Origin: Gammaproteobacteria bacterium
GTDB lineage: Bacteria; Pseudomonadota; Gammaproteobacteria; JABABF01
Direction of reading: 5' to 3'
Assembly (NCBI GenBank): GCA_965237805.1
Contig: OZ250153.1
Span: 1,333,816 to 1,397,815, forward strand
DNA length: 64,000 bases
Under the pieces are notes generated by a model that was not told where the DNA came from, ran no database searches, and saw only the letters and a list, made by a program, of their open reading frames with translations. The position numbers and the translations under genes are program-made. Each line of letters starts with the position of its first letter. Position 1 is the first letter of the stretch. Shown piece after piece: positions 1 through 64,000 of the stretch.

Positions 1-2469
1 GTGCCGCCGCCAACTGTAGCCCTCGTGCTGGGCCGTGCCCGAGCCCCTGTAGCCGCGCCATAAGCCCCAGCGCCCCAACCACTCGCTGTGCAATTGCAGC
101 TGCCAGAAAGTGCCGCTCAGGTAATACTTGACGGTGATCGGTGTCGCAGTTGCCGAGCCGACATTGGACAAGACTGCCAAGAGTGGCAAAGATTGCGCGG
201 TGTCGTCCGTTGCCAGTGTCAAAGAGAATGTGGATGGCAGCGCCGCGTCTGTGGCCAGCGGCAGCCAAGAAGATGTGGCGGTGCTGCCGTCCGTCCGCCA
301 GCCGAGAGCAATACTTAGCTGCGCCACTCCCGTGCCAGTGATGGGCCTGATCGTGGCAGTGCCAGTGCTGGCTATAGGGGTCGTGGCGGCCAGCTCCAGC
401 GGTAGCGCCGTCGCGCAGTTGTCCCTGAGCCGCTGTTCCCAAGGCACACCCTGTAGGCAGGCCCAAACTCGGTAGCTGCCAGTCGCGAGGCCGGTCGGTA
501 ATTGGCAATCGCGCCGCGCGAGGAGGCCGGCGCCAGCAGCCAATGTGGGCAGTTTGGCAGCGCCGCAGTCGAGCTGCTGGCGCCGTGCGGATGAGGAGTT
601 GGCGTAGTGCCAGTCCGTGCTGGCGGCATTGCCGTAGCCACCGTGCCGGCTGCGGTGCCAGCCGTGGTTCCGCAAGGCCCGCGCACGCTGCCATGGCCGT
701 TGCCAGCGATGCCAGTAGTGCACTCGGTTGGGGGCGATGAAATAACGCAGTTGGCTCGCTGCTGCCAGCGCAGCACCGGTATTCTCCGCCGCCAGCCACA
801 GCGACAGCGTGGCACTTGTGCCACTGCTCAGCACTGGCGTTGAGGTGGCCACGATGATGGTGGTGGCCGTCGACGCTGGCAGCCAGCTGCTAGCCGCCGC
901 CGGTGCACCACTTGCTGCCCAGTAGGCTTCGAGACGCAGATTGGGACGCGCCCCTGCAACCACGCTCAGCGACAGGCGCGCAGAGCAATTGTCCGCCCGC
1001 TGATGCTCCCACGGCACCGCTTGGACGCAGGCCCAGACCGAGTAGCTGCCAGCTGCCAGCCGCGCTGTCGGGACGCAGGATGCCGCCGCGGAGAAGCTGG
1101 CAGCTGTGGGAAGCGACGGCACCGAGCTCGGAGCGCAGGAGCTCAGGTGGATGGAGTGGAGTGCCGGATAGAGGAATCTCCCACGCCGCCAGCTGCGGTA
1201 CTCCGGGGCGATGTGGTAGGACAGTGAACTCGCCGCCGCCGTGGCGGTACCAGTGCTTGCCACTGTCAGCGATAGTGACAGCGTCGCGGTGCTACCGACC
1301 GTCAGTGTCAGTGCGGCTGTGTTGCTCGCCGCGCTGGGGATGCTCCATTGCAGCGCGGCAAAACTCAGATTGGGACGCGTGCCCTCGACCACGCTCAGCG
1401 CGAGCTGTGCCGAGCAGTTGTCGGCCCGCTGGCGCTCCCACGGCACTGCCTTGACGCAAGCCCAGATGCGGTAGTCCCCGATATCCAGACGCGAGGGCAG
1501 CTGACAGAGCGCCTGCGCGGAAAAGCGTCCCGCCGCCGCCAGCGCGGGTACAGCCACGGTATCGCAGCTCAAGTGCTTAGCCCACGACAGCCGGGTCACC
1601 GTGCCTCCCCCCCGCCACCAAGGGCGTGTGTACGTGCGCAGCTGCGCGATCCTATAGCTCAGCGATGTCGACGATGCGGTGGTGGTGCCGGTGTTATCCA
1701 CCGCCACCGACAACTCCAGCGTCGTGGCACCACCGGTTGCCAGCGTCAGAGTGTTCGTGCTGTTGGCAACGTTGTTCAGTCGTTGTAATTGTGTGCGTAG
1801 ATTTGGCTCCGGTCCTTGGCTCAGCGTCAATGCGATGCTCGCAGAGCAATTTTTGGCACTGCGCCGCCACCATCGCCAGCCGCGGGCCGACACTTTCGCA
1901 CAGGCCCACACTTGGTAATTGCCAGCTGTCAGCCTCGTCGGTAGCGAGCAGTCGCCGCGGACACCGAGCTGGGCGGTTGCGGCGAGGGTTGGTAGCGAGA
2001 GGGTGCCACCAGCGCCCGCCACCGTACAAAGCAGGCGGCGGCGGTACCAGCCGCGGTGGTTGCCCGCAGTGCCGGGGCTAGCCGCTATATAGGTATGCAG
2101 CTGAGCTGCGGGGAGGGTGGTCGTGCCCGCATTGCTCACGGCGAACCACAGCGAGACGCTGACCCTGCCGCCAGTGGCAAAAGCCAGTGTCGAAGTGGTG
2201 GTGACCGTGGTGGAGGAAAGCGCTGTCCAAGCGGTCGGGGCGGTGGTGTCCAGCGTCCAGCCCACAGTGGGCTGGGGCGCGGCGGTGGTGGCCGCGGATG
2301 CCAGTGGCGGAGCGAACACGCCCAGCAGCGCGGCCAGCGCCGCCACGCCGAGGGCGCGGCACGGAGTGTGTGGAGGAGGGCTACGGAAAGGAGGAGGGCG
2401 CGACCGGTAGTCGGCACTGTGGGGCAACGGCAAGCGGGGGCGCTGCTGGGCTGGAGGCATGGGCGACAT
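1..2469 (-). CDS. Secreted CARDB-like tandem-repeat protein. 3' end lies beyond the window's left edge (>=820 aa visible).
   Basis: Minus-strand translation from ATG ~2467-2469 (GGTGAG RBS upstream) gives a signal peptide (RALGVAALAALLGVFAPPLASA). After it come >=5 repeats of a ~146-aa module with motif G-x-Y-x-[VI]-W-A-C-[VL]-x-A-V-P-W-E-x-Q-R-A-D-N-C. The underlying DNA period is 438 bp (visible as spurious plus ORFs at 1241, 1679, 2117). It is not in the ORF track because there is no in-window stop; the other listed ORFs here are alternative-frame artefacts. Confidence 0.5.
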   Translation of the reverse strand, partial: MSPMPPAQQRPRLPLPHSADYRSRPPPFRSPPPHTPCRALGVAALAALLGVFAPPLASAATTAAPQPTVGWTLDTTAPTAWTALSSTTVTTTSTLAFATGGRVSVSLWFAVSNAGTTTLPAAQLHTYIAASPGTAGNHRGWYRRRLLCTVAGAGGTLSLPTLAATAQLGVRGDCSLPTRLTAGNYQVWACAKVSARGWRWWRRSAKNCSASIALTLSQGPEPNLRTQLQRLNNVANSTNTLTLATGGATTLELSVAVDNTGTTTASSTSLSYRIAQLRTYTRPWWRGGGTVTRLSWAKHLSCDTVAVPALAAAGRFSAQALCQLPSRLDIGDYRIWACVKAVPWERQRADNCSAQLALSVVEGTRPNLSFAALQWSIPSAASNTAALTLTVGSTATLSLSLTVASTGTATAAASSLSYHIAPEYRSWRRGRFLYPALHSIHLSSCAPSSVPSLPTAASFSAAASCVPTARLAAGSYSVWACVQAVPWEHQRADNCSARLSLSVVAGARPNLRLEAYWAASGAPAAASSWLPASTATTIIVATSTPVLSSGTSATLSLWLAAENTGAALAAASQLRYFIAPNRVHYWHRWQRPWQRARALRNHGWHRSRHGGYGNAASTDWHYANSSSARRQQLDCGAAKLPTLAAGAGLLARRDCQLPTGLATGSYRVWACLQGVPWEQRLRDNCATALPLELAATTPIASTGTATIRPITGTGVAQLSIALGWRTDGSTATSSWLPLATDAALPSTFSLTLATDDTAQSLPLLAVLSNVGSATATPITVKYYLSGTFWQLQLHSEWLGRWGLWRGYRGSGTAQHEGYSWRRH

Positions 2470-2615
2470 TTGACTCACCTCATGGCGGTACCATTCCCCC
2501 CCTTAAACACGGGACGACTATAGCCGACGCGGGCTGGTGGTGCAAGCTGGGGGGGCTCAGAGCCGGAGACCGGACGGCTACGGGAGCGCAGGGAGCCCAT
2601 CCCTGTCAACGCCCC

Positions 2616-5600
2616 CTATGACGTGTCGCGCCTCAAGTGCCGCTTCCCACCATATCGCTGCACGCAATAGGTCACCAGCAACAACAAGATGAGCAATGCC
2701 CAAGGGTCTATCACGCCACCACCATTTGGCACTGGGGGAGGTGTATCCGCCGTTTGCACGGCCACGGTGCCCGGATCGGCCACTTGCCCATTTTGAAAGC
2801 CATCGGCATCATTGGGGCCACCGTCCACTAAAGTGAGGAGCAGGCAGTCCCGACCTGCGAGCAGCCCCGCACCATAGCTGCTGGCCTCATCCGGACCGGG
2901 GCAAATGCCGTTGGCGGCACTTGCCGATGCCAAGGCATCGGCTCCACTGTCGTCAAAGCGAGCCCAATTGCCAGCCCGATCTTGCTTGAGATAGAGGGCA
3001 TTTGAGGGAATGGGGGTGGATAGGGGCAGCACGACGCGGTAGACATCGCTGTCGCCGCCGAGCACTTCAAAGTCATAGACCGCGCTGCGATCGACAATGT
3101 TGAATGTGTCGCTGCCGACGCTCACGCTGCCACCGATCGTAGACAACGCCACGCTCGAGGCGGCTAGCTCGGCGCGCTCTCCCAGACGCAATTGGGTGCC
3201 CACAGGGGACTGTGCCATGCGTGCCTCGGCAGGGTCGGATGAAATGGGCTGCGCGTTGGGCACATCCACATAGTCGCTCGCGTCAGGCACGCCGTCCATG
3301 TCTTGATCTGATACGCGGTCATCGTCGAGCGCCACCACCTTGAAGCGTTCTGCAACGTGGATGCTGGCATTGTCTGCATCGGTAATGATCAGGCTCAGCA
3401 GATAGGTCTTGCCAAGCTCCAACGCGGCTGGCGAGAAAGCAAAGGATGCGGAATCGGAGCCGCTGGCTTGGCCACTGAACAGCGCGCTGCTTCGATTTGG
3501 CAGAGGGCCGTTCACCGCAAAGGCAAAGGACAGGGCATCCCCATCCGGGTCTCTTGCCTGCGCCCTGACATCGACCGTGCCAGCGTCACGTGCCACCTGC
3601 TTGGAGGTTGTGTTGGATTGGCTGAGCTGCAACCTGTGGAACGTGGGCTTTAGATTGGCAGCGCCCGTTGGCAACACGCTCACTGCATGATTGGCGTTGC
3701 GTGGGCTTAGCGCCACTTGGGAGCTGAGCCCACTGCTCAATAGCGACAGGCGCACGGTGGCGGCATTGCCATCGGATGGCGAGAAGCCCGCTTTGATATC
3801 GAAAGTGACTGCTCCCAAGTCGCCCTGCGATAGGGTGATGGTGTTTGGTGGCGAGACATTGACCACATCGCTAGCGGACATGTTGCTGGAAAGCGACAGC
3901 GCATACGGTATGGAAACCGGGTAGAACGGGGCATTGCCGCTCAACCGTACCGGCACTTCCACGCTGAGGTTGGCGCTTGATGTTGGAGCACCGACACGCT
4001 GACTAGGCGCAAAGGCAACCAGCGGATGGATGTCCACCACCGATTGCGCCGTACCGACATTGCCAACGGTATCTTGGGCGGTCCATGTGATCTGGTGGCG
4101 GCCAGACGGCAAACGCATGCGGGCTCCAGCGGCAAAAGACCGTGAAGGTTGCAATCTGTTGCTGGTTGTCCTCAATACGCCCGTGGGTTGCACCGTGCCA
4201 TCGCGGGCATCAGCGGCGGTGGCGGACACCACGGCTGCCGTCATGATGCCCTGCGCCGTGAGCGCGCGGTCTGTGGCGGTGATGACCGGGGCGATGGTGT
4301 CTTTGACCACCGTGGCATAAATGGAAGCTTGGCCAGTTTGCTCTACCGTTATGGTGACATCACCCTCGCCGAGGGCCGACAGATCAAGAGGGCCCGTGTC
4401 CCATGTCCCTGTAGCACAGCTAGGGGTGCCGGTTCTGGACTGACTGCCGAGGCTAATGGAGTAGCTTACTGCCCCCCCAGTTGCGCAAGACCCAGATAGG
4501 CTGTAGCTGGATTGATTGCCGCTATAGATTGCCAGTCGGCATGAGTTATCACATGTTAGGGCTGTAGATTGGTCAATCGTGACGGTGACCCCCGAGGAGC
4601 AGTTGTTGGAGGTGCTAGACTCCCCCATTACTGCATCCACACAAGCCCCGATGTAATAGGTGCTTGGTGTTGCCAATGGGGGGACATCGCATCGTGCGGA
4701 TTCAAGACTGGTGAGATTGGTGGCAACGCTAGATACCAAGTCTGTACACAATTCAGTGTCTGCTGTTGAAATGCTCGCATCAGTCGACCACAGGTAGCGC
4801 ATGATGGTCTCTGCTGCTCTTGTTGTGCCAACGTTCCGTGCTATGGCGTTGATGGTGATGCGATCACCCGCTGCCACGGTAGTGGGATCGACAGAGACGG
4901 AATCCACCGTCCAGTCGGGGGCTCCGCCAACAATGGCTACTCCTTGGGAACAATTGTTGCTGGTGTTCGATTCAACGTTCAATGTGTCCACACAGGCACC
5001 GACGTAATAGGTCGAGCCCGCTGTAACTGATGTCGGTGCTGGGCAGGTCGCAGTTTCAGGACTGGTCTCACCCGCAGCACGGCTTGTTACGCGGTCTGTA
5101 CACAATTCAGTATCTGCTGTTGAAATGCTCGTATCGGTGGACCACAGGTAGCGCATAGTGGTCTCCGCTGCCGTTGCTGTGCCCGAATTTCGTGCTATGG
5201 CCTTGATGGTGATGTTGTCTCCTGCAGCCGCGATAGTGGGATTGACCGAGACGGAATCCACCGTCCAGTCGGGGGCGCCGGCACCACTCGCCGAGAAGGT
5301 GGCTGATATGGATTGGTTGGATTGGATCGTCAGTTGACAGTTGCCCGTGCCAGAACACCCGCCGCCACTCCACCCTGACAAGCTGGAACCGGCATCTGGG
5401 GATCCCGAGAGTTGTATGGAGGTTCCAGCATCGTAGCCATAACAGTTGGTTCCGCAACTAACGCCAGCAGGCGTAGGCGTCACGGTGCCGTTGCCAATGG
5501 CAGTCAGCGTTAATGTATAACGAGCGTTTATGGCCGCGTCATAACTCGCCAAACTGCTTGCGGCGTTCGTCCCGGTGTATACCACAAAATGCAAATGGTT

Positions 5601-8294
5601 GGCGGCACCAGTGGCGGTGCCAGACACATTGGAAATTTCGCCTATCTTTTGCCCTTTGGACACGCCGTCTCCATTACTGACTGCCTTATTCTCCATATGG
5701 AGGTATCCGCTCCACCAATAAGACCCGCTGGAGCCGTGCTTAATTAAGACTTGTCCATTTGTCCCGTCCGTGTTCAGCGAACCCCCGTAAGAGGTCTCAA
5801 CGACACCGTCTGCAACGGCATAAACGGGCATGCCATCATCAGAGTCATGGCTGGGGCAATTCAGGTTGGTATCCCAAGCATAGGTGTCATTGGCCTGCCC
5901 AATTCCACCCGTGCTTGAATGCCCGGGAAGTTGATGCTGATTAAAGCACCACGATGATCTTCCGTTAGCGCAACTGTTATCACAGGCTGCCAATGTGGTC
6001 ACAACATGGAGGTCGCCGTAGACTGGTGATGAGACGGATGACGGAGCACTATTAGGAGGGATGATCACCGGCACCCCCGGGGAGCAGTTGTTTAAGGTGC
6101 TGGACTCCCCGCTCACCGCTTCCACGCAGGCGCCGATGTAGTAGGTGGTGCCGCGCGTCGCCGACGAGGGCACCGTGCAGGTCTCGGATAAAGGGTCAGT
6201 CCCGCCAGCGGAGCGGCTTGACACGCTATCCGTGCACAACTGCATGTCGGATGGTGAAATCGTCGGGTCGTCGGACCAACGGTAGTGCATAGTGGTCCCC
6301 GCCGCCGCCGCCGTCCCCGAGTTCCTCGCCGTAGCGTAAATCGTGACCGACTGGCCCGGACCCACCGTGCTGGGGCTCACCAACACACTGTCCACCGTCC
6401 AGTCGGGGGCGCCGGCACCACTCGCCGAGAAGGTGGCTGATATGGATTGGTTGGATTGGATCGTCAGTTGACAGTTGCCCGTGCCAGAACACCCGCCGCC
6501 ACTCCACCCTGAAAAGCTGGAACCGGCATCTGGGGATCCCGAGAGTTGTATGGAGGTTCCAGCATCGTAGCCATAACAGTTGGTCCCGCAACTAACGCCA
6601 GCAGGCGTAGGCGTCACGGTGCCGTTGCCAATGGCAGTCAGCGTTAATGTATAACGAGCGTTTATGGCCGCGTCATAACTCACCAAACTGCTTGCGGAGT
6701 TCGTCCCGGTGTATACCACAAAATGCAAATGGTTGGCGGCACCAGTGGTGGTGCCAGACACATTGGAAATTTCGCCTATCTTTTGCCCTTTGGACACGCC
6801 GTCTCCATTACTGACTGCCTTATTCTCCATATGGAGGTATCCGCTCCACCAATAAGACCCGCTGGAGCCGTGCTTAATTAAGACTTGTCCATTTGTCCCG
6901 TCCGTGTTCAGCGAACCCCCGTAAGAGGTCTCAACGACACCGTCTGCAACGGCATAAACGGGCATGCCATCATCAGAGTCATGGCTGGGGCAATTCAGGT
7001 TGGTATCCCAAGCATAGGTGTCATTGGCCTGCCCAATTCCACCCGTGCTTGAATGCCCGGGAAGTTGATGCTGATTAAAGCACCACAATGATCTTCCGTT
7101 AGCGCAACTGTTATCACAGGCTGCCAATGTGGTCACAACATGGAGGTCGCCGTAGACTGGTGATGAGACGGATGACGGAGCACTATTAGGAGGGATGATC
7201 ACCGGCACCCCCGGGGAGCAGTTGTTTAAGGTGCTGGACTCCCCGCTCACCGCTTCCACGCAGGCGCCGATGTAGTAGGTGGTGCCGCGCGTCGCCGACG
7301 AGGGCACCGTGCAGGTCTCGGATAAAGGGTCAGTCCCGCCAGCGGAGCGGCTTGACACGCTATCCGTGCACAACTGCATGTCGGATGGTGAAATCGTCGG
7401 GTCGTCGGACCAACGGTAGTGCATAGTGGTCCCCGCCGCCGCCGCCGTCCCCGAGTTCCTCGCCGTAGCGTAAATCGTGACCGACTGGCCCGGACCCACC
7501 GTGCTGGGGCTCACCAACACACTGTCCACCGTCCAGTCGGGGGCGCCACTTTGATTTATTGTTACCCATGTGTATGTGTCACAATTGTTGTTTTTGTTGG
7601 ATTCCGTGCTTAGGAGACTTAAACAAGCCCCTATGTAGTACCGATCGCCTCGTATGACGCTTGAATCTATTGTGCACTTTGTGCTCAAAGAAAACGATTC
7701 TCCTGCTACACGGCTTGGTACATCGTCTGTACAAAGATCAAAATAATCGGTTGAACTTTTCTGCAAATAATATCTGATTGTTACGCCACGTGCAGGAGCT
7801 GCCCCTGCATTCCGCGCCGTAGCGTAAATAGTAATCCTGTCTCCTGGGTCTACGGAATTATCACTTACAGAAACTGAGTCACCAAGTGTCCAATCAGGGG
7901 TGCCATTATCGTGCAGCCATGTGAAGCTTGTTGAAGCTTCAGCAGACCAGCCTTCATAACTATTGGAACAATTCAGCTTGTCGCTGGGATTTATATTGCT
8001 ATCATCCCAACGAATTCGCCACCATTTATAAGTCGTGCCGGCCAAGTCCGCAGATGTAGGTCCTTTTGTTATTACCCCTGTTGCGCCATTGACTGCTTCG
8101 CATTGTTTGGTGCCCGCAGCTGTCCCCCGCACAGAAAGCCCTTGGCCATCGCTAAGATTAACAGTATCTGCTCCGGAATTCCTCACCACGATATGATCAT
8201 TGACTGCCAACGCCTGCGCCTCACCCATAGCAAAAAATTGCAGGCCGAACGCAACAAGTGCCAGCAACGTCATCTGGCGTATGTCATTTATCAT
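2616..8294 (-). CDS. Giant secreted multidomain protein (1892 aa): signal peptide, CARDB domains, 2x M23 (LytM-type) peptidase, 2x InlB-B-repeat-like, HYR, C-terminal GlyGly-CTERM-like anchor.
   Basis: Complete ORF. N-terminal signal peptide MTLLALVAFGLQFFAMGEAQA. CARDB end motifs (ESNTSNNCS, ESSTLNNCS). M23 motifs HDSDDGMPVYAVADG ... GYLHMENKAV ... HLHFVVY. GNGTVTPTPAGVSCGTNCYGY...FSGWSGGGCSGTGNCQL (InlB B-repeat-like). HYR-like DTIAPVITA...ITWTAQDTVGNVG. C-terminus PNGGGVIDPWALLILLLLVTYCVQRYGGKRHLRR. Confidence 0.85.
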   Translation of the reverse strand: MINDIRQMTLLALVAFGLQFFAMGEAQALAVNDHIVVRNSGADTVNLSDGQGLSVRGTAAGTKQCEAVNGATGVITKGPTSADLAGTTYKWWRIRWDDSNINPSDKLNCSNSYEGWSAEASTSFTWLHDNGTPDWTLGDSVSVSDNSVDPGDRITIYATARNAGAAPARGVTIRYYLQKSSTDYFDLCTDDVPSRVAGESFSLSTKCTIDSSVIRGDRYYIGACLSLLSTESNKNNNCDTYTWVTINQSGAPDWTVDSVLVSPSTVGPGQSVTIYATARNSGTAAAAGTTMHYRWSDDPTISPSDMQLCTDSVSSRSAGGTDPLSETCTVPSSATRGTTYYIGACVEAVSGESSTLNNCSPGVPVIIPPNSAPSSVSSPVYGDLHVVTTLAACDNSCANGRSLWCFNQHQLPGHSSTGGIGQANDTYAWDTNLNCPSHDSDDGMPVYAVADGVVETSYGGSLNTDGTNGQVLIKHGSSGSYWWSGYLHMENKAVSNGDGVSKGQKIGEISNVSGTTTGAANHLHFVVYTGTNSASSLVSYDAAINARYTLTLTAIGNGTVTPTPAGVSCGTNCYGYDAGTSIQLSGSPDAGSSFSGWSGGGCSGTGNCQLTIQSNQSISATFSASGAGAPDWTVDSVLVSPSTVGPGQSVTIYATARNSGTAAAAGTTMHYRWSDDPTISPSDMQLCTDSVSSRSAGGTDPLSETCTVPSSATRGTTYYIGACVEAVSGESSTLNNCSPGVPVIIPPNSAPSSVSSPVYGDLHVVTTLAACDNSCANGRSSWCFNQHQLPGHSSTGGIGQANDTYAWDTNLNCPSHDSDDGMPVYAVADGVVETSYGGSLNTDGTNGQVLIKHGSSGSYWWSGYLHMENKAVSNGDGVSKGQKIGEISNVSGTATGAANHLHFVVYTGTNAASSLASYDAAINARYTLTLTAIGNGTVTPTPAGVSCGTNCYGYDAGTSIQLSGSPDAGSSLSGWSGGGCSGTGNCQLTIQSNQSISATFSASGAGAPDWTVDSVSVNPTIAAAGDNITIKAIARNSGTATAAETTMRYLWSTDTSISTADTELCTDRVTSRAAGETSPETATCPAPTSVTAGSTYYVGACVDTLNVESNTSNNCSQGVAIVGGAPDWTVDSVSVDPTTVAAGDRITINAIARNVGTTRAAETIMRYLWSTDASISTADTELCTDLVSSVATNLTSLESARCDVPPLATPSTYYIGACVDAVMGESSTSNNCSSGVTVTIDQSTALTCDNSCRLAIYSGNQSSYSLSGSCATGGAVSYSISLGSQSRTGTPSCATGTWDTGPLDLSALGEGDVTITVEQTGQASIYATVVKDTIAPVITATDRALTAQGIMTAAVVSATAADARDGTVQPTGVLRTTSNRLQPSRSFAAGARMRLPSGRHQITWTAQDTVGNVGTAQSVVDIHPLVAFAPSQRVGAPTSSANLSVEVPVRLSGNAPFYPVSIPYALSLSSNMSASDVVNVSPPNTITLSQGDLGAVTFDIKAGFSPSDGNAATVRLSLLSSGLSSQVALSPRNANHAVSVLPTGAANLKPTFHRLQLSQSNTTSKQVARDAGTVDVRAQARDPDGDALSFAFAVNGPLPNRSSALFSGQASGSDSASFAFSPAALELGKTYLLSLIITDADNASIHVAERFKVVALDDDRVSDQDMDGVPDASDYVDVPNAQPISSDPAEARMAQSPVGTQLRLGERAELAASSVALSTIGGSVSVGSDTFNIVDRSAVYDFEVLGGDSDVYRVVLPLSTPIPSNALYLKQDRAGNWARFDDSGADALASASAANGICPGPDEASSYGAGLLAGRDCLLLTLVDGGPNDADGFQNGQVADPGTVAVQTADTPPPVPNGGGVIDPWALLILLLLVTYCVQRYGGKRHLRRDTS
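5277..7544 (-). repeat. Near-perfect tandem in-frame duplication (2 x 1134 bp = 378 aa each) inside the giant gene. Each copy carries CARDB, M23 peptidase and Ig-like repeat.
   Basis: Identical spurious plus ORFs at 5759..5944 and 6893..7078 (offset exactly 1134). Minus ORFs 5107..5457, 6226..6591 and 7360..7569 are near-identical. The two protein copies differ at about 5 residues. Confidence 0.85.
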
Positions 8295-8321
8295 ACACCC
8301 CCTCCCTTAAGAGGTGCATCA

Positions 8322-8933
8322 TCAACGCCACTTGTAGTGTGCTGATAATTGGAAGAACCGTAGCCTATCAAGCGATACGGCGACGAAGCCACAAGGAAGA
8401 CCAATTTCTGTGAACACGCAGACATCCAACCGGTCTTCTACATATTCAAAGTACTGGTACCGCATGTCTACGCCAATGGCGGAATCTGCTCCCATGGGGA
8501 CATCGATTCCCCCGAAGATCTGGATGCCACCAAGCAGCTTGTAATCATCGTCCAGCTTGACCTTGGAGCCGAATATAACTGCTTCATCTCTAATATCCAG
8601 CATTAGGCCGCCTCCACCACCCACATAGGTTTTGAACGGCAGGTCACCCAAAGGCAGGAAGAAGAAAGCATTGGCCATGAATTGAGGTGCGTGGAAATCG
8701 TCCCCACTCCAAAGATGGGCATACTCCAGTTCTATGCCCCACAACTCATCGAAAACTGTACCCAATGCCAGCCCCACGAAGCCACTATCACCAATCTCCA
8801 AAACCGGAACTTCCGTGGGCGAAGCTAGCCCTAGCGCGATTTTGGTATAGGCTTTGGTCTCTGCCTGTGCCAACGGCCCAAGCGTTGCCAGCAACAGCCC
8901 GGCCATGGCACAAAACAAAACACGAGCGCGCAT
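8322..8933 (-). CDS. Outer-membrane beta-barrel protein (OmpA/OmpW-like porin-family fold).
   Basis: Signal peptide MRARVLFCAMAGLLLATLGPLAQA (internal start of ORF 8322..8996). Alternating hydrophobic beta-strand pattern with aromatic-rich girdles. The C-terminus is not the canonical terminal F. Confidence 0.5.
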   Translation of the reverse strand: MRARVLFCAMAGLLLATLGPLAQAETKAYTKIALGLASPTEVPVLEIGDSGFVGLALGTVFDELWGIELEYAHLWSGDDFHAPQFMANAFFFLPLGDLPFKTYVGGGGGLMLDIRDEAVIFGSKVKLDDDYKLLGGIQIFGGIDVPMGADSAIGVDMRYQYFEYVEDRLDVCVFTEIGLPCGFVAVSLDRLRFFQLSAHYKWR

Positions 8934-8995
8934 ATGCCCGTGTCCGATCTGTTGGGCTTCATACGTGTCAATGTTCCTGGTGTTGCTCCTTGGCA

Positions 8996-9706
8996 TCAGT
9001 TGTCTTCGGCCACGAATTCGGCGGCACGACCCTGTAGAACAGCAGTAAGTGTTGGAGCCAAGGTGTCCATCACCTTGGTTGGCTTTTGAGGCGAGCCGTA
9101 ATCGGCAGAGAGAATGGCCAAAGTGTTCTCATGTGCCACATCGATCAAACGAACTGAAACGCTCGTGATGCCTATGTATTGCCCGCTAGCCGAGCTGAAT
9201 ATACCGAAGCCCACCTTCGAGCCTGTTTCCACAGTAAATTTTAAGACCGCGTCAGCGCCAGCTTGTTTGGCGACACGCAACATCGTGCGACTATCAGGAG
9301 CCTTGGCCGCCTCTTTTGGCAGATATTTTTCAAGATCGAACTGATCTAGAACCTCATAACCTGCCTTGGCAAGGGCGGCAACGGCACGGTTTTGCATCAT
9401 GCCTATGGATGAACTGCCGTGCTGGCCCCAAAAAACATGCTGGCCTTGCTGACCATCCCCACTCCCACTCGTGCTGGAGACCACTAAAAGCCGCTTGAAC
9501 TTTGCGACCCCCTGTGGGGAATAGTATTGAGTGGGAACTACTCGTATGTCCTTTCGCTCACCCAAAATTTTATCTGTGCCTGCTATAAGGCCAAGGAGTA
9601 TCAGATCAGCGCATCCCGAAAGCACAAGCCCAGATGCCAAGAGCGCACCAAGGAGATATGGTGGAAGTTTCCTTAGTTTTCTATTCGGGGGGGGGGGGGA
9701 TAACAT
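8996..9706 (-). CDS. Lipoprotein, possibly CsgG/LpoB/TolB-N-like fold. Gene carries an N-terminal homopolymeric tract.
   Basis: Internal start MLSPPPPNRKLRKLPPYLLGALLASGLVLSGC (lipobox LSGC) of ORF 8996..9949; the longer ORF would overlap the polA 3' end. The PPPP codons are encoded by a C13 run. Globular part has KRLLVVSSTSGSG, GADAVLKFTVE and VSVRLIDV patterns. Confidence 0.5.
   Translation of the reverse strand: MLSPPPPNRKLRKLPPYLLGALLASGLVLSGCADLILLGLIAGTDKILGERKDIRVVPTQYYSPQGVAKFKRLLVVSSTSGSGDGQQGQHVFWGQHGSSSIGMMQNRAVAALAKAGYEVLDQFDLEKYLPKEAAKAPDSRTMLRVAKQAGADAVLKFTVETGSKVGFGIFSSASGQYIGITSVSVRLIDVAHENTLAILSADYGSPQKPTKVMDTLAPTLTAVLQGRAAEFVAEDN
9686..9698 (-). repeat. 13-nt homopolymeric G/C tract inside codons 3-7 of the lipoprotein gene. 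Candidate slipped-strand phase-variation site.
   Basis: Plus strand G13 (about 9686-9698); minus strand reads ATG TTA TCC CCC CCC CCC CCG AAT. A +/-1 slip places a stop right after it (a 14-C reading gives ...GAA TAG). Confidence 0.6.
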
Positions 9707-9815
9707 TGCTGAGTATTCCTGTAACTGATTGGCGTTTCGGCTGGCTTCTGCTTGCCTATGCTGTCTGCACTGAACAGGCGCGAATCGCAACTGATGCAGG
9801 GGACGAACTAGCGAC

Positions 9816-9853
9816 ATCGTACCCCCCATCGCCCTAATGTCAACCCCCCCCCC
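9816..9853 (-). promoter_or_regulatory. Candidate sigma70 promoter of the lipoprotein gene, with homopolymers at and inside the -35/-10 spacer.
   Basis: Minus-strand sequence GGGGGGGGGG-TTGACA-ttagggcgatgggggg(16 nt)-TACGAT. -35 is consensus TTGACA; the spacer contains a G6 run; a G10 abuts -35. It lies between the polA stop (9894) and the lipoprotein ATG (9706). Confidence 0.4.
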
Positions 9854-9893
9854 AACATCCAAAAATCCTTCGCAACCAAGCCAAAGCCTCCCC

Positions 9894-12692
9894 CTAATGT
9901 GCCTCGTCCCAATTCTCCCCGTATTGACAGTCCACTTCCAGCGGCACATCCAGCTCGCCGCCGTCGGCTGTCACCATCAGCTCTGAGATGCGCTTGCCGA
10001 TCTCTCGCTCGGTGCCAGTCTCCACCTCCAGCACCAATTCGTCGTGCACTTGCAGGATCATCCGCGCTGGCACTTGCTCTGCTGCTAGCCAGCGATCCAC
10101 CGCCAGCATCGCCCGCTTGACGATGTCGGCGGCGGTGCCTTGGATCGGGGCGTTGATGGCGGCGCGCTCGGCGGCTTGGCGGCGCGCCTGATTGCGATCG
10201 CCAATGGCACCGACCGGTAGGCGACGACCGTAGAGGGTATGGACAGCGCCATCGCGGCGCGCCAGCTCGCGGGTGTGCTCCATGTAGTCCTGCACGCCGG
10301 GATAGCGTGCAAAATAGCTCTCCATATAGCGCCGCGCCTCGCTCTGCGGCACATCTAATTGGCGCGCCAAGCCGTAGGCCGACATGCCGTAGATCAGGCC
10401 GAAGTTGATCGCCTTGGCGTGGCGGCGCAGCTGGTTGTCCACCGCTGCCTCATCGCCGTCGGTGAATAGCTCGGCGGCGGTGGCTCGGTGGATGTCGCGC
10501 CCCTCTGCGAAAGCCTGCGAGAGGCCGCGGTCACCGGAGCAGTGGGCCATGATACGCAGCTCGATCTGTGAGTAGTCACAGCACAGCAGGCGGTAGCCTT
10601 CGGCCGGGATAAATGCTTGGCGGATGCGTCGCCCCTCGGCGGTGCGGATCGGGATGTTCTGCAGATTCGGATCGGCCGAGGACAGTCGCCCAGTGGCCGT
10701 GACCGCTTGGTGGAAGGAGCTGTGAACCCGACCACTGCGCACGTTGACGCAGGCTGGCAGGCGGTCGGCGTAAGTGGACTTGAGTTTGACTAGGCTGCGG
10801 TAGTCGAGGATCAGCTTGGCGATCTTGTGTTCGCGTGCCAGCTCCTGCAACACGGGCTCGGCGGTGGAGGGCTGGCCACTGGGTGTCTTGCGACCGGCTG
10901 GCAGACCCATGCGCTCGTAGAGCACCTCCTGCAGCTGTTTGGGCGAGTTTAGATTGAAGCGCGTCTCGGCCATATCATGTGCTTGGGCCTCGAGCGTCGC
11001 CGCCCGCTCGCCGAGTTCTGAGCCCAAGGCTTGCAGCTGTTCGCTGTCGATGCGAGCGCCCAAGCGCTCCATCTGCCCGAGTATCGCTGACAGCGGCACA
11101 TCCAACTCGCGATAGAGTGCGGCCAAGCGCGGGGCGCGCTTCAGTTCAGGCCATAGCACTTGGTGCAACTCCAAGGCCGCTACCGCATCCTCGACGGCGT
11201 AGGCGGCGGCTTCCTCCAGCCCCACTTGGCTGAAATTGAGCTGTGTGGCACCGTGGCCGACCACCTCCTTGTAGGAGGTCATTTGGCGTTGCAGATGGCG
11301 GGCGGCGAGGCTGTCTAAGTCGTGGCGACCGCCGGGGCGTAGCAGGTAGGATTCCAACATGGTATCGTGGCGCACGCCGCGCAGCTGGATGCCATGGTTC
11401 AGTAGCACGGCTCGGTCGTACTTCAGGTTCTGCCCCAGCTTGGAGAGCGTGGCGTCCTCCAGCAGTGGGCCGAGCGTTGCCCACACCCTTGCTGCTGGCA
11501 GCTGCCGTGGATCCAGCTCGCCCGCCAAGGAGCTGCTACCGCTGGCTGAGCCCAGCAGATCCGTGTTGGCTAGGCGGTGGCCGATCGGGATGTAGGCACC
11601 GGCACCGGGTTGCACCGCCAGCGCGATGCCGACCACCTCGGCTTCCATGTAGTGCAGGCTGGTGGTCTCCAAGTCCACCGACAGCAGCTCGGCCTTGCGC
11701 GCAGCCTCCAGCCAGCGCCCCAGTGTGGGCTCATCTAGCACCAGCTCCCAGTCGGGCGGGGGCACTGTGTTCACCGCCGCGCTGTCCATCTCGTCGTTGC
11801 CGCTGTCCAGCGCTTCGAGCCAGGTGCGGAACTCCAATTCCCGGTAGAGAGTGCGCAGGCGCTCGGTGTCCGGTGCGACTGTGCGCAGTGCCACCAAGTC
11901 CCGCTCCAGTGACACATCGCTTTTCAGCGTCGCCAGCTGGCGGGCGAGCAACACAGTGTCGCGATCCTCGGACAAGCCTTTGGCCAGTGCGTCGGCGCGA
12001 CGCATACCGCTGGATGCGATCTCGTCCAAGTGCTCATAGATGGTGTCGATGCCGCCCCAGCGGGCGATCAGCTCGCGGGCGGTCTTGGCACCGACGCCGC
12101 GTGCGCCAGCGTAGTTGTCGCTGCTGTCACCGACCAGCGCCAAGTAGTCGACGATATGCTCTGGCGGCACACCGAACTTCTCGCGTACGCCGTCGGCATC
12201 GAGCTGTACTGCCGCGCCGCCGCCGCGCCGCAGGCTGTCCTCGAGCAATACGCCCGCGGCGACCAGCTGCGCTAAATCCTTGTCGCCGGATGATATGACG
12301 ACCTCGCGACCGCCAGCGCGCGCCGTACGAGTTAAGGTGGCGATGACATCGTCGGCTTCGACCTCGGGCACTGCGAGCAGGGGCCAGCCCAGCGCCTCGA
12401 TCAGCTGGTATAGCGGCTCGATTTGCACTCGCAACTCGGTGGGCATCGACGGGCGGTTGGCCTTGTAGCTCGTTTCGAGCTGGTGACGGAAGGTGGGGCC
12501 GGGGGCATCGAAGACGACCACCATCTGGGCATCGGGGTAATCGCCGGCAAGGCGGCGCAACATGGCGATGACGCCGCGCACGGCACCGGTGGGCTGGCCG
12601 CTGTGGGTGCTGAGTGCTGGCAAGGCGTGGTAGGCACGGTAGAGGCAGGAAGAGCCATCCACCAAGACTACCGGGGCGGTGGGTTCAGGCAT
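9894..12692 (-). CDS. polA: DNA polymerase I (5'-3' exo, 3'-5' exo, polymerase domains).
   Basis: 932-aa ORF. N-terminus VVLVDGSSCLYRAYHAL (5' nuclease). C-terminal polymerase motifs (RRAAKAINFGLIYG, VHDELVLE). Confidence 0.95.
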   Translation of the reverse strand: MPEPTAPVVLVDGSSCLYRAYHALPALSTHSGQPTGAVRGVIAMLRRLAGDYPDAQMVVVFDAPGPTFRHQLETSYKANRPSMPTELRVQIEPLYQLIEALGWPLLAVPEVEADDVIATLTRTARAGGREVVISSGDKDLAQLVAAGVLLEDSLRRGGGAAVQLDADGVREKFGVPPEHIVDYLALVGDSSDNYAGARGVGAKTARELIARWGGIDTIYEHLDEIASSGMRRADALAKGLSEDRDTVLLARQLATLKSDVSLERDLVALRTVAPDTERLRTLYRELEFRTWLEALDSGNDEMDSAAVNTVPPPDWELVLDEPTLGRWLEAARKAELLSVDLETTSLHYMEAEVVGIALAVQPGAGAYIPIGHRLANTDLLGSASGSSSLAGELDPRQLPAARVWATLGPLLEDATLSKLGQNLKYDRAVLLNHGIQLRGVRHDTMLESYLLRPGGRHDLDSLAARHLQRQMTSYKEVVGHGATQLNFSQVGLEEAAAYAVEDAVAALELHQVLWPELKRAPRLAALYRELDVPLSAILGQMERLGARIDSEQLQALGSELGERAATLEAQAHDMAETRFNLNSPKQLQEVLYERMGLPAGRKTPSGQPSTAEPVLQELAREHKIAKLILDYRSLVKLKSTYADRLPACVNVRSGRVHSSFHQAVTATGRLSSADPNLQNIPIRTAEGRRIRQAFIPAEGYRLLCCDYSQIELRIMAHCSGDRGLSQAFAEGRDIHRATAAELFTDGDEAAVDNQLRRHAKAINFGLIYGMSAYGLARQLDVPQSEARRYMESYFARYPGVQDYMEHTRELARRDGAVHTLYGRRLPVGAIGDRNQARRQAAERAAINAPIQGTAADIVKRAMLAVDRWLAAEQVPARMILQVHDELVLEVETGTEREIGKRISELMVTADGGELDVPLEVDCQYGENWDEAH

Positions 12693-12824
12693 GTTGGCGC
12701 TGGGCGCTGGGGTGGATCATCGTCACAGCATTTTAGCGCTGGCTGGTGGGATGATCGGCAGTGGGGGCGGGCATTATATGTTTGTCTTGGAGAGTGGTCA
12801 TGCTACTACTAAACTTGCTGTATT

Positions 12825-13538
12825 TTGGCCGTGCTGCCCGCCTTTGGAGAATCAATTGTGATCGGTTTCCGGCGGGTGATGTCATGGTGTTCGCAATCTT
12901 TTATCGCCTCAGCTTTCCATTATCTGTACTATCATTCTTCCGACACATGGCAAAAAAATACTTTTCTCGGCTACCGTATTGCGCAGTGTCCACTGGATCT
13001 GCATCTCTACCAAGAGCTGGTCTATCGACTGCGCCCGGCGGCCATTATCCAAACCGGAGTGTTTGATGGGGGATCCATCCTCTATTTTGCTTCGCTGCTG
13101 GATCTGATGGGCATGCCTCCCAGCGCAGTGGTCTATGGTGTTGACATCGAACTTTCTGAGCGGGCGCGCAGTCTGAGTCACCCTCGGATCCGGTTGATCG
13201 AAGGGAATTCGGTTGATTCAGATTTGGTCGCGGACATCCGCGAAAATTTGCCGCCCGGAGATGTTTTGGTCTCTTTGGACTCTGATCACAGCAAAGCCCA
13301 TGTCGTGGCCGAGTTGGCCGCCTACAAGGATTTCGTCGGTGTCGGCTCTTATCTCGTCGTCGAGGACACGAATATTAACGGACACCCCGTCTTTGAATCT
13401 TTTGGGCCGGGTGGGGGGCCGTACGAGGCGGTGGCCGAGTTCTTGGTAGAGAACAAGAATTTCAAGCGTGACGATGCCTTGTGGAAGCGCAACAAGTTTT
13501 CCTTCCACCAATATGGTTGGCTCAAGCGGGTGCAGTAG
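12825..13538 (+). CDS. CmcI/cephalosporin-hydroxylase-family class I SAM-dependent methyltransferase (rhamnosyl O-methyltransferase-like).
   Basis: [55 protein letters not shown] ... YLVVEDTNI pattern typical of PF04989. Confidence 0.65.
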
Positions 13539-13610
13539 AGAGAGGGGGGCGCGGCTTCGCTTGGTTTGAGTAGACAGTCAATCAGCTGCGTGCGTATTGT
13601 GGCGTGTGCC

Positions 13611-13988
13611 TCAATCCAATGAGAAAGACGAGCCACAGCCGCAGGTGACGGTGGCGCGTGGATTGTTGACCACGAAACGCGAACCCTGCAGGCCCTCCTC
13701 GTAGTCCACTTCAGAGCCAGCCAGATAGGGCAGGCTGGTGGCGTCGACCAACAACGCGGCACCGTCGGCTTCGATCACCGTGTCGTCTTCGGCGGGAAAT
13801 TCGTCGAAAGTAAAGCCGTACTCAAAGCCAGCGCAGCCGCCGCCAGTGATGAAGAGCCGCAATTTGAGTGTTTTGTTGCCCTCGTCCTCGACCAGCTGGC
13901 GCACACGCGCAGCGGCGCACGGCGTGAAGCTGAGGGCTGCGGTGGTGCTTTGCATCTCGGCCCCCATTGGGCTGTCCATAGCGGTCAT
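13611..13988 (-). CDS. erpA: Iron-sulfur cluster insertion protein ErpA (HesB/IscA family). Likely true start near 13955.
   Basis: [23 protein letters not shown] ... [30 protein letters not shown] is near-identical in pattern to E. coli ErpA. Confidence 0.85.
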
Positions 13989-14074
13989 ATCCGGTGGTGT
14001 GGTGTCAGCTGTCTGGTCATTTTACGCTGAGGGAGCTAAGGCGTGGGGATGAACCATGCTCGGCGGGCTCGCCG

Positions 14075-14151
<77 letters not shown>

Positions 14152-14396
14152 CGGAAAATATGTCGCGAGCTGCTTGGCGTCGCTCTGCGCGAGCTGGCTG
14201 AGGGCTGGCGACCATGCGAAGCATGATGGTGGGACACGCCGATTATTCGTTTAGTACTGATAGGTGTGGACGCTTGAGCCGAAGGCTTGCACGGCGCAGT
14301 CGTTGCGCTGGCACGGCGGCGGCAAGCCACAGGCGTGCGCTCCGAGGAGCGTCACCGTGTACTGCCGTGCGCCGAGGGCACAAGACCGCATTGCGA

Positions 14397-15928
<1,532 letters not shown>

Positions 15929-16099
15929 ATGATGTTCAAGTAACCGCCGAAGCGGCTACCTGCACATGATTTTGCCAAAGAGCGATGGCTGAACGCACCG
16001 AAAATTATATTGACTATATTGACGGTATAGTTCGCTTATGCCAATTTGGCTATTATTGCGCTAACCGCGCAACGCCTTCATATGCTCTGGCGATGATGC

Positions 16100-16170
16100 C
16101 CCCTGAGGGGCCGCCGGAACTCAACACAAGCGCCCACACCTATAAGTGTCTAAACTGTCTCTAATTGACA
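16100..16170 (-). promoter_or_regulatory. Putative rRNA promoter region upstream of the 16S (weak call).
   Basis: Minus-strand TTGTCA-n17-CACTTA/TTATAG-like hexamers in the AT-richer leader about 200 nt upstream of the 16S 5' end. Confidence 0.2.
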
Positions 16171-16205
16171 AATAACTCACCTCTCTCGGCACAGCCTTTG
16201 AGGCG

Positions 16206-17249
16206 ATGCAGGGAGCCGATCGACCAAAATCGATACAGGCGACTAATAAGTATATGGCAGATTCAATCGGCGCGTCAAGGAGACGGGCGTCGTCACAGCA
16301 CGAGTCCGGCAGTCGGCGCACCGCTCAGCTGCGCTCTATCGAGGATGCGTTGCGCTACTTGGGGCTGTTGCCACTACCCTTGCTCTATGCGCTGATCGGC
16401 CCTCTTGCGTTGCTGTTCCTCGTGCCACAGCCGTGGTATTGGCGGCGAATCTTTGGCAATATGCGCTATGTTGAGCTGGGTTGCTCGCGCCGCCACATGA
16501 TCTGGGTTGGCCTGCGCCGCGCCCTGTATTTTGGCGAGCAGTTGGCTGAATGGCTGCGCACACCGTGGGTCGACACGGCGCTCCTGACCAGTCGCAGGGC
16601 ACCGTTGTCGCCGGAGGTGCCGCGGGTGCTGGCCTCGCAACAGGGGCATCCTGGTCCGGTATTCCTGCTGGGTTGCCACCAGGGCAGCTTCCTGTGGTCG
16701 ATGCTGGCCGTGCGTTTCCATTTCGCCCCTTGGCTCCAAGCGCCAGCCGTTGGCATTTTCCAGCGTCAGCACGGCCTCAATTTACGCAATCTGCTATGCC
16801 GCTACGACCGGCAATACCGGGCTGATTTCTTGGATTCCGGACGACCTTTTATGCGCTGGCTGGCAGCTCGGCGCCGCACCGGCACACCCAGCTTGGTGTT
16901 CGCGCTCGGCGACAACGCCGCCATGCCAGACAGTCTGGCAGGGTCTATCGTGCAAGTGCCGATGCTCGGCGGAGAGCGTTGTTTGCGCCGTGATCTCGGT
17001 GCGGTGGCCGTCAACGTGGGTGCGCCGATCTTTTTTTTGCACAGCCGCCGGATCGGGCTCGGCCATTATGAAACATCGCTGGAGCTGATTGGCGAGCCGC
17101 CCTATGGCAACGATGGTGTTGAGCGGGTGCTGCGCCGCTATGCGGAGCTCACAGCCAGCGCCTATGCCGAGGCGCCGCAGTTCAGCCAGCTGCTATTGAA
17201 TAACCCCCGTCGTTGGGTGCCGCTTGAGCTGTCTGGTTGCAAGGGCTGA
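16206..17249 (+). CDS. LpxL/HtrB-like lipid A (lysophospholipid) acyltransferase. True start probably ATG ~16254.
   Basis: N-terminal TM LLPLPLLYALIGPLALLFLV. LLGCHQGSFLW (HxGNWE-like box). LGDNAAMPDSLAGSIVQVPMLGGERCL and VGAPIFFLHSRR resemble LPLAT-family blocks. Confidence 0.5.
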   Translation: MQGADRPKSIQATNKYMADSIGASRRRASSQHESGSRRTAQLRSIEDALRYLGLLPLPLLYALIGPLALLFLVPQPWYWRRIFGNMRYVELGCSRRHMIWVGLRRALYFGEQLAEWLRTPWVDTALLTSRRAPLSPEVPRVLASQQGHPGPVFLLGCHQGSFLWSMLAVRFHFAPWLQAPAVGIFQRQHGLNLRNLLCRYDRQYRADFLDSGRPFMRWLAARRRTGTPSLVFALGDNAAMPDSLAGSIVQVPMLGGERCLRRDLGAVAVNVGAPIFFLHSRRIGLGHYETSLELIGEPPYGNDGVERVLRRYAELTASAYAEAPQFSQLLLNNPRRWVPLELSGCKG

Positions 17250-17270
17250 GTGCGCCATGCTGGCTGCCCG

Positions 17271-18059
17271 CTATTCCGCGTTGTAGGGCGGGCCGCTATA
17301 TGTCAGCCAATGATTCTGTGCCCAGCCAACCTTGCCGAAGCCCCGCCGGAGCCCTTTGCCCCACCAGCCCTCACGACAGACCTCATCCGGCAACGGACGG
17401 CCATGAAATACCACAATGCGTACATTGCTGGGAAGTGCGCGAGTACGGCACAGGAAATTCCATGGCGGGGAGTGCATCAGATCCGCCTTGAAGCTGAGGC
17501 ATAAGCCTTTGGGCCAGTACGCCAACCCCTGCGCATGCGTGACCAAAAAACGCTGCTCATTGCGAAAGCTTGTAAAGGCGGCTTCTGGGTCGGCCATAAA
17601 GGCGTGATAAATCTGAGCCTGGGCACCTAGGTCAAAGGCGAATACAGAAGAATTCCCCCCCACCTGATCCCGTCGCATCAGGCGGTGCCCAATTTGCGCC
17701 CATTCTCTAATGATCAGTAGTGGTTGTTGCGAGTCAAAAAAAACATCGAGACTACCTGTGATCACAATGTCCACATCCAGAAATAAAACACGCCCTTCGA
17801 TCTGATGCAGTGCGGGCGCAAAGACGCAAAGCTTTTGCCAGCCGCCATGTGCCAGACGCTCTGGCGACAAGCCGATATCGGGCAAAGGATAGGCTTCGAT
17901 AGAGCGATCCAAGCCGCTGTCATCATCGGTCAAACAAATGAAACGAAATGGCTGCTCCAAATTAGCTGACACTGCACGGTAAAGGATATTGACATAATCC
18001 GCAGAATACGCTGTCCCCCATTTCATACACAGTACTGTTGCCATTGTCAGCGCCGCCAC
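17271..18059 (-). CDS. Glycosyltransferase (nucleotide-diphospho-sugar transferase fold).
   Basis: N-terminal VLCMKWGTAYSADYVNILYRAV motif typical of a GT family seen in LPS/capsule loci. DVD-containing central region. Confidence 0.45.
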   Translation of the reverse strand: MAALTMATVLCMKWGTAYSADYVNILYRAVSANLEQPFRFICLTDDDSGLDRSIEAYPLPDIGLSPERLAHGGWQKLCVFAPALHQIEGRVLFLDVDIVITGSLDVFFDSQQPLLIIREWAQIGHRLMRRDQVGGNSSVFAFDLGAQAQIYHAFMADPEAAFTSFRNEQRFLVTHAQGLAYWPKGLCLSFKADLMHSPPWNFLCRTRALPSNVRIVVFHGRPLPDEVCREGWWGKGLRRGFGKVGWAQNHWLTYSGPPYNAE

Positions 18060-20365
18060 CCAGCTTGGTTTTCAAGCAGTTTCAGGATTCTTTGGAACCG
18101 TGCGAAACTGTAGATCATTGCATAGCAGAATCCTTGCAATCCCCCGAAAATACAGCCACGTATAATATAGAACTTTACAAAAAATATTGGCATTTCAAAG
18201 AATAGACGCCAAGACAGTACTCGCAACGGCTTGGAGATCCGTTGTTGCTCCAGATCGGAATACGCGTTCTCTTTTTCTGCTACCTGCCATATCGACCTGA
18301 CCGCGATATGAAACATACGACCTTTTAGGGTTTTTATTTTAGAGCCCGTGCGATCTAATCCTTCCACCACTGTTTCGCTGTTATAGTCGGTTTGGCGGCT
18401 ATCATAAAGTCGTGGGAAGTGATGGCGTTTCATAAATGTGCGATTCTCAATTCTCCCTAAATACACATCATTGCGCCCGAGTGCATAGGCGGCTTGCTCT
18501 GGCTTGCCATCCTTGAACAGCTCTCGAATGGATTGGATGAGTTGTTGATCGAGCCACTCGTCAGCATCCAAATGGAGTACCCATCCTCTGGGAATTTGTG
18601 TCGTCGCAAACTGTTTCTGTTTCCCATAACCTTCCCAATCATGATGGATGACGCGTGCGCCGTAAGATTCAGCGATGGCTTGTGTGCCATCGGTTGAGCC
18701 GCTGTCGATCACCACGATCTCACGCGCCAATGATTGCATAGACGCCAAAGCGCGACCGATCCGATCCGCTTCGTTATAGGCGATGATATAGCCGCAAAGT
18801 GCTAAGGCAGGCAGCGCTTGCAAAGCCTCGGCAGACAGCGGTGGGAGTGTGGGGCGCTGCGCCTCATTTTCCGTCCACCCCAGTTTCTTTTCAATCTCCA
18901 TCGCTGTGCGCAAGAAGCGCACATAGGCTCGAATCATAGAGTAAGCAAAGCCTTTCTGCCCGCCGAGGATATGGTGCCTCAGAAAATAATGTTTCAGAAA
19001 ACATTGGGGGAAGTTACAGAACAATGACATGATTAAAACAGGCAAAGATCTATCGCGCATACCGACTCTGGCATAGTGCATCTCTTTTTGCACCATATGG
19101 CCAACTTTGCGCGCATGCGCATGGTATAACACGCCATTTAAAGTGCCTGTTTTACCTGCTGGTCGTGACACAGATGTGTGTAAAGGAATGGCGGTGAAAC
19201 GACTTTTTCTCCGATCATATAGTCTGGGCAAGTGCTCTAAATTCATATGCCAGCGCATCGCCCGATCACCAAAGTAAATGTCTCCGCGTCGTAAGCACCA
19301 CACGGGCTTGTCGGGATCGCCATGTGCAAATAGACGGCGTATACTTCCCACCAGTTCTATATCCAACCATTCATCGGCATCTATGTTGAGTAGCCAGTTA
19401 TTGCTGCACTGATCTTCGGCAAATCGTTTTTGTGGGCCATCGCCGCTCCATTCTTGGTGAAACACTTTTGCGCCATAGCTTTCCGCGATTTTTACCGTCT
19501 CATCCGTTGATCCACTATCGACCACAATAATTTCATCCACGAGCTGTCTGACAGAAATCATAGCTCGCTCTATGCGATCGGCCTCATTGTGTGCGACGAT
19601 GAAGCAAGAAATCGGCAAAGATGTTGTCATATCTGGCCACGACGGAAGGGTTGCTTTGCGCTTCCGAATAGAATTGCGTAGCCTCTGAACAACGTTTGGC
19701 TTGCGCCAAAATATTTCCGAGACATGACGGTGTTTCCCAATATCTTGGACACCGCCATTCTCGAGCGCGGCCACATGATAGCCCAGTTCCTTTGCGTGGA
19801 TAGAGATGTTGGCCTCGTTCAGATGCAGACGAAATGGGCCGAGCCGCTCGTAGTCCGATCGGCGCCTCAGTCCCGGATTAAAGGAATAGCCATGCCAAAT
19901 TGGGTGTGTGGTGGGATCGATGGGGCGATAGCGAATCGATTTATGCTCAACCAATGGCACATCGATGATGCTGACAGCGCCTTCTCGGGGGTCTCTGATC
20001 AACACCTGAACCAGTTCTTTGAAATCCTCCAACAACACCAAAGAAGGCTTGATAAAACCAGATTTGCTGAAGTGCCAGTCATCCTCACAATGAAAGATAT
20101 ACGGGGTGGTGACACGTTGATATGCGGTGTCGATGGATGGTAATTGTCCGCGCGGTATTGCATTGAAGATGACATCGAATTGCGCGTTCTGGAACTGCTC
20201 GAGCACCTGATAAACAGCGGGGTCTCCCGAGTCTTCTGTAAGGATAAAATGATCGATCAACTCGGCATCATCGTGGCTGAAGAAACTCTTCAGTGTTGTC
20301 TCCAAAAGATCGAAGCGCCCACAAGATGTCAACACTAAAGTTATTTGCTGATGGGCTGGGTTCAT
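18047..20365 (-). CDS. Multidomain glycosyltransferase: N-terminal GT-like domain plus two tandem GT2 domains.
   Basis: Two internally repeated GT2 cores: ISCFIVAHNEADRIERAMISVRQLVDEIIVVDSGSTDETVKIAESYGAKV and CGYIIAYNEADRIGRALASMQSLAREIVVIDSGSTDGTQAIAESYGARV, each with a D-A-D-E motif. Confidence 0.8.
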   Translation of the reverse strand: MNPAHQQITLVLTSCGRFDLLETTLKSFFSHDDAELIDHFILTEDSGDPAVYQVLEQFQNAQFDVIFNAIPRGQLPSIDTAYQRVTTPYIFHCEDDWHFSKSGFIKPSLVLLEDFKELVQVLIRDPREGAVSIIDVPLVEHKSIRYRPIDPTTHPIWHGYSFNPGLRRRSDYERLGPFRLHLNEANISIHAKELGYHVAALENGGVQDIGKHRHVSEIFWRKPNVVQRLRNSIRKRKATLPSWPDMTTSLPISCFIVAHNEADRIERAMISVRQLVDEIIVVDSGSTDETVKIAESYGAKVFHQEWSGDGPQKRFAEDQCSNNWLLNIDADEWLDIELVGSIRRLFAHGDPDKPVWCLRRGDIYFGDRAMRWHMNLEHLPRLYDRRKSRFTAIPLHTSVSRPAGKTGTLNGVLYHAHARKVGHMVQKEMHYARVGMRDRSLPVLIMSLFCNFPQCFLKHYFLRHHILGGQKGFAYSMIRAYVRFLRTAMEIEKKLGWTENEAQRPTLPPLSAEALQALPALALCGYIIAYNEADRIGRALASMQSLAREIVVIDSGSTDGTQAIAESYGARVIHHDWEGYGKQKQFATTQIPRGWVLHLDADEWLDQQLIQSIRELFKDGKPEQAAYALGRNDVYLGRIENRTFMKRHHFPRLYDSRQTDYNSETVVEGLDRTGSKIKTLKGRMFHIAVRSIWQVAEKENAYSDLEQQRISKPLRVLSWRLFFEMPIFFVKFYIIRGCIFGGLQGFCYAMIYSFARFQRILKLLENQAGWRR

Positions 20366-30414: not shown

Positions 30415-30966
30415 TCAGTCGGGCAACTGACCGCCAAAGGAGACCCATATGCGATCCAAGCTCAAGCCAGTGGAGGTTGCGACAGCACATAATTTGTCCA
30501 GTTCATGGAGTTGGTGGCGGCCTAGTTTGCACCAACAACGTTGCACTTCGGACTCTTCTTTTTCGCTGAGCAGCTCGATGCGGCCACGCGGCTTCGGCGA
30601 TAGGCCAAGCGATTTGAGCCTGTCTCTGAATTGTTCTCGGGACATGCCTGTGAAGGCTTCCAGCAAGGCATGGCGGGCACCGAGGCGCAACGACTCGTCG
30701 ATCTGTTGTGCGTTGTGGTTGCGCTCGTGCATCAATTTGACGAGCTGGCGCAACACCTCGTTGTCGATGGTCGCAACCGGGCGGCGGTTCTCAATGCCGA
30801 GGCTCTCGCTACTTTGATGCCGCAGTTGCCATACCAGCTCCATGTCGGCGCAGATGTCGTTGACGGCGCGGTCATGCGCTGTAGCAAGCCAGCTGAGGAT
30901 GAGGCGGTTAAATTGCTGTATTTGCAGTTGAGTGTTGTTCATGAGTGGGCCCTCCTTGGCGCACAT
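30415..30966 (-). CDS. Hypothetical protein co-oriented upstream of pilL (possibly a DUF2857-like ICE-associated regulator).
   Basis: 183-aa ORF, alpha-helical; likely start MNNTQLQIQQF. No recognisable catalytic motif. Assignment by position only. Confidence 0.35.
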   Translation of the reverse strand: MCAKEGPLMNNTQLQIQQFNRLILSWLATAHDRAVNDICADMELVWQLRHQSSESLGIENRRPVATIDNEVLRQLVKLMHERNHNAQQIDESLRLGARHALLEAFTGMSREQFRDRLKSLGLSPKPRGRIELLSEKEESEVQRCWCKLGRHQLHELDKLCAVATSTGLSLDRIWVSFGGQLPD

Positions 30967-31136
30967 AAGCTGTCTGCAACATCAGCGCAATGCATGGGGA
31001 CATTGCTGGCATCGCTTTAAGCTTTGCCCCGATTAAAGCAGATTTGCCAGTAAATTTCAAGAGCTCGCAAAGACCGGCCGAGGGTGAGCAATCCGCACAC
31101 TGGAACCACTGGTTTAGCGCAGTTGGCAATGCCGGA

Positions 31137-32597
31137 CTATTGGTGATTCCGCACATGCTCTCCGTTGGAAATGTTGCTGATGACGGTGGCCTGCCGGTGG
31201 CGCTTCGACGGAGGCCAAGTGGTGCGTGCAATTCGGCTGCCGCGCAAGCTGCTCATATATAAGGTGTCGTTACGCGTCACCACGATATGTGTCACTGCGC
31301 CCATCGGTGGGCCGCGATGCCGCATCATGGTCTCCAGTGGCTCCAAAGTTTCTGGGTCGAGCACTTCCAAGCTGAATTTGGTGGCGCAGGGATCGGCATT
31401 GCTGAGCCCATAGCACAGCTGTTGCTCTAAAACAGAGGCATCCCAGTTGATGACTATCAGGTCGCCCCGAGGTGACCAATTGAGCCCCCATGGGCGATCC
31501 AACTCCTGCTCGGCAAGTAATTTGCCACTGGGCAAGCTGTGCCGACGCACCACAGCGGCACCGATGCCGATCTGGGTGGTATAGACGGAGCGGCTATCCC
31601 AAGACACCAACACTCCGATCGGCAGTGCGTAACTGACAGCACTCGACAAAACGCGTAGCCGCTGACCTCGTTGCCAGACGACAACGCGCCCGATCTCAAT
31701 ATTCCGCGTACGGATGAGGTGAGCCAATTTGTTCGGTGCGATATCGACCGGATGGCTTTGGGTCGCCACAAAGCCACTCCCATTGGGCAGCGCGATGGCC
31801 TGGCTGATCACCATATTGGGCATTGAGACACAGCCGCGCCATGTCAGCTGCGGGAAGCTGGCCTTATCCCATGACAATTCCATGAAATTCACTGATCCGC
31901 CTGTGTGGCGGTTATTCGCAGTCGCCAGCACCTGCCACCCTCCGGCGGGTAGTCGAGAGATATTTGTGTGATGCACGTGCAAGTCGTGGGTGGTGGGCGC
32001 TGAGCAGCCGGGATCGCCCCAGCCTTTTTGGGGTGCGAATATCGGATTAATTTGCCGCACTTCGTCGGTTTCCATATCTAGAGTCAACAGTCTGGCGACC
32101 CTCTCCTGACCCGGCTCGTCCGGGGTGATGTCGCTGATCAATAGGTAGCGGTTCCCGGGGATGGCAGAGAGATGACGCGGATTCGCCAAGCCGCCTCCGC
32201 ATATCGGTTCAATGCCATCGACGGGATCGCAGTGTTCAAGCGGGCGCAGGCCCCAGTAGGTTGACCAGTCGTGGGTGCCACCCCATACCCATGTCAATGC
32301 CGAAGGAGTCTCTTCGCCGACACCGCCAGCCAACGTTTCATAGGTGTTGTGCTGTATGCTCAACATGCGCTCACTGACGCTGTTTGGCACCCATGGCACT
32401 ATGTCACTCATATTGCGCCAAGGCACCAGATAGATCGTGACAGCCAACGCGCCAGCCAACAGCGCTATGGGGGCTGCGATCTGCCCCGCCACTTCGCCCG
32501 TGCGTAGTGCCATCCGGCGGCATATGGCTTTGATTCTAGGATCCAAAACGGTAACCATCTGCCACGTGGGGGGCGTGTCCGCCCATGTGCGGCGCAA
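31137..32597 (-). CDS. Membrane-anchored hypothetical protein (N-terminal TM plus large periplasmic/extracellular domain).
   Basis: 486-aa ORF. TM IAAPIALLAGALAVTIYLV; W/G-rich repeats suggest a beta-rich fold. Co-oriented with the pil cluster. Confidence 0.45.
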   Translation of the reverse strand: MRRTWADTPPTWQMVTVLDPRIKAICRRMALRTGEVAGQIAAPIALLAGALAVTIYLVPWRNMSDIVPWVPNSVSERMLSIQHNTYETLAGGVGEETPSALTWVWGGTHDWSTYWGLRPLEHCDPVDGIEPICGGGLANPRHLSAIPGNRYLLISDITPDEPGQERVARLLTLDMETDEVRQINPIFAPQKGWGDPGCSAPTTHDLHVHHTNISRLPAGGWQVLATANNRHTGGSVNFMELSWDKASFPQLTWRGCVSMPNMVISQAIALPNGSGFVATQSHPVDIAPNKLAHLIRTRNIEIGRVVVWQRGQRLRVLSSAVSYALPIGVLVSWDSRSVYTTQIGIGAAVVRRHSLPSGKLLAEQELDRPWGLNWSPRGDLIVINWDASVLEQQLCYGLSNADPCATKFSLEVLDPETLEPLETMMRHRGPPMGAVTHIVVTRNDTLYMSSLRGSRIARTTWPPSKRHRQATVISNISNGEHVRNHQ

Positions 32598-32786
32598 ATA
32601 TTGTCACGGCTTTATTCATTATTGATATGGGTTTATTGGCAGAACTTCAGGACTGCTGATAGTTATAATGCCATACTTTTCGCAACTGCGTATTACTGCT
32701 GGGAGACATATAATGAAACGCTGTTGCTACTGCAAGCCCTCGCTTTGCGCATGGGACGGTGAGTAGTCAAGGGCCTGAGGACCGCC

Positions 32787-33788
32787 ATGGCTGATGACGG
32801 GACAGTTTTGGGAGATCGCTTCGGTCGCCGTATTTCCTATCTGCGCGTGTCGGTCACCGACCGTTGCGATTTACGTTGTGTTTATTGCATGACGGAGAAG
32901 ATGCGCTTCCTGCCGCGGGCACAGTTGCTGAGTCTGGAGGAACTGCGGGATGTTGCGGCCGCTTTCGTGTCTTTGGGAGTGGTCAAATTACGTATCACCG
33001 GTGGCGAGCCTTTGGTGCGTCATGGGGTGTTGGGCTTGCTGCATCAGCTGGGAGAGTTGCCGGGGCTTGGTGAGTTGGTGTTGACCACCAATGGCACGCG
33101 TTTGGCACAGTGTGCGGTGGAACTGCGCGCTGCTGGTGTGCGCCGTGTCAACATCAGTCTCGACAGTTTGCGTGCCGACCGCTTCCGAAAATTGACCCGC
33201 TACGGGGAGCTTGGATCTGTGCTGGGTGGCGTTGATGCTGCGCTGGCTGCTGGTTTCGAGCGGGTCAAATTGAACAGCGTCATCCTGCGTGGGCGTAATG
33301 ACGACGAAGTGTTGGATCTGGTTGATTTTGCTCGTGTCCGGGGCTGCGACATCAGTTTTATCGAAGAGATGCCGCTGGGGGAGATCAGCGATCACGACCG
33401 CGCCCTTTCCTTCTGCCCCAGCGCCGAGCTCCGGGCAAAGATCGAGCGCCGTTACCCGCTGAGCGTTTCGACTGAATCCAGCGGTGGCCCCGCCCGTTAC
33501 TATCGCATGGGCGATAGTGCGACCCGCATCGGCTTCATTTCTCCGCACAGTGAAAATTTCTGCGCCAGCTGCAACCGGGTGCGGCTGATGCCAGACGGTC
33601 GACTATTGCTTTGTCTGGGGCACGAGCATTCGGTGGATTTGCGTGTGGTGGTGCGCCGTTATCCCGGTGACAGCGACCGGTTGTGTGAAGCGATTTGCGC
33701 GGCCATGGCGCTGAAGCCAGAGCGCCATGATTTCCGCCTCGACGAAGCACCGACACTATTGCGCTTCATGAATGCTAGCGGCGGCTAG
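32787..33788 (+). CDS. moaA: GTP 3',8-cyclase MoaA (radical SAM).
   Basis: RISYLRVSVTDRCDLRCVYCM radical-SAM CxxxCxxC; C-terminal cluster CASCNRVRLMPDG. Confidence 0.95.
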   Translation: MADDGTVLGDRFGRRISYLRVSVTDRCDLRCVYCMTEKMRFLPRAQLLSLEELRDVAAAFVSLGVVKLRITGGEPLVRHGVLGLLHQLGELPGLGELVLTTNGTRLAQCAVELRAAGVRRVNISLDSLRADRFRKLTRYGELGSVLGGVDAALAAGFERVKLNSVILRGRNDDEVLDLVDFARVRGCDISFIEEMPLGEISDHDRALSFCPSAELRAKIERRYPLSVSTESSGGPARYYRMGDSATRIGFISPHSENFCASCNRVRLMPDGRLLLCLGHEHSVDLRVVVRRYPGDSDRLCEAICAAMALKPERHDFRLDEAPTLLRFMNASGG

Positions 33789-33798
33789 CGCCCGCACA

Positions 33799-34269
33799 TC
33801 ATCTGCCCCTGCGCGGCAACTGACGGCGTTCACGTTGCCATTCGCGCTCTTTGATCGCCACGCGCTTGTCGTGCTCGGCTTTGCCGCGCACCAGCGCCAG
33901 TTCGCATTTCACCAAGTGTCGCTTCCAGTAGAGGCGCAGGCAGATGCAGCTGTGGCCGCGCTGCCGCAGCGTACGCTGTAGCACTTCGATCTCGCGTCGC
34001 GACAGCAACAGTTTGCGACGGCGGTCGGTCTCTTCAGGAGAGGCGCTCGCACCGCTAAGTGGCTCAATGCGAGTGCCGATCAGCCAGACTTCTCCCCGGT
34101 GTACCACGGCATAGCCATCGGTGATCTGTGCCCGTCCGGCACGCAAGCTCTTGACTTCCCAGCCACGCAGAGCCAAGCCAGCTTCAAAGCGTGTGTCTAG
34201 GTGGTAATCGTGTCGTGCGCGACGGTTGACGGCGATGGCGGCGCGGGATGCCGCGCGGCGAGACTTCAC
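33799..34269 (-). CDS. smpB: SsrA-binding protein SmpB.
   Basis: AIAVNRRARHDYHL ... GWEVKSLRAGRAQI ... KIKEREWQ-like C-terminus matches the SmpB family. The ORF-track version (to 34356) would run through tRNA-Gly, so a GTG start ~34269 is proposed. Confidence 0.85.
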   Translation of the reverse strand: MKSRRAASRAAIAVNRRARHDYHLDTRFEAGLALRGWEVKSLRAGRAQITDGYAVVHRGEVWLIGTRIEPLSGASASPEETDRRRKLLLSRREIEVLQRTLRQRGHSCICLRLYWKRHLVKCELALVRGKAEHDKRVAIKEREWQRERRQLPRRGR

Positions 34270-34307
34270 TGTGCTGTGGCGGGACTCCGGCAGATTGGCG
34301 GCCACGG

Positions 34308-34378
34308 AGCGGGTGGGGGGAATCGAACCCCCACCGTCAGCGTGGGAGGCTGACATTCTGCCATTGAACTACACCCGC
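34308..34378 (-). tRNA. tRNA-Gly (anticodon CCC).
   Basis: Minus-strand GCGGGTGTAGTTCAATGGCAGAATGTCAGCCTCCCACGCTGACGGTGGGGGTTCGATTCCCCCCACCCGCT. Short D-loop, CCC anticodon loop, T-arm GGTTCGATTCC. Confidence 0.8.
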
Positions 34379-34420
34379 CTACCGCGCATTTGCAATCCCT
34401 GATATTGTAGTCTAGATCTA

Positions 34421-35074
34421 TTGTCATCAAGCTTTTGGGGATGTCGGACCATGGCGACAGCGACCATGCCACAGTGGGTGGTGGAGCCGCCTTGGCCTGC
34501 AGCGCAGAGGGCTCATGCTGTCCTTGGCTTGTCCATGGTTCCGCCATTTCCAGATCACTCTGGGCTGGCGGTGTTCGGCATGGGTTGCTTCTGGGGTGCT
34601 GAGCGCCAATTCTGGCAATTGCCCGGTGTTGTATCGACGGCGGTTGGCTACGCTGGAGGGCATACGCCACAGCCGGATTACCACGAGATCTGCACTGGCA
34701 CCAGCGGCCACGCCGAGGTGGTACTGGTGGTATACGATCCGCAACGCATCCATTACGAGGCGTTGTTGCAGGCGTTTTGGGAGGGACACGATCCCACCCA
34801 AGGCATGCGCCAAGGCAACGACATCGGCAGCCAGTATCGCTCGATCATTTTGTGTGACGACAGCGAGCAGCAGCTGCTGGCCTCAGCCGCCTGCGAGCGC
34901 TATCAAGCACCGTTGCGGACGGCTGGCCACGGGGAGATAACTACGGAGATCGTCCCGGCGATGCCTTTCCATTACGCCGAGCTTTACCATCAGCAGTACC
35001 TGTCCAAAAATCCTGGTGGCTATTGCGGTTTAGGGGGTGCCGGGGTGTCCTGCCCGGAGCCCGTCGCTCATTGA
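34421..35074 (+). CDS. msrA: Peptide methionine sulfoxide reductase MsrA.
   Basis: GMGCFWGAE active-site motif; length ~200 aa. Confidence 0.9.
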
Positions 35075-36066
35075 GCCTCTCCCCGCTCGCTCAGGCTTTG
35101 CTCCAGCAGCTCGCCGATGGCCGCTGCCATTCGGGTGGTGCGCTGGGGAAAAGCCTCGGAGTCAGTCGCACCGCCGTGTGGAAGCAGGCGCAGCGCCTGC
35201 GCCGATTGGGGCTGCCGTTGGCAGGGCGCAGAGGGCAGGGCTACCACCTGTCGGGCGGAATTGAGCTGCTCGACCAGCAGCGTATCGTCGCCCAGCTGGC
35301 ACCGGTCACGAGGCAGCGTTTGTCGCGCTTGGAGCTGTTATCGGTGGTGGATTCCACCAATCTGCGTGCCCAGCAACGCGCCGACCAAGGGCTCGGCAGC
35401 GGCTATGTCTGCCTGGCCGAATGCCAAACAGCGGGTCGCGGTCGTCTTGGCCGGTCTTGGTTTAGTCCCTACGGTGCCAGCCTCTATGTCTCCTTTCTGC
35501 AACGCTTTGACAGCGGGGTTGGCAGTGTGGGGGGCTTGAGTTTGGCGGTGGCGGTGGCGGTGGTTGAGGTTCTGGAGCGCCTCTGCGCGCCGCTTCAATT
35601 GCAGTTCAAATGGCCCAATGATGTGCTGTGGCGGGGGCGCAAACTGGCTGGTGTCCTGCTGGAGTGGAGCGGTGATCCCAGCGGCGCTGGCCAGCTCGTC
35701 ACCGGCATCGGTGTCAATGTCGCTCTGCCAGTGGCGCAGGCGGATACCGCCATCGACCAAGCGTGGACGGATTTGGCGACGATAGCAGGGAGCCGTCCCT
35801 CGCGCAATGCCCTCGCCGCCGCGTTGTTGGATTCGGTGTTGGCGCTATTTGCCGACTATGGTCGATCCGGCTTTGCCGCTTGGCGTGAGCGTTGGCAGGA
35901 GAAGGATGCGTCGTTCGGGCAGGCGGTGGTATTGCGGCGTGGTCACGAGGAATTGCATGGCATTGCCGAGGGCGTCGATGAGGAAGGCGCACTGTGGTTG
36001 CGCGTCGGCAGCGAGCGCCGACGCCTCGTTGGTGGCGAGCTGTCGTTACGCATAGCCCCGCCGTGA
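35023..36066 (+). CDS. birA: Bifunctional biotin ligase/biotin operon repressor BirA (start probably ~35060).
   Basis: N-terminal [37 protein letters not shown]. Ligase motif [20 protein letters not shown]. Confidence 0.85.
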
Positions 36067-36812
36067 TCTTGGAGCTGGATCAAGGCAACAGCCGCCTCAA
36101 GTGGCGGCTGTTGCCGAGCGCTGGAACGGTGTCTGCGCACAGCGGTGCCGTACTCGGGCACGGTGCTGCGGCACTACATTCCTTGGTCGCTCAGCTGCCG
36201 CCAGCTGTGGCTGCCGAGCTGCGCCGTGTGCGGCTCAGCTGCGTCGGTGGTGCGGAGCGCGAGCGGCAGCTGTTGGGAGCCTGCCGTGAGCATTGGCGCG
36301 TGGAGCCGGAGGTGGCGCGCGTGCGGTCGGAATGGGATGGTCTGCGCTGTGCCTACCAACGGATCAGCACTTTTGGCAGTGACCGTTGGTTGGCGCTGTT
36401 GGCGGCGCGGCGCGTCCAACTCGGCGGTCTGTGTGTGGTGGATGCCGGCAGTGCGCTAACCGTCGATTTGGTCTGCGCAGATGGCCGCCACTTGGGCGGT
36501 TATATCCTCGCTGGGCAGCGGGCCTTGCGTGCGGCCTTGGCGGGCAGCACAGCTGGCTTGCCATCTCATCTGCCGTCGGTACCAGCTGTCGTAGCGGGCA
36601 CGAACACGGAGGACGGCATCGCCGCCGGGGTGTTGGGCGCGATGGTAGGCTTGGTAAGCCACGCCATGCGGGCGGCGGCACCAGCACTTGGCGCACCGCC
36701 CGCACTGTTGCTCACCGGTGGCGACGGTGACTGGCTACGGCCACATTTACCGTCCAGTGCCCGCTATCTGCCGCAGCTCGTGCTCGATGGCCTCGCTGTG
36801 GCGCTACCCTGA
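36063..36812 (+). CDS. coaX: Type III pantothenate kinase CoaX.
   Basis: GTG start overlapping the birA stop (GTGA). [14 protein letters not shown] (acetate/sugar kinase fold) ... GTNTEDGIAAGVLGAMVGLV matches the CoaX family. Classical birA-coaX pairing. Confidence 0.8.
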   Translation: MILELDQGNSRLKWRLLPSAGTVSAHSGAVLGHGAAALHSLVAQLPPAVAAELRRVRLSCVGGAERERQLLGACREHWRVEPEVARVRSEWDGLRCAYQRISTFGSDRWLALLAARRVQLGGLCVVDAGSALTVDLVCADGRHLGGYILAGQRALRAALAGSTAGLPSHLPSVPAVVAGTNTEDGIAAGVLGAMVGLVSHAMRAAAPALGAPPALLLTGGDGDWLRPHLPSSARYLPQLVLDGLAVALP

Positions 36813-37053
36813 GCTCGGGCTACCGCAGCGCCGCCAGCTGACCCCGCCCATGCCGACGACATGCCGGAAGTCAGAATCGAACTGACAACCTGTGCATTAC
36901 AAATGCACTGCCTGTCGCAGCTCGTGCTCGATGGCCTCGCTGTGGCGCTACCCTGAGCTCGGGCTACCGCAGCGCCGCCAGCTGACCCCGCCCATGCCGA
37001 CGACATGCCGGAAGTCAGAATCGAACTGACAACCTGTGCATTACAAATGCACT
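36768..37053. repeat. 143-bp tandem direct duplication (2 copies; 1 mismatch near the junction). Covers the last ~45 nt of coaX, a spacer, and the 3' half of tRNA-Thr.
   Basis: ...cgcagctcgtgctcgatggcctcgctgtggcgctaccctgagctcgggctaccgcagcgccgccagctgaccccgcccatgccgacgacatgccggaagtcagaatcgaactgacaacctgtgcattacaaatgcactgc occurs at ~36768-36910 and again at ~36911-37053. The first copy ends in a truncated tRNA fragment (36862-36911). Confidence 0.85.
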
Positions 37054-37078
37054 GCTCTGCCAATTGAGCTATTCCGGC
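37006..37078 (-). tRNA. tRNA-Thr (anticodon TGT).
   Basis: Minus-strand GCCGGAATAGCTCAATTGGCAGAGCAGTGCATTTGTAATGCACAGGTTGTCAGTTCGATTCTGACTTCCGGCA. Acceptor stem GCCGGAA/TTCCGGC; anticodon loop TTTGTAA. Confidence 0.85.
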
Positions 37079-37157
37079 GCAGTGGTGAGCATTGGCGGGG
37101 TGAGCGTTCAAATTGTAGCAAGTCTGCCGTTGCGCTTTCCCTTAGACTAGCCATCTG

Positions 37158-38174
37158 ATGAAAGCATTGGCACAGCCAGAGTACGGCGAGAATCGATCGC
37201 AGCAGGACTGCGGTACACCGGCTTGGCTGGCGACCGATCTGGCCGCGACCGAGCGCTTGTTGATGGAGCAGCTGCAGTCGGCGGCACCCTTGGTATCAGA
37301 GGCGGGTGGGCAGCTGATCAAAGCGGGGGGTAAACGGCTTCGCCCGCGGCTGTCACTGCTCAGCGCCCATGCCTGTGGCTATGCTGGCACCTGTCATATC
37401 CAATTGGCGACAGTGACTGAATTGCTACACAGCGCCACCTTGTTGCACGACGATGTGGTGGATGCTGCCCACTGTCGCCGCGGCCTGCCCAGCGTCAATG
37501 CAACATGGGGCGACCCAGCGGGGGTGCTGGTTGGTGATTTCCTCTATTCCCGCGCCCTGCAGTTGCTGGTGTGCGTCGACTCGCCGCCAGCGCTGCGTGT
37601 GCTGTCAGACGCCATGCATTTGCTGGCCGAGGGCGAAGTGATTCAGCTATCCGGTTGTCATGATGCCTCGCAGTTCTCCGAACAGCGCTATTTGCAGGTG
37701 ATTGAGAGAAAAACGGCGGCGCTGTTTGCCGCCACCGCCCACGCGGGCGCCCTGTTGGCCGAGGTGTCGGCGGATACGGCACAGTGCTTCCATCGCTTTG
37801 GGCATCATTTGGGGTTGGCCTTCCAGATCACCGACGATGTGCTGGACTATCGCGGCGAGGAAGCCGTGGTTGGCAAGCCTTGTGGCTCTGATTTTGCCGC
37901 TGGCAAGGTGACGCTACCGCTAATTTTGGCGTTGCGTAGCGCGTCCAGCGCTGTTGGCGAGATGCTGCGCGATGCGCTGACGCGCCGCGCTACAGACGCA
38001 GTGCAGGATGTAGCCATCGCCTTGGTGCGGGAGACCGGTGGTGCCGAGGAAGCGTTGGATTGCGCTCGCCGCTACCAAGCTGATGCGCTGGCTGCTCTGG
38101 ATGGGGTGCCGATTTCCCGAGCGACGCAGCCGCTACGCGAATTGGCAGAACAAGCTGTGACCCGCAATCGTTGA
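37158..38174 (+). CDS. ispB: Polyprenyl diphosphate synthase (octaprenyl-diphosphate synthase-like).
   Basis: First DDxxD LLHDDVVD and second FQITDDVLDY aspartate-rich motifs. Confidence 0.85.
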   Translation: MKALAQPEYGENRSQQDCGTPAWLATDLAATERLLMEQLQSAAPLVSEAGGQLIKAGGKRLRPRLSLLSAHACGYAGTCHIQLATVTELLHSATLLHDDVVDAAHCRRGLPSVNATWGDPAGVLVGDFLYSRALQLLVCVDSPPALRVLSDAMHLLAEGEVIQLSGCHDASQFSEQRYLQVIERKTAALFAATAHAGALLAEVSADTAQCFHRFGHHLGLAFQITDDVLDYRGEEAVVGKPCGSDFAAGKVTLPLILALRSASSAVGEMLRDALTRRATDAVQDVAIALVRETGGAEEALDCARRYQADALAALDGVPISRATQPLRELAEQAVTRNR

Positions 38175-39811
38175 CGATGACCCCTGACTCGGTGCAAGCG
38201 TGCTGGGAGACCCTGCAACGACACCGGGAAGCGCTGCGCTCGGTCGATTTCCGCAGCCTTCCGACCGCCCGGCGCGGGGCGGGGGCGCAGCTGTGGAAAG
38301 TGGCTGGCTTGGGAGTGGATCTATCCCACCAGCTGACGACGGAACAGACTTGGCCACTGCTTGAGCAGTTGGCTCGTGACACCGGTGTCGAGCGAGCGTT
38401 GTCGGCGCTGTTTGCTGGTGAGATAGTCAATCATAGCGAGCGGACCCCCGCGCTGCATTGGCTAGCGCGTGCCAGCCGAGCACCGACAGGGCTGAGCGAG
38501 GAGTGGCGTGCATTGCAGTTGCTACGCGAGCGCGTCGAGGCCATCGCCCAGCGCTTGCATGGCGGCGAGTGGCGCGGTCACAGTGATGAGCCGATCCGCG
38601 ATGTTGTACAGCTAGGCATCGGTGGTTCGCGTCTCGCTCCAGAATTGTTGGTGCAGGCGTTGGCACCGGCGGCGGCACCTTGCCGCTGCCATTTCCTGTC
38701 CAGTCTCGACGACACGGCTTGGCACCAGCTGCGGGGAGAGCTGGATCCGGCGCGAACCCTATTCGTGCTTGTCTCGCGTTCCTTTGAGACCGAGGAAACC
38801 CTGTGTAATATCGATCGGGCGCGCGCTTGGCTGCGCGCTTCCGGTTGCCCGCAGCAGCGACTCCGGTGCCATTTCGTGGCAATCACTGCGAGCTCGGAAC
38901 AGTTGTCTGCAGCGGACTATGTCGAGGAACTGCTGGTGATGCCACCGTCGCTGGGTGGGCGCTATTCGCTATGGTCGGCACCGTCTCTGGTGCTGGCACT
39001 CAGCGCGGGGCCGGAGTCGCTGCGCAGCCTGTTGGCTGGGGCTGAGGCGATGGACGAGCATGTGCGCTCGGCAGCTCCGATGGCATCGTTGCCAGTGTTG
39101 CTCGGCTTACTGGACACTTGGTATGCCAGCTGCTGGCATATGCCCGCTCTGGTGGTTGTGCCATATGCCCACGCCTTGCGCGGTTTGCCCGCACATCTGC
39201 AACAATTAATGTTGGAGAGCAATGGCAAATCGGTGGCGGCCGATGGTGCGCCGATAGTGCGGCACACCATGCCCAGTGTATGGGGCGATATCGGCACTGA
39301 AAGTCAGCATTCCTTCCACCAGTTTCTGCATCAGGGCACGGCAGCTGTGATGGTGGATCTATTGCTGGTCGGAAGTGGCGGTCCCTCCGTCGAGTCCAAC
39401 CGCTGTCTGTGGTCCAACGCCTTGGCGCAACTGGCAATGCTGCGTGGCGGGCAGGATCTCCATGCCGCTGAGGCGCTACTGCTGGAGGGTGGCATCAGCG
39501 CTGCTGACAGCCACCGTTTGGCACCCCACCTCGTCTCGGCTGGTGCGCGGCCAGTGACCCCCATCGTGTTGGAACGCATGGATGCCTTTTGCCTCGGGGC
39601 GTTGCTGGCGCTTTACGAATACCGAGTCTATGTTGCTGCTGCGGTATGGCAGATCAATCCCTTCGACCAATGGGGTGTGGAGCGGGGTAAATGGCTGGGT
39701 AACAGCTTGCGGGCGACGCTGGCTGGTGAGGCACCGCTCGGTGAAGAAGCGTTGCGACCACTGGCAGATTATTTTGCCGAATTGACTGATGGCGAGCGGG
39801 GCGCACCTTAG
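38171..39811 (+). CDS. pgi: Glucose-6-phosphate isomerase.
   Basis: 546 aa; PGI signatures including GGRYSLWSA. Confidence 0.9.
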   Translation: MTMTPDSVQACWETLQRHREALRSVDFRSLPTARRGAGAQLWKVAGLGVDLSHQLTTEQTWPLLEQLARDTGVERALSALFAGEIVNHSERTPALHWLARASRAPTGLSEEWRALQLLRERVEAIAQRLHGGEWRGHSDEPIRDVVQLGIGGSRLAPELLVQALAPAAAPCRCHFLSSLDDTAWHQLRGELDPARTLFVLVSRSFETEETLCNIDRARAWLRASGCPQQRLRCHFVAITASSEQLSAADYVEELLVMPPSLGGRYSLWSAPSLVLALSAGPESLRSLLAGAEAMDEHVRSAAPMASLPVLLGLLDTWYASCWHMPALVVVPYAHALRGLPAHLQQLMLESNGKSVAADGAPIVRHTMPSVWGDIGTESQHSFHQFLHQGTAAVMVDLLLVGSGGPSVESNRCLWSNALAQLAMLRGGQDLHAAEALLLEGGISAADSHRLAPHLVSAGARPVTPIVLERMDAFCLGALLALYEYRVYVAAAVWQINPFDQWGVERGKWLGNSLRATLAGEAPLGEEALRPLADYFAELTDGERGAP

Positions 39812-39830
39812 CTTGGTGAGCACACCGGGC

Positions 39831-41201
39831 TCAGCCCGGCAAGTCCAGCAGCTCCAACAACTCCGCTGTTTTTGCGCGCATCAGTGCCGGGTCGCCGCGA
39901 CTTTCCACATTGAGCCGTACCAGCGGCTCGGTGTTGGAGCCACGCAGATTGAAGCGCCACTCTGCAAAGGCCATGCTGAGGCCATCGGTGGTGTCGATTT
40001 CCGGGTGCTCGGCCTGCTCGGTATAGTGTTTGCGCACCCACCGTAGCGTCTCGGCCACATCCGCTACCTGCCGGTTGATCTCACCGCTGACTGGAAAGCG
40101 GCGCACCCTCTGTGCCACCAGTTCGGACAGCCGCTGGCCGCTACGGCTGAGCAGTTCGGCGACCGCCAGCCATGGCAGCATGCCGCTGTCGCAATAGGCG
40201 AAATCGCGGAAGTAATGGTGCGCACTCATCTCGCCGCCGTAGACTGCATCTTCGCGGCGCATCACCTCCTTGATGAAGGCGTGCCCGGCACGCGATTGCA
40301 CGGCGCGACCGCCGTGCGCCGCCACTATTTCGCGGGTATTCCAGATCAATCTGGGGTCGTGCACTACCGCCGAGCCGGGGGACGCAGCGCGACGCAGAAA
40401 GGTTTCGGCCAGCGCGCCGACCAAGTAGTAGCCCTCGATAAATTCGCCGTGCTCGTCAAAGAAAAAGCAGCGGTCAAAATCGCCGTCCCAAGCAAGGCCA
40501 AAATCGGCGCCGCTAGCGCGCACAGCACGAGCAGTGTCGCCGCGCAGCTCGGGCAGCATGGGGTTGGGTACGCCGTGCGGAAAGCGACCGTCCGCTTCAT
40601 GGTGCAGGCGGACAAATTGAAACGGCAGCGATGGGGCGAGCTGATCAATGATCGCGCCAGCACCGCCGTTGCCAGCATTGACGACGATTTTAAAAGGGCG
40701 TAGCACATCGATGTCGATGGAGCCGAGCAGGCATGCGAGATAGCTTGGGCGGTGGTCCAGTGGTGCACTCGTACCCGGGGTCGCTACTGGTGGCGGGATG
40801 CGTTTTTCGGCGATGCGATCGCGCAGCTCGAATAGCCCGGTGTCAGCGCTGATGGGGCGCGATCTGGCAGCGACGACTTTCATGCCATTGTCCTCGGGCG
40901 GGTTGTGGCTAGCGGTGATCATCACGCCGCCATCAAGTGCCAAGTCGGCGACCGCCCAGTAGATCTCTTCAGTGCCGCACAGCCCGAGCAAGGACACATT
41001 GCAGCCCGCCTCGTTGAGGCCAGCACTCAATGCGCGGCACAAGGCCGGGCTGCTGAGGCGCACATCGTGCCCGACCACGACTTGACTGGCATTGAGGAAA
41101 TTGGCGAGGCAGCGGCCGAACTGATGTGCGAGTCCCTCGTCCAATTGGTCGGGGACGCGGCCCCGCACATCGTAGGCTTTGAAGCAGTCTAGGGAGGCCA
41201 A
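39831..41201 (-). CDS. Phosphomannomutase/phosphoglucomutase (AlgC/ManB family).
   Basis: Active-site ITASHNPPEDNGMKV; Mg loop GLAWDGDFDR. Confidence 0.9.
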   Translation of the reverse strand: MASLDCFKAYDVRGRVPDQLDEGLAHQFGRCLANFLNASQVVVGHDVRLSSPALCRALSAGLNEAGCNVSLLGLCGTEEIYWAVADLALDGGVMITASHNPPEDNGMKVVAARSRPISADTGLFELRDRIAEKRIPPPVATPGTSAPLDHRPSYLACLLGSIDIDVLRPFKIVVNAGNGGAGAIIDQLAPSLPFQFVRLHHEADGRFPHGVPNPMLPELRGDTARAVRASGADFGLAWDGDFDRCFFFDEHGEFIEGYYLVGALAETFLRRAASPGSAVVHDPRLIWNTREIVAAHGGRAVQSRAGHAFIKEVMRREDAVYGGEMSAHHYFRDFAYCDSGMLPWLAVAELLSRSGQRLSELVAQRVRRFPVSGEINRQVADVAETLRWVRKHYTEQAEHPEIDTTDGLSMAFAEWRFNLRGSNTEPLVRLNVESRGDPALMRAKTAELLELLDLPG

Positions 41202-41210
41202 TGGGGGGGG

Positions 41211-42065
41211 CTAGTCGGCACTTTGGCCGTGACAGTGATTGACTGCGGCGACAAAGCCTGCCACCTCGCCGCAATCGAAGCGTTGTCCTTGCAGCTGCCA
41301 CGCGATCAGGCGTCCCTGCCGTGCCTGTTCGCGCAGCGCGTCGCTCAGTTGCAGCTCGCCGCCGTGCCCCGGCGCGGTGCCCCTGAGTATCTCGAAAATA
41401 TCTGGCGTCAATAGGTAGCGGCCGATTACCCCGCAGTCGCTCGGAGCCTCGCCGAGAGGCGGCTTCTCGATCACATCGCTCACTTGTAATAGCTGGTCTT
41501 CGCCCGCTATCGGCGCGGCCTCGATGACGCCGAAGCGGGGCAGTTCCTCCGCGGGCAGCTGCTCCACTGCGAGCACGCTGCATTGGCCGCCGTATTGTTG
41601 AAAGATGGAGACCATTTGTTTCATGGCACCGTGCTGCCCCGGCGGTGCGATGCACAAATCGTCAGCCAAGATCACGCCGAAGGGCTGGTCGCCGATCAAC
41701 GGGCGACCGCTCAGCACGGCATCGCCTAAGCCGAGTCGCCGACGTTGGCGGATGAAACTGAATGTGCAGTTCTTGAGAATGTGCCGCAAACTGGCCAGCA
41801 GATCCTCGCGCTCCGAGTCCCGGATCTGCTCGGCCAACTCGACGGTATCGGCATCAAAATAATCGGTGATCGCCTCTTTGCCACGACTGGTGACGATACC
41901 GATATCAGACAGCCCGGCTTCGAGCGCTTCCTCGACCCCATAGTGCGCCAGCGGTTTGTTGACGATGGGCAGCATTTCCTTGGGGATGGTTTTGGTGGCC
42001 GGCAAGAATCGGGTGCCAAAACCTGCCATCGGAAACAGGCATTTGTTGAGTTGCTCCGCACTCAT
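41211..42065 (-). CDS. galU: UTP--glucose-1-phosphate uridylyltransferase.
   Basis: KCLFPMAGFGTRFLPATKTIPKEMLPIVNKPL N-terminal NTP-transferase motif. Confidence 0.9.
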   Translation of the reverse strand: MSAEQLNKCLFPMAGFGTRFLPATKTIPKEMLPIVNKPLAHYGVEEALEAGLSDIGIVTSRGKEAITDYFDADTVELAEQIRDSEREDLLASLRHILKNCTFSFIRQRRRLGLGDAVLSGRPLIGDQPFGVILADDLCIAPPGQHGAMKQMVSIFQQYGGQCSVLAVEQLPAEELPRFGVIEAAPIAGEDQLLQVSDVIEKPPLGEAPSDCGVIGRYLLTPDIFEILRGTAPGHGGELQLSDALREQARQGRLIAWQLQGQRFDCGEVAGFVAAVNHCHGQSAD

Positions 42066-43579
42066 ATGTCCTCCTTTTCTCCTGTATCGCGCCCATAGAC
42101 ATCTTCGAGACGGACGATATCGTCTTCGCCCAGATAATCGCCTATCTGCACTTCGATTAGCTCGACCGGAGCATCGGTGTCGTTGGCGAGGCGGTGGGTG
42201 CTTTGCAATGGAACGTGGATTGATTCCCCCACCGCAAGGCGTTGTGTAGACTCATCCAGCGTCACTGTGGCGATGCCAGCGGTGACGACCCAGTGCTCGG
42301 CGCGCTGATAGTGGTACTGCAGCGACAGACATTGCCCGGGGTTGACGTGGATGCGCTTGACTTGATGGCCATCACCGCTGGCCAGTTGCTCGAAGAAGCC
42401 CCAAGGGCGGTATACCCGTCGATGCACCTCCACTTCCGGGCGTCCCGTGTCGCCCAGCTCCGCCACCAAGGCCTTGACCTCTTGGCTGTGCTGTCGGGAT
42501 GTGATCAGCACGGCATCGGCGGTCTCCACCGCCACCACATCCTCAATGCCGACAGCCGCCAACAGGCGCGATTCGCTGCGTAGATAACAGTTGCGCGCAT
42601 GGTGGCTGCGCACATCGCCGATTTCGACATTGCCAGCGGCATCGTGCGCTTCCTCCTGCCACAGCGTATCCCAAGATCCGATGTCGCTCCAGCCGCAGGC
42701 TAGGGCGACCACAGTTGTGCGCGAGCTGTGTTCCATGACTGCATAGTCTATGGAGTCGCTGCGACAGCTGCTGTAGGCCGCCTGCTCGAGCTGCGTCACT
42801 GCGCCGTCGGTGGTGGCACCGCGCCATGACTGCCGACAGGCCTTGGCGATGTCGGGTGCGTGGTGATCCAGTGCCTCCAGATAAGTGGTGGCGGGGAGCA
42901 AGAACATACCACTATTCCAGTAGTAGTCGCCGCTCTCGCAATATTCCTCGGCGCGAGCCAAGGACGGTTTTTCGATGAAGCGGTCGACGGCGTGTACGCC
43001 ACGCGCGTCGTCCAAGACCTGCCCGCGGCGAATATAGCCGTAGCCCGTCTCTGGTTTTTCCGGGACGATGCCGAAGGTGCACAGCTGTTGCTTGGCGGCG
43101 AATTCGGTAGCGGTTGCCAGCGCACGGCTCAAGGACGCGACATCGCGCACCAAGTGATCTGCCGGCAACACCAGCAATAGGGCATCGGGGGATTGCTCAA
43201 GGGCGGCGAGTGCGCCGATAGCCACGGCCGGAGCCGTGTTGCGTCCCACCGGTTCGAGCAACAGCTGTGCGGCATCGTCGCCGAGCCGGTGCAACTCTGC
43301 TTTCAGCGCCAGATCCAAGTCGCGGTGGCCAGCGATCAGCATGCGGCCTCTGGGCGGTAGCGCCGCCGCCTCCAGCTGGTCGAGGCGATCCAGCGTCAGG
43401 CGCAACAGGGAGTGTTCGCCTACCAGCGCTTGCAGCTGTTTGGGTTGCCGCTGTCGCGACAGCGGCCATAAGCGCGAGCCGCTGCCACCAGCGAGGATTA
43501 AGGGAACTAGCATGAGTGGCGGCAATGGGCGATGTTGTCGGGGATCGCCGCCTGTCTGATGGGCGAGCTGTACGGTCAT
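42062..43579 (-). CDS. manC: Mannose-1-phosphate guanylyltransferase/mannose-6-phosphate isomerase (ManC/AlgA type).
   Basis: ILAGGSGSRLWPLSR NTP-transferase N-terminus. C-terminal cupin GESIHVPLQSTHRLAN. Confidence 0.9.
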   Translation of the reverse strand: MTVQLAHQTGGDPRQHRPLPPLMLVPLILAGGSGSRLWPLSRQRQPKQLQALVGEHSLLRLTLDRLDQLEAAALPPRGRMLIAGHRDLDLALKAELHRLGDDAAQLLLEPVGRNTAPAVAIGALAALEQSPDALLLVLPADHLVRDVASLSRALATATEFAAKQQLCTFGIVPEKPETGYGYIRRGQVLDDARGVHAVDRFIEKPSLARAEEYCESGDYYWNSGMFLLPATTYLEALDHHAPDIAKACRQSWRGATTDGAVTQLEQAAYSSCRSDSIDYAVMEHSSRTTVVALACGWSDIGSWDTLWQEEAHDAAGNVEIGDVRSHHARNCYLRSESRLLAAVGIEDVVAVETADAVLITSRQHSQEVKALVAELGDTGRPEVEVHRRVYRPWGFFEQLASGDGHQVKRIHVNPGQCLSLQYHYQRAEHWVVTAGIATVTLDESTQRLAVGESIHVPLQSTHRLANDTDAPVELIEVQIGDYLGEDDIVRLEDVYGRDTGEKEDI

Positions 43580-43731
43580 TTACTTTAACATAGCCAGCCA
43601 GAGAACATCGCCAGAGGGTGGCACTTGCGGGCGCGATTGATACGGCTTTGGCCGTGGTCGATGTGCCTGCCATGCTATACTAATAAGCTGTTTGTGTGGC
43701 CACTCATAAGCGACCATAGCGACCATTTGAC

Positions 43732-44322
43732 TTGGCATTGTCTCATAATATGATGCGTACGCAGCTGCCGTGGAGGCAGCCCTCAACTGAGCGGCCCAGT
43801 GCGTTCTCCTACGAGGAACTCATCCGCTGTAGCGAAGGCTTGCTATTCGGCCCGGATGGCCCCACATTGCCGGCTCCGCCGATGCTGATGTTCGACCGCA
43901 TTCCACATATCGCCGAAACCGTGGGCGAGCGTGGCAAACGGGGGCGGGTGGATGCTGAATGGACGGTGAAACCAGAACATTGGTTTTTCAATTGCCATTT
44001 TCACAACGATCCAGTCATGCCCGGTTGCCTCGGCTTGGACGCCTTGTGGCAGCTGACGGGCTTCTACATGGGGTGGTTGGGTCATCCCGGGCGGGGGCGG
44101 GCGCTGGGGGTGGGTAAGGTGCAATTCTCTGGGCAGGTGCGTCCGACAGCCAAGTTGGTGCATTATTCGGTCGAGGTCAAGCGCGTCTTGGAGCGCGAGG
44201 GGATGGCATTGTGCATCGCCAATGGTGAGATGTCGAGCGATGGTGTGCTCTTGTACAGTGCACAGGATCTGCGGGTCGGACTGTTTGTCGATTTGGATGC
44301 TTTCGGAAATAGTGCAGGGTGA
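43732..44322 (+). CDS. fabA: 3-hydroxydecanoyl-ACP dehydratase/isomerase FabA.
   Basis: WFFNCHFHNDPVMPGCLGLDALWQLTGFYMGWLG matches the FabA active-site region. Confidence 0.9.
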   Translation: MALSHNMMRTQLPWRQPSTERPSAFSYEELIRCSEGLLFGPDGPTLPAPPMLMFDRIPHIAETVGERGKRGRVDAEWTVKPEHWFFNCHFHNDPVMPGCLGLDALWQLTGFYMGWLGHPGRGRALGVGKVQFSGQVRPTAKLVHYSVEVKRVLEREGMALCIANGEMSSDGVLLYSAQDLRVGLFVDLDAFGNSAG

Positions 44323-44331
44323 TGGGGGCTG

Positions 44332-45609
44332 GTGATGAGTAGTTCAAGGCGGGTTGTTGTCACGGGGTTGGGCATTATTTCGTGCATCGGCAACGATCAG
44401 CACAGTGTGCTCCAATCCATGCGTGAGGGGCGTTCCGGGCTGAGTTTTGCCGAATCCTATTGCGAGGTTGGCATGAAAAGTCAAGTGGTTGGGCGCGTCT
44501 CAGTCGACCCCAAACCGCATATCGCCCGCCAGCACTTGCGTTTTATGAACGATGCCTCGGTCTACGCCTGCCTGTCGCTACAACAGGCCATCGAAGATGC
44601 CGGGCTCGAGCCGGATGTGGTGTCCAATGTGCGCACCGGGGTGATCGCTGGCTCCGGTGGCAACTCCACGGTGGATGTCATCGAGACGGCGGATCATGTG
44701 CGTGCGGGCAAGTTGCGCGCTGTGGGTCCCTACCGTGTGCCGCGTGCGATGTCGAGCTCGGTGTCGGCCTGTTTGGCGGCCAGCTTTCGTATCCGCGGAG
44801 TCAACTACAGTATTTCTTCTGCCTGTGCCACCAGCGCGCATTGCATCGGCAATGCAGCGCAATTGATCGCCTCTGGTCAGCAAGATGTGGTCTTCGCCGG
44901 TGGTGGTGAAAGCGAGCACTGGTCTTTGAGCTGCATGTTCGACAGCATGCATGCCCTGTCGACCTCATGGAATGATGAGCCGACGCGCGCCTCGCGCGCC
45001 TATGACAAAGACCGCGACGGATTTGTCATCGCCGCTGGCGGCGGCATGGTGGTGTTGGAGTCGCTCGAGCATGCCGAAAAGCGCGGCGCGCCGCAGATCT
45101 ATGCCGAGCTGGCGGGCTACGGTGCCACCGCTGACGGCGGCGGCATGGTGCTGGCCGAAACTCCCGACGGCGCTATTGCCTGCATGCGCCAAGCCCTGTC
45201 GGGGATGGGTGGCAATGGGTTGGAGGATGGCGTGGAACTCGATTATGTCAACACCCACGGTACCAGTACGCCGCAGGGGGATCTCCAAGAACTGCGTGCT
45301 CTGCGCGAAGTGTTTGGCGAGCACATACCACCATTCAGCTCGACCAAGTCGCTGACCGGTCATTCCTTGGGAGCGACCGGGGCACAGGAAGCGATCTATT
45401 GCCTGTTGATGATGCGCGAGAATTTTATCGTCGCCTCGGCCAATGTCGACCAACTCGACCCGGCTATCGACGAGGAATTCGGCGCGGTGCCGCTGGTCAC
45501 CGAAAGACGCGACCAAGTGCGGCTCGACAATGTGCTGAGCTCCAGTTTTGGCTTTGGCGGCACCAATGCGGCGCTACTTTTCCGGCGTTGCGAGAGCGCC
45601 ACAGCTTAG
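44332..45609 (+). CDS. fabB: 3-oxoacyl-ACP synthase I (FabB).
   Basis: KAS thiolase fold. Active Cys region [14 protein letters not shown]; His motifs NTHGTSTP and GHSLGATG. Confidence 0.9.
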
Positions 45610-46126
45610 GCAGGCGCTGCTTTTTGCGCCGCTGCTAGCCGCCTTATCGCTGGCCTTGGCGGTCGCGCAGGCCGCCGCGCCGCTGGCGACCGATACGGCG
45701 GTGCCATTGGAGCGCATCGACATCCTGACAGGGCGTTGTAGCAGCACGCCACAGCGCTTGCGCTATGCGGTGGAGTTGGCCGCCGATCCAGCGGCTCGCC
45801 GCCGCGGCCTGCAGCAGCGCGAACAGCTGCCGGACGACCGGGGGATGCTGTTTTTGTGGTCGGGTAGCGCTCGGCGCGCCATGTGGATGAAGGACACCTC
45901 GATCCCCCTCGATATGCTGTTCTTGGCTGCCGATGGCCGTATCTTGGCGCTCGAATCGGCGCAGCCTCGCTCCGAACGTATCATCTCCCCGCCAGTGGCG
46001 GCGCTGGCGGTATTGGAATTGGCTGGCGGCACGGCGGAGCGCCTCGGCATCTGCGACGGCGATCGAGTGCGCTCGAAGCGCCTAAGACCCAAGGCTAGCT
46101 TGCCAGCATTGCCCGCGCCCCTTTGA
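45566..46126 (+). CDS. DUF192 (COG1430) family secreted protein.
   Basis: Signal peptide [26 protein letters not shown] ... [21 protein letters not shown] motif. Start uncertain; the ORF overlaps the fabB 3' end. Confidence 0.55.
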
Positions 46127-46229
46127 TGGCCGCCGTGGGCACAGTCTCACAGGCTGCCAAGTATTGGTGAGCTGAGATTCCGCTATTATGTTGGCCATCT
46201 CTCAGCAAGATCTCGGTAGGATGTGAGGC

Positions 46230-47627
46230 ATGGCACAACTCGAAGTTTGGCTCAACAGCTTGGTCGGCGTGGTGTGGAATTGGCCGGTGGTCATCCTGTG
46301 CCTGGGAGCTGGCTTTTTTCTGACAGTGTTCACTGGTTTTGTCCAATTCAGAGGCTTCGGTCTCGCCTTGGACATTGTGCGTGGCAAATATGACAGTGCG
46401 GCCGACCGCGACCAAGGCAATCTCAGCCATGCCCAAGCGCTGTTCGGCGCGATTTCCGCCACGGTAGGCCTTGGCAACATCGCCGGTGTCGCCATTGCCA
46501 TCGTCGTCGGCGGGCCGGGAGCACTGTTGTGGATGTGGCTGATCGGCCTGCTCGGCATGGCGACCAAATTCGCCGAGTGCAGCCTCGGCACCCTCTACCG
46601 AGAGCGGGATTCACAGGGCACATGGCGCGGCGGGCCGATCTACTACATCACGCGTGGCCTGCCGGAGAGTTTCCCCAACTGGGGTCATCGCGTGGCGCGC
46701 CCGATGGCCGCTACCTTTGCTGTGCTGTGTATCTTCGGTGCCTTTGGTGGCGGCAATATGTTCCAGGCCAACCAAGTCGCCCAATTGCTGCAGGTGAACT
46801 TCCATGTGCCGCCGACGATGACCGGCATTGTGCTGGCCGCTCTGGTCGGCACGGTGATCATCGGCGGTATCCGCCGTATCGGGCAGGTGGTCAGCCTGCT
46901 GGTTCCCTTCATGTGCGGGATCTATGTGTTGGCCGCCTTTGCCATCTGCCTGTGGCACATCGCTGACATGCCGCAGGTGCTGGCCGTGATCTTCAGCGAT
47001 GCCTTCAGCGGCGAGGCGGCTGCCGGTGGCGTGGTCGGCACGGTGATCATCACCGGTATCCGCCGTGCGGTCTTCTCCAGTGAGGCGGGGATCGGCTCGG
47101 CACCGATGATGCACGCCACCGCCCGTTGTGCGACCCCGATACGCCAAGGCTATGTCGCCCTGTTGGAGCCCTTCCTCGACACCATCGTCGTCTGCTCCGC
47201 CACCGGTTTTGTCATCGTTCTGAGCGGTCTCTACGGCTCGGCGGAGGGGCTCGGTGGCGCAGCGCTGACCGCCACGGCTTTCGAGCATTTCTTGCCGGGC
47301 TTTGGGCGCTACTTCCTCGTCATCGCCGCCAGCATGTTCGCTTTTTCCACCGCGATCACTTGGTTCCACTACAGCCAGACATCCGCCCGTCACCTATTTG
47401 GCGACCGCATACTGGAGCCGATCAAGTGGCTGTTTGTGGCGGCCATCTTCGTCGGTGCCGTATGGAAATTGGAAGCGGTGATCGCCTTCACCGACATCGC
47501 CTTTGGTCTGATGGTGATTCCCAATCTGATCGCCGTGCTGCTACTCTCGGGCCGCTTGCGAGGCATGATGAAGGAGTTCGAGGCGGAGCGGGCGCAATTG
47601 GAGCGCCAGTCAGTCAGGGGCGAGTAG
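46230..47627 (+). CDS. Alanine/glycine:cation symporter (AGCS family).
   Basis: 465 aa, multi-TM. AGCS blocks (GLGNIAGVAIAIVVGGPGALLWMW, FSSEAGIGSAPMMHA). Confidence 0.85.
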   Translation: MAQLEVWLNSLVGVVWNWPVVILCLGAGFFLTVFTGFVQFRGFGLALDIVRGKYDSAADRDQGNLSHAQALFGAISATVGLGNIAGVAIAIVVGGPGALLWMWLIGLLGMATKFAECSLGTLYRERDSQGTWRGGPIYYITRGLPESFPNWGHRVARPMAATFAVLCIFGAFGGGNMFQANQVAQLLQVNFHVPPTMTGIVLAALVGTVIIGGIRRIGQVVSLLVPFMCGIYVLAAFAICLWHIADMPQVLAVIFSDAFSGEAAAGGVVGTVIITGIRRAVFSSEAGIGSAPMMHATARCATPIRQGYVALLEPFLDTIVVCSATGFVIVLSGLYGSAEGLGGAALTATAFEHFLPGFGRYFLVIAASMFAFSTAITWFHYSQTSARHLFGDRILEPIKWLFVAAIFVGAVWKLEAVIAFTDIAFGLMVIPNLIAVLLLSGRLRGMMKEFEAERAQLERQSVRGE

Positions 47628-47638
47628 TTTGGCACGAT

Positions 47639-48886
47639 TCACCCCTCCCGCAACGGCAATACTTCCAGCCAATCGCCCGCGCTGATTGCCACATCGGCCG
47701 GGATGCGGGCGAGGCAATCGGCATCGGCCAGCGGGCGCAATGCGCCCGAGCTTTGATGCGAGAGCGGGTGCACAGCGATGTCGCCATCGGCATCTTGTCG
47801 CAGTGCGGCGCGCACATATTCTTCACGCCGGTTGGCAACGCGGTCGAAAGTCGCGCGGGCGCGCAGTGTCGGTGTGGATTCTGGCTCCGCACCCTGCAGG
47901 CGCAACAGACAGGGGCGCACCAGCACGCGGAAGCAGATGAACACCGCTGCCGGATTGCCGGGCAGGCCGAATAGCGGCACTTCGCCCACCGTGCCGAATA
48001 GCAACGGCTTGCCGGGTTTGATCGCCACCCGCCACAGCTTGGTGCCACCGCGCTCTGTCACCACCATGCGCAGGATGTCGCGTTCGCCGACCGAGACGCC
48101 GCCTGTGCTGATGATGCAGTCTGCCGTCGCCGCCAAGCTATCGAGACGTTCGCTCAGCATGGCGTGGTCGTCGGGGGCGATGCCGCCGTCCACGGCTTCC
48201 ATCCCCAGTGCTTCGATCAGGCTGAGCAAGGTGGGGCGGTTGGAGTTGTATGGGCAGCGCGGTGCCGATGCGGGTGGAGCGCCGGGTTCCAGCAGCTCAT
48301 CGCCGGTGGATAGCACGGCGACCCGCAGCGGGGCGCGCACCGGCACACTGGCGATGCCCGCCGCAGCTAACAGGCCGATGTCTTGGGGCATCAGGCGGCG
48401 GCCAGCGGGCAACAGCGGTGCGCCTTGGACGAAATCCTCGCCGCGGCGGCGCACATAGCGCCCAGCGGGCGGCGGCTCGTCGTCCACCGCCACCGCCACA
48501 CCGGCATCGCTGAGCGTCGCCTGCTCCTGTGGCAGCACCACATCGGCACCCTTCGGCATCGGTGCACCGGTGAAGATGCGCGCGGCTGTGCCCGCAGCCA
48601 GCGGTTGCGCTTCGGCACCGGCCGGCAGGTACTGGGCGACAGGCAGTGGCGTACGGTGGGCGAAATCGACGGCGCGGGCGGCGTAGCCGTCCATGGCGCT
48701 GTTGTCAACTGGTGGCGCGGCGACCAGCGCCTGTTGCGCGGCGGCCAGCACCCGGCCTGCGGCGGCCACCAGTCCCAGCTCTTCTGTGTTTTTGCTGAGC
48801 GGTGCCAGCTCCGCCAGCATCTGTTTCAGCGCCAGTGCGACCGGTAGGGGTGGTGGTGGGGTGGGGTTGGTTTCGGTCACCATCAT
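47639..48886 (-). CDS. moeA: Molybdopterin molybdotransferase MoeA.
   Basis: Internal start MMVTETNPT in ORF 47639..49261 (the N-terminal 125 aa of that ORF are Arg/Ser-rich artefact). GGVSVGERD and PGNP MoeA motifs. Confidence 0.8.
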   Translation of the reverse strand: MMVTETNPTPPPPLPVALALKQMLAELAPLSKNTEELGLVAAAGRVLAAAQQALVAAPPVDNSAMDGYAARAVDFAHRTPLPVAQYLPAGAEAQPLAAGTAARIFTGAPMPKGADVVLPQEQATLSDAGVAVAVDDEPPPAGRYVRRRGEDFVQGAPLLPAGRRLMPQDIGLLAAAGIASVPVRAPLRVAVLSTGDELLEPGAPPASAPRCPYNSNRPTLLSLIEALGMEAVDGGIAPDDHAMLSERLDSLAATADCIISTGGVSVGERDILRMVVTERGGTKLWRVAIKPGKPLLFGTVGEVPLFGLPGNPAAVFICFRVLVRPCLLRLQGAEPESTPTLRARATFDRVANRREEYVRAALRQDADGDIAVHPLSHQSSGALRPLADADCLARIPADVAISAGDWLEVLPLREG

Positions 48887-48893
48887 GTCGATG

Positions 48894-49445
48894 TCAGTGT
48901 CCGGCACCGCGTAGCACGCCAGCGAAATTGCAGGGGCGGTGGCGGCTGTCCAGCTGCTCGGCCAATATCTCTTCCCAAGCGAGGCGGCAGGCACCAGTGG
49001 AGCCCGGCAGACAGAAGATGACCGTGCTGTTGGCGAGCCCGGCCGTGGCTCGAGACTGTATCGTCGACGAGCCGATGTCCGCCAGCGAGAGGTGGCGGAA
49101 TAGCTCGCCGAAGCCGAGGATCTCCTTATCGAATAGCACACCCACAGCCTCCGGCGTCGAGTCGCGCCCGGAAAAGCCGGTGCCGCCGTTGACCAGCACC
49201 ACCTCGACCTCGGGGTCGGCGACCCAGGCCGAGACCACGGCGCGGATGCGGTAGATATCATCGGGCACGATGCGCTTCTCGTGCAGCTGGTGGCCGTGGG
49301 CGCGCAGCTGCTCGACCAGATAGGCTCCTGAGCTGTCCTCGGCCTCGCCGCGGGAGTCCGATACGGTTAGCACACAGGCGCAGAGCGGTAGGCGCTCGGT
49401 GGCGATGTCACTTGCCTTGCCCGCTTGCTGCGCCATCTTTGCCAT
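48894..49445 (-). CDS. moaB: Molybdenum cofactor biosynthesis protein B (MoaB/MogA family).
   Basis: LTVSDSRGEAEDSSG ... VNGGTGFSGRDSTPEA (GGTG motif). Confidence 0.75.
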   Translation of the reverse strand: MAKMAQQAGKASDIATERLPLCACVLTVSDSRGEAEDSSGAYLVEQLRAHGHQLHEKRIVPDDIYRIRAVVSAWVADPEVEVVLVNGGTGFSGRDSTPEAVGVLFDKEILGFGELFRHLSLADIGSSTIQSRATAGLANSTVIFCLPGSTGACRLAWEEILAEQLDSRHRPCNFAGVLRGAGH

Positions 49446-49590
49446 TATCTCACTTGCTGACAGGAGTCGGGAGTGACTGTACCCAGAGTGTTCGTCACAT
49501 TATAAAGAAGAGCTTTGGGCCGCGGCGCGGCGATGCGCCTGAATTCATGTCAATTGCTATAATTGCCGCCGACACGTTGCGGAATACACC

Positions 49591-50361
49591 ATGCTCGCCG
49601 TACTGTCCCCGGCCAAGACGCTGGATTTTGAATCGCCATTGGCGACGCGCCGCCACAGCCAGCCCACCTTCCTAGCCGAGACCGCCGAGTTGGCGGGGCA
49701 GCTGCGGGGCTTGCCGCCATCGCGCTTGGGGGCCTTGCTGGGAGTGAGCGAGCCGTTGGCACGGCTGAACTGCGAGCGCTACCGCGCTTTCAGCACGCCC
49801 TTCAGTCCGGCTAATGCGCGTCCCGCGGTCTTGGCCTTCAAAGGCGATGTCTACCGCGGCCTGCAGGCCGCGGAGTTCTCGACTGAGGATTTCCGTTTTG
49901 CACAGCGCCATTTGCGCATCCTGTCGGGCTTTTACGGTTTGTTGCGCCCGCTGGATCTGATCCAGCCCTACCGCTTGGAGATGGGCACACGCCTGGCCAA
50001 CGCCAAGGGCGAAGATCTCTATGCTTTCTGGGGCGATCGCTTGGCGAGGGCGACGACCAAGGCCTTAGGCACGGTCGGCGGCGGCGCGTTGTTAAACTTG
50101 GCCTCCAACGAGTATTTCAAAGTATTGGACAGTGGCGACTTGGCGGTACCGGTGATAGCCCCGGCCTTTTTGGATTACAAGAATGGCCGCTACAAGATGA
50201 TCAGCTTCTACGCCAAGCGGGCGCGCGGTGCCATGGCCGGATGGGTCGTGCGGCAGCGGGTGGAGGATACGGCCAGAGTGGTGGACTTCGTGGAGGGCGG
50301 CTACTGCTACTCGGCTGGCGATTCGACCGCGGACAGGCCGGTGTTCACGAGGCGGGGGTGA
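49591..50361 (+). CDS. yaaA: Peroxide stress protein YaaA (UPF0246/DUF328).
   Basis: MLAVLSPAKTLDFESP N-terminus; YRLEMGTRL block. Confidence 0.85.
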   Translation: MLAVLSPAKTLDFESPLATRRHSQPTFLAETAELAGQLRGLPPSRLGALLGVSEPLARLNCERYRAFSTPFSPANARPAVLAFKGDVYRGLQAAEFSTEDFRFAQRHLRILSGFYGLLRPLDLIQPYRLEMGTRLANAKGEDLYAFWGDRLARATTKALGTVGGGALLNLASNEYFKVLDSGDLAVPVIAPAFLDYKNGRYKMISFYAKRARGAMAGWVVRQRVEDTARVVDFVEGGYCYSAGDSTADRPVFTRRG

Positions 50362-50409
50362 GTGGGAGCTCGCACTAGGCGGGACTGTGTAAAGATGTGG
50401 GGTGGCAAC

Positions 50410-51690
50410 TTAGTCTGTGTTTTGTGTGTTTTCTAGAGCCCGTGCTTTGTCGAAATCAGCGCTTGCCTTGTCGTGTTGCCCCAAGCTGTTATAGGCCGCG
50501 CCGCGATTGCGATAGATTGCCGCATTATTTGGGTCTAGTTCAATGGCCAGATCAAAATCTTCAATTGCGTCTTCATATTTCTCCAATTTCATTTTTGCAG
50601 TGCCGCGATTGTTATAGCTTGCCGCATCATTCGGGTCTAGTTCAATGGCTCGATCATAATCTTCAATCGCGTCTTCATATTCCCCTAATTTCACTTTTGC
50701 ATCGCCACGATTGCGATATGCCGAATTCCTGGGGTCTAGTTTAATGGACTGATCATAATCTTCAATCGCGTCTTTATATTTCCCCAATTCAAATTTTGCA
50801 TAGCCGCGCTGTCGATAGCTTTCCGAATCATTCGGGTCTAGTTCAATGGCCCGATCATAATCTTCAATCGCGTCTTTATATTCCCCAAATTTCACTTTTG
50901 AATACGCCGCGATTGTGATAGATTGCCAAATTCTTTGGGTCTAGTTTAATGGACTGATCATAATCTTCAATCGCGTCTTCATATTTCCCCAATTTCACTT
51001 TTGCATAGCCGCGATTGTGATAGCTTGCCGCATTCATTTGGGTCTAGTTTAATGGCTGATCATAATCTTCAATTGCGTCTTCATATTTCCCCAATTTCAC
51101 TTTTGCATAGCCGCGATTGTGATAGCTTGCCGAATTCTTTGGGTCTAGTTTAATGGCTGATCATAATCTTCAATCGCGTCTTCATGTTGATCCAACTGTC
51201 TTCTTGCATAGCCGCGATTGCGATAGGCAGTCGCATTATTCTGGTCTAGTGCAATGGCTTTATTGTATCGCAATATGGCTTCTTCATATTTGCCTTGTTG
51301 ACTAGATTCAATACCTCTTTTTATGAAAAAATCTGCTGATGGTGTGCGCACCTTGTACCACCTTGCATAGCCATGAGGGTCAGGGAATAATTTGGTTGCT
51401 TCAATGCCATAATAGTTTTCTAATCGATCTAATATACGCTGCTTTGATGCTTTATCTATCAGTACACTTTGGCCGGCCGCCCCAAGCGCCTTGGGATCTT
51501 CAGGCCAGCCCAATATGAAGTAAGAATCTTGCGCTTTGGTTCTATCCGTCAAATGTTGGCTCTTCCATTTGTACCACTCCGGAGGCATTGATGGCATGGA
51601 AGTTCTGCTCTCCTCTGAGGCTGGTGGCTTGACCTTAATCAACTCATCCAGACGCGCCTTCTCGCCGTTGTTCAGCGCATCATGGCTCAA
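50410..51690 (-). pseudogene. TPR-repeat protein gene in a low-GC islet, broken by frameshifts inside the repeat array.
   Basis: ORFs 51145..51690 (N-domain + first TPR) and 50410..50895 (TPR array, DAIEDYDRAIELDPN repeats) are separated by ~250 bp of degenerate TPR-coding repeats with no open frame. AT-rich compared with the flanks. Confidence 0.5.
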
Positions 51691-52139
51691 ATCATTAAAA
51701 ATAGTTTGGCTGGTGTCAAGTGCTACGATTTTCCCGTGTGCGCCTTGCTGTTTTCTTGCCCTGGAAGGTTGCCTGTGCTACAGGAAAACCACAAGGCGGT
51801 TAGTGGGTTTCAGCTAAAATCTATCAGCATTGTGCGGGCGTGATCATGTTGTAAGTTGGCCATTAATTCCAAGTCAGATAGTCGGCGTGTCCGGCCTATT
51901 TCATCATACAATCTCTCCCTTGCCCCCTCGAGTAGAGCATCTAATTTTTGACTATAAATAGCATGTATGTTTGGGTTGTCATGATCATCGTCATCTATCT
52001 CCCTATAGACTGCAGATGACAAGTCAAAGGCTTCATCGTGCAAGCCACGATACACACAGGAACTGTAGTCTTCAAAAGACAAGCTTTCAACCCAATCGAC
52101 AAACTCACTAACATCGCTAATGATCGGCTGATCACCCAT
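51691..52139 (-). pseudogene. FRG-domain protein gene interrupted by an in-frame TGA and downstream stops.
   Basis: ORF 51810..52139 has VYRGLHDEAFDLSSAVYR and LQHDHARTMLIDFS, matching the FRG consensus (fRGq...L.Ps..R ... aQHyGlPTrLLDwT). After the TGA the same frame continues NPLTALWFSCS (consensus sPlvALyFA), then further stops. Confidence 0.45.
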
Positions 52140-52172
52140 CGCTTCTGATCACTCTTGCCAGTTGCACTGTGC

Positions 52173-52994
52173 TCATTTTATACTCGCTGCCGCCAGCTGC
52201 GCCTCAGCGCATTCTCCCGCCAATCTCCGCTCGGCCAACTTGCAGTATTCTGCGGATATTTCCATCCCCAAATAATTGCGCCCGTGCCGGGCGGCCATGA
52301 CGCAGCTGGTGCCGCTACCACACATGGGATCCAGCACCATGGCACCCGGCTCGGTGAAGCACCGGATGAGATCCTCGGCCAATTTGTCCGGGAAGGTGGC
52401 CGGGTGCTCAGACTTCAGCCGGTTACCCTCGGTGTTGCTGGCAGCATAGCGCCATACGGTGCCTCGGCACTTTTCCGGCTGGACCGCCTTGGGTGCGATG
52501 TGCTTGAAACCGCCGCTTGTCAGCCGGTCTGTTCCGGTGTAGATCTTGCCTGCGTGCTTGCTCGGCACCAGCAAGTGCTGTTTATCAAAATACTTGGGCT
52601 TTTTGCCTTTTAGAAATAACAGGATGTACTCATGGTCGACGCGAAAGCGCGTGTTCCACCACGCACCGGGATTGCCGTGCCGGTAATAGATGCAACATTC
52701 AAACAGCCGCCAGCCCTGATGCTCGCACCAATCCACCGCCAGTTTAAAGCTGCTCAGCGATTTGGCGAAGTGCTTGGTGCTGTCGCCGATGACGACCGCG
52801 CAGATGCCGCCCTCTTTGCTGAGCCGGTATAAATTGCGCCCCAAGGCTTGAAAATCAACACGCCATTCCCCACGGTAGTTGCGCACTTCATCGTAGGGAG
52901 GCGAAAACAAGCTGAGATCGACCGACGCTGCTGGCAATGCGCTAGTCAATGGCACACAATCGCCGAGTAGGATGCGGTTTTTAGGGATTGTCAT
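52173..52994 (-). CDS. Beta-class DNA methyltransferase (N4-cytosine or N6-adenine); solitary.
   Basis: Motif IV DLSLFSPPYDE (SPPY). C-terminal motif I VLDPMCGSGTS. Order IV...I typical of beta-class amino-MTases. Confidence 0.8.
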   Translation of the reverse strand: MTIPKNRILLGDCVPLTSALPAASVDLSLFSPPYDEVRNYRGEWRVDFQALGRNLYRLSKEGGICAVVIGDSTKHFAKSLSSFKLAVDWCEHQGWRLFECCIYYRHGNPGAWWNTRFRVDHEYILLFLKGKKPKYFDKQHLLVPSKHAGKIYTGTDRLTSGGFKHIAPKAVQPEKCRGTVWRYAASNTEGNRLKSEHPATFPDKLAEDLIRCFTEPGAMVLDPMCGSGTSCVMAARHGRNYLGMEISAEYCKLAERRLAGECAEAQLAAASIK

Positions 52995-53012
52995 CGCTTG
53001 GCAGAGTGCGGC

Positions 53013-53873
53013 TCAAGATTGATCGCGCAGCTGCTGCGCCAGCACTTCCAGCTGCGTCTCGATGCGCCCCAGCTGCTCTTGCATCACGGCTGGCTGTGTG
53101 CTATCTGTCTGCGCTTCCTCTCGCTTGGCTGCCAGCTCCGCTCTGACTTGTGTCTGCTTTTCCTGCAACACTTGGACGATCACGCCGATCATCATATTGA
53201 AAAAGACAAAGGCGATCAGGAAGATAAAGCTGAGAAAATAAATCCAGCTGAGCGGGCTCAGCGGGTGGTGTTGCGACATGGCTGCGTGCATGATCCGCGC
53301 CCAGTTGTCGAAAGTGGCAATCTGGAAAAGGGTGAGCATGGCAGTGCCGACATCACGCCACGAGTCGGGGTCGGAATCTTTGAAGAACAAGTTGCCAAGG
53401 CAGCCGTAAATATAAAAAATAATAAACATCAGCAACGTCACATAGCCCATGCGCGGAATGGCCAGCAATAGTGCCTCCACCAGCACCCGCAATTGCGGCA
53501 CAAAGGACACCAGACGTAAGACACGGAACAGCCGCAGCAGGCGTCCCAGCAGGATGTGCTGGCTGTTGTCCAATGGAATCAGGCTGCCAACGACGATCAG
53601 CGTGTCGAAAACATTCCAGCCGTCACGGGAAAAAGCGCGCAGATTGGGGGCGGCTAAAAATCGCACTGCGATCTCGGTGACGAAATAGAGGGTGATCGCG
53701 TAGTCGAGTATCAGCAAGACGGTGCGGGTCAGCGGGTGTAATGGATAGCTGCTAGCCCCGATGCTGAGTGCGGAGATGACGATGACGACGGAGGTAAACC
53801 ATTGGAAAGCGGGGTGATCATGTGCCTGCCTCAACCAGTCGCGCATCGTCTCCCAAGTGTTTGGCTCATTCAT
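53013..53873 (-). CDS. Single-domain voltage-gated cation channel (NaChBac/BacNav-like 6TM).
   Basis: S4 sensor LLGRLLRLFRVLRLVSFVPQLR (R every third residue). Pore TLFQIATFDNWARIM. Internal start MNEPNTWET. Confidence 0.75.
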   Translation of the reverse strand: MNEPNTWETMRDWLRQAHDHPAFQWFTSVVIVISALSIGASSYPLHPLTRTVLLILDYAITLYFVTEIAVRFLAAPNLRAFSRDGWNVFDTLIVVGSLIPLDNSQHILLGRLLRLFRVLRLVSFVPQLRVLVEALLLAIPRMGYVTLLMFIIFYIYGCLGNLFFKDSDPDSWRDVGTAMLTLFQIATFDNWARIMHAAMSQHHPLSPLSWIYFLSFIFLIAFVFFNMMIGVIVQVLQEKQTQVRAELAAKREEAQTDSTQPAVMQEQLGRIETQLEVLAQQLRDQS

Positions 53874-54042
53874 GCTCGGACACCTAACGATCCTGAGGTC
53901 ATCCAGTATATATAGCTCTATCCTTGTCCGCATCGCTACCGCTCCCGAGTTGCCGCGCCGGTCACAGCGGCCGGGCAAAGCGGCGATGTCGTCATGCTAA
54001 AATGACCTTTTCACGTGTTCTCTTGCGATTTGGTGCCGCCTG

Positions 54043-55269
54043 TTGATCCATCACTTAGGGCGCATCGCCGCTAGCACAGCACCAAAGAGTCGCCCGCCAG
54101 CTCGACCGATGACCAAGCCCGTCATGACCGCGATGGCGACTGTTGCCATCCTCGCCGCCTCCTTGCTCCCGACCGCGGTGTCGGCCGCTGACGGCCTGCA
54201 GCACGCCCAGCGCTGGCAGCTGAATATGCCCCGCGGCGTGACGACGCTCAGCCATACGGTCTACGAGCTGCACATGATCATTTTTTGGATCTGTGTGGCC
54301 ATCGCCGTCTTGGTCTACGGCGTGATGTTCTACTCCATGGCCGTCCACCGCAAGTCGCTGGGGGCAGAGCCGGCCCAGTTCTCCCACAACACCCATCTGG
54401 AGGTGTTCTGGACGGTGCTCGCCTCGCTGATTCTCGTGGCGATGGCGTGGCCAGCCACGGTGACGCTGATCAATATGTATGACCCCACCGACGCCGAAGT
54501 CGATATCTTGGTCACTGGCTACCAGTGGAAATGGAAGTATGAATATGTGCAGGAGGATGTCAGCTTTTTCAGCACCCTCGCGACACCGGACGACGAGATC
54601 TACGGCGATGCGCCCAAAGGCGAGCATTATCTGCTGACGGTCGATAAGCCGCTGGTGATCCCGGTCGGTGTCAAGGTGCGTTTCTTGGTCACCGCCGCCG
54701 ATGTGTTGCACTCTTGGTGGGTGCCGGATTTTGCGGTGAAGATGGATGCCATCCCCGGTTTCGTCAACGAGGCTTGGGCCTTCGTCGAGCGTGAGGGCGT
54801 CTATCGTGGGCAGTGCACCGAGCTGTGTGGGCGCCAGCACGGCTTTATGCCGATTGTCGTGCACGTCACCAGCCAAGAGCAATACCGCAGCTGGCTCGCC
54901 GAGCGCCGCGCCGAGGCCGCCGCCGAGCGCGCCCTGCTGCACCAACAGATGGATCTTGCCCAGCTGATGGAGCGCGGTGAGCGGGTGTATCAGATCAACT
55001 GCTCCGCCTGCCACTTGGCCAATGGTGCCGGCCTGCCAGGGGCTTTCCCCGGGTTGCTGAAGGGCTCAGCCGCCACCGGTGCGCTGGAGCAGCATCTAGG
55101 CATTGTGCTCAATGGTGTGCCCGGCACGGCGATGGCGGCCTTCGGTGCCCAGCTGAGCGCTGCCGACTTGGCTGCGGTCATCACCTACGAGCGCAACGCT
55201 TGGGGCAATGACACCGGCGATTTGGTGCAGCCCATCGAGGTCGTGCACTATCAGCGCGGCGACAATTAG
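54043..55269 (+). CDS. coxB: Cytochrome c oxidase subunit II with fused C-terminal cytochrome c domain (caa3-type).
   Basis: CuA ligands HSWWVPDF...CTELCGRQHGFM. C-terminal CSACH heme-c motif. Likely start MTKPVMTAM. Confidence 0.9.
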   Translation: MIHHLGRIAASTAPKSRPPARPMTKPVMTAMATVAILAASLLPTAVSAADGLQHAQRWQLNMPRGVTTLSHTVYELHMIIFWICVAIAVLVYGVMFYSMAVHRKSLGAEPAQFSHNTHLEVFWTVLASLILVAMAWPATVTLINMYDPTDAEVDILVTGYQWKWKYEYVQEDVSFFSTLATPDDEIYGDAPKGEHYLLTVDKPLVIPVGVKVRFLVTAADVLHSWWVPDFAVKMDAIPGFVNEAWAFVEREGVYRGQCTELCGRQHGFMPIVVHVTSQEQYRSWLAERRAEAAAERALLHQQMDLAQLMERGERVYQINCSACHLANGAGLPGAFPGLLKGSAATGALEQHLGIVLNGVPGTAMAAFGAQLSAADLAAVITYERNAWGNDTGDLVQPIEVVHYQRGDN

Positions 55270-55283
55270 GGGGATAGGAGAGC

Positions 55284-56861
55284 ATGAGCGCAGATCACCA
55301 CCACGGTCCGGCCAGCGGCATCACGCGCTGGCTGTTCACCACCAACCACAAGGACATCGGCACGCTCTACCTGTTCTTCGCCATGCTGCTGGCCTTCATT
55401 GGCGGCTCGATGGCGATGCTGATACGCGCCGAGCTATTCGAGCCTGGCCTGCAACTAGTGCAGCCAAACTTCTTCAATCAGATGACGACGATGCACGGGC
55501 TGATCATGATCTTCGGCTTCGTCATGCCCGCCTTCGTCGGCTTCGCCAATTGGCAGATTCCGATGATGATCGGCGCACCGGATATGGCCTTGCCCCGGCT
55601 CAACAATTGGAGTTTTTGGATCCTGCCCTTCGCCTTCACCATCTTGCTGAGCACGATGTTCATGGAAGGCGGCGGGCCGAACTTCGGTTGGACCTTCTAC
55701 GCTCCGCTATCGACCACCTACGCCCCGCCCAGCGTCACCTATTTCATCTTCGCCGTGCACATGCTCGGGGTGTCGTCGATTCTGGGGTCGATCAACATCA
55801 TCGCCACCATCATGAACCTGCGCGCGCCGGGCATGGGCTATATGAAGATGCCGCTGTTCGTGTGGACTTGGTTCATCACCGCCTTCCTGTTGCTGCTGGT
55901 GATGCCAGTGCTGGCCGGGGCCGTGACGATGATGCTGATGGACATCCACTTCGGCACCAGCTTCTTCCAAGCGGCTGGCGGCGGCGACCCGGTGCTGTTC
56001 CAGCATGTGTTCTGGTTCTTCGGCCACCCTGAGGTCTACATCATCATTCTGCCAGCCTTCGGCATTGTCTCGCAGGTGATCCCGGCCTTCTCCCGCAAGC
56101 CGTTGTTCGGCTACACCTCGATGGTCTACGCCACCGCCGCCATCGCCATCATGTCCACCGTGGTGTGGGCGCACCACATGTTCACCGTCGGCATGCCGCT
56201 GGTCGGGGAGCTGTTCTTCATGTATACGACGATGCTGATCGCCGTGCCCACCGGGGTCAAGGTGTTCAACTGGGTGGCGACGATGTGGCGCGGGGCGATG
56301 ACCTTCGAGACGCCGATGCTGTTCGCCATCGCCTTTGTGGTGTTGTTCTCCATCGGCGGATTCTCCGGGCTGATGATGGCCATCGCCCCCGCTGACTTCC
56401 AGTACCACGACACCTATTTCATCGTCGCTCACTTCCACTATGTCTTGGTGCCGGGCGCGGTGTTCGGTGTCTTCGCTGGCATCTACTACTGGCTGCCGAA
56501 GTGGACTGGCCGCATGTACGACGAAAGCTTGGGGCAGCTGCACTTCTGGCTCACCTTCATCGGTGCCAATGTGACCTTCTTCCCGCAGCACTTCGTCGGC
56601 TTGGCCGGGATGCCTCGGCGTATTCCGGACTACGCTCTGCAGTTTGCCGACTTCAACGCCATCTCCTCGGTCGGTGCTTTCCTGTTTGGGGCCTCGCAGC
56701 TGGTGTTTCTCGTCGTCTTGGTGCGTGTCTTGTGGGCGAAGGCCGCCGATGAAGGTGTCGCTGTCGGTGACAACGCGTGGGAAGGAGCCACTGGCCTCGA
56801 GTGGGAGCTGCCCTCGCCGCCGCCGTACCACAGCTTCACGACGCCGCCGGTAGTGCGCTGA
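55284..56861 (+). CDS. coxA: Cytochrome c oxidase subunit I.
   Basis: 525 aa, 12 TM. Heme-copper oxidase His ligands (WFFGHPEVY, HHMF). Confidence 0.95.
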   Translation: MSADHHHGPASGITRWLFTTNHKDIGTLYLFFAMLLAFIGGSMAMLIRAELFEPGLQLVQPNFFNQMTTMHGLIMIFGFVMPAFVGFANWQIPMMIGAPDMALPRLNNWSFWILPFAFTILLSTMFMEGGGPNFGWTFYAPLSTTYAPPSVTYFIFAVHMLGVSSILGSINIIATIMNLRAPGMGYMKMPLFVWTWFITAFLLLLVMPVLAGAVTMMLMDIHFGTSFFQAAGGGDPVLFQHVFWFFGHPEVYIIILPAFGIVSQVIPAFSRKPLFGYTSMVYATAAIAIMSTVVWAHHMFTVGMPLVGELFFMYTTMLIAVPTGVKVFNWVATMWRGAMTFETPMLFAIAFVVLFSIGGFSGLMMAIAPADFQYHDTYFIVAHFHYVLVPGAVFGVFAGIYYWLPKWTGRMYDESLGQLHFWLTFIGANVTFFPQHFVGLAGMPRRIPDYALQFADFNAISSVGAFLFGASQLVFLVVLVRVLWAKAADEGVAVGDNAWEGATGLEWELPSPPPYHSFTTPPVVR

Positions 56862-56862
56862 G

Positions 56863-57510
56863 TTGAGGAGGCATGCGATGGCGGACGGGATCGATAGCGG
56901 GGGGCAGAGTGCGGCGGAGCGCCAGCTCGGCGTGCGCCGCACGGTGCGACGCTTGGCGGTCGGCACGGTGCTGATGTTCGGTTTCGGTTTTGCGCTGGTG
57001 CCGCTGTACGAGGTGTTCTGTGAAGTGACCGGACTCAATGGCAAGACCAGTGACAGCCCGGCGGTCTACCGCACGGCGGGCGCGGGCGTGGCCGTGGCCG
57101 TGGAGCGCGAGGTGCGGGTGCAGTTCCTCGCCGTCAACAACGGTTCGATGCCGTGGCAATTCCGGGCGCCGGCGGAGTCGGAGCTGCGCATCGCGCCCGG
57201 TGCCGCGCCAGTGCATTTGAGCTACTACGCGCGCAACGACACCGACCGCGACATGGTGGCCCAAGCAGTGCCCAGCGTGTCGCCGGGGCGCGCCGCCAAG
57301 CACTTGCGCAAGATCGAGTGCTTTTGCTTCGAGCGCCAGCCGCTGGCGGCGGGCGAGGAGGCCGAGTTGTCACTGCGTTTCTACTTGGATGCCGATTTTC
57401 CTGCGGATATCGGCACTGTCACGCTGTCCTATACCCTGTTTGATGTCAGCGAGCTGGCGGCGGCCGAGACGGTGGCCACAGTGGGGCGCCTCAGTGCCCA
57501 GGGAGGTTGA
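56863..57510 (+). CDS. ctaG: Cytochrome c oxidase assembly protein CtaG/Cox11.
   Basis: KIECFCFERQ copper-binding motif of Cox11. Confidence 0.85.
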   Translation: MRRHAMADGIDSGGQSAAERQLGVRRTVRRLAVGTVLMFGFGFALVPLYEVFCEVTGLNGKTSDSPAVYRTAGAGVAVAVEREVRVQFLAVNNGSMPWQFRAPAESELRIAPGAAPVHLSYYARNDTDRDMVAQAVPSVSPGRAAKHLRKIECFCFERQPLAAGEEAELSLRFYLDADFPADIGTVTLSYTLFDVSELAAAETVATVGRLSAQGG

Positions 57511-58517
57511 GCATGGCGGCTGAGCAGATGGCGGGGCAGGCTGTCGGGGCGGCGGCGGGGGGCGTGCAAGTGCCGCCTTTCCCCTCCTATCATGTGCCGG
57601 CCAACAGTTGGCGACCGGTCGCCGCCTCGGTCGCGCTGTTCCTGATGATGCTCGGGGCTGGCACCATGCTGAACCAGCTCCGCGCCGGCGAGCCCGCCGA
57701 TGCCAAGTGGCTGCTAATGCTCGGTTTCGGCGGCTTGGTACTCGTGCTGTTTGGCTGGTTCGCCACCACCATCAGCGAGCACTTGGCGGGCATGAACAGC
57801 GCCCGGTTGCAGACCTCCTATGTCTACGCCATGTGTTGGTTCATCTTCACCGAGGTGATGTTTTTCGCCGTCTTCTTCGGCGCATTGTTCTATCTGCGCG
57901 TTTTGGTAGTGCCGTGGTTGGGTGGCGAGGGGGACAAGGGTATCAGCAACATGCTGTGGCAGGGCTTCGAGGCCACTTGGCCGCTGATGGAGACACCGCA
58001 GCAGGCAGTGGGGGGAGCCACATCGCAGCTCATCGCCAACAACGGCGTTTTCTCTGGGCCTCATCAGAATATGTCTTTCCCGGGATGGGGCAATCTTTTG
58101 CACTGGCTGCCACTGTGGAACACGATCTTGCTGTTGTCGTCCAGCGTCACCGTACACATCGCGCATTTGGGGCTAAAGGCTGGCAATCGGCTTCAGCTGG
58201 CGGTGTGGTTGGGCATCACCGTGGCGCTGGGGGCCTCCTTCCTCGTCCTGCAGTATTTGGAGTACCACGAAGCCTATGTCGAATATGGCTTGACCCTGAA
58301 CTCAGGGGTGTATGGCACCACCTTCTTCATGCTGACCGGCTTCCACGGCTTCCATGTCTTGTTGGGGGCGACGATGCTACTGATCATGTGGCTGCGCGCC
58401 CAGCTGGCCGGGCATTTCAAACCAGCGGATCATTTCGGCTTTGAGGCCGCCTCGTGGTACTGGCACTTCGTCGATGTGGTGTGGGTCTGCCTGTTCTTGT
58501 TTGTTTATATTTTGTGA
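57507..58517 (+). CDS. coxC: Cytochrome c oxidase subunit III.
   Basis: 336 aa, 7 TM. COX3 C-terminal FGFEAASWYWHFVDVVW. Confidence 0.9.
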   Translation: MSMAAEQMAGQAVGAAAGGVQVPPFPSYHVPANSWRPVAASVALFLMMLGAGTMLNQLRAGEPADAKWLLMLGFGGLVLVLFGWFATTISEHLAGMNSARLQTSYVYAMCWFIFTEVMFFAVFFGALFYLRVLVVPWLGGEGDKGISNMLWQGFEATWPLMETPQQAVGGATSQLIANNGVFSGPHQNMSFPGWGNLLHWLPLWNTILLLSSSVTVHIAHLGLKAGNRLQLAVWLGITVALGASFLVLQYLEYHEAYVEYGLTLNSGVYGTTFFMLTGFHGFHVLLGATMLLIMWLRAQLAGHFKPADHFGFEAASWYWHFVDVVWVCLFLFVYIL

Positions 58518-58573
58518 GGGAGGGGGGACGAGACGGTCACAAAAGAGATTGCACCTAAAACAGTGCGTTGCTA

Positions 58574-58602
58574 TCCAGCTTGCGGGATAGCGACACGAAG
58601 GA
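58574..58602 (+). promoter_or_regulatory. Sigma70-like promoter for the low-GC gene.
   Basis: TTGCGG-n17-TATAAT (perfect -10 at ~58597-58602), followed by an AGAGGAG RBS and a GTG start at 58646. Confidence 0.4.
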
Positions 58603-58645
58603 TATAATTCCCCTACATTCATAGAATTTATAGAGGAGATTTGCC

Positions 58646-59500
58646 GTGACAGCCATTCCGAAAGCCACCACTAAGAGGCTTATCGCTACTGTTCCAAAGT
58701 TTAAGAAAGTGCTTGAATCTGCGCGTACACGCGATGTAAATGAGTCCGACACTGTCACCATTGTGACGGATATTTTGGACGAAGTATTTGGATTTGATAA
58801 ATACAGCGACATTACCCGTGAGTATGCTATCAATGGCACATACTGCGACTTGGCCATCAAGGCTGACAACAAAATCCAATATCTTATCGAAGTTAAAGCG
58901 ATCGGCCGTTCCTTGCGGAGCAACCATGTGCGGCAACTCGTCACTTATGCGGCTCGGGATGGGGTGAAATGGGTAGTGTTAACCAATGGGGTAACGTGGG
59001 CAATATACCGTGTCACATTAGAGGAGAAGATTGAAAGCACAAAGCTCGTTGATTTCAACTTTACCGCCTTGAATGCCCAAAGTAAAAACGATCAGGAATT
59101 ACTGTTCTTATTGTGTAAGCGCGGGGTTAAAAAAGAAATGATTGAGGAATTTTATAAGTATCGACAAGCTGTCAATTCCTATTCTATAGGGGCAGTTATT
59201 TTGAGCAAACCCGTGATCTCTGCGATACGCCGTGAGCTCCGGGGAATGAAAGCAGGGCTTAAAGTATCCGAAGAAAACATAAAAGAACTAGTAGAAACTG
59301 AGGTGCTGAAGCGAGAATTAGTTGAAAGCGATGAAGCTGCAGAGGCACATAAGATGGTGAAAGCTGCATCCAGCAAGCGTCGTTCAACAACCCGTTCGAC
59401 CAAAAAGCTAGTGGCAACTAAAGCGCAAGCGGATGTGGTTGGCGAGGTGCAAGCAGATGTAGTGGGTGCAGTGCCAGTGGATGATGAGCCCTTGTGGTGA
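58646..59500 (+). CDS. HsdR-N-terminal-like (PD-(D/E)xK, Mrr-cat-like) nuclease-domain protein with basic/repetitive C-tail; low-GC foreign gene.
   Basis: NESDTVTIVTDILDEVFGFDKY...YCDLAIKADNKIQYLIEVKAIG fits the HSDR_N E...D...E-x-K core. The gene's GC content is visibly lower than its ~65% flanks. Confidence 0.6.
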   Translation: MTAIPKATTKRLIATVPKFKKVLESARTRDVNESDTVTIVTDILDEVFGFDKYSDITREYAINGTYCDLAIKADNKIQYLIEVKAIGRSLRSNHVRQLVTYAARDGVKWVVLTNGVTWAIYRVTLEEKIESTKLVDFNFTALNAQSKNDQELLFLLCKRGVKKEMIEEFYKYRQAVNSYSIGAVILSKPVISAIRRELRGMKAGLKVSEENIKELVETEVLKRELVESDEAAEAHKMVKAASSKRRSTTRSTKKLVATKAQADVVGEVQADVVGAVPVDDEPLW

Positions 59501-60019
59501 GTGAGGTGCAATAGGGGAGCAGGGACATGGTCGCGGTCGACTAAATTGCGGTTGCCCCCAGTGCCTCTTGGTATTTGACCTGTTTTCCTTATTTTCCCTG
59601 CAGCTCGTGGCGCTCAGTTCCCCGCCGCTCATCCCATGGTGCCCGCGAACCCAGTTGTCCGGTATAGCGCTGGGGCAATGCGCCCCGATGGCTCGGGATC
59701 TCGCGCACAAGCCCGGTTGCCGCCATCGCGCTGTGTCGGCAGAGGCGCGGGCCAGCCATCGGATCAAATCGAAAACCCGCTCGCAGGTGGCGCGGCTATG
59801 CCATGTGATGAAGCGGCCATTCGGCGCAAGATTTGTGGCTTGACTTGGCAGTCTCGTTGATGGGGGGCGATGCGGTGTCGGATCTGCAGGATGCTGCTGG
59901 TATACTTTCAGTGTTTCGGTGTTTTGGACACGGCTCCTATGGGCTCGGTGGCCTATGCCGCCTTGGCAGAGGCGGCAGATCGGGTGCGGGCGTTAGAGTG
60001 TCTTGGATAGGGATGTGGC

Positions 60020-60742
60020 ATGGCAACAGCTGGGCAATTTGGGGTGATCATCACCGCTGTGGACGAAACGTGGTCGCTGTCTGAGACGATCCAGCGCTTG
60101 CTGGCTGACAACGCCAGCGATATTGTCGACATAGTCGTGGCGACTGCGCCGCAAGCGACGCCGGAGTGCTTGGCCGTTGTTGCGGAGCTGGTGGCGCAGC
60201 ACCCAGCCTGTGTGCGCTGGCACGAGCAGGCTCGCCTGCCGGGTGTGGGTGGCGCCATACAGGAATGCGTCGGGCTGGTGCGCGGAGATTGGGTGGTGCT
60301 GATGTCGAGTGATTTAGAAACCCCACCTGCGGTGGTGCGGGAGATGATTGCACGCGCACGGCGTGGCGATGTCGACATAGTCGCCACCTCACGGTGGATG
60401 GACGGTGGTGGCTTCGGCGACTATTCCCGAGTTAAACTGCTATGCAATTGGCTGTTCCAAAAGTTCTTCTCGTTGCTGTACCGTACGCAGCTCACCGATA
60501 TGACTTATGGTTTTCGAGCCTATCGCACACAGCTATTGCGAGACTACCGTTGGCGCGAGACGGGGCATGCTTATTTCTTGGAAGCGTTGGTTGTGCCGCT
60601 ACGCGACGAGCAGCGGGTGGTCGAGATTCCCGCTGAGTGGCAACGGCGGCGCGAGGGAACCAGTCATATCCGCTTGCGTGATTTCTTGCGTTACTTTTAC
60701 ATTGGCCTCTGCGTGTGGTTCAGGCCGAGAAAAAAACACTGA
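60020..60742 (+). CDS. GT2-family glycosyltransferase (polyprenyl-phosphate sugar synthase-like, DPM1/ArnC type).
   Basis: VIITAVDE...DIVDIVVATAPQ...DADLE-type GT2 core (MSSDLETPP). C-terminal TM. Confidence 0.75.
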   Translation: MATAGQFGVIITAVDETWSLSETIQRLLADNASDIVDIVVATAPQATPECLAVVAELVAQHPACVRWHEQARLPGVGGAIQECVGLVRGDWVVLMSSDLETPPAVVREMIARARRGDVDIVATSRWMDGGGFGDYSRVKLLCNWLFQKFFSLLYRTQLTDMTYGFRAYRTQLLRDYRWRETGHAYFLEALVVPLRDEQRVVEIPAEWQRRREGTSHIRLRDFLRYFYIGLCVWFRPRKKH

Positions 60743-60793
60743 AAAATATATGCCTAGGAGCGAACTCTGGGCACAGCGCTCGCGCGAGAGGTA

Positions 60794-61174
60794 TTGCCAG
60801 CATATTTCCTGAGCCCGGATGTCGGGCGTTACGACGATATTTTCGCCAGCTTCATCGTCAAGCGCATAGCAGACCATTTGGGTCATGGCATGGCCTTTGG
60901 CAAGCCCGTGGTCAGGCAGGATAGGAACGAGCACGATTTGTCCCATGATTTTGCTGAGGAACGCTTGGGCATGCGCCTGACAGATGTGTTCATCACTGCA
61001 TTAGAGCAGTCGCAACTGTGTGCGGGAAACTATGCCGATTGCGTGTTGGAGTTGGCTCCACAAGTTGAGGAGCGGTTGCGAGAGAGCCCGTTGCCTTCGG
61101 CACAGGATCGTGCGGATTTGTCGGCATTCTTCTCTGCTTATCGGCAGTGGGCACAGTTGTCATTGTGGCAGTAG
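60794..61174 (+). CDS. Hypothetical protein (TTG start; may be a gene remnant).
   Basis: 126-aa ORF between the GT2 and GT87 genes. No recognisable motifs. Confidence 0.25.
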   Translation: MPAYFLSPDVGRYDDIFASFIVKRIADHLGHGMAFGKPVVRQDRNEHDLSHDFAEERLGMRLTDVFITALEQSQLCAGNYADCVLELAPQVEERLRESPLPSAQDRADLSAFFSAYRQWAQLSLWQ

Positions 61175-61465
61175 AGGCAATGTGATGAGCCATTGGCCGA
61201 AGCCACGGATAGCCGCTCTTTGCCCGTAGAGAATGCCAGTGCCGCTGGGTGGCAGGGTGGGGTTAATACACTGCCGTTGGTGGGGCGATGGCCACTGTTT
61301 CTTGGCAGATCTTGCTGGTTCCGGCCGGATTGGTCTTGGGTGGTTTTGCTGTGCGAGCCGTGCGCTGGTGCCTGCTTGCCGCTGCCAGAGGCGCCCTGTA
61401 GAATGGCAGCGGCAGCGTGATAGTTGCCCACTATGCACAGCGGTCATTGCCGAAGAGGCTCCATC

Positions 61466-62665
61466 ATGCAACGACAACTAGACGCTCCACAGCACATTGT
61501 GTTGATCACCATCGCACTGGGCTTGGGATTGGTGCTGTTAAGCCAAATGCTGGTTAATGAACCTTGGTTTCCCATTTATCGCATGCCGCTTGCCACCGAC
61601 TACTTTGTCTTGTGGTCCGCCTCACAGAATTTTGTGGCAGGACATAACCTCTACCAAGATATCCTCTACGTTTTTCCGCCAATCCCAGCTATGCTCAATA
61701 GCCCGTTGCTCTATTTTTCCACAGACATGGCAGTGTTGCACTGGGCGCTGGCATGTGGCGTATTTATCTCCATCGTGCTCTCAATGTCATTGCTGTATCA
61801 CACTTTTTTTCCTGGCAATTGGCGCAGTGATGTGGCTTTCCTCGTCGTTGCCAGCAGCATCGCCGCGCTCAGCTATCCAGTGTATTTTCTGGTCAGCCGA
61901 GTGAATATTGATGGCGGAGTATTGTTGCTGCTCTGCATCGGGCTCTATATGTTGGCAAGGCACGAGCGCATTGCCGGTGTGTTCTTTGCCTTGGCGATTG
62001 CCTGCAAGATATACCCTATACTCATCGTGTTGCCGCTAGTCGCACAACGGCGATGGCAGGCATTGGCGGCGCTGGGATTGACCATGGCATTGCTGGTGCT
62101 AGTGGCCCCAGGGTTGTGGCTGGAATTTCTGCAGGAACGAATCTGGCACAGAGCCGCGTCGCCCGGCTTTTACTACTCCGGCAGCCTAGCAGCCAATTTT
62201 GGGCGTTTGAGCCGATTTTTGGGTGGGGAGAGCTACTTCTGGAGCCAAGTGGGCCACTTGGTCTGGCTGACGCTGCTGAGCACTTGTTGGGGATTGGATT
62301 GGGTCAGCGGGAAAAGATCTGACAGCCGCGATGCATGCGCCCAAGCCACCCTTTACCTGCCATTCATGGTGGCAGTGCCCCAAGTGGCCTACCACTACGA
62401 ATTGGTTTGTGTGCTACCCATGTTGGCGATGCTTTCGTGGCGATGGCAACATAGCGCATCGCCACTGGAAACAGCATGGTTGACTACTATTGCGCTGGGG
62501 CTAGCCATCAGTCAATTCCAAGCGCATAGCGCCGTAAGCAAAATTAGCTCGGGAATCCCCGGATTAGGGCTGTTCATTATCCTGCTTGGGGTCACCGCAT
62601 ACCAAGTGGTGCGGTTCAAAGCGGCGCAGCGGCAACGGCAACCCAGTGTCGCGGTCGCGCCATGA
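61466..62665 (+). CDS. DUF2029/GT87-like polyprenyl-phosphate-sugar-dependent membrane glycosyltransferase (copy 1).
   Basis: About 10 TM segments; MQRQLDAPQH start (internal to ORF 61424..62665). Conserved Y-x-Y-P-P and KIYPILIVLPLV blocks typical of GT-C/GT87 mannosyltransferase-like proteins. Confidence 0.65.
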   Translation: MQRQLDAPQHIVLITIALGLGLVLLSQMLVNEPWFPIYRMPLATDYFVLWSASQNFVAGHNLYQDILYVFPPIPAMLNSPLLYFSTDMAVLHWALACGVFISIVLSMSLLYHTFFPGNWRSDVAFLVVASSIAALSYPVYFLVSRVNIDGGVLLLLCIGLYMLARHERIAGVFFALAIACKIYPILIVLPLVAQRRWQALAALGLTMALLVLVAPGLWLEFLQERIWHRAASPGFYYSGSLAANFGRLSRFLGGESYFWSQVGHLVWLTLLSTCWGLDWVSGKRSDSRDACAQATLYLPFMVAVPQVAYHYELVCVLPMLAMLSWRWQHSASPLETAWLTTIALGLAISQFQAHSAVSKISSGIPGLGLFIILLGVTAYQVVRFKAAQRQRQPSVAVAP

Positions 62666-63071
62666 TCGATTGGGAGACACCAACGGCAATATGGCGGTGA
62701 TGCCGCAATAGCCGCCACCACGCCACATCGCCATTGCCACAGTAGCACCATAATGCAGCCACATCTCGACACTCCCCAGCACATCGTGTTGACCACAATG
62801 GTGTGACGGTGCGGCGTGTGCTGCCCCGGTCACGCAACAGGAATACCAATCCACTGATCAGGCTGGCCAGCAGCGCCAGCAGCAAGATGACGATGGCGGG
62901 GCGTAGCCACATGGGCGGCGGGCATCGGCGGTGCGAGGGAAGCAACATATATCCACCATGGGTTTCCGAGTCTGAACGTGCCTCGAGTATCAGTACAAGT
63001 GGCAGCGTGATAGTTGCCCACTATGATAGTTGCCCACTATGCACAGCGGTCATTGCCGAAGAGGCTCCATC

Positions 63072-64000
63072 ATGCAACGACAACTAGACGCTCCACAGCA
63101 CATTGTGTTGATCACCATCGCACTGGGCTTGGGATTGGTGCTGTTAGGCCAAATGCTGGTTAATGAACCTTGGTTTCCCATTTATCGCATGACGCTTGCC
63201 ACCGACTACGATGTCTTGTGGTCCGCCTCACAGAATTTTTTGGCAGGACATAACCTCTACCAAGATATCCGCTACGTTTTTCCGCCAATCCCAGCTATGC
63301 TCAATAGCCCGTTGCTCTATTTTCCCACAGACATGGCAGTATTGCACTGGGTGCTGGCATGTGGCGTATTTATCTCCATCGTGCTCTCAATGTCATTGCT
63401 GTATCACACCTTTTTTCCTGGCAATTGGCGCAGTGATGTGGCTTTCCTCGTCGTTGCCAGCAGCATCGCCGCGCTCAGCTATCCAGTGTATTTTCTGGTC
63501 AGCCGAGTGAATATTGATGGCGGAGTATTGTTGCTGCTCTGCATCGGGCTCTATATGTTGGCAAGGCACGAGCGCATTGCCGGTGTGTTCTTTGCCTTGG
63601 CGATTGCCTGTAAGATATACCCTATACTCATCGTGTTGCCGCTAGTCGCACAACGGCGATGGCAGGCATTGGCGGTGCTGGGATTGACCATGGCATTGCT
63701 GGTGCTAGTGGCCCCAGGGTTGTGGCTGGAATTTCTGCAGGAACGAATCTGGCACAGAGCCGCGCTGCCCGGCTTTGACGGTACCACCGGCAGCCTAAAC
63801 GGCAGCCTAGCAGCCACTTTTTGGCGTTTGAGCCACTTTTTGGGTGGGGAGAGCCACTTCTGGAGCCAAGTGGGCTACTTGGTCTGGCTGACGCTGCTGA
63901 GCACTTGTTGGGGATTGGATTGGGTCAGCGGGAAAAGATCTGACAGCCGCGATGCATGCGCCCAAGCCATCCTTTACCTGCCATTCATGGTGGCAGTGCC
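63072..64000 (+). CDS. DUF2029/GT87-like glycosyltransferase paralog (copy 2; runs off the right edge, >=309 aa).
   Basis: About 95% nt identity to copy 1 from 59 bp upstream of the ATG onward. Has a 7-aa insertion (GTTGSLN) relative to copy 1. Absent from the ORF track because there is no stop in the window. Confidence 0.65.
   Translation, partial: MQRQLDAPQHIVLITIALGLGLVLLGQMLVNEPWFPIYRMTLATDYDVLWSASQNFLAGHNLYQDIRYVFPPIPAMLNSPLLYFPTDMAVLHWVLACGVFISIVLSMSLLYHTFFPGNWRSDVAFLVVASSIAALSYPVYFLVSRVNIDGGVLLLLCIGLYMLARHERIAGVFFALAIACKIYPILIVLPLVAQRRWQALAVLGLTMALLVLVAPGLWLEFLQERIWHRAALPGFDGTTGSLNGSLAATFWRLSHFLGGESHFWSQVGYLVWLTLLSTCWGLDWVSGKRSDSRDACAQAILYLPFMVAV

What the first reader, a model, noticed from the sequence alone, without database searches (positions are those of the whole stretch)
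2616..8294. 1892-aa secreted CARDB-M23-InlB-B-HYR giant protein with a GlyGly-CTERM-like C-terminal anchor
The architecture is unusual: a signal peptide, four CARDB domains, two complete LytM-type M23 metallopeptidase domains (HxxxD ... HLH), two InlB-B-repeat-like Ig modules, an HYR domain and an acidic Calx/cadherin-like region. The C-terminus reads ...PNGGGVIDPWALLILLLLVTYCVQRYGGKRHLRR, i.e. Gly-Gly, a hydrophobic helix and a basic tail. That is the signature of rhombosortase (GlyGly-CTERM) or exosortase-type sorting. Two peptidoglycan-hydrolase-type domains on a surface-sorted giant suggest an antibacterial, predatory or cell-wall-remodelling surface effector.
Basis: partly seen in the sequence, partly recalled or inferred. 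Interest (0 to 1): 0.65.

Follow-up and report, generated by a model that had tools for sequence, protein, structure and literature searches.

The report
Giant surface protein carrying LasA-type lytic domains
This is a real 1892-residue secreted protein that probably holds two LasA-like cell-wall-cutting enzyme domains on a long stalk with a membrane-sorting tail; every part is of a known kind, but the combination, the enzyme subtype and the tail variant are unusual.

Summary
The ORF (2616-8294, minus strand, 1892 aa) is real and has a strong ribosome-binding site and a signal peptide. It contains five CARDB domains (not four), two M23 domains, two InlB-B (Flg_new_2) domains, a conserved ~525-aa C-terminal module ending in a choice-of-anchor U domain, and a Gly-Gly-Gly / hydrophobic / basic tail. 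The M23 domains belong to an uncharacterised subfamily (at least 245 clusters) with a LasA/beta-lytic-type first motif, H414-x15-D430. Together with H488, H522 and H524 this gives a complete catalytic set in both copies. The tail fails every curated sorting-signal model (GlyGly-CTERM, PEP-CTERM, JDVT-CTERM). The same C-terminal module in 472 loci, mostly marine Gammaproteobacteria, ends in bona fide GlyGly-CTERM tails, JDVT-CTERM tails or beta-barrel-like ends, so the tail position is a sorting-signal slot. No sorting protease lies in the window, and the rest of the genome could not be searched. A near-identical strain carries a different head on the same anchor, and one CARDB-M23-InlB-B unit was duplicated very recently. 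Most likely this is a surface-displayed, strain-variable bacteriolytic effector. It is a new variant of known kinds and moderately interesting.

The parts
2616..8294 (-). Whole ORF, 1892 aa plus stop codon
   Evidence: identical to database protein P0001
8298..8308 (-). Shine-Dalgarno sequence AAGGGAGGGGG, 3 nt upstream of the ATG
8211..8294 (-). Signal peptide, aa 1-28 (MINDIRQMTLLALVAFGLQFFAMGEAQA|LA)
   Evidence: n-h-c pattern and AXA motif read by eye (inference)
7899..8210 (-). N-terminal domain, aa 29-132; possibly SH3b-like (weak evidence)
   Evidence: No Pfam or NCBIfam hit. Best PDB hits are all SH3b domains but at E 0.13-1.1. The paralog P0003's equivalent domain hits SH3_3 at E 2.2e-4, below the gathering score. 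The AF2 model was unusable (pLDDT 41.6).
7554..7898 (-). CARDB domain 1 (aa 133-247)
7197..7544 (-). CARDB domain 2 (aa 251-366)
6654..7193 (-). M23 module 1 (aa 368-547), LasA-like subfamily. Proposed Zn ligands H414, D430, H524; catalytic H488, H522.
6417..6653 (-). InlB B-repeat (Flg_new_2) domain 1 (aa 548-626)
6063..6410 (-). CARDB domain 3 (aa 629-744)
5520..6059 (-). M23 module 2 (aa 746-925), with H792, D808, H866, H900 and H902 all present
5283..5519 (-). InlB B-repeat (Flg_new_2) domain 2 (aa 926-1004)
5234..7556 (-). Two copies of a 1134-nt tandem unit (CARDB-M23-InlB-B). The near-identical stretches are 6368-7556 and 5234-6422, with about 6 internal nt differences.
4929..5276 (-). 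CARDB domain 4 (aa 1007-1122)
   Evidence: best stretch 1008-1116
4575..4922 (-). CARDB domain 5 (aa 1125-1240)
4332..4574 (-). Cys-containing linker or Ig-like segment (aa 1241-1321). The strain-conserved part of the gene begins inside it, at about aa 1292.
   Evidence: (weak tandem-large-repeat and Ca_tandemer hits)
3999..4298 (-). Ig-like domain of the conserved C-terminal module (aa 1333-1432); Big_13/HYR-like
3651..3917 (-). Calx-beta-like domain (aa 1460-1548)
   Evidence: family-profile level; this sequence itself is sub-threshold
3330..3587 (-). PKD/cadherin-like domain (aa 1570-1655)
3264..3326 (-). Acidic TSP3-like Ca-binding-type linker DDDRVSDQDMDGVPDASDYVD (aa 1657-1677)
   Evidence: TSP3 families hit in single relatives; motif read by eye
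2757..3083 (-). Choice-of-anchor U domain core (aa 1738-1846; the NCBIfam best stretch is 1815-1846)
2619..2726 (-). Tripartite tail, aa 1857-1892: NGGG-VIDP-WALLILLLLVTYCV-QRYGGKRHLRRDTS
4420..9704 (.). Strain-variable cassette: the head of the gene (aa 1 to about 1291) plus two upstream ORFs. It is replaced in the otherwise 99.5%-identical contig L081.
   Evidence: GC 0.55 and 0.53 against 0.61 for the anchor and 0.66 for polA

Best explanation
The gene encodes a Sec-exported giant cell-surface protein built from three sections.

1. A strain-variable N-terminal head. It carries a possibly SH3b-like domain, CARDB spacers and two copies of a LasA/beta-lytic-type M23 zinc endopeptidase. Each M23 domain is followed by an InlB-B Ig-like domain.

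2. A conserved stalk/anchor module: Ig-like, Calx-beta-like, PKD-like, acidic Ca-binding-type linker, then choice-of-anchor U.

3. A tripartite Gly-Gly-Gly / transmembrane / basic tail.

Proposed steps:
- The signal peptide drives Sec export (inferred).
- The tail arrests in the inner membrane (inferred from hydropathy and the positive-inside tail).
- An intramembrane sorting protease cuts at the Gly run and the new C-terminus is lipid-linked. The most likely enzyme is a rhombosortase-type one, as for GlyGly-CTERM proteins. This is inferred by analogy with VesB and not shown here.
- The protein is moved to the outer surface, where the stalk presents the M23 heads (inferred).
- The M23 modules cleave peptide cross-links of peptidoglycan, or Gly-rich proteins, of neighbouring cells. 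This would give contact-range bacteriolysis or competition, as pseudoalterin, LasA and beta-lytic protease do in soluble form (inferred from homology).
- Recombination swaps heads between strains, and tandem duplication changes enzyme dosage (shown at the sequence level).
For: Architecture and start site.

M23 domains:
- The fold is M23 (AF2 pLDDT 82.7; Foldseek top hits are all M23, and LasA 3it5 has the largest coverage with TMq 0.51).
- hhalign to the verified LasA sequence gives 97% probability and E 1e-10, with D430 on LasA D36. With the deeper profile, W404/H414/D430/H488/H522/H524 fall on LasA W17/H23/D36/H81/H120/H122.
- These residues are conserved in 151-154 of 154 homologous domains.
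- LasA uses H(x)12D (PMC9662197). Pseudoalterin uses H21/D34/H120, is secreted by a T2SS and kills Gram-positive bacteria (PMC6962226).
- A relative, P0034, combines this M23 subtype with a GH25 lysozyme domain.

Anchor:
- Choice-of-anchor U is above its cutoff.
- The same module is found in 472 loci, mostly marine Gammaproteobacteria.
- It ends in tails that pass GlyGly-CTERM (L065, L011, L060), tails that pass JDVT-CTERM (L048, L057), or beta-barrel-like ends.
- Our tail scores 14.6 bits on a proxy HMM of the relatives' GG-type tails. That is about the leave-one-out median and above 200 of 200 motif-shuffled controls.
- The tandem neighbour gene in L081 ends in a more canonical SGGA-TM-RTRRRG tail.
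- The VesB mechanism is described in PMC6219818. Haft 2011 notes that the general HMM misses divergent true GlyGly-CTERM tails and that homologs with recognised tails are a valid clue (PMC3237569).

Head variability.
Against: - The tail has no hit to TIGR03501 or any other curated sorting model at E<=10, although control tails do.
- No rhombosortase, exosortase or CPBP protease lies in the 64-kb window. The rest of the genome and its T2SS could not be examined.
- The H414-to-LasA-H23 equivalence appears only in relaxed or global alignments.
- The LasA C-terminal subdomain that carries the oxyanion Tyr151 has no counterpart.
- MAFFT and HMMER alignments to M23B enzymes give a register two residues off (A428/N432 on the canonical H/D positions).
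- The M23 module is acidic (net charge -8), whereas many lytic M23 enzymes are basic.
- Nothing shows expression, localisation or activity.
Confidence: 0.5

Rival explanations
1. Unprocessed inner-membrane anchor. The C-terminal helix is simply a stop-transfer anchor. The protein stays in the periplasm tethered to the inner membrane, and the M23 modules remodel the cell's own peptidoglycan.
For: A signal peptide plus a C-terminal TM helix with a positive tail gives this topology by default. The tail fails all curated sorting models. Many M23 enzymes are housekeeping endopeptidases (PMC9662197).
Against: - About 14 beta-sandwich domains plus Calx-beta, TSP3-like and choice-of-anchor modules are typical of extracellular adhesin-like proteins. 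They would far exceed periplasmic dimensions (inference).
- Relatives fit the same module with beta-barrel-like C-termini or recognised surface-sorting tails.
- The head is swapped between near-identical strains and has atypical GC, which is unlike a housekeeping autolysin.
- The M23 subtype is closest to secreted bacteriolytic enzymes.
Confidence: 0.13
2. Adhesin or biofilm-matrix protein. The M23 modules act as peptidoglycan- or ligand-binding modules, or as regulatory 'degenerate LytM' domains, rather than enzymes.
For: - CARDB, InlB-B, Calx-beta, PKD and TSP3-like domains are adhesin-type modules.
- The canonical HxGxD is not matched by Pfam.
- DipM, a degenerate LytM domain, is the top Foldseek hit by E-value.
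- The LasA Tyr151 subdomain is absent.
Against: Degenerate LytM domains lose the HxH and other ligands (PMC9662197). Here H414, D430, H488, H522 and H524 are 98-100% conserved over 154 domains, which implies selection on a metal or catalytic site. The LasA alignment is significant.
Confidence: 0.15
3. The protein has the same surface-effector role, but the tail is the substrate of a different or undescribed sorting enzyme. Candidates are a Cys-less derivative of JDVT-CTERM handled by a CPBP/Rce1-like protease, or a lineage-specific system.
For: - The tail has a DP dipeptide at the start of the helix, as JDVT-CTERM does (10.1101/2023.06.07.544157).
- Relatives of the module use JDVT-CTERM.
- Our tail and its closest look-alike, L027, match no curated model.
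Against: - The invariant Cys that defines JDVT-CTERM is missing from the motif.
- There is no JDVT-CTERM hit at E<=10.
- JDVT-type tails score only 3-6 bits on the GG-tail proxy HMM, against 14.6 for ours.
- No CPBP protease is adjacent, although such proteases are usually close to their clients.
- A bona fide GlyGly-CTERM tail (L065, GGGGSLNPLW...) has an equivalent polar-Pro before the helix.
Confidence: 0.12
4. PEP-CTERM/exosortase substrate.
For: The architecture is tripartite, and glycosyltransferase genes are present elsewhere in the window.
Against: There is no Pro-Glu-Pro motif, no TIGR02595 hit at E<=10 and no exosortase among the window's polytopic ORFs. None of the 41 relatives' tails matched PEP-CTERM.
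Confidence: 0.02

Closest known systems
GlyGly-CTERM / rhombosortase / T2SS surface display (VesB of Vibrio cholerae; ExeM, Xds)
   Same: N-terminal signal peptide plus a C-terminal Gly-rich motif without Cys, a TM helix and a basic cluster. A hydrolase is the cargo. Homologs of the anchor module in marine Gammaproteobacteria carry tails that pass TIGR03501 (PMC6219818, PMC3237569).
   Different: Our tail scores below detection on TIGR03501. It has VIDP between the Gly run and the helix, and its basic cluster is delayed (QRYGGKRHLRR). The cargo is about five times larger than VesB. The presence of rhombosortase and a T2SS is unknown.
M23A bacteriolytic metalloproteases: LasA (staphylolysin), beta-lytic protease, pseudoalterin
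   Same: The first zinc His lies far upstream of the Asp (H-x12-D in LasA, H-x15-D here) in a similar local context (AHSNTGSG...FD versus GHSSTGGIG...WD). The YxH and HxH motifs are conserved. hhalign gives 97% probability, and LasA gives the best structural coverage.
   Different: The modules are embedded twice inside a giant anchored protein rather than forming a small free pre-pro-enzyme. An extra conserved N-terminal strand (W-x-F-N-Q-H409) is present. There is no LasA-type C-terminal subdomain (Tyr151). No specific Pfam or NCBIfam model covers the subfamily's N-terminal half.
Lysostaphin / LytM (M23B with an SH3b targeting domain)
   Same: M23 fold and catalytic HxH. A possibly SH3b-like domain in the same polypeptide.
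   Different: The SH3b assignment is weak.
Giant Ca-binding repeat adhesins of marine Gammaproteobacteria that carry the same C-terminal module (for example P0029, a 2782-aa cadherin-repeat protein, and loci L001-L080)
   Same: A collinear ~525-aa module: Ig-like, Calx-beta, PKD-like, TSP3-like, choice-of-anchor U, then an anchor.
   Different: Those proteins carry cadherin, PKD or other heads. Among 151 representatives of the M23 subfamily, only 3 have CARDB-like repeats and 2 an InlB-B-like domain. None has both, and none has two M23 modules.
JDVT-CTERM / CPBP (Rce1-like) sorting
   Same: Tripartite tail with a DP at the helix. It is used by some relatives of the module.
   Different: The defining invariant Cys is absent, there is no HMM hit, and there is no adjacent CPBP protease.

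Membership tests
Peptidase M23 (PF01551) | Profile HMM score above the gathering threshold | tested here: met
   93.1 bits against 28.7, two stretches
Peptidase M23 (PF01551) | HxH motif and the upstream catalytic His | tested here: met
   H522-L-H524 and H488 (copy 2: H900, H902, H866). Conserved in 150-154 of 154 homologous domains.
Peptidase M23 (PF01551) | First-motif Asp zinc ligand | tested here: met
   D430 aligns to LasA D36 (hhalign 97%, E 1e-10) and is conserved in 154 of 154 domains
Peptidase M23 (PF01551) | First-motif His zinc ligand | tested here: inconclusive
   H414 aligns to LasA H23 only in relaxed or global hhalign. It is conserved in 151 of 154 domains.
Peptidase M23 (PF01551) | M23 fold | tested here: met
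   AF2 pLDDT 82.7. All significant Foldseek PDB hits are M23/LytM domains.
   H438-D442 is not conserved. Pfam aligns only from profile position 11.
M23A (beta-lytic protease / LasA) | Long H(x)12D spacing of the first motif | tested here: inconclusive
   The spacing here is H-x15-D. The type is similar but the length differs (PMC9662197).
M23A (beta-lytic protease / LasA) | C-terminal subdomain with the oxyanion Tyr (LasA Tyr151) | tested here: not met
   Only about 23 residues follow HxH before the InlB-B domain. The alignment with LasA ends at around residue 139-157.
M23A (beta-lytic protease / LasA) | Bacteriolytic or Gly-X endopeptidase activity | not testable with these tools
   Needs biochemistry
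GlyGly-CTERM (TIGR03501) / rhombosortase substrate | C-terminal tripartite architecture: Gly motif without Cys, TM helix, at least one basic residue | tested here: met
   NGGG / WALLILLLLVTYCV / QRYGGKRHLRR. Criteria are from PMC3237569.
GlyGly-CTERM (TIGR03501) / rhombosortase substrate | Score at or above the curated cutoff of TIGR03501 | tested here: not met
   No hit at E<=10 for the tail alone or in context. Control tails L065, L011 and L060 score 18-19.5 bits against a cutoff of 15.5.
GlyGly-CTERM (TIGR03501) / rhombosortase substrate | Homologs in the same protein family with a recognised GlyGly-CTERM | tested here: met
   14 of 41 tails of module relatives hit TIGR03501, and three of those tested individually pass the cutoff
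GlyGly-CTERM (TIGR03501) / rhombosortase substrate | Rhombosortase (TIGR03902) encoded in the same genome | not testable with these tools
   None in the 64-kb window. The source genome is absent from genome contigs and from the contig index.
GlyGly-CTERM (TIGR03501) / rhombosortase substrate | Several proteins per genome sharing the tail (many-to-one) | tested here: inconclusive
   The tandem neighbour gene in the sister strain L081 ends SGGA-TM-RTRRRG. The rest of the proteome was not seen.
PEP-CTERM (TIGR02595) / exosortase | Pro-Glu-Pro motif and an HMM hit | tested here: not met
   No PEP motif and no hit
JDVT-CTERM (NF033191) / CPBP protease | Invariant Cys in the motif, with DP nine residues later; HMM hit; adjacent CPBP protease | tested here: not met
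   DP is present but the motif has no Cys. There is no HMM hit, whereas L048 and L057 score 42-45 bits. There is no polytopic protease nearby.
Choice-of-anchor U (NF041766) | HMM score above the curated cutoff, located just before a C-terminal anchor | tested here: met
   38.7 and 41.6 bits against a cutoff of 32, ending at aa 1846, 11 residues before the Gly run
CARDB (PF07705) | HMM score above the gathering threshold | tested here: met
   91.8 bits, five stretches
Flg_new_2 / divergent InlB B-repeat (PF18998) | HMM score above the gathering threshold | tested here: met
   46.6 bits against 23.6, two stretches
HYR (PF02494) | HMM hit | tested here: not met
   No hit at E<=10 in this protein. 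Only 4 of 38 relatives hit HYR at the equivalent domain, while Big_13 hits 13 of 38.
Calx-beta (PF03160) | HMM hit | tested here: inconclusive
   No hit in this protein. 15 of 38 relatives hit, and the family profile matches NCX1 CBD structures at aa 1460-1548.

The most novel reading that the evidence does not exclude
A contact-range bacteriolytic 'weapon'. LasA-type peptidoglycan endopeptidases would be tethered to the producer's outer surface at the tip of a roughly 50-nm Ca-stiffened stalk, with head cassettes exchanged between strains and enzyme copy number changed by tandem duplication. The protein would be sorted by a GGG-x2-DP-type tail that defines a not-yet-modelled subclass of C-terminal sorting signal. 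The enzyme module would also represent an uncharacterised M23 lineage (at least 245 clusters at 50% identity) with an H-x15-D zinc site.
Probability: 0.2. Interest if true: 0.7.

Novelty: new variant of a known kind. Interest (0 to 1): 0.42.

Why it matters
If the reading is right, it extends two known themes. Secreted M23A enzymes such as pseudoalterin, LasA and beta-lytic protease mediate predation on Gram-positive bacteria as soluble proteins. Here the same chemistry would be cell-tethered, so lysis would be local and its benefits private. That bears on how marine bacteria compete on particles and in biofilms.

It also flags an M23 subfamily that current domain models only half cover, and whose zinc site is easy to mis-call as degenerate. 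It flags a tripartite tail that curated sorting-signal models miss too.

The head-swapping on a conserved anchor is a compact example of cassette evolution in giant surface proteins.

If the reading is wrong, this is one more large multidomain adhesin-like protein, which is common in these bacteria.

Tried and rejected
- 'Degenerate M23 with H->A428 and D->N432': suggested by MAFFT against a canonical M23 and by hmmsearch against LysTt72. Set aside because the LasA-based hhalign puts D430 on the zinc Asp and H414 on the zinc His. The two-residue register conflict remains formally unresolved without coordinates.
- 'Very rare M23 subtype': suggested by the word-based search, which found only 6 extra hits. 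Corrected by the exhaustive search, which found 245 representatives at E<=1e-30.
- Structure of the N-terminal domain: model unusable (pLDDT 41.6), so no fold search was run on it.
- Short-segment phmmer of the first-motif region against the PDB gave only chance-level hits (UBR box, LysTt72).
- Source organism: the exact-protein contig look-ups failed for P0001 and P0003. The genome-contig scan returned only relatives at 34% identity or less. The JGI metagenome scan found nothing. The taxon is therefore only inferred as gammaproteobacterium-like, from gene content and the module's distribution.
- Sorting enzyme in the window: the two unannotated upstream ORFs are an OMP-barrel-like protein and a lipoprotein-like protein, not proteases. 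All polytopic ORFs are cytochrome oxidase subunits, transporters, a channel or GT87.
- Promoter and terminator scans around the gene were not above the shuffle expectation in any useful way.
- PEP-CTERM/exosortase: rejected (no motif, no hit).
- Assembly artefact as the cause of the internal duplication: considered unlikely because the copies differ at about 6 positions and have distinct junctions. Only long reads would settle it.
Full report
**Observation.** The window has a single uninterrupted ORF at 2616..8294 on the minus strand, 1892 aa. It is identical to a database protein (P0001) recorded on a 1.73-Mb contig. A strong Shine-Dalgarno sequence (AAGGGAGGGGG, 8298-8308) lies just upstream of the ATG. 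The N-terminus has a signal-peptide pattern ending AQA|LA (read by eye).

Pfam finds Peptidase_M23 x2, CARDB x5 and Flg_new_2 (divergent InlB B-repeat) x2. NCBIfam adds a choice-of-anchor U domain above its curated cutoff, ending at aa 1846. The only strongly hydrophobic 19-residue window in the whole protein is at aa 1857-1879. The C-terminus is therefore a genuine Gly-run / helix / basic-cluster tail: NGGGVIDPWALLILLLLVTYCVQRYGGKRHLRRDTS.

It is wrong on three points: the CARDB count (five, not four), the HxxxD motif, and the HYR and Calx/cadherin calls, which are not detectable in this sequence itself.

**Internal duplication.** Residues 250-627 and 628-1005 (CARDB-M23-InlB-B) are a 1134-nt tandem unit with about six nucleotide differences. 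The duplication is therefore very recent. The closest relative, P0002 (77% identical over the shared part), has only one such unit.

**The M23 modules.** Pfam aligns the M23 profile only from position 11, which misses the canonical HxGxD. Across 154 homologous domains H438 is W/F/N/S/Y and D442 is A/N/D/K, so it is a chance match.

A word-based search suggested a rare subtype. The exhaustive profile search found 245 representatives at E<=1e-30 and 511 at E<=1e-10, all matching the full 173-position profile including an N-terminal extension. Nearly invariant residues are W404, F406, Q408, H409, H414, D425, A428, W429, D430, N432, D441, H475, H488, H522 and H524.

An AF2 model of aa 368-548 is confident (pLDDT 82.7). 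All significant Foldseek PDB hits are M23 domains, and LasA (3it5) gives the largest coverage (TMq 0.51 over 182 columns).

Alignments to M23B enzymes put canonical H/D on A428/N432, which would suggest a degenerate site. However, hhalign against LasA gives 97% probability (E 1e-10) and puts D430 on the LasA zinc ligand D36. I verified the LasA sequence as identical to 3it5_A. With the 154-domain profile and relaxed or global alignment, LasA W17/H23/D36/H81/H120/H122 fall on W404/H414/D430/H488/H522/H524. The local contexts are alike: LasA GAHSNTGSG...SFD against our PGHSSTGGIG...AWD.

The literature states that LasA has a long H(x)12D first motif (PMC9662197). Pseudoalterin chelates zinc with H21/D34/H120 (PMC6962226). 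I therefore read both modules as catalytically complete LasA/beta-lytic-like M23 domains with H-x15-D. The second copy has H792, D808, H866, H900 and H902.

Three caveats apply. The His equivalence rests on low-confidence alignment columns. I could not obtain coordinates. The LasA C-terminal subdomain with Tyr151 is absent.

**The C-terminal module and the tail.** P0029, a 2782-aa cadherin-repeat protein, shares the last ~550 residues collinearly and ends in EGGSGVLGRLITVALLSLCWFRRRKCLA. A genome scan with the module alignment found 472 loci, nearly all in marine Gammaproteobacteria (Alcanivoracaceae, Alteromonadaceae, Hahella, Shewanella, Pseudoalteromonas, Colwellia, Saccharospirillum and others). 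None was more than 34% identical, so the source genome is not in that collection.

Scanning 38 relatives' modules showed Calx-beta in 15, Big_13 in 13, PKD in 11 and HYR in 4. The family profile hits an Ig domain, NCX1 Calx-beta domains and PKD/cadherin domains in the PDB. These map to aa 1333-1432, 1460-1548 and 1570-1655.

After this module the relatives end in one of several ways:
- GG-rich / TM / basic tails
- Cys-containing GGGC...DP...TM...RRR tails
- Ends with a terminal aromatic residue that look like outer-membrane beta-barrels
- A further domain ending ...YDF

Of 41 tails, 14 hit GlyGly_CTERM, 15 hit MYXO-CTERM and 6 hit JDVT-CTERM. Tested singly, L065, L011 and L060 pass the GlyGly-CTERM cutoff, and L048 and L057 pass JDVT-CTERM strongly. 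Our tail and its closest look-alike, L027, hit nothing. Membership in GlyGly-CTERM by the curated model is therefore not met.

The tail does satisfy the architectural criteria of Haft and Varghese: a Gly motif without Cys, a TM helix and a basic residue. Those authors note that the general HMM misses divergent true members (PMC3237569).

On a proxy HMM built from 27 GG-type tails of relatives, our tail scores 14.6 bits. The leave-one-out median is about 14.8, motif-shuffled controls reach at most 10.7, and JDVT-type tails score 3-6. The DP before the helix recalls JDVT-CTERM, but the defining Cys is missing. A bona fide GlyGly-CTERM relative (L065, GGGGSLNPLW...) has an equivalent polar-Pro.

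**Context and sorting enzyme.** Upstream on the same strand lie three genes:
- An OMP-barrel-like ORF (8322-8996; OMP_b-brl E 0.0019), whose stop is 27 nt from our ATG.
- A lipoprotein-like ORF (8996-9949).
- polA.

Downstream, a second CARDB protein runs off the window start (1-2469, minus strand).

All polytopic ORFs in the window are cytochrome oxidase subunits, a Na:Ala symporter, an ion channel or GT87 enzymes. No rhombosortase, exosortase or CPBP protease is present in these 64 kb. The rest of the genome could not be reached.

**Strain comparison.** Contig L081, which carries P0002, compares with the window as follows:
- 99.5% identical to window 9704-18110.
- 93.6% identical to window 1-4420.
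- Window ~4420-9704 is replaced. This region holds the head of our gene up to about aa 1291 plus the two small ORFs.

The replaced region has lower GC (0.55 and 0.53) than the anchor (0.61) and polA (0.66). In L081 the tandem downstream giant gene, apparently frameshifted in a 6x assembly, also ends in a choice-of-anchor-U-like module. Its tail is more canonical: ISGGAVGALSSLGLLLLLLLSLVALPARTRRRG. This species therefore has at least two adjacent giant CARDB proteins with GG-type tripartite tails, which fits the many-to-one logic of dedicated sorting systems.

**Mechanism.** The best-supported reading has these steps:
- Sec export.
- Arrest of the tail in the inner membrane.
- Cleavage at the Gly run and lipid attachment by a rhombosortase-type enzyme.
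- Transfer to the outer surface, as shown for VesB (PMC6219818).
- Display of two LasA-type endopeptidase heads on a stalk of Ig-like and Ca-binding-type domains.
- Local cleavage of peptidoglycan cross-links, or Gly-rich proteins, of neighbouring cells, by analogy with pseudoalterin-mediated predation (PMC6962226).

Only the sequence-level anatomy, the conservation of the catalytic residues, the family-wide 'choice of anchor' and the head swapping are shown here. Export, processing, localisation and activity are inferred.

The rivals are an unprocessed inner-membrane anchor with a periplasmic autolysin role, an adhesin with non-catalytic M23 modules, and sorting by a different or unknown enzyme. 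PEP-CTERM is effectively excluded.

**Novelty and score.** Every component belongs to a known kind. What is unusual is:
- The combination. Of 151 representatives of the M23 subfamily, 3 have CARDB-like repeats and 2 an InlB-B-like domain; none has both, and none has two M23 modules.
- The uncharacterised LasA-like M23 lineage.
- The unmodelled tail variant.
- The very recent duplication and cassette exchange.

I found no paper that links GlyGly-CTERM with M23. I rate it a new variant of a known kind with moderate interest (0.42).

Noticed in passing
window 1-2469 (minus strand); L081 12547-17100: A second giant CARDB-repeat gene lies in tandem immediately downstream and runs off the window start (CARDB 25.3 bits). 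In the sister strain L081 its continuation, in another frame (an apparent frameshift in a 6x assembly), has a choice-of-anchor-U-like module and a more canonical tail, SGGAVGALSSLGLLLLLLLSLVALPARTRRRG.
   Followed up: partly
window 8322-8996 and 8996-9949 (minus strand): Two small ORFs sit directly upstream of the giant gene. One has a signal peptide and a weak OMP beta-barrel match (E 0.0019). The other is lipoprotein-like (LSGC lipobox). They have low GC (0.53) and are absent from the otherwise 99.5%-identical contig L081. They belong to the swapped cassette and could be partners of the surface protein.
   Followed up: partly
window ~20900-30400 (minus strand): A type IVB pilus / ICE-like gene cluster: PilL2 domain (TIGR03748, above cutoff), PilN-type secretin, GspE/PilB-like ATPase, GspF-like platform protein and a prepilin. 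A GT2 glycosyltransferase (18047-20365), tRNA-Ile (14076-14152) and a GC dip to 0.495 at 18-20 kb are nearby, which suggests an integrated element.
   Followed up: no
window 61424-62665 and ~63030-64000 (plus strand): A polytopic GT87-family glycosyltransferase-like gene has a 93%-identical tandem paralog that runs off the window end.
   Followed up: partly
P0003 (not in the window; reported on a contig of the same length, 1,725,584): A 2134-aa paralog has more than 15 CARDB repeats and two canonical M23B-type domains (GGHSGIDFD...HVHVE). It has an SH3_3-like N-terminal domain (E 2e-4) and a dockerin-like C-terminus instead of a TM tail. The genome apparently holds a small family of CARDB-decorated M23 giants with different anchors.
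   Followed up: partly
window 50000-52000: The lowest GC in the window (0.476) with strong AT skew (-0.21). It contains only short ORFs (50410-50895, 51145-51690) and was not examined.
   Followed up: no
loci L001-L080: The conserved C-terminal module is followed by at least four different endings in different genomes: GlyGly-CTERM, JDVT-CTERM, beta-barrel-like ends and an extra domain ending ...YDF. A few further tails (for example L001 GPNSAGVIALFWWLMLVAPLWRRRFV and L027) match no curated sorting model.
   Followed up: partly

Follow-up and report, generated by a model that had tools for sequence, protein, structure and literature searches.

The window, the whole 64-kb stretch of DNA that was analysed, carries on its minus strand, next to polA, a lipoprotein gene followed by two further genes for secreted proteins. 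The lipoprotein gene (8996-9706) encodes 236 aa, and its ORF, its homologues and an AF2 model compared with Foldseek pointed to a PelC/LpoB/CsgG-like fold. The second gene, identified as an ORF (8322-8933), encodes a 203-aa secreted protein with the signal MRARVLFCAMAGLLLATLGPLAQA, possibly a small outer-membrane beta-barrel. The third gene (2616-8294), annotated by domain scans, encodes a secreted protein of 1892 aa. Upstream of the lipoprotein gene we predicted a sigma-70 promoter (9816-9843, minus strand) with 10 of 12 consensus matches, composed of TTGACA (9843-9838), a 16-nt spacer and TACGAT (9821-9816). A weak Shine-Dalgarno sequence, AGGA (9717-9720, minus strand), is placed 10 nt before the ATG at 9706. 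The start codon, the Shine-Dalgarno sequence and the promoter are predictions read from the sequence. Two homopolymers lie in this region. One is a run of 13 C on the coding strand (G13 on the plus strand) at 9687-9699, a candidate slippage site within codons 3-7 (S-P-P-P-P) of the lipoprotein gene. The other is a run of 10 G on the coding strand (C10 on the plus strand) at 9844-9853, which adjoins the predicted -35 hexamer directly.

The lipoprotein starts with a predicted signal, MLSPPPPNRKLRKLPPYLLGALLASGLVLSGC-ADL..., which has a charged n-region, a hydrophobic core and the lipobox LSGC, with the cysteine at residue 32 (9613-9611) and alanine at +2. The longest ORF, which is the database entry, starts from ATG 9949 and has 317 aa. 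It was rejected as the gene model because it overlaps the 3' end of polA, crosses the promoter and puts 81 residues before the signal peptide. The 236-aa protein was a singleton at 90% clustering among 5.8 billion sequences, and an exact-sequence database look-up returned zero records. An exhaustive HMMER search of 1.84 billion representatives found 16 remote relatives, seven of them at E < 1e-10, with identities of 25-45%. Of the 11 relatives that were read, 10 had a cysteine aligned with that of the lipobox and a short hydrophobic stretch after it; this cysteine was nearly invariant in the alignment. The window lipoprotein itself had no match in Pfam or NCBIfam, and a sequence profile search of the PDB was empty; among 12 relatives, four matched CsgG (best 1e-13) and three matched LpoB weakly. 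An AF2 model built on a 12-sequence alignment had a mean pLDDT of 76.6 and a confident core of 98 residues above 90. Its best Foldseek match among solved structures was the dodecameric lipoprotein PelC (E 1e-6, probability 1.0, TM on target 0.5-0.59), followed at lower rank by HpaA, CsgG, LpoB and the N-terminal domain of TolB. We regard the gene as genuine. Its homologues, the nearly invariant cysteine, the Pfam-positive relatives and the fold match indicate that the product is, as modelled, an outer-membrane lipoprotein of the PelC/LpoB/CsgG fold class; the family is uncharacterised. None of the 11 homologues read had an N-terminal proline run and none of the five homologue loci examined had a long homopolymer tract, so the C13 run is a lineage-specific addition.

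The longest ORF form of the second gene has 224 aa and starts from 8996, overlapping the lipoprotein stop. The protein matched OMP_b-brl (PF13505) at 18.8 bits (E 0.0019), below the cutoff of 28.7, had no homologues (singleton), and gave a single-sequence AF2 model with a pLDDT of 31, which was unusable. For these reasons the beta-barrel label is given here as plausible. We also found no sequence similarity of this gene to the barrel beside P0008 (L021), to an ORF fragment upstream of P0006 or to an ORF beside P0007. L021 carries, at 5421-7745, a remote lipoprotein homologue with a small OMP_b-brl gene before it and a Cas6 gene after it, and the pairing of the lipoprotein with a small barrel gene may recur in the family. 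The giant third protein contains two M23 peptidase domains, CARDB repeats, InlB-type B repeats and a C-terminal choice-of-anchor U domain. The gene is preceded by a strong ribosome-binding site of its own and may have a separate promoter. Within it (2616-8294, minus strand), a unit of about 378 aa comprising CARDB, M23 and B-repeat parts is duplicated in tandem, the two copies being nearly identical. The preliminary description of this DNA had read the three genes as a string of lipoprotein, outer-membrane barrel and giant surface protease. The order, the secretion and the M23 domains agreed with that reading, and the barrel part of it met with a sub-threshold match.

The uninterrupted G13 on the plus strand (9687-9699) is the longest homopolymer of the window. 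The second longest is the C10 at 9844-9853 (plus strand), 145 nt from it, and all others have at most 8 nt. By chance, base composition predicts 0.013 G/C runs of at least 13 nt per window and a first-order Markov model predicts 0.002; for runs of at least 10 nt the two values are 0.5 and 0.13. Across about 290 kb of unrelated loci, no G/C run exceeded 8 nt. It had been claimed earlier that a 13-nt homopolymer lies at 9686-9698 and that it is improbable by chance in a 65% GC genome. The run and its improbability were both borne out, while the coordinates were one base off and the GC content was too high: it is 59% for the window and about 52-54% for the lipoprotein locus, and reaches about 65% in the flanking polA. 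The lower GC content of the locus makes a chance G/C run less likely, not more. Among the shorter runs of the window, a G8 at 41203-41210 occupies the larger part of the 9 nt that separate a nucleotidyl-transferase gene (41211-42065, minus strand) from a phosphoglucomutase/phosphomannomutase gene (39831-41201, minus strand), which starts with TTG.

On the coding strand, the gene begins with ATG TTA, continues with TCC, three CCC codons and CCG, and goes on with AAT AGA AAA, which is translated to MLSPPPPNRKLRKLPPYLLGALLASGLVLSGC. This translation of the minus strand was identical to the one first proposed, in which the run directly follows the start of a lipoprotein (MLSPPPPNRK...LSGC). When lengths of 9 to 17 C were tested, only 10, 13 and 16 C were in frame, giving the full protein with three, four and five prolines. 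All other lengths led to a stop after 7-10 codons (MLSPP..E* or MLSPP..RIEN*). C14 gives MLSPPPPE* and C12 gives MLSPPPRIEN*, confirming that a slip by one base in either direction causes early termination. For lengths of 11, 12, 14 and 15, there was no rescuing ATG, GTG or TTG in the frame of the lipoprotein body upstream of the tract, and no alternative in-frame start was found between the run and the hydrophobic core. The C13 run is placed between the sole usable start codon (predicted ATG 9706) and the signal peptide. All elements of the on/off switch architecture suggested in the preliminary description are present, namely a long, pure and anomalous tract, the frame rule, the lack of a rescue start and an envelope product. 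The probability of encoding S-P-P-P as TCC CCC CCC CCC was 0.004-0.006 whether codon usage was taken from 27 core genes or from the three genes of the locus, and all six other proline runs of at least three residues among the genes of the window use mixed codons. Because the probability of this encoding is only about 0.5%, the homopolymer is a feature at the DNA level, not a by-product of the prolines.

The 90% cluster of PolA had one other member, on the ENA metagenome contig L001, the only close relative. Between 18110 and about 9722, L001 and the window agreed at 99.5% identity; past 9722 the similarity collapsed. The ATG follows this break after 16 nt and the tract after about 23 nt, so that the ribosome-binding site, the ATG and the run are all in the variable segment. 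In the alignment, the segment with no L001 counterpart (7182-9722, minus strand) comprises the ribosome-binding site, the lipoprotein gene, the barrel gene and the 5' part of the giant gene. L001 has neither the lipoprotein gene nor the barrel gene; its promoter and leader lead directly into a gene for a 1279-aa M23/CARDB protein. Compared with the giant of the window, this protein is strongly mosaic: its M23 part is 56-66% identical in amino acids, and the 3' part of the gene is 93.6% identical in nucleotides. Since L001 lacks both genes and the giant proteins are mosaic, the lipoprotein-barrel cassette is strain-specific and of lower GC content, within a recombining surface-protein locus. 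A degenerate 5' end of the gene after the ATG in L001 ('CCCTCCAAACCAC...GAAAACT') was considered and dropped, as the local alignment gave p = 0.13-0.19. A mobile-element origin of the cassette was also rejected, with no convincing flanking direct repeats and no plasmid match. Scans of JGI metagenomes for the tract flanks with 8-22 nt between them, and for the conserved leader, gave no match. A genome scan with PolA gave only an 80%-identical MAG, whose contig ends within polA.

Outside the promoter block, a single homopolymer indel separates the window and L001 over the 8.4 kb, at 13419 (6 versus 7 C on the minus strand). It lies within a CmcI-like methyltransferase ORF (12825-13538, plus strand) and may be a real frameshift or a consensus error. 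Elsewhere in the window, a low-GC patch (50400-52200, about 45-50%) with TPR-repeat ORFs adjoins an N6/N4 DNA methylase gene (52173-52994, minus strand) and may be a foreign insertion. A pilus- or secretion-type cluster with T2SSF, a T2SSE ATPase and a secretin is located at 23152-28958 (minus strand).

The G10 run had been overlooked in the preliminary description, as had the inverted repeat that it forms with C13, and the two leave room for readings besides a simple switch by the coding tract. In L001 the counterpart of G10 is an interrupted G6CG5, as seen in one related contig in which an assembly error is possible. Both promoter hexamers are kept in L001, with a spacer of 17 nt there and 16 nt in the window, where the spacer contains G6. 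The promoter block (9800-9870; L001 8230-8315) holds, within 70 nt, 12 of the 46 differences between the two strains over 8.4 kb, and the 79-nt leader that follows (9722-9800) is 100% identical. A known RNA element in this conserved leader was rejected, with no Rfam match and an ordinary leader fold (z = -0.9). No terminator was predicted between polA and the predicted promoter. A G-quadruplex-type motif with four G3+ runs on the non-template strand (9822-9853, minus strand), one of eight in the window, spans the -35 box and the spacer.

The upstream arm of the inverted repeat, G10-TTGACATT (9836-9853, minus strand), contains the -35 box, and the downstream arm, AATGTTAT-C10 (9690-9707, minus strand), contains the start codon. 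The arms of 18 nt are complementary at 16 positions (89%) and are separated by 128 nt, enclosing the -10 box, the leader and the ribosome-binding site. The 8-nt inner flanks beyond the homopolymers match at six of eight positions (P ~0.006). In the predicted fold of an RNA reading through from polA, the arms and the AUG are paired, with -72.1 kcal/mol against a shuffle mean of -63.2 (z = -2.1). A domain scan of 34 ORFs across the window, all but a few of those it carries, gave no recombinase or invertase.

The reading that we favour, to which we give an about even chance, is that the C13 run is a hypermutable simple-sequence repeat acting as a frameshift on/off switch for the PelC/LpoB-like outer-membrane lipoprotein. 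During replication, slipped-strand mispairing would add or remove one base at high frequency. Because of this frequent gain and loss, a clonal population would always carry a reversible minority of OFF (or ON) cells. The early stop would probably also lower the expression of the downstream barrel gene through polarity; the giant gene has the strong ribosome-binding site and the possible promoter mentioned above. RNA-polymerase slippage and +1 ribosomal slippage at CCC-C are known processes, and would make OFF states such as C14 leaky. The G10 at the -35 box may provide a second, graded control of the rheostat type over the predicted promoter.

G/C runs of at least 9 nt are a validated class of phase-variable tracts in Neisseria and other bacteria. 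PhasomeIt calls G/C tracts from 9 nt upwards, and the genic poly-G/poly-C tracts of Neisseria pilC, lgtA, lgtG, nalP and pglA have 9-21 nt (PMC5953494). The C13 run is above this threshold and in the middle of the known range. A strain-variable, low-GC and surface-related locus is the usual setting of contingency genes. We concluded that the locus is a credible candidate for a contingency locus, which partly supports the interpretation in the preliminary description. Against this reading stands that, to our knowledge, contingency loci are little documented in environmental, fairly GC-rich gammaproteobacteria.

A slippery tract may exist without being selected for, and the tract could be a non-adaptive scar at the junction where recombination or a template switch placed the lipoprotein and barrel genes behind the promoter. 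It might, for example, be an inverted copy of the G-tract/-35 segment, which would also be the source of the ATG. The run would then slip without selection, in a gene heading to fixation or loss. We consider this unlikely. Several observations would fit it: homology with L001 ends at about 9722, which leaves only 16 nt to the ATG and about 23 nt to the tract; the 18 nt around the start codon match the complement of the G10/-35 segment at 16 positions, with six of eight (P ~0.006) in the inner flanks; the homologues have ordinary N-termini; and the cassette is known from one genome only, both genes being singletons. However, the tract as assembled is pure and in frame, whereas an unselected 13-nt run should quickly leave the frame or gain interruptions, as in the G6CG5 of L001, and the eight further nucleotides of the repeat are too few to demonstrate copying. 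The same break, lying about 23 nt before the run and not at it, speaks against a chimeric join. Such a join, or a run that was assembled artefactually or mis-sized (shorter, longer or interrupted), would make the frame logic wrong for the living cell. A long-read consensus is least reliable at long homopolymers, the contig of origin (1.7 Mb, metagenome-type) probably comes from long reads, and homopolymer-type indels separate the two assemblies at 13419 and in the promoter block. Nevertheless, outside that block there is only one such indel in the 8.4 kb common to two independent assemblies, and polA is intact with 932 aa in both. Furthermore, a ribosome-binding site with an ATG and a complete signal peptide are in frame across the run, which would be unlikely at a chimeric join. 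We therefore hold an error of the assembly to be improbable.

The two runs could also belong to one structured element. In a read-through RNA, G10-UGACAUU would pair with AAUGUUA-C10 and bury the start codon, with the consequence that translation would occur only from transcripts of the local promoter, not from polA read-through; alternatively, the runs would form a DNA cruciform or a G-quadruplex, or flank a 128-bp promoter inversion. Two such improbable runs less than 170 nt apart, the 16/18 inverted repeat with 128 nt between its arms, the predicted fold that pairs the arms and the AUG (z = -2.1 against shuffles), the lack of a predicted terminator from polA to the promoter, and the G-quadruplex-type motif over the -35 box and spacer would all fit this explanation. 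We nevertheless assign it a low probability. The element is not conserved: L001 keeps the promoter and the leader without the C run and with an interrupted G run, so that covariation support is lacking. There was no Rfam match, and the leader alone folds ordinarily (z = -0.9). Homopolymer repeats are not among known invertase sites. As the 34 window ORFs scanned contained no recombinase, an inverton was rejected as a candidate and is kept solely as a low-probability rival. A broader combination, in which C13 and G10 form one bipartite element, an 18-nt inverted repeat around promoter, leader and start codon, that couples a promoter rheostat, a coding switch and a start-masking RNA helix, cruciform or G-quadruplex, born by inverted copying of the promoter tract when the lipoprotein and barrel genes were captured, seems improbable to us as well. 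Finally, the run might act as a peptide. Ribosome stalling at polyproline is established, and four consecutive prolines after the start (SPPPP at residues 3-7) would stall ribosomes and make the synthesis dependent on elongation factor P. This is very improbable, as a proline stretch needs no homopolymer, the encoding has a probability of about 0.5%, the other proline runs use mixed codons, and the homologues are without the motif.

Phase variation through slippery repeats is documented mainly in host-adapted pathogens. If the frameshift switch at C13 is verified, it would point to the same bet-hedging logic outside infection, in a free-living uncultured gammaproteobacterium. It would also open a way to study an uncharacterised lipoprotein family, whose member here heads a surface locus that varies between strains. 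If true, the switch could be of use against phage or grazers that target surface structures.

The lipoprotein resembles PelC, LpoB and CsgG in having a lipobox followed by an alpha/beta domain, but its sequence identity to PelC is only 11-15%. The pel, curli and PBP1B genes are absent from its vicinity, where the neighbours are polA, the small putative barrel and the M23/CARDB giant. In the promoter region, the locus resembles invertible promoters such as fimS and the Bacteroides invertons in that inverted repeats surround a short promoter segment before a surface-protein operon. It differs from them in that homopolymer makes up most of each arm, the arms themselves include the -35 box and the ATG, the scanned ORFs contain no invertase, and the repeat is missing from the sister strain L001.

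Poly-C/G promoter tracts, 10-14 nt long as in fetA, are also carried by Neisseria porA and opc and by Bordetella fim. In Neisseria, the fetA tract belongs to the promoter of an outer-membrane protein gene (PMC5953494). The runs in these promoters are located between -35 and -10 and alter the spacing, whereas the G10 described here is upstream of -35. Helicobacter pylori sabA also carries a CT repeat in its coding region. Its promoter T-tract beside -35 works as a rheostat, as do T- and A-tracts adjacent to -35 elements in this species (PMC4081817). As in sabA, our locus has two repeats for one surface-protein gene, one at -35 and one in the 5' coding region; here the tracts are G and C instead of T and CT, they are mutually complementary and form an inverted repeat, and the promoter is a predicted one.

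The closest comparison for the coding tract is given by Neisseria pilC, lgtA, lgtG, nalP and pglA. The pilC run is located in the region of the signal peptide. In contrast to these genes, the candidate comes from an uncultured, fairly GC-rich environmental gammaproteobacterium and is present in one genome only, its product belongs to an uncharacterised PelC/LpoB-like family, and its switching is a prediction. What it shares with them is an uninterrupted G/C run within the ORF, of which every third length is ON and the rest lead to an early stop, and a product of the surface or envelope.
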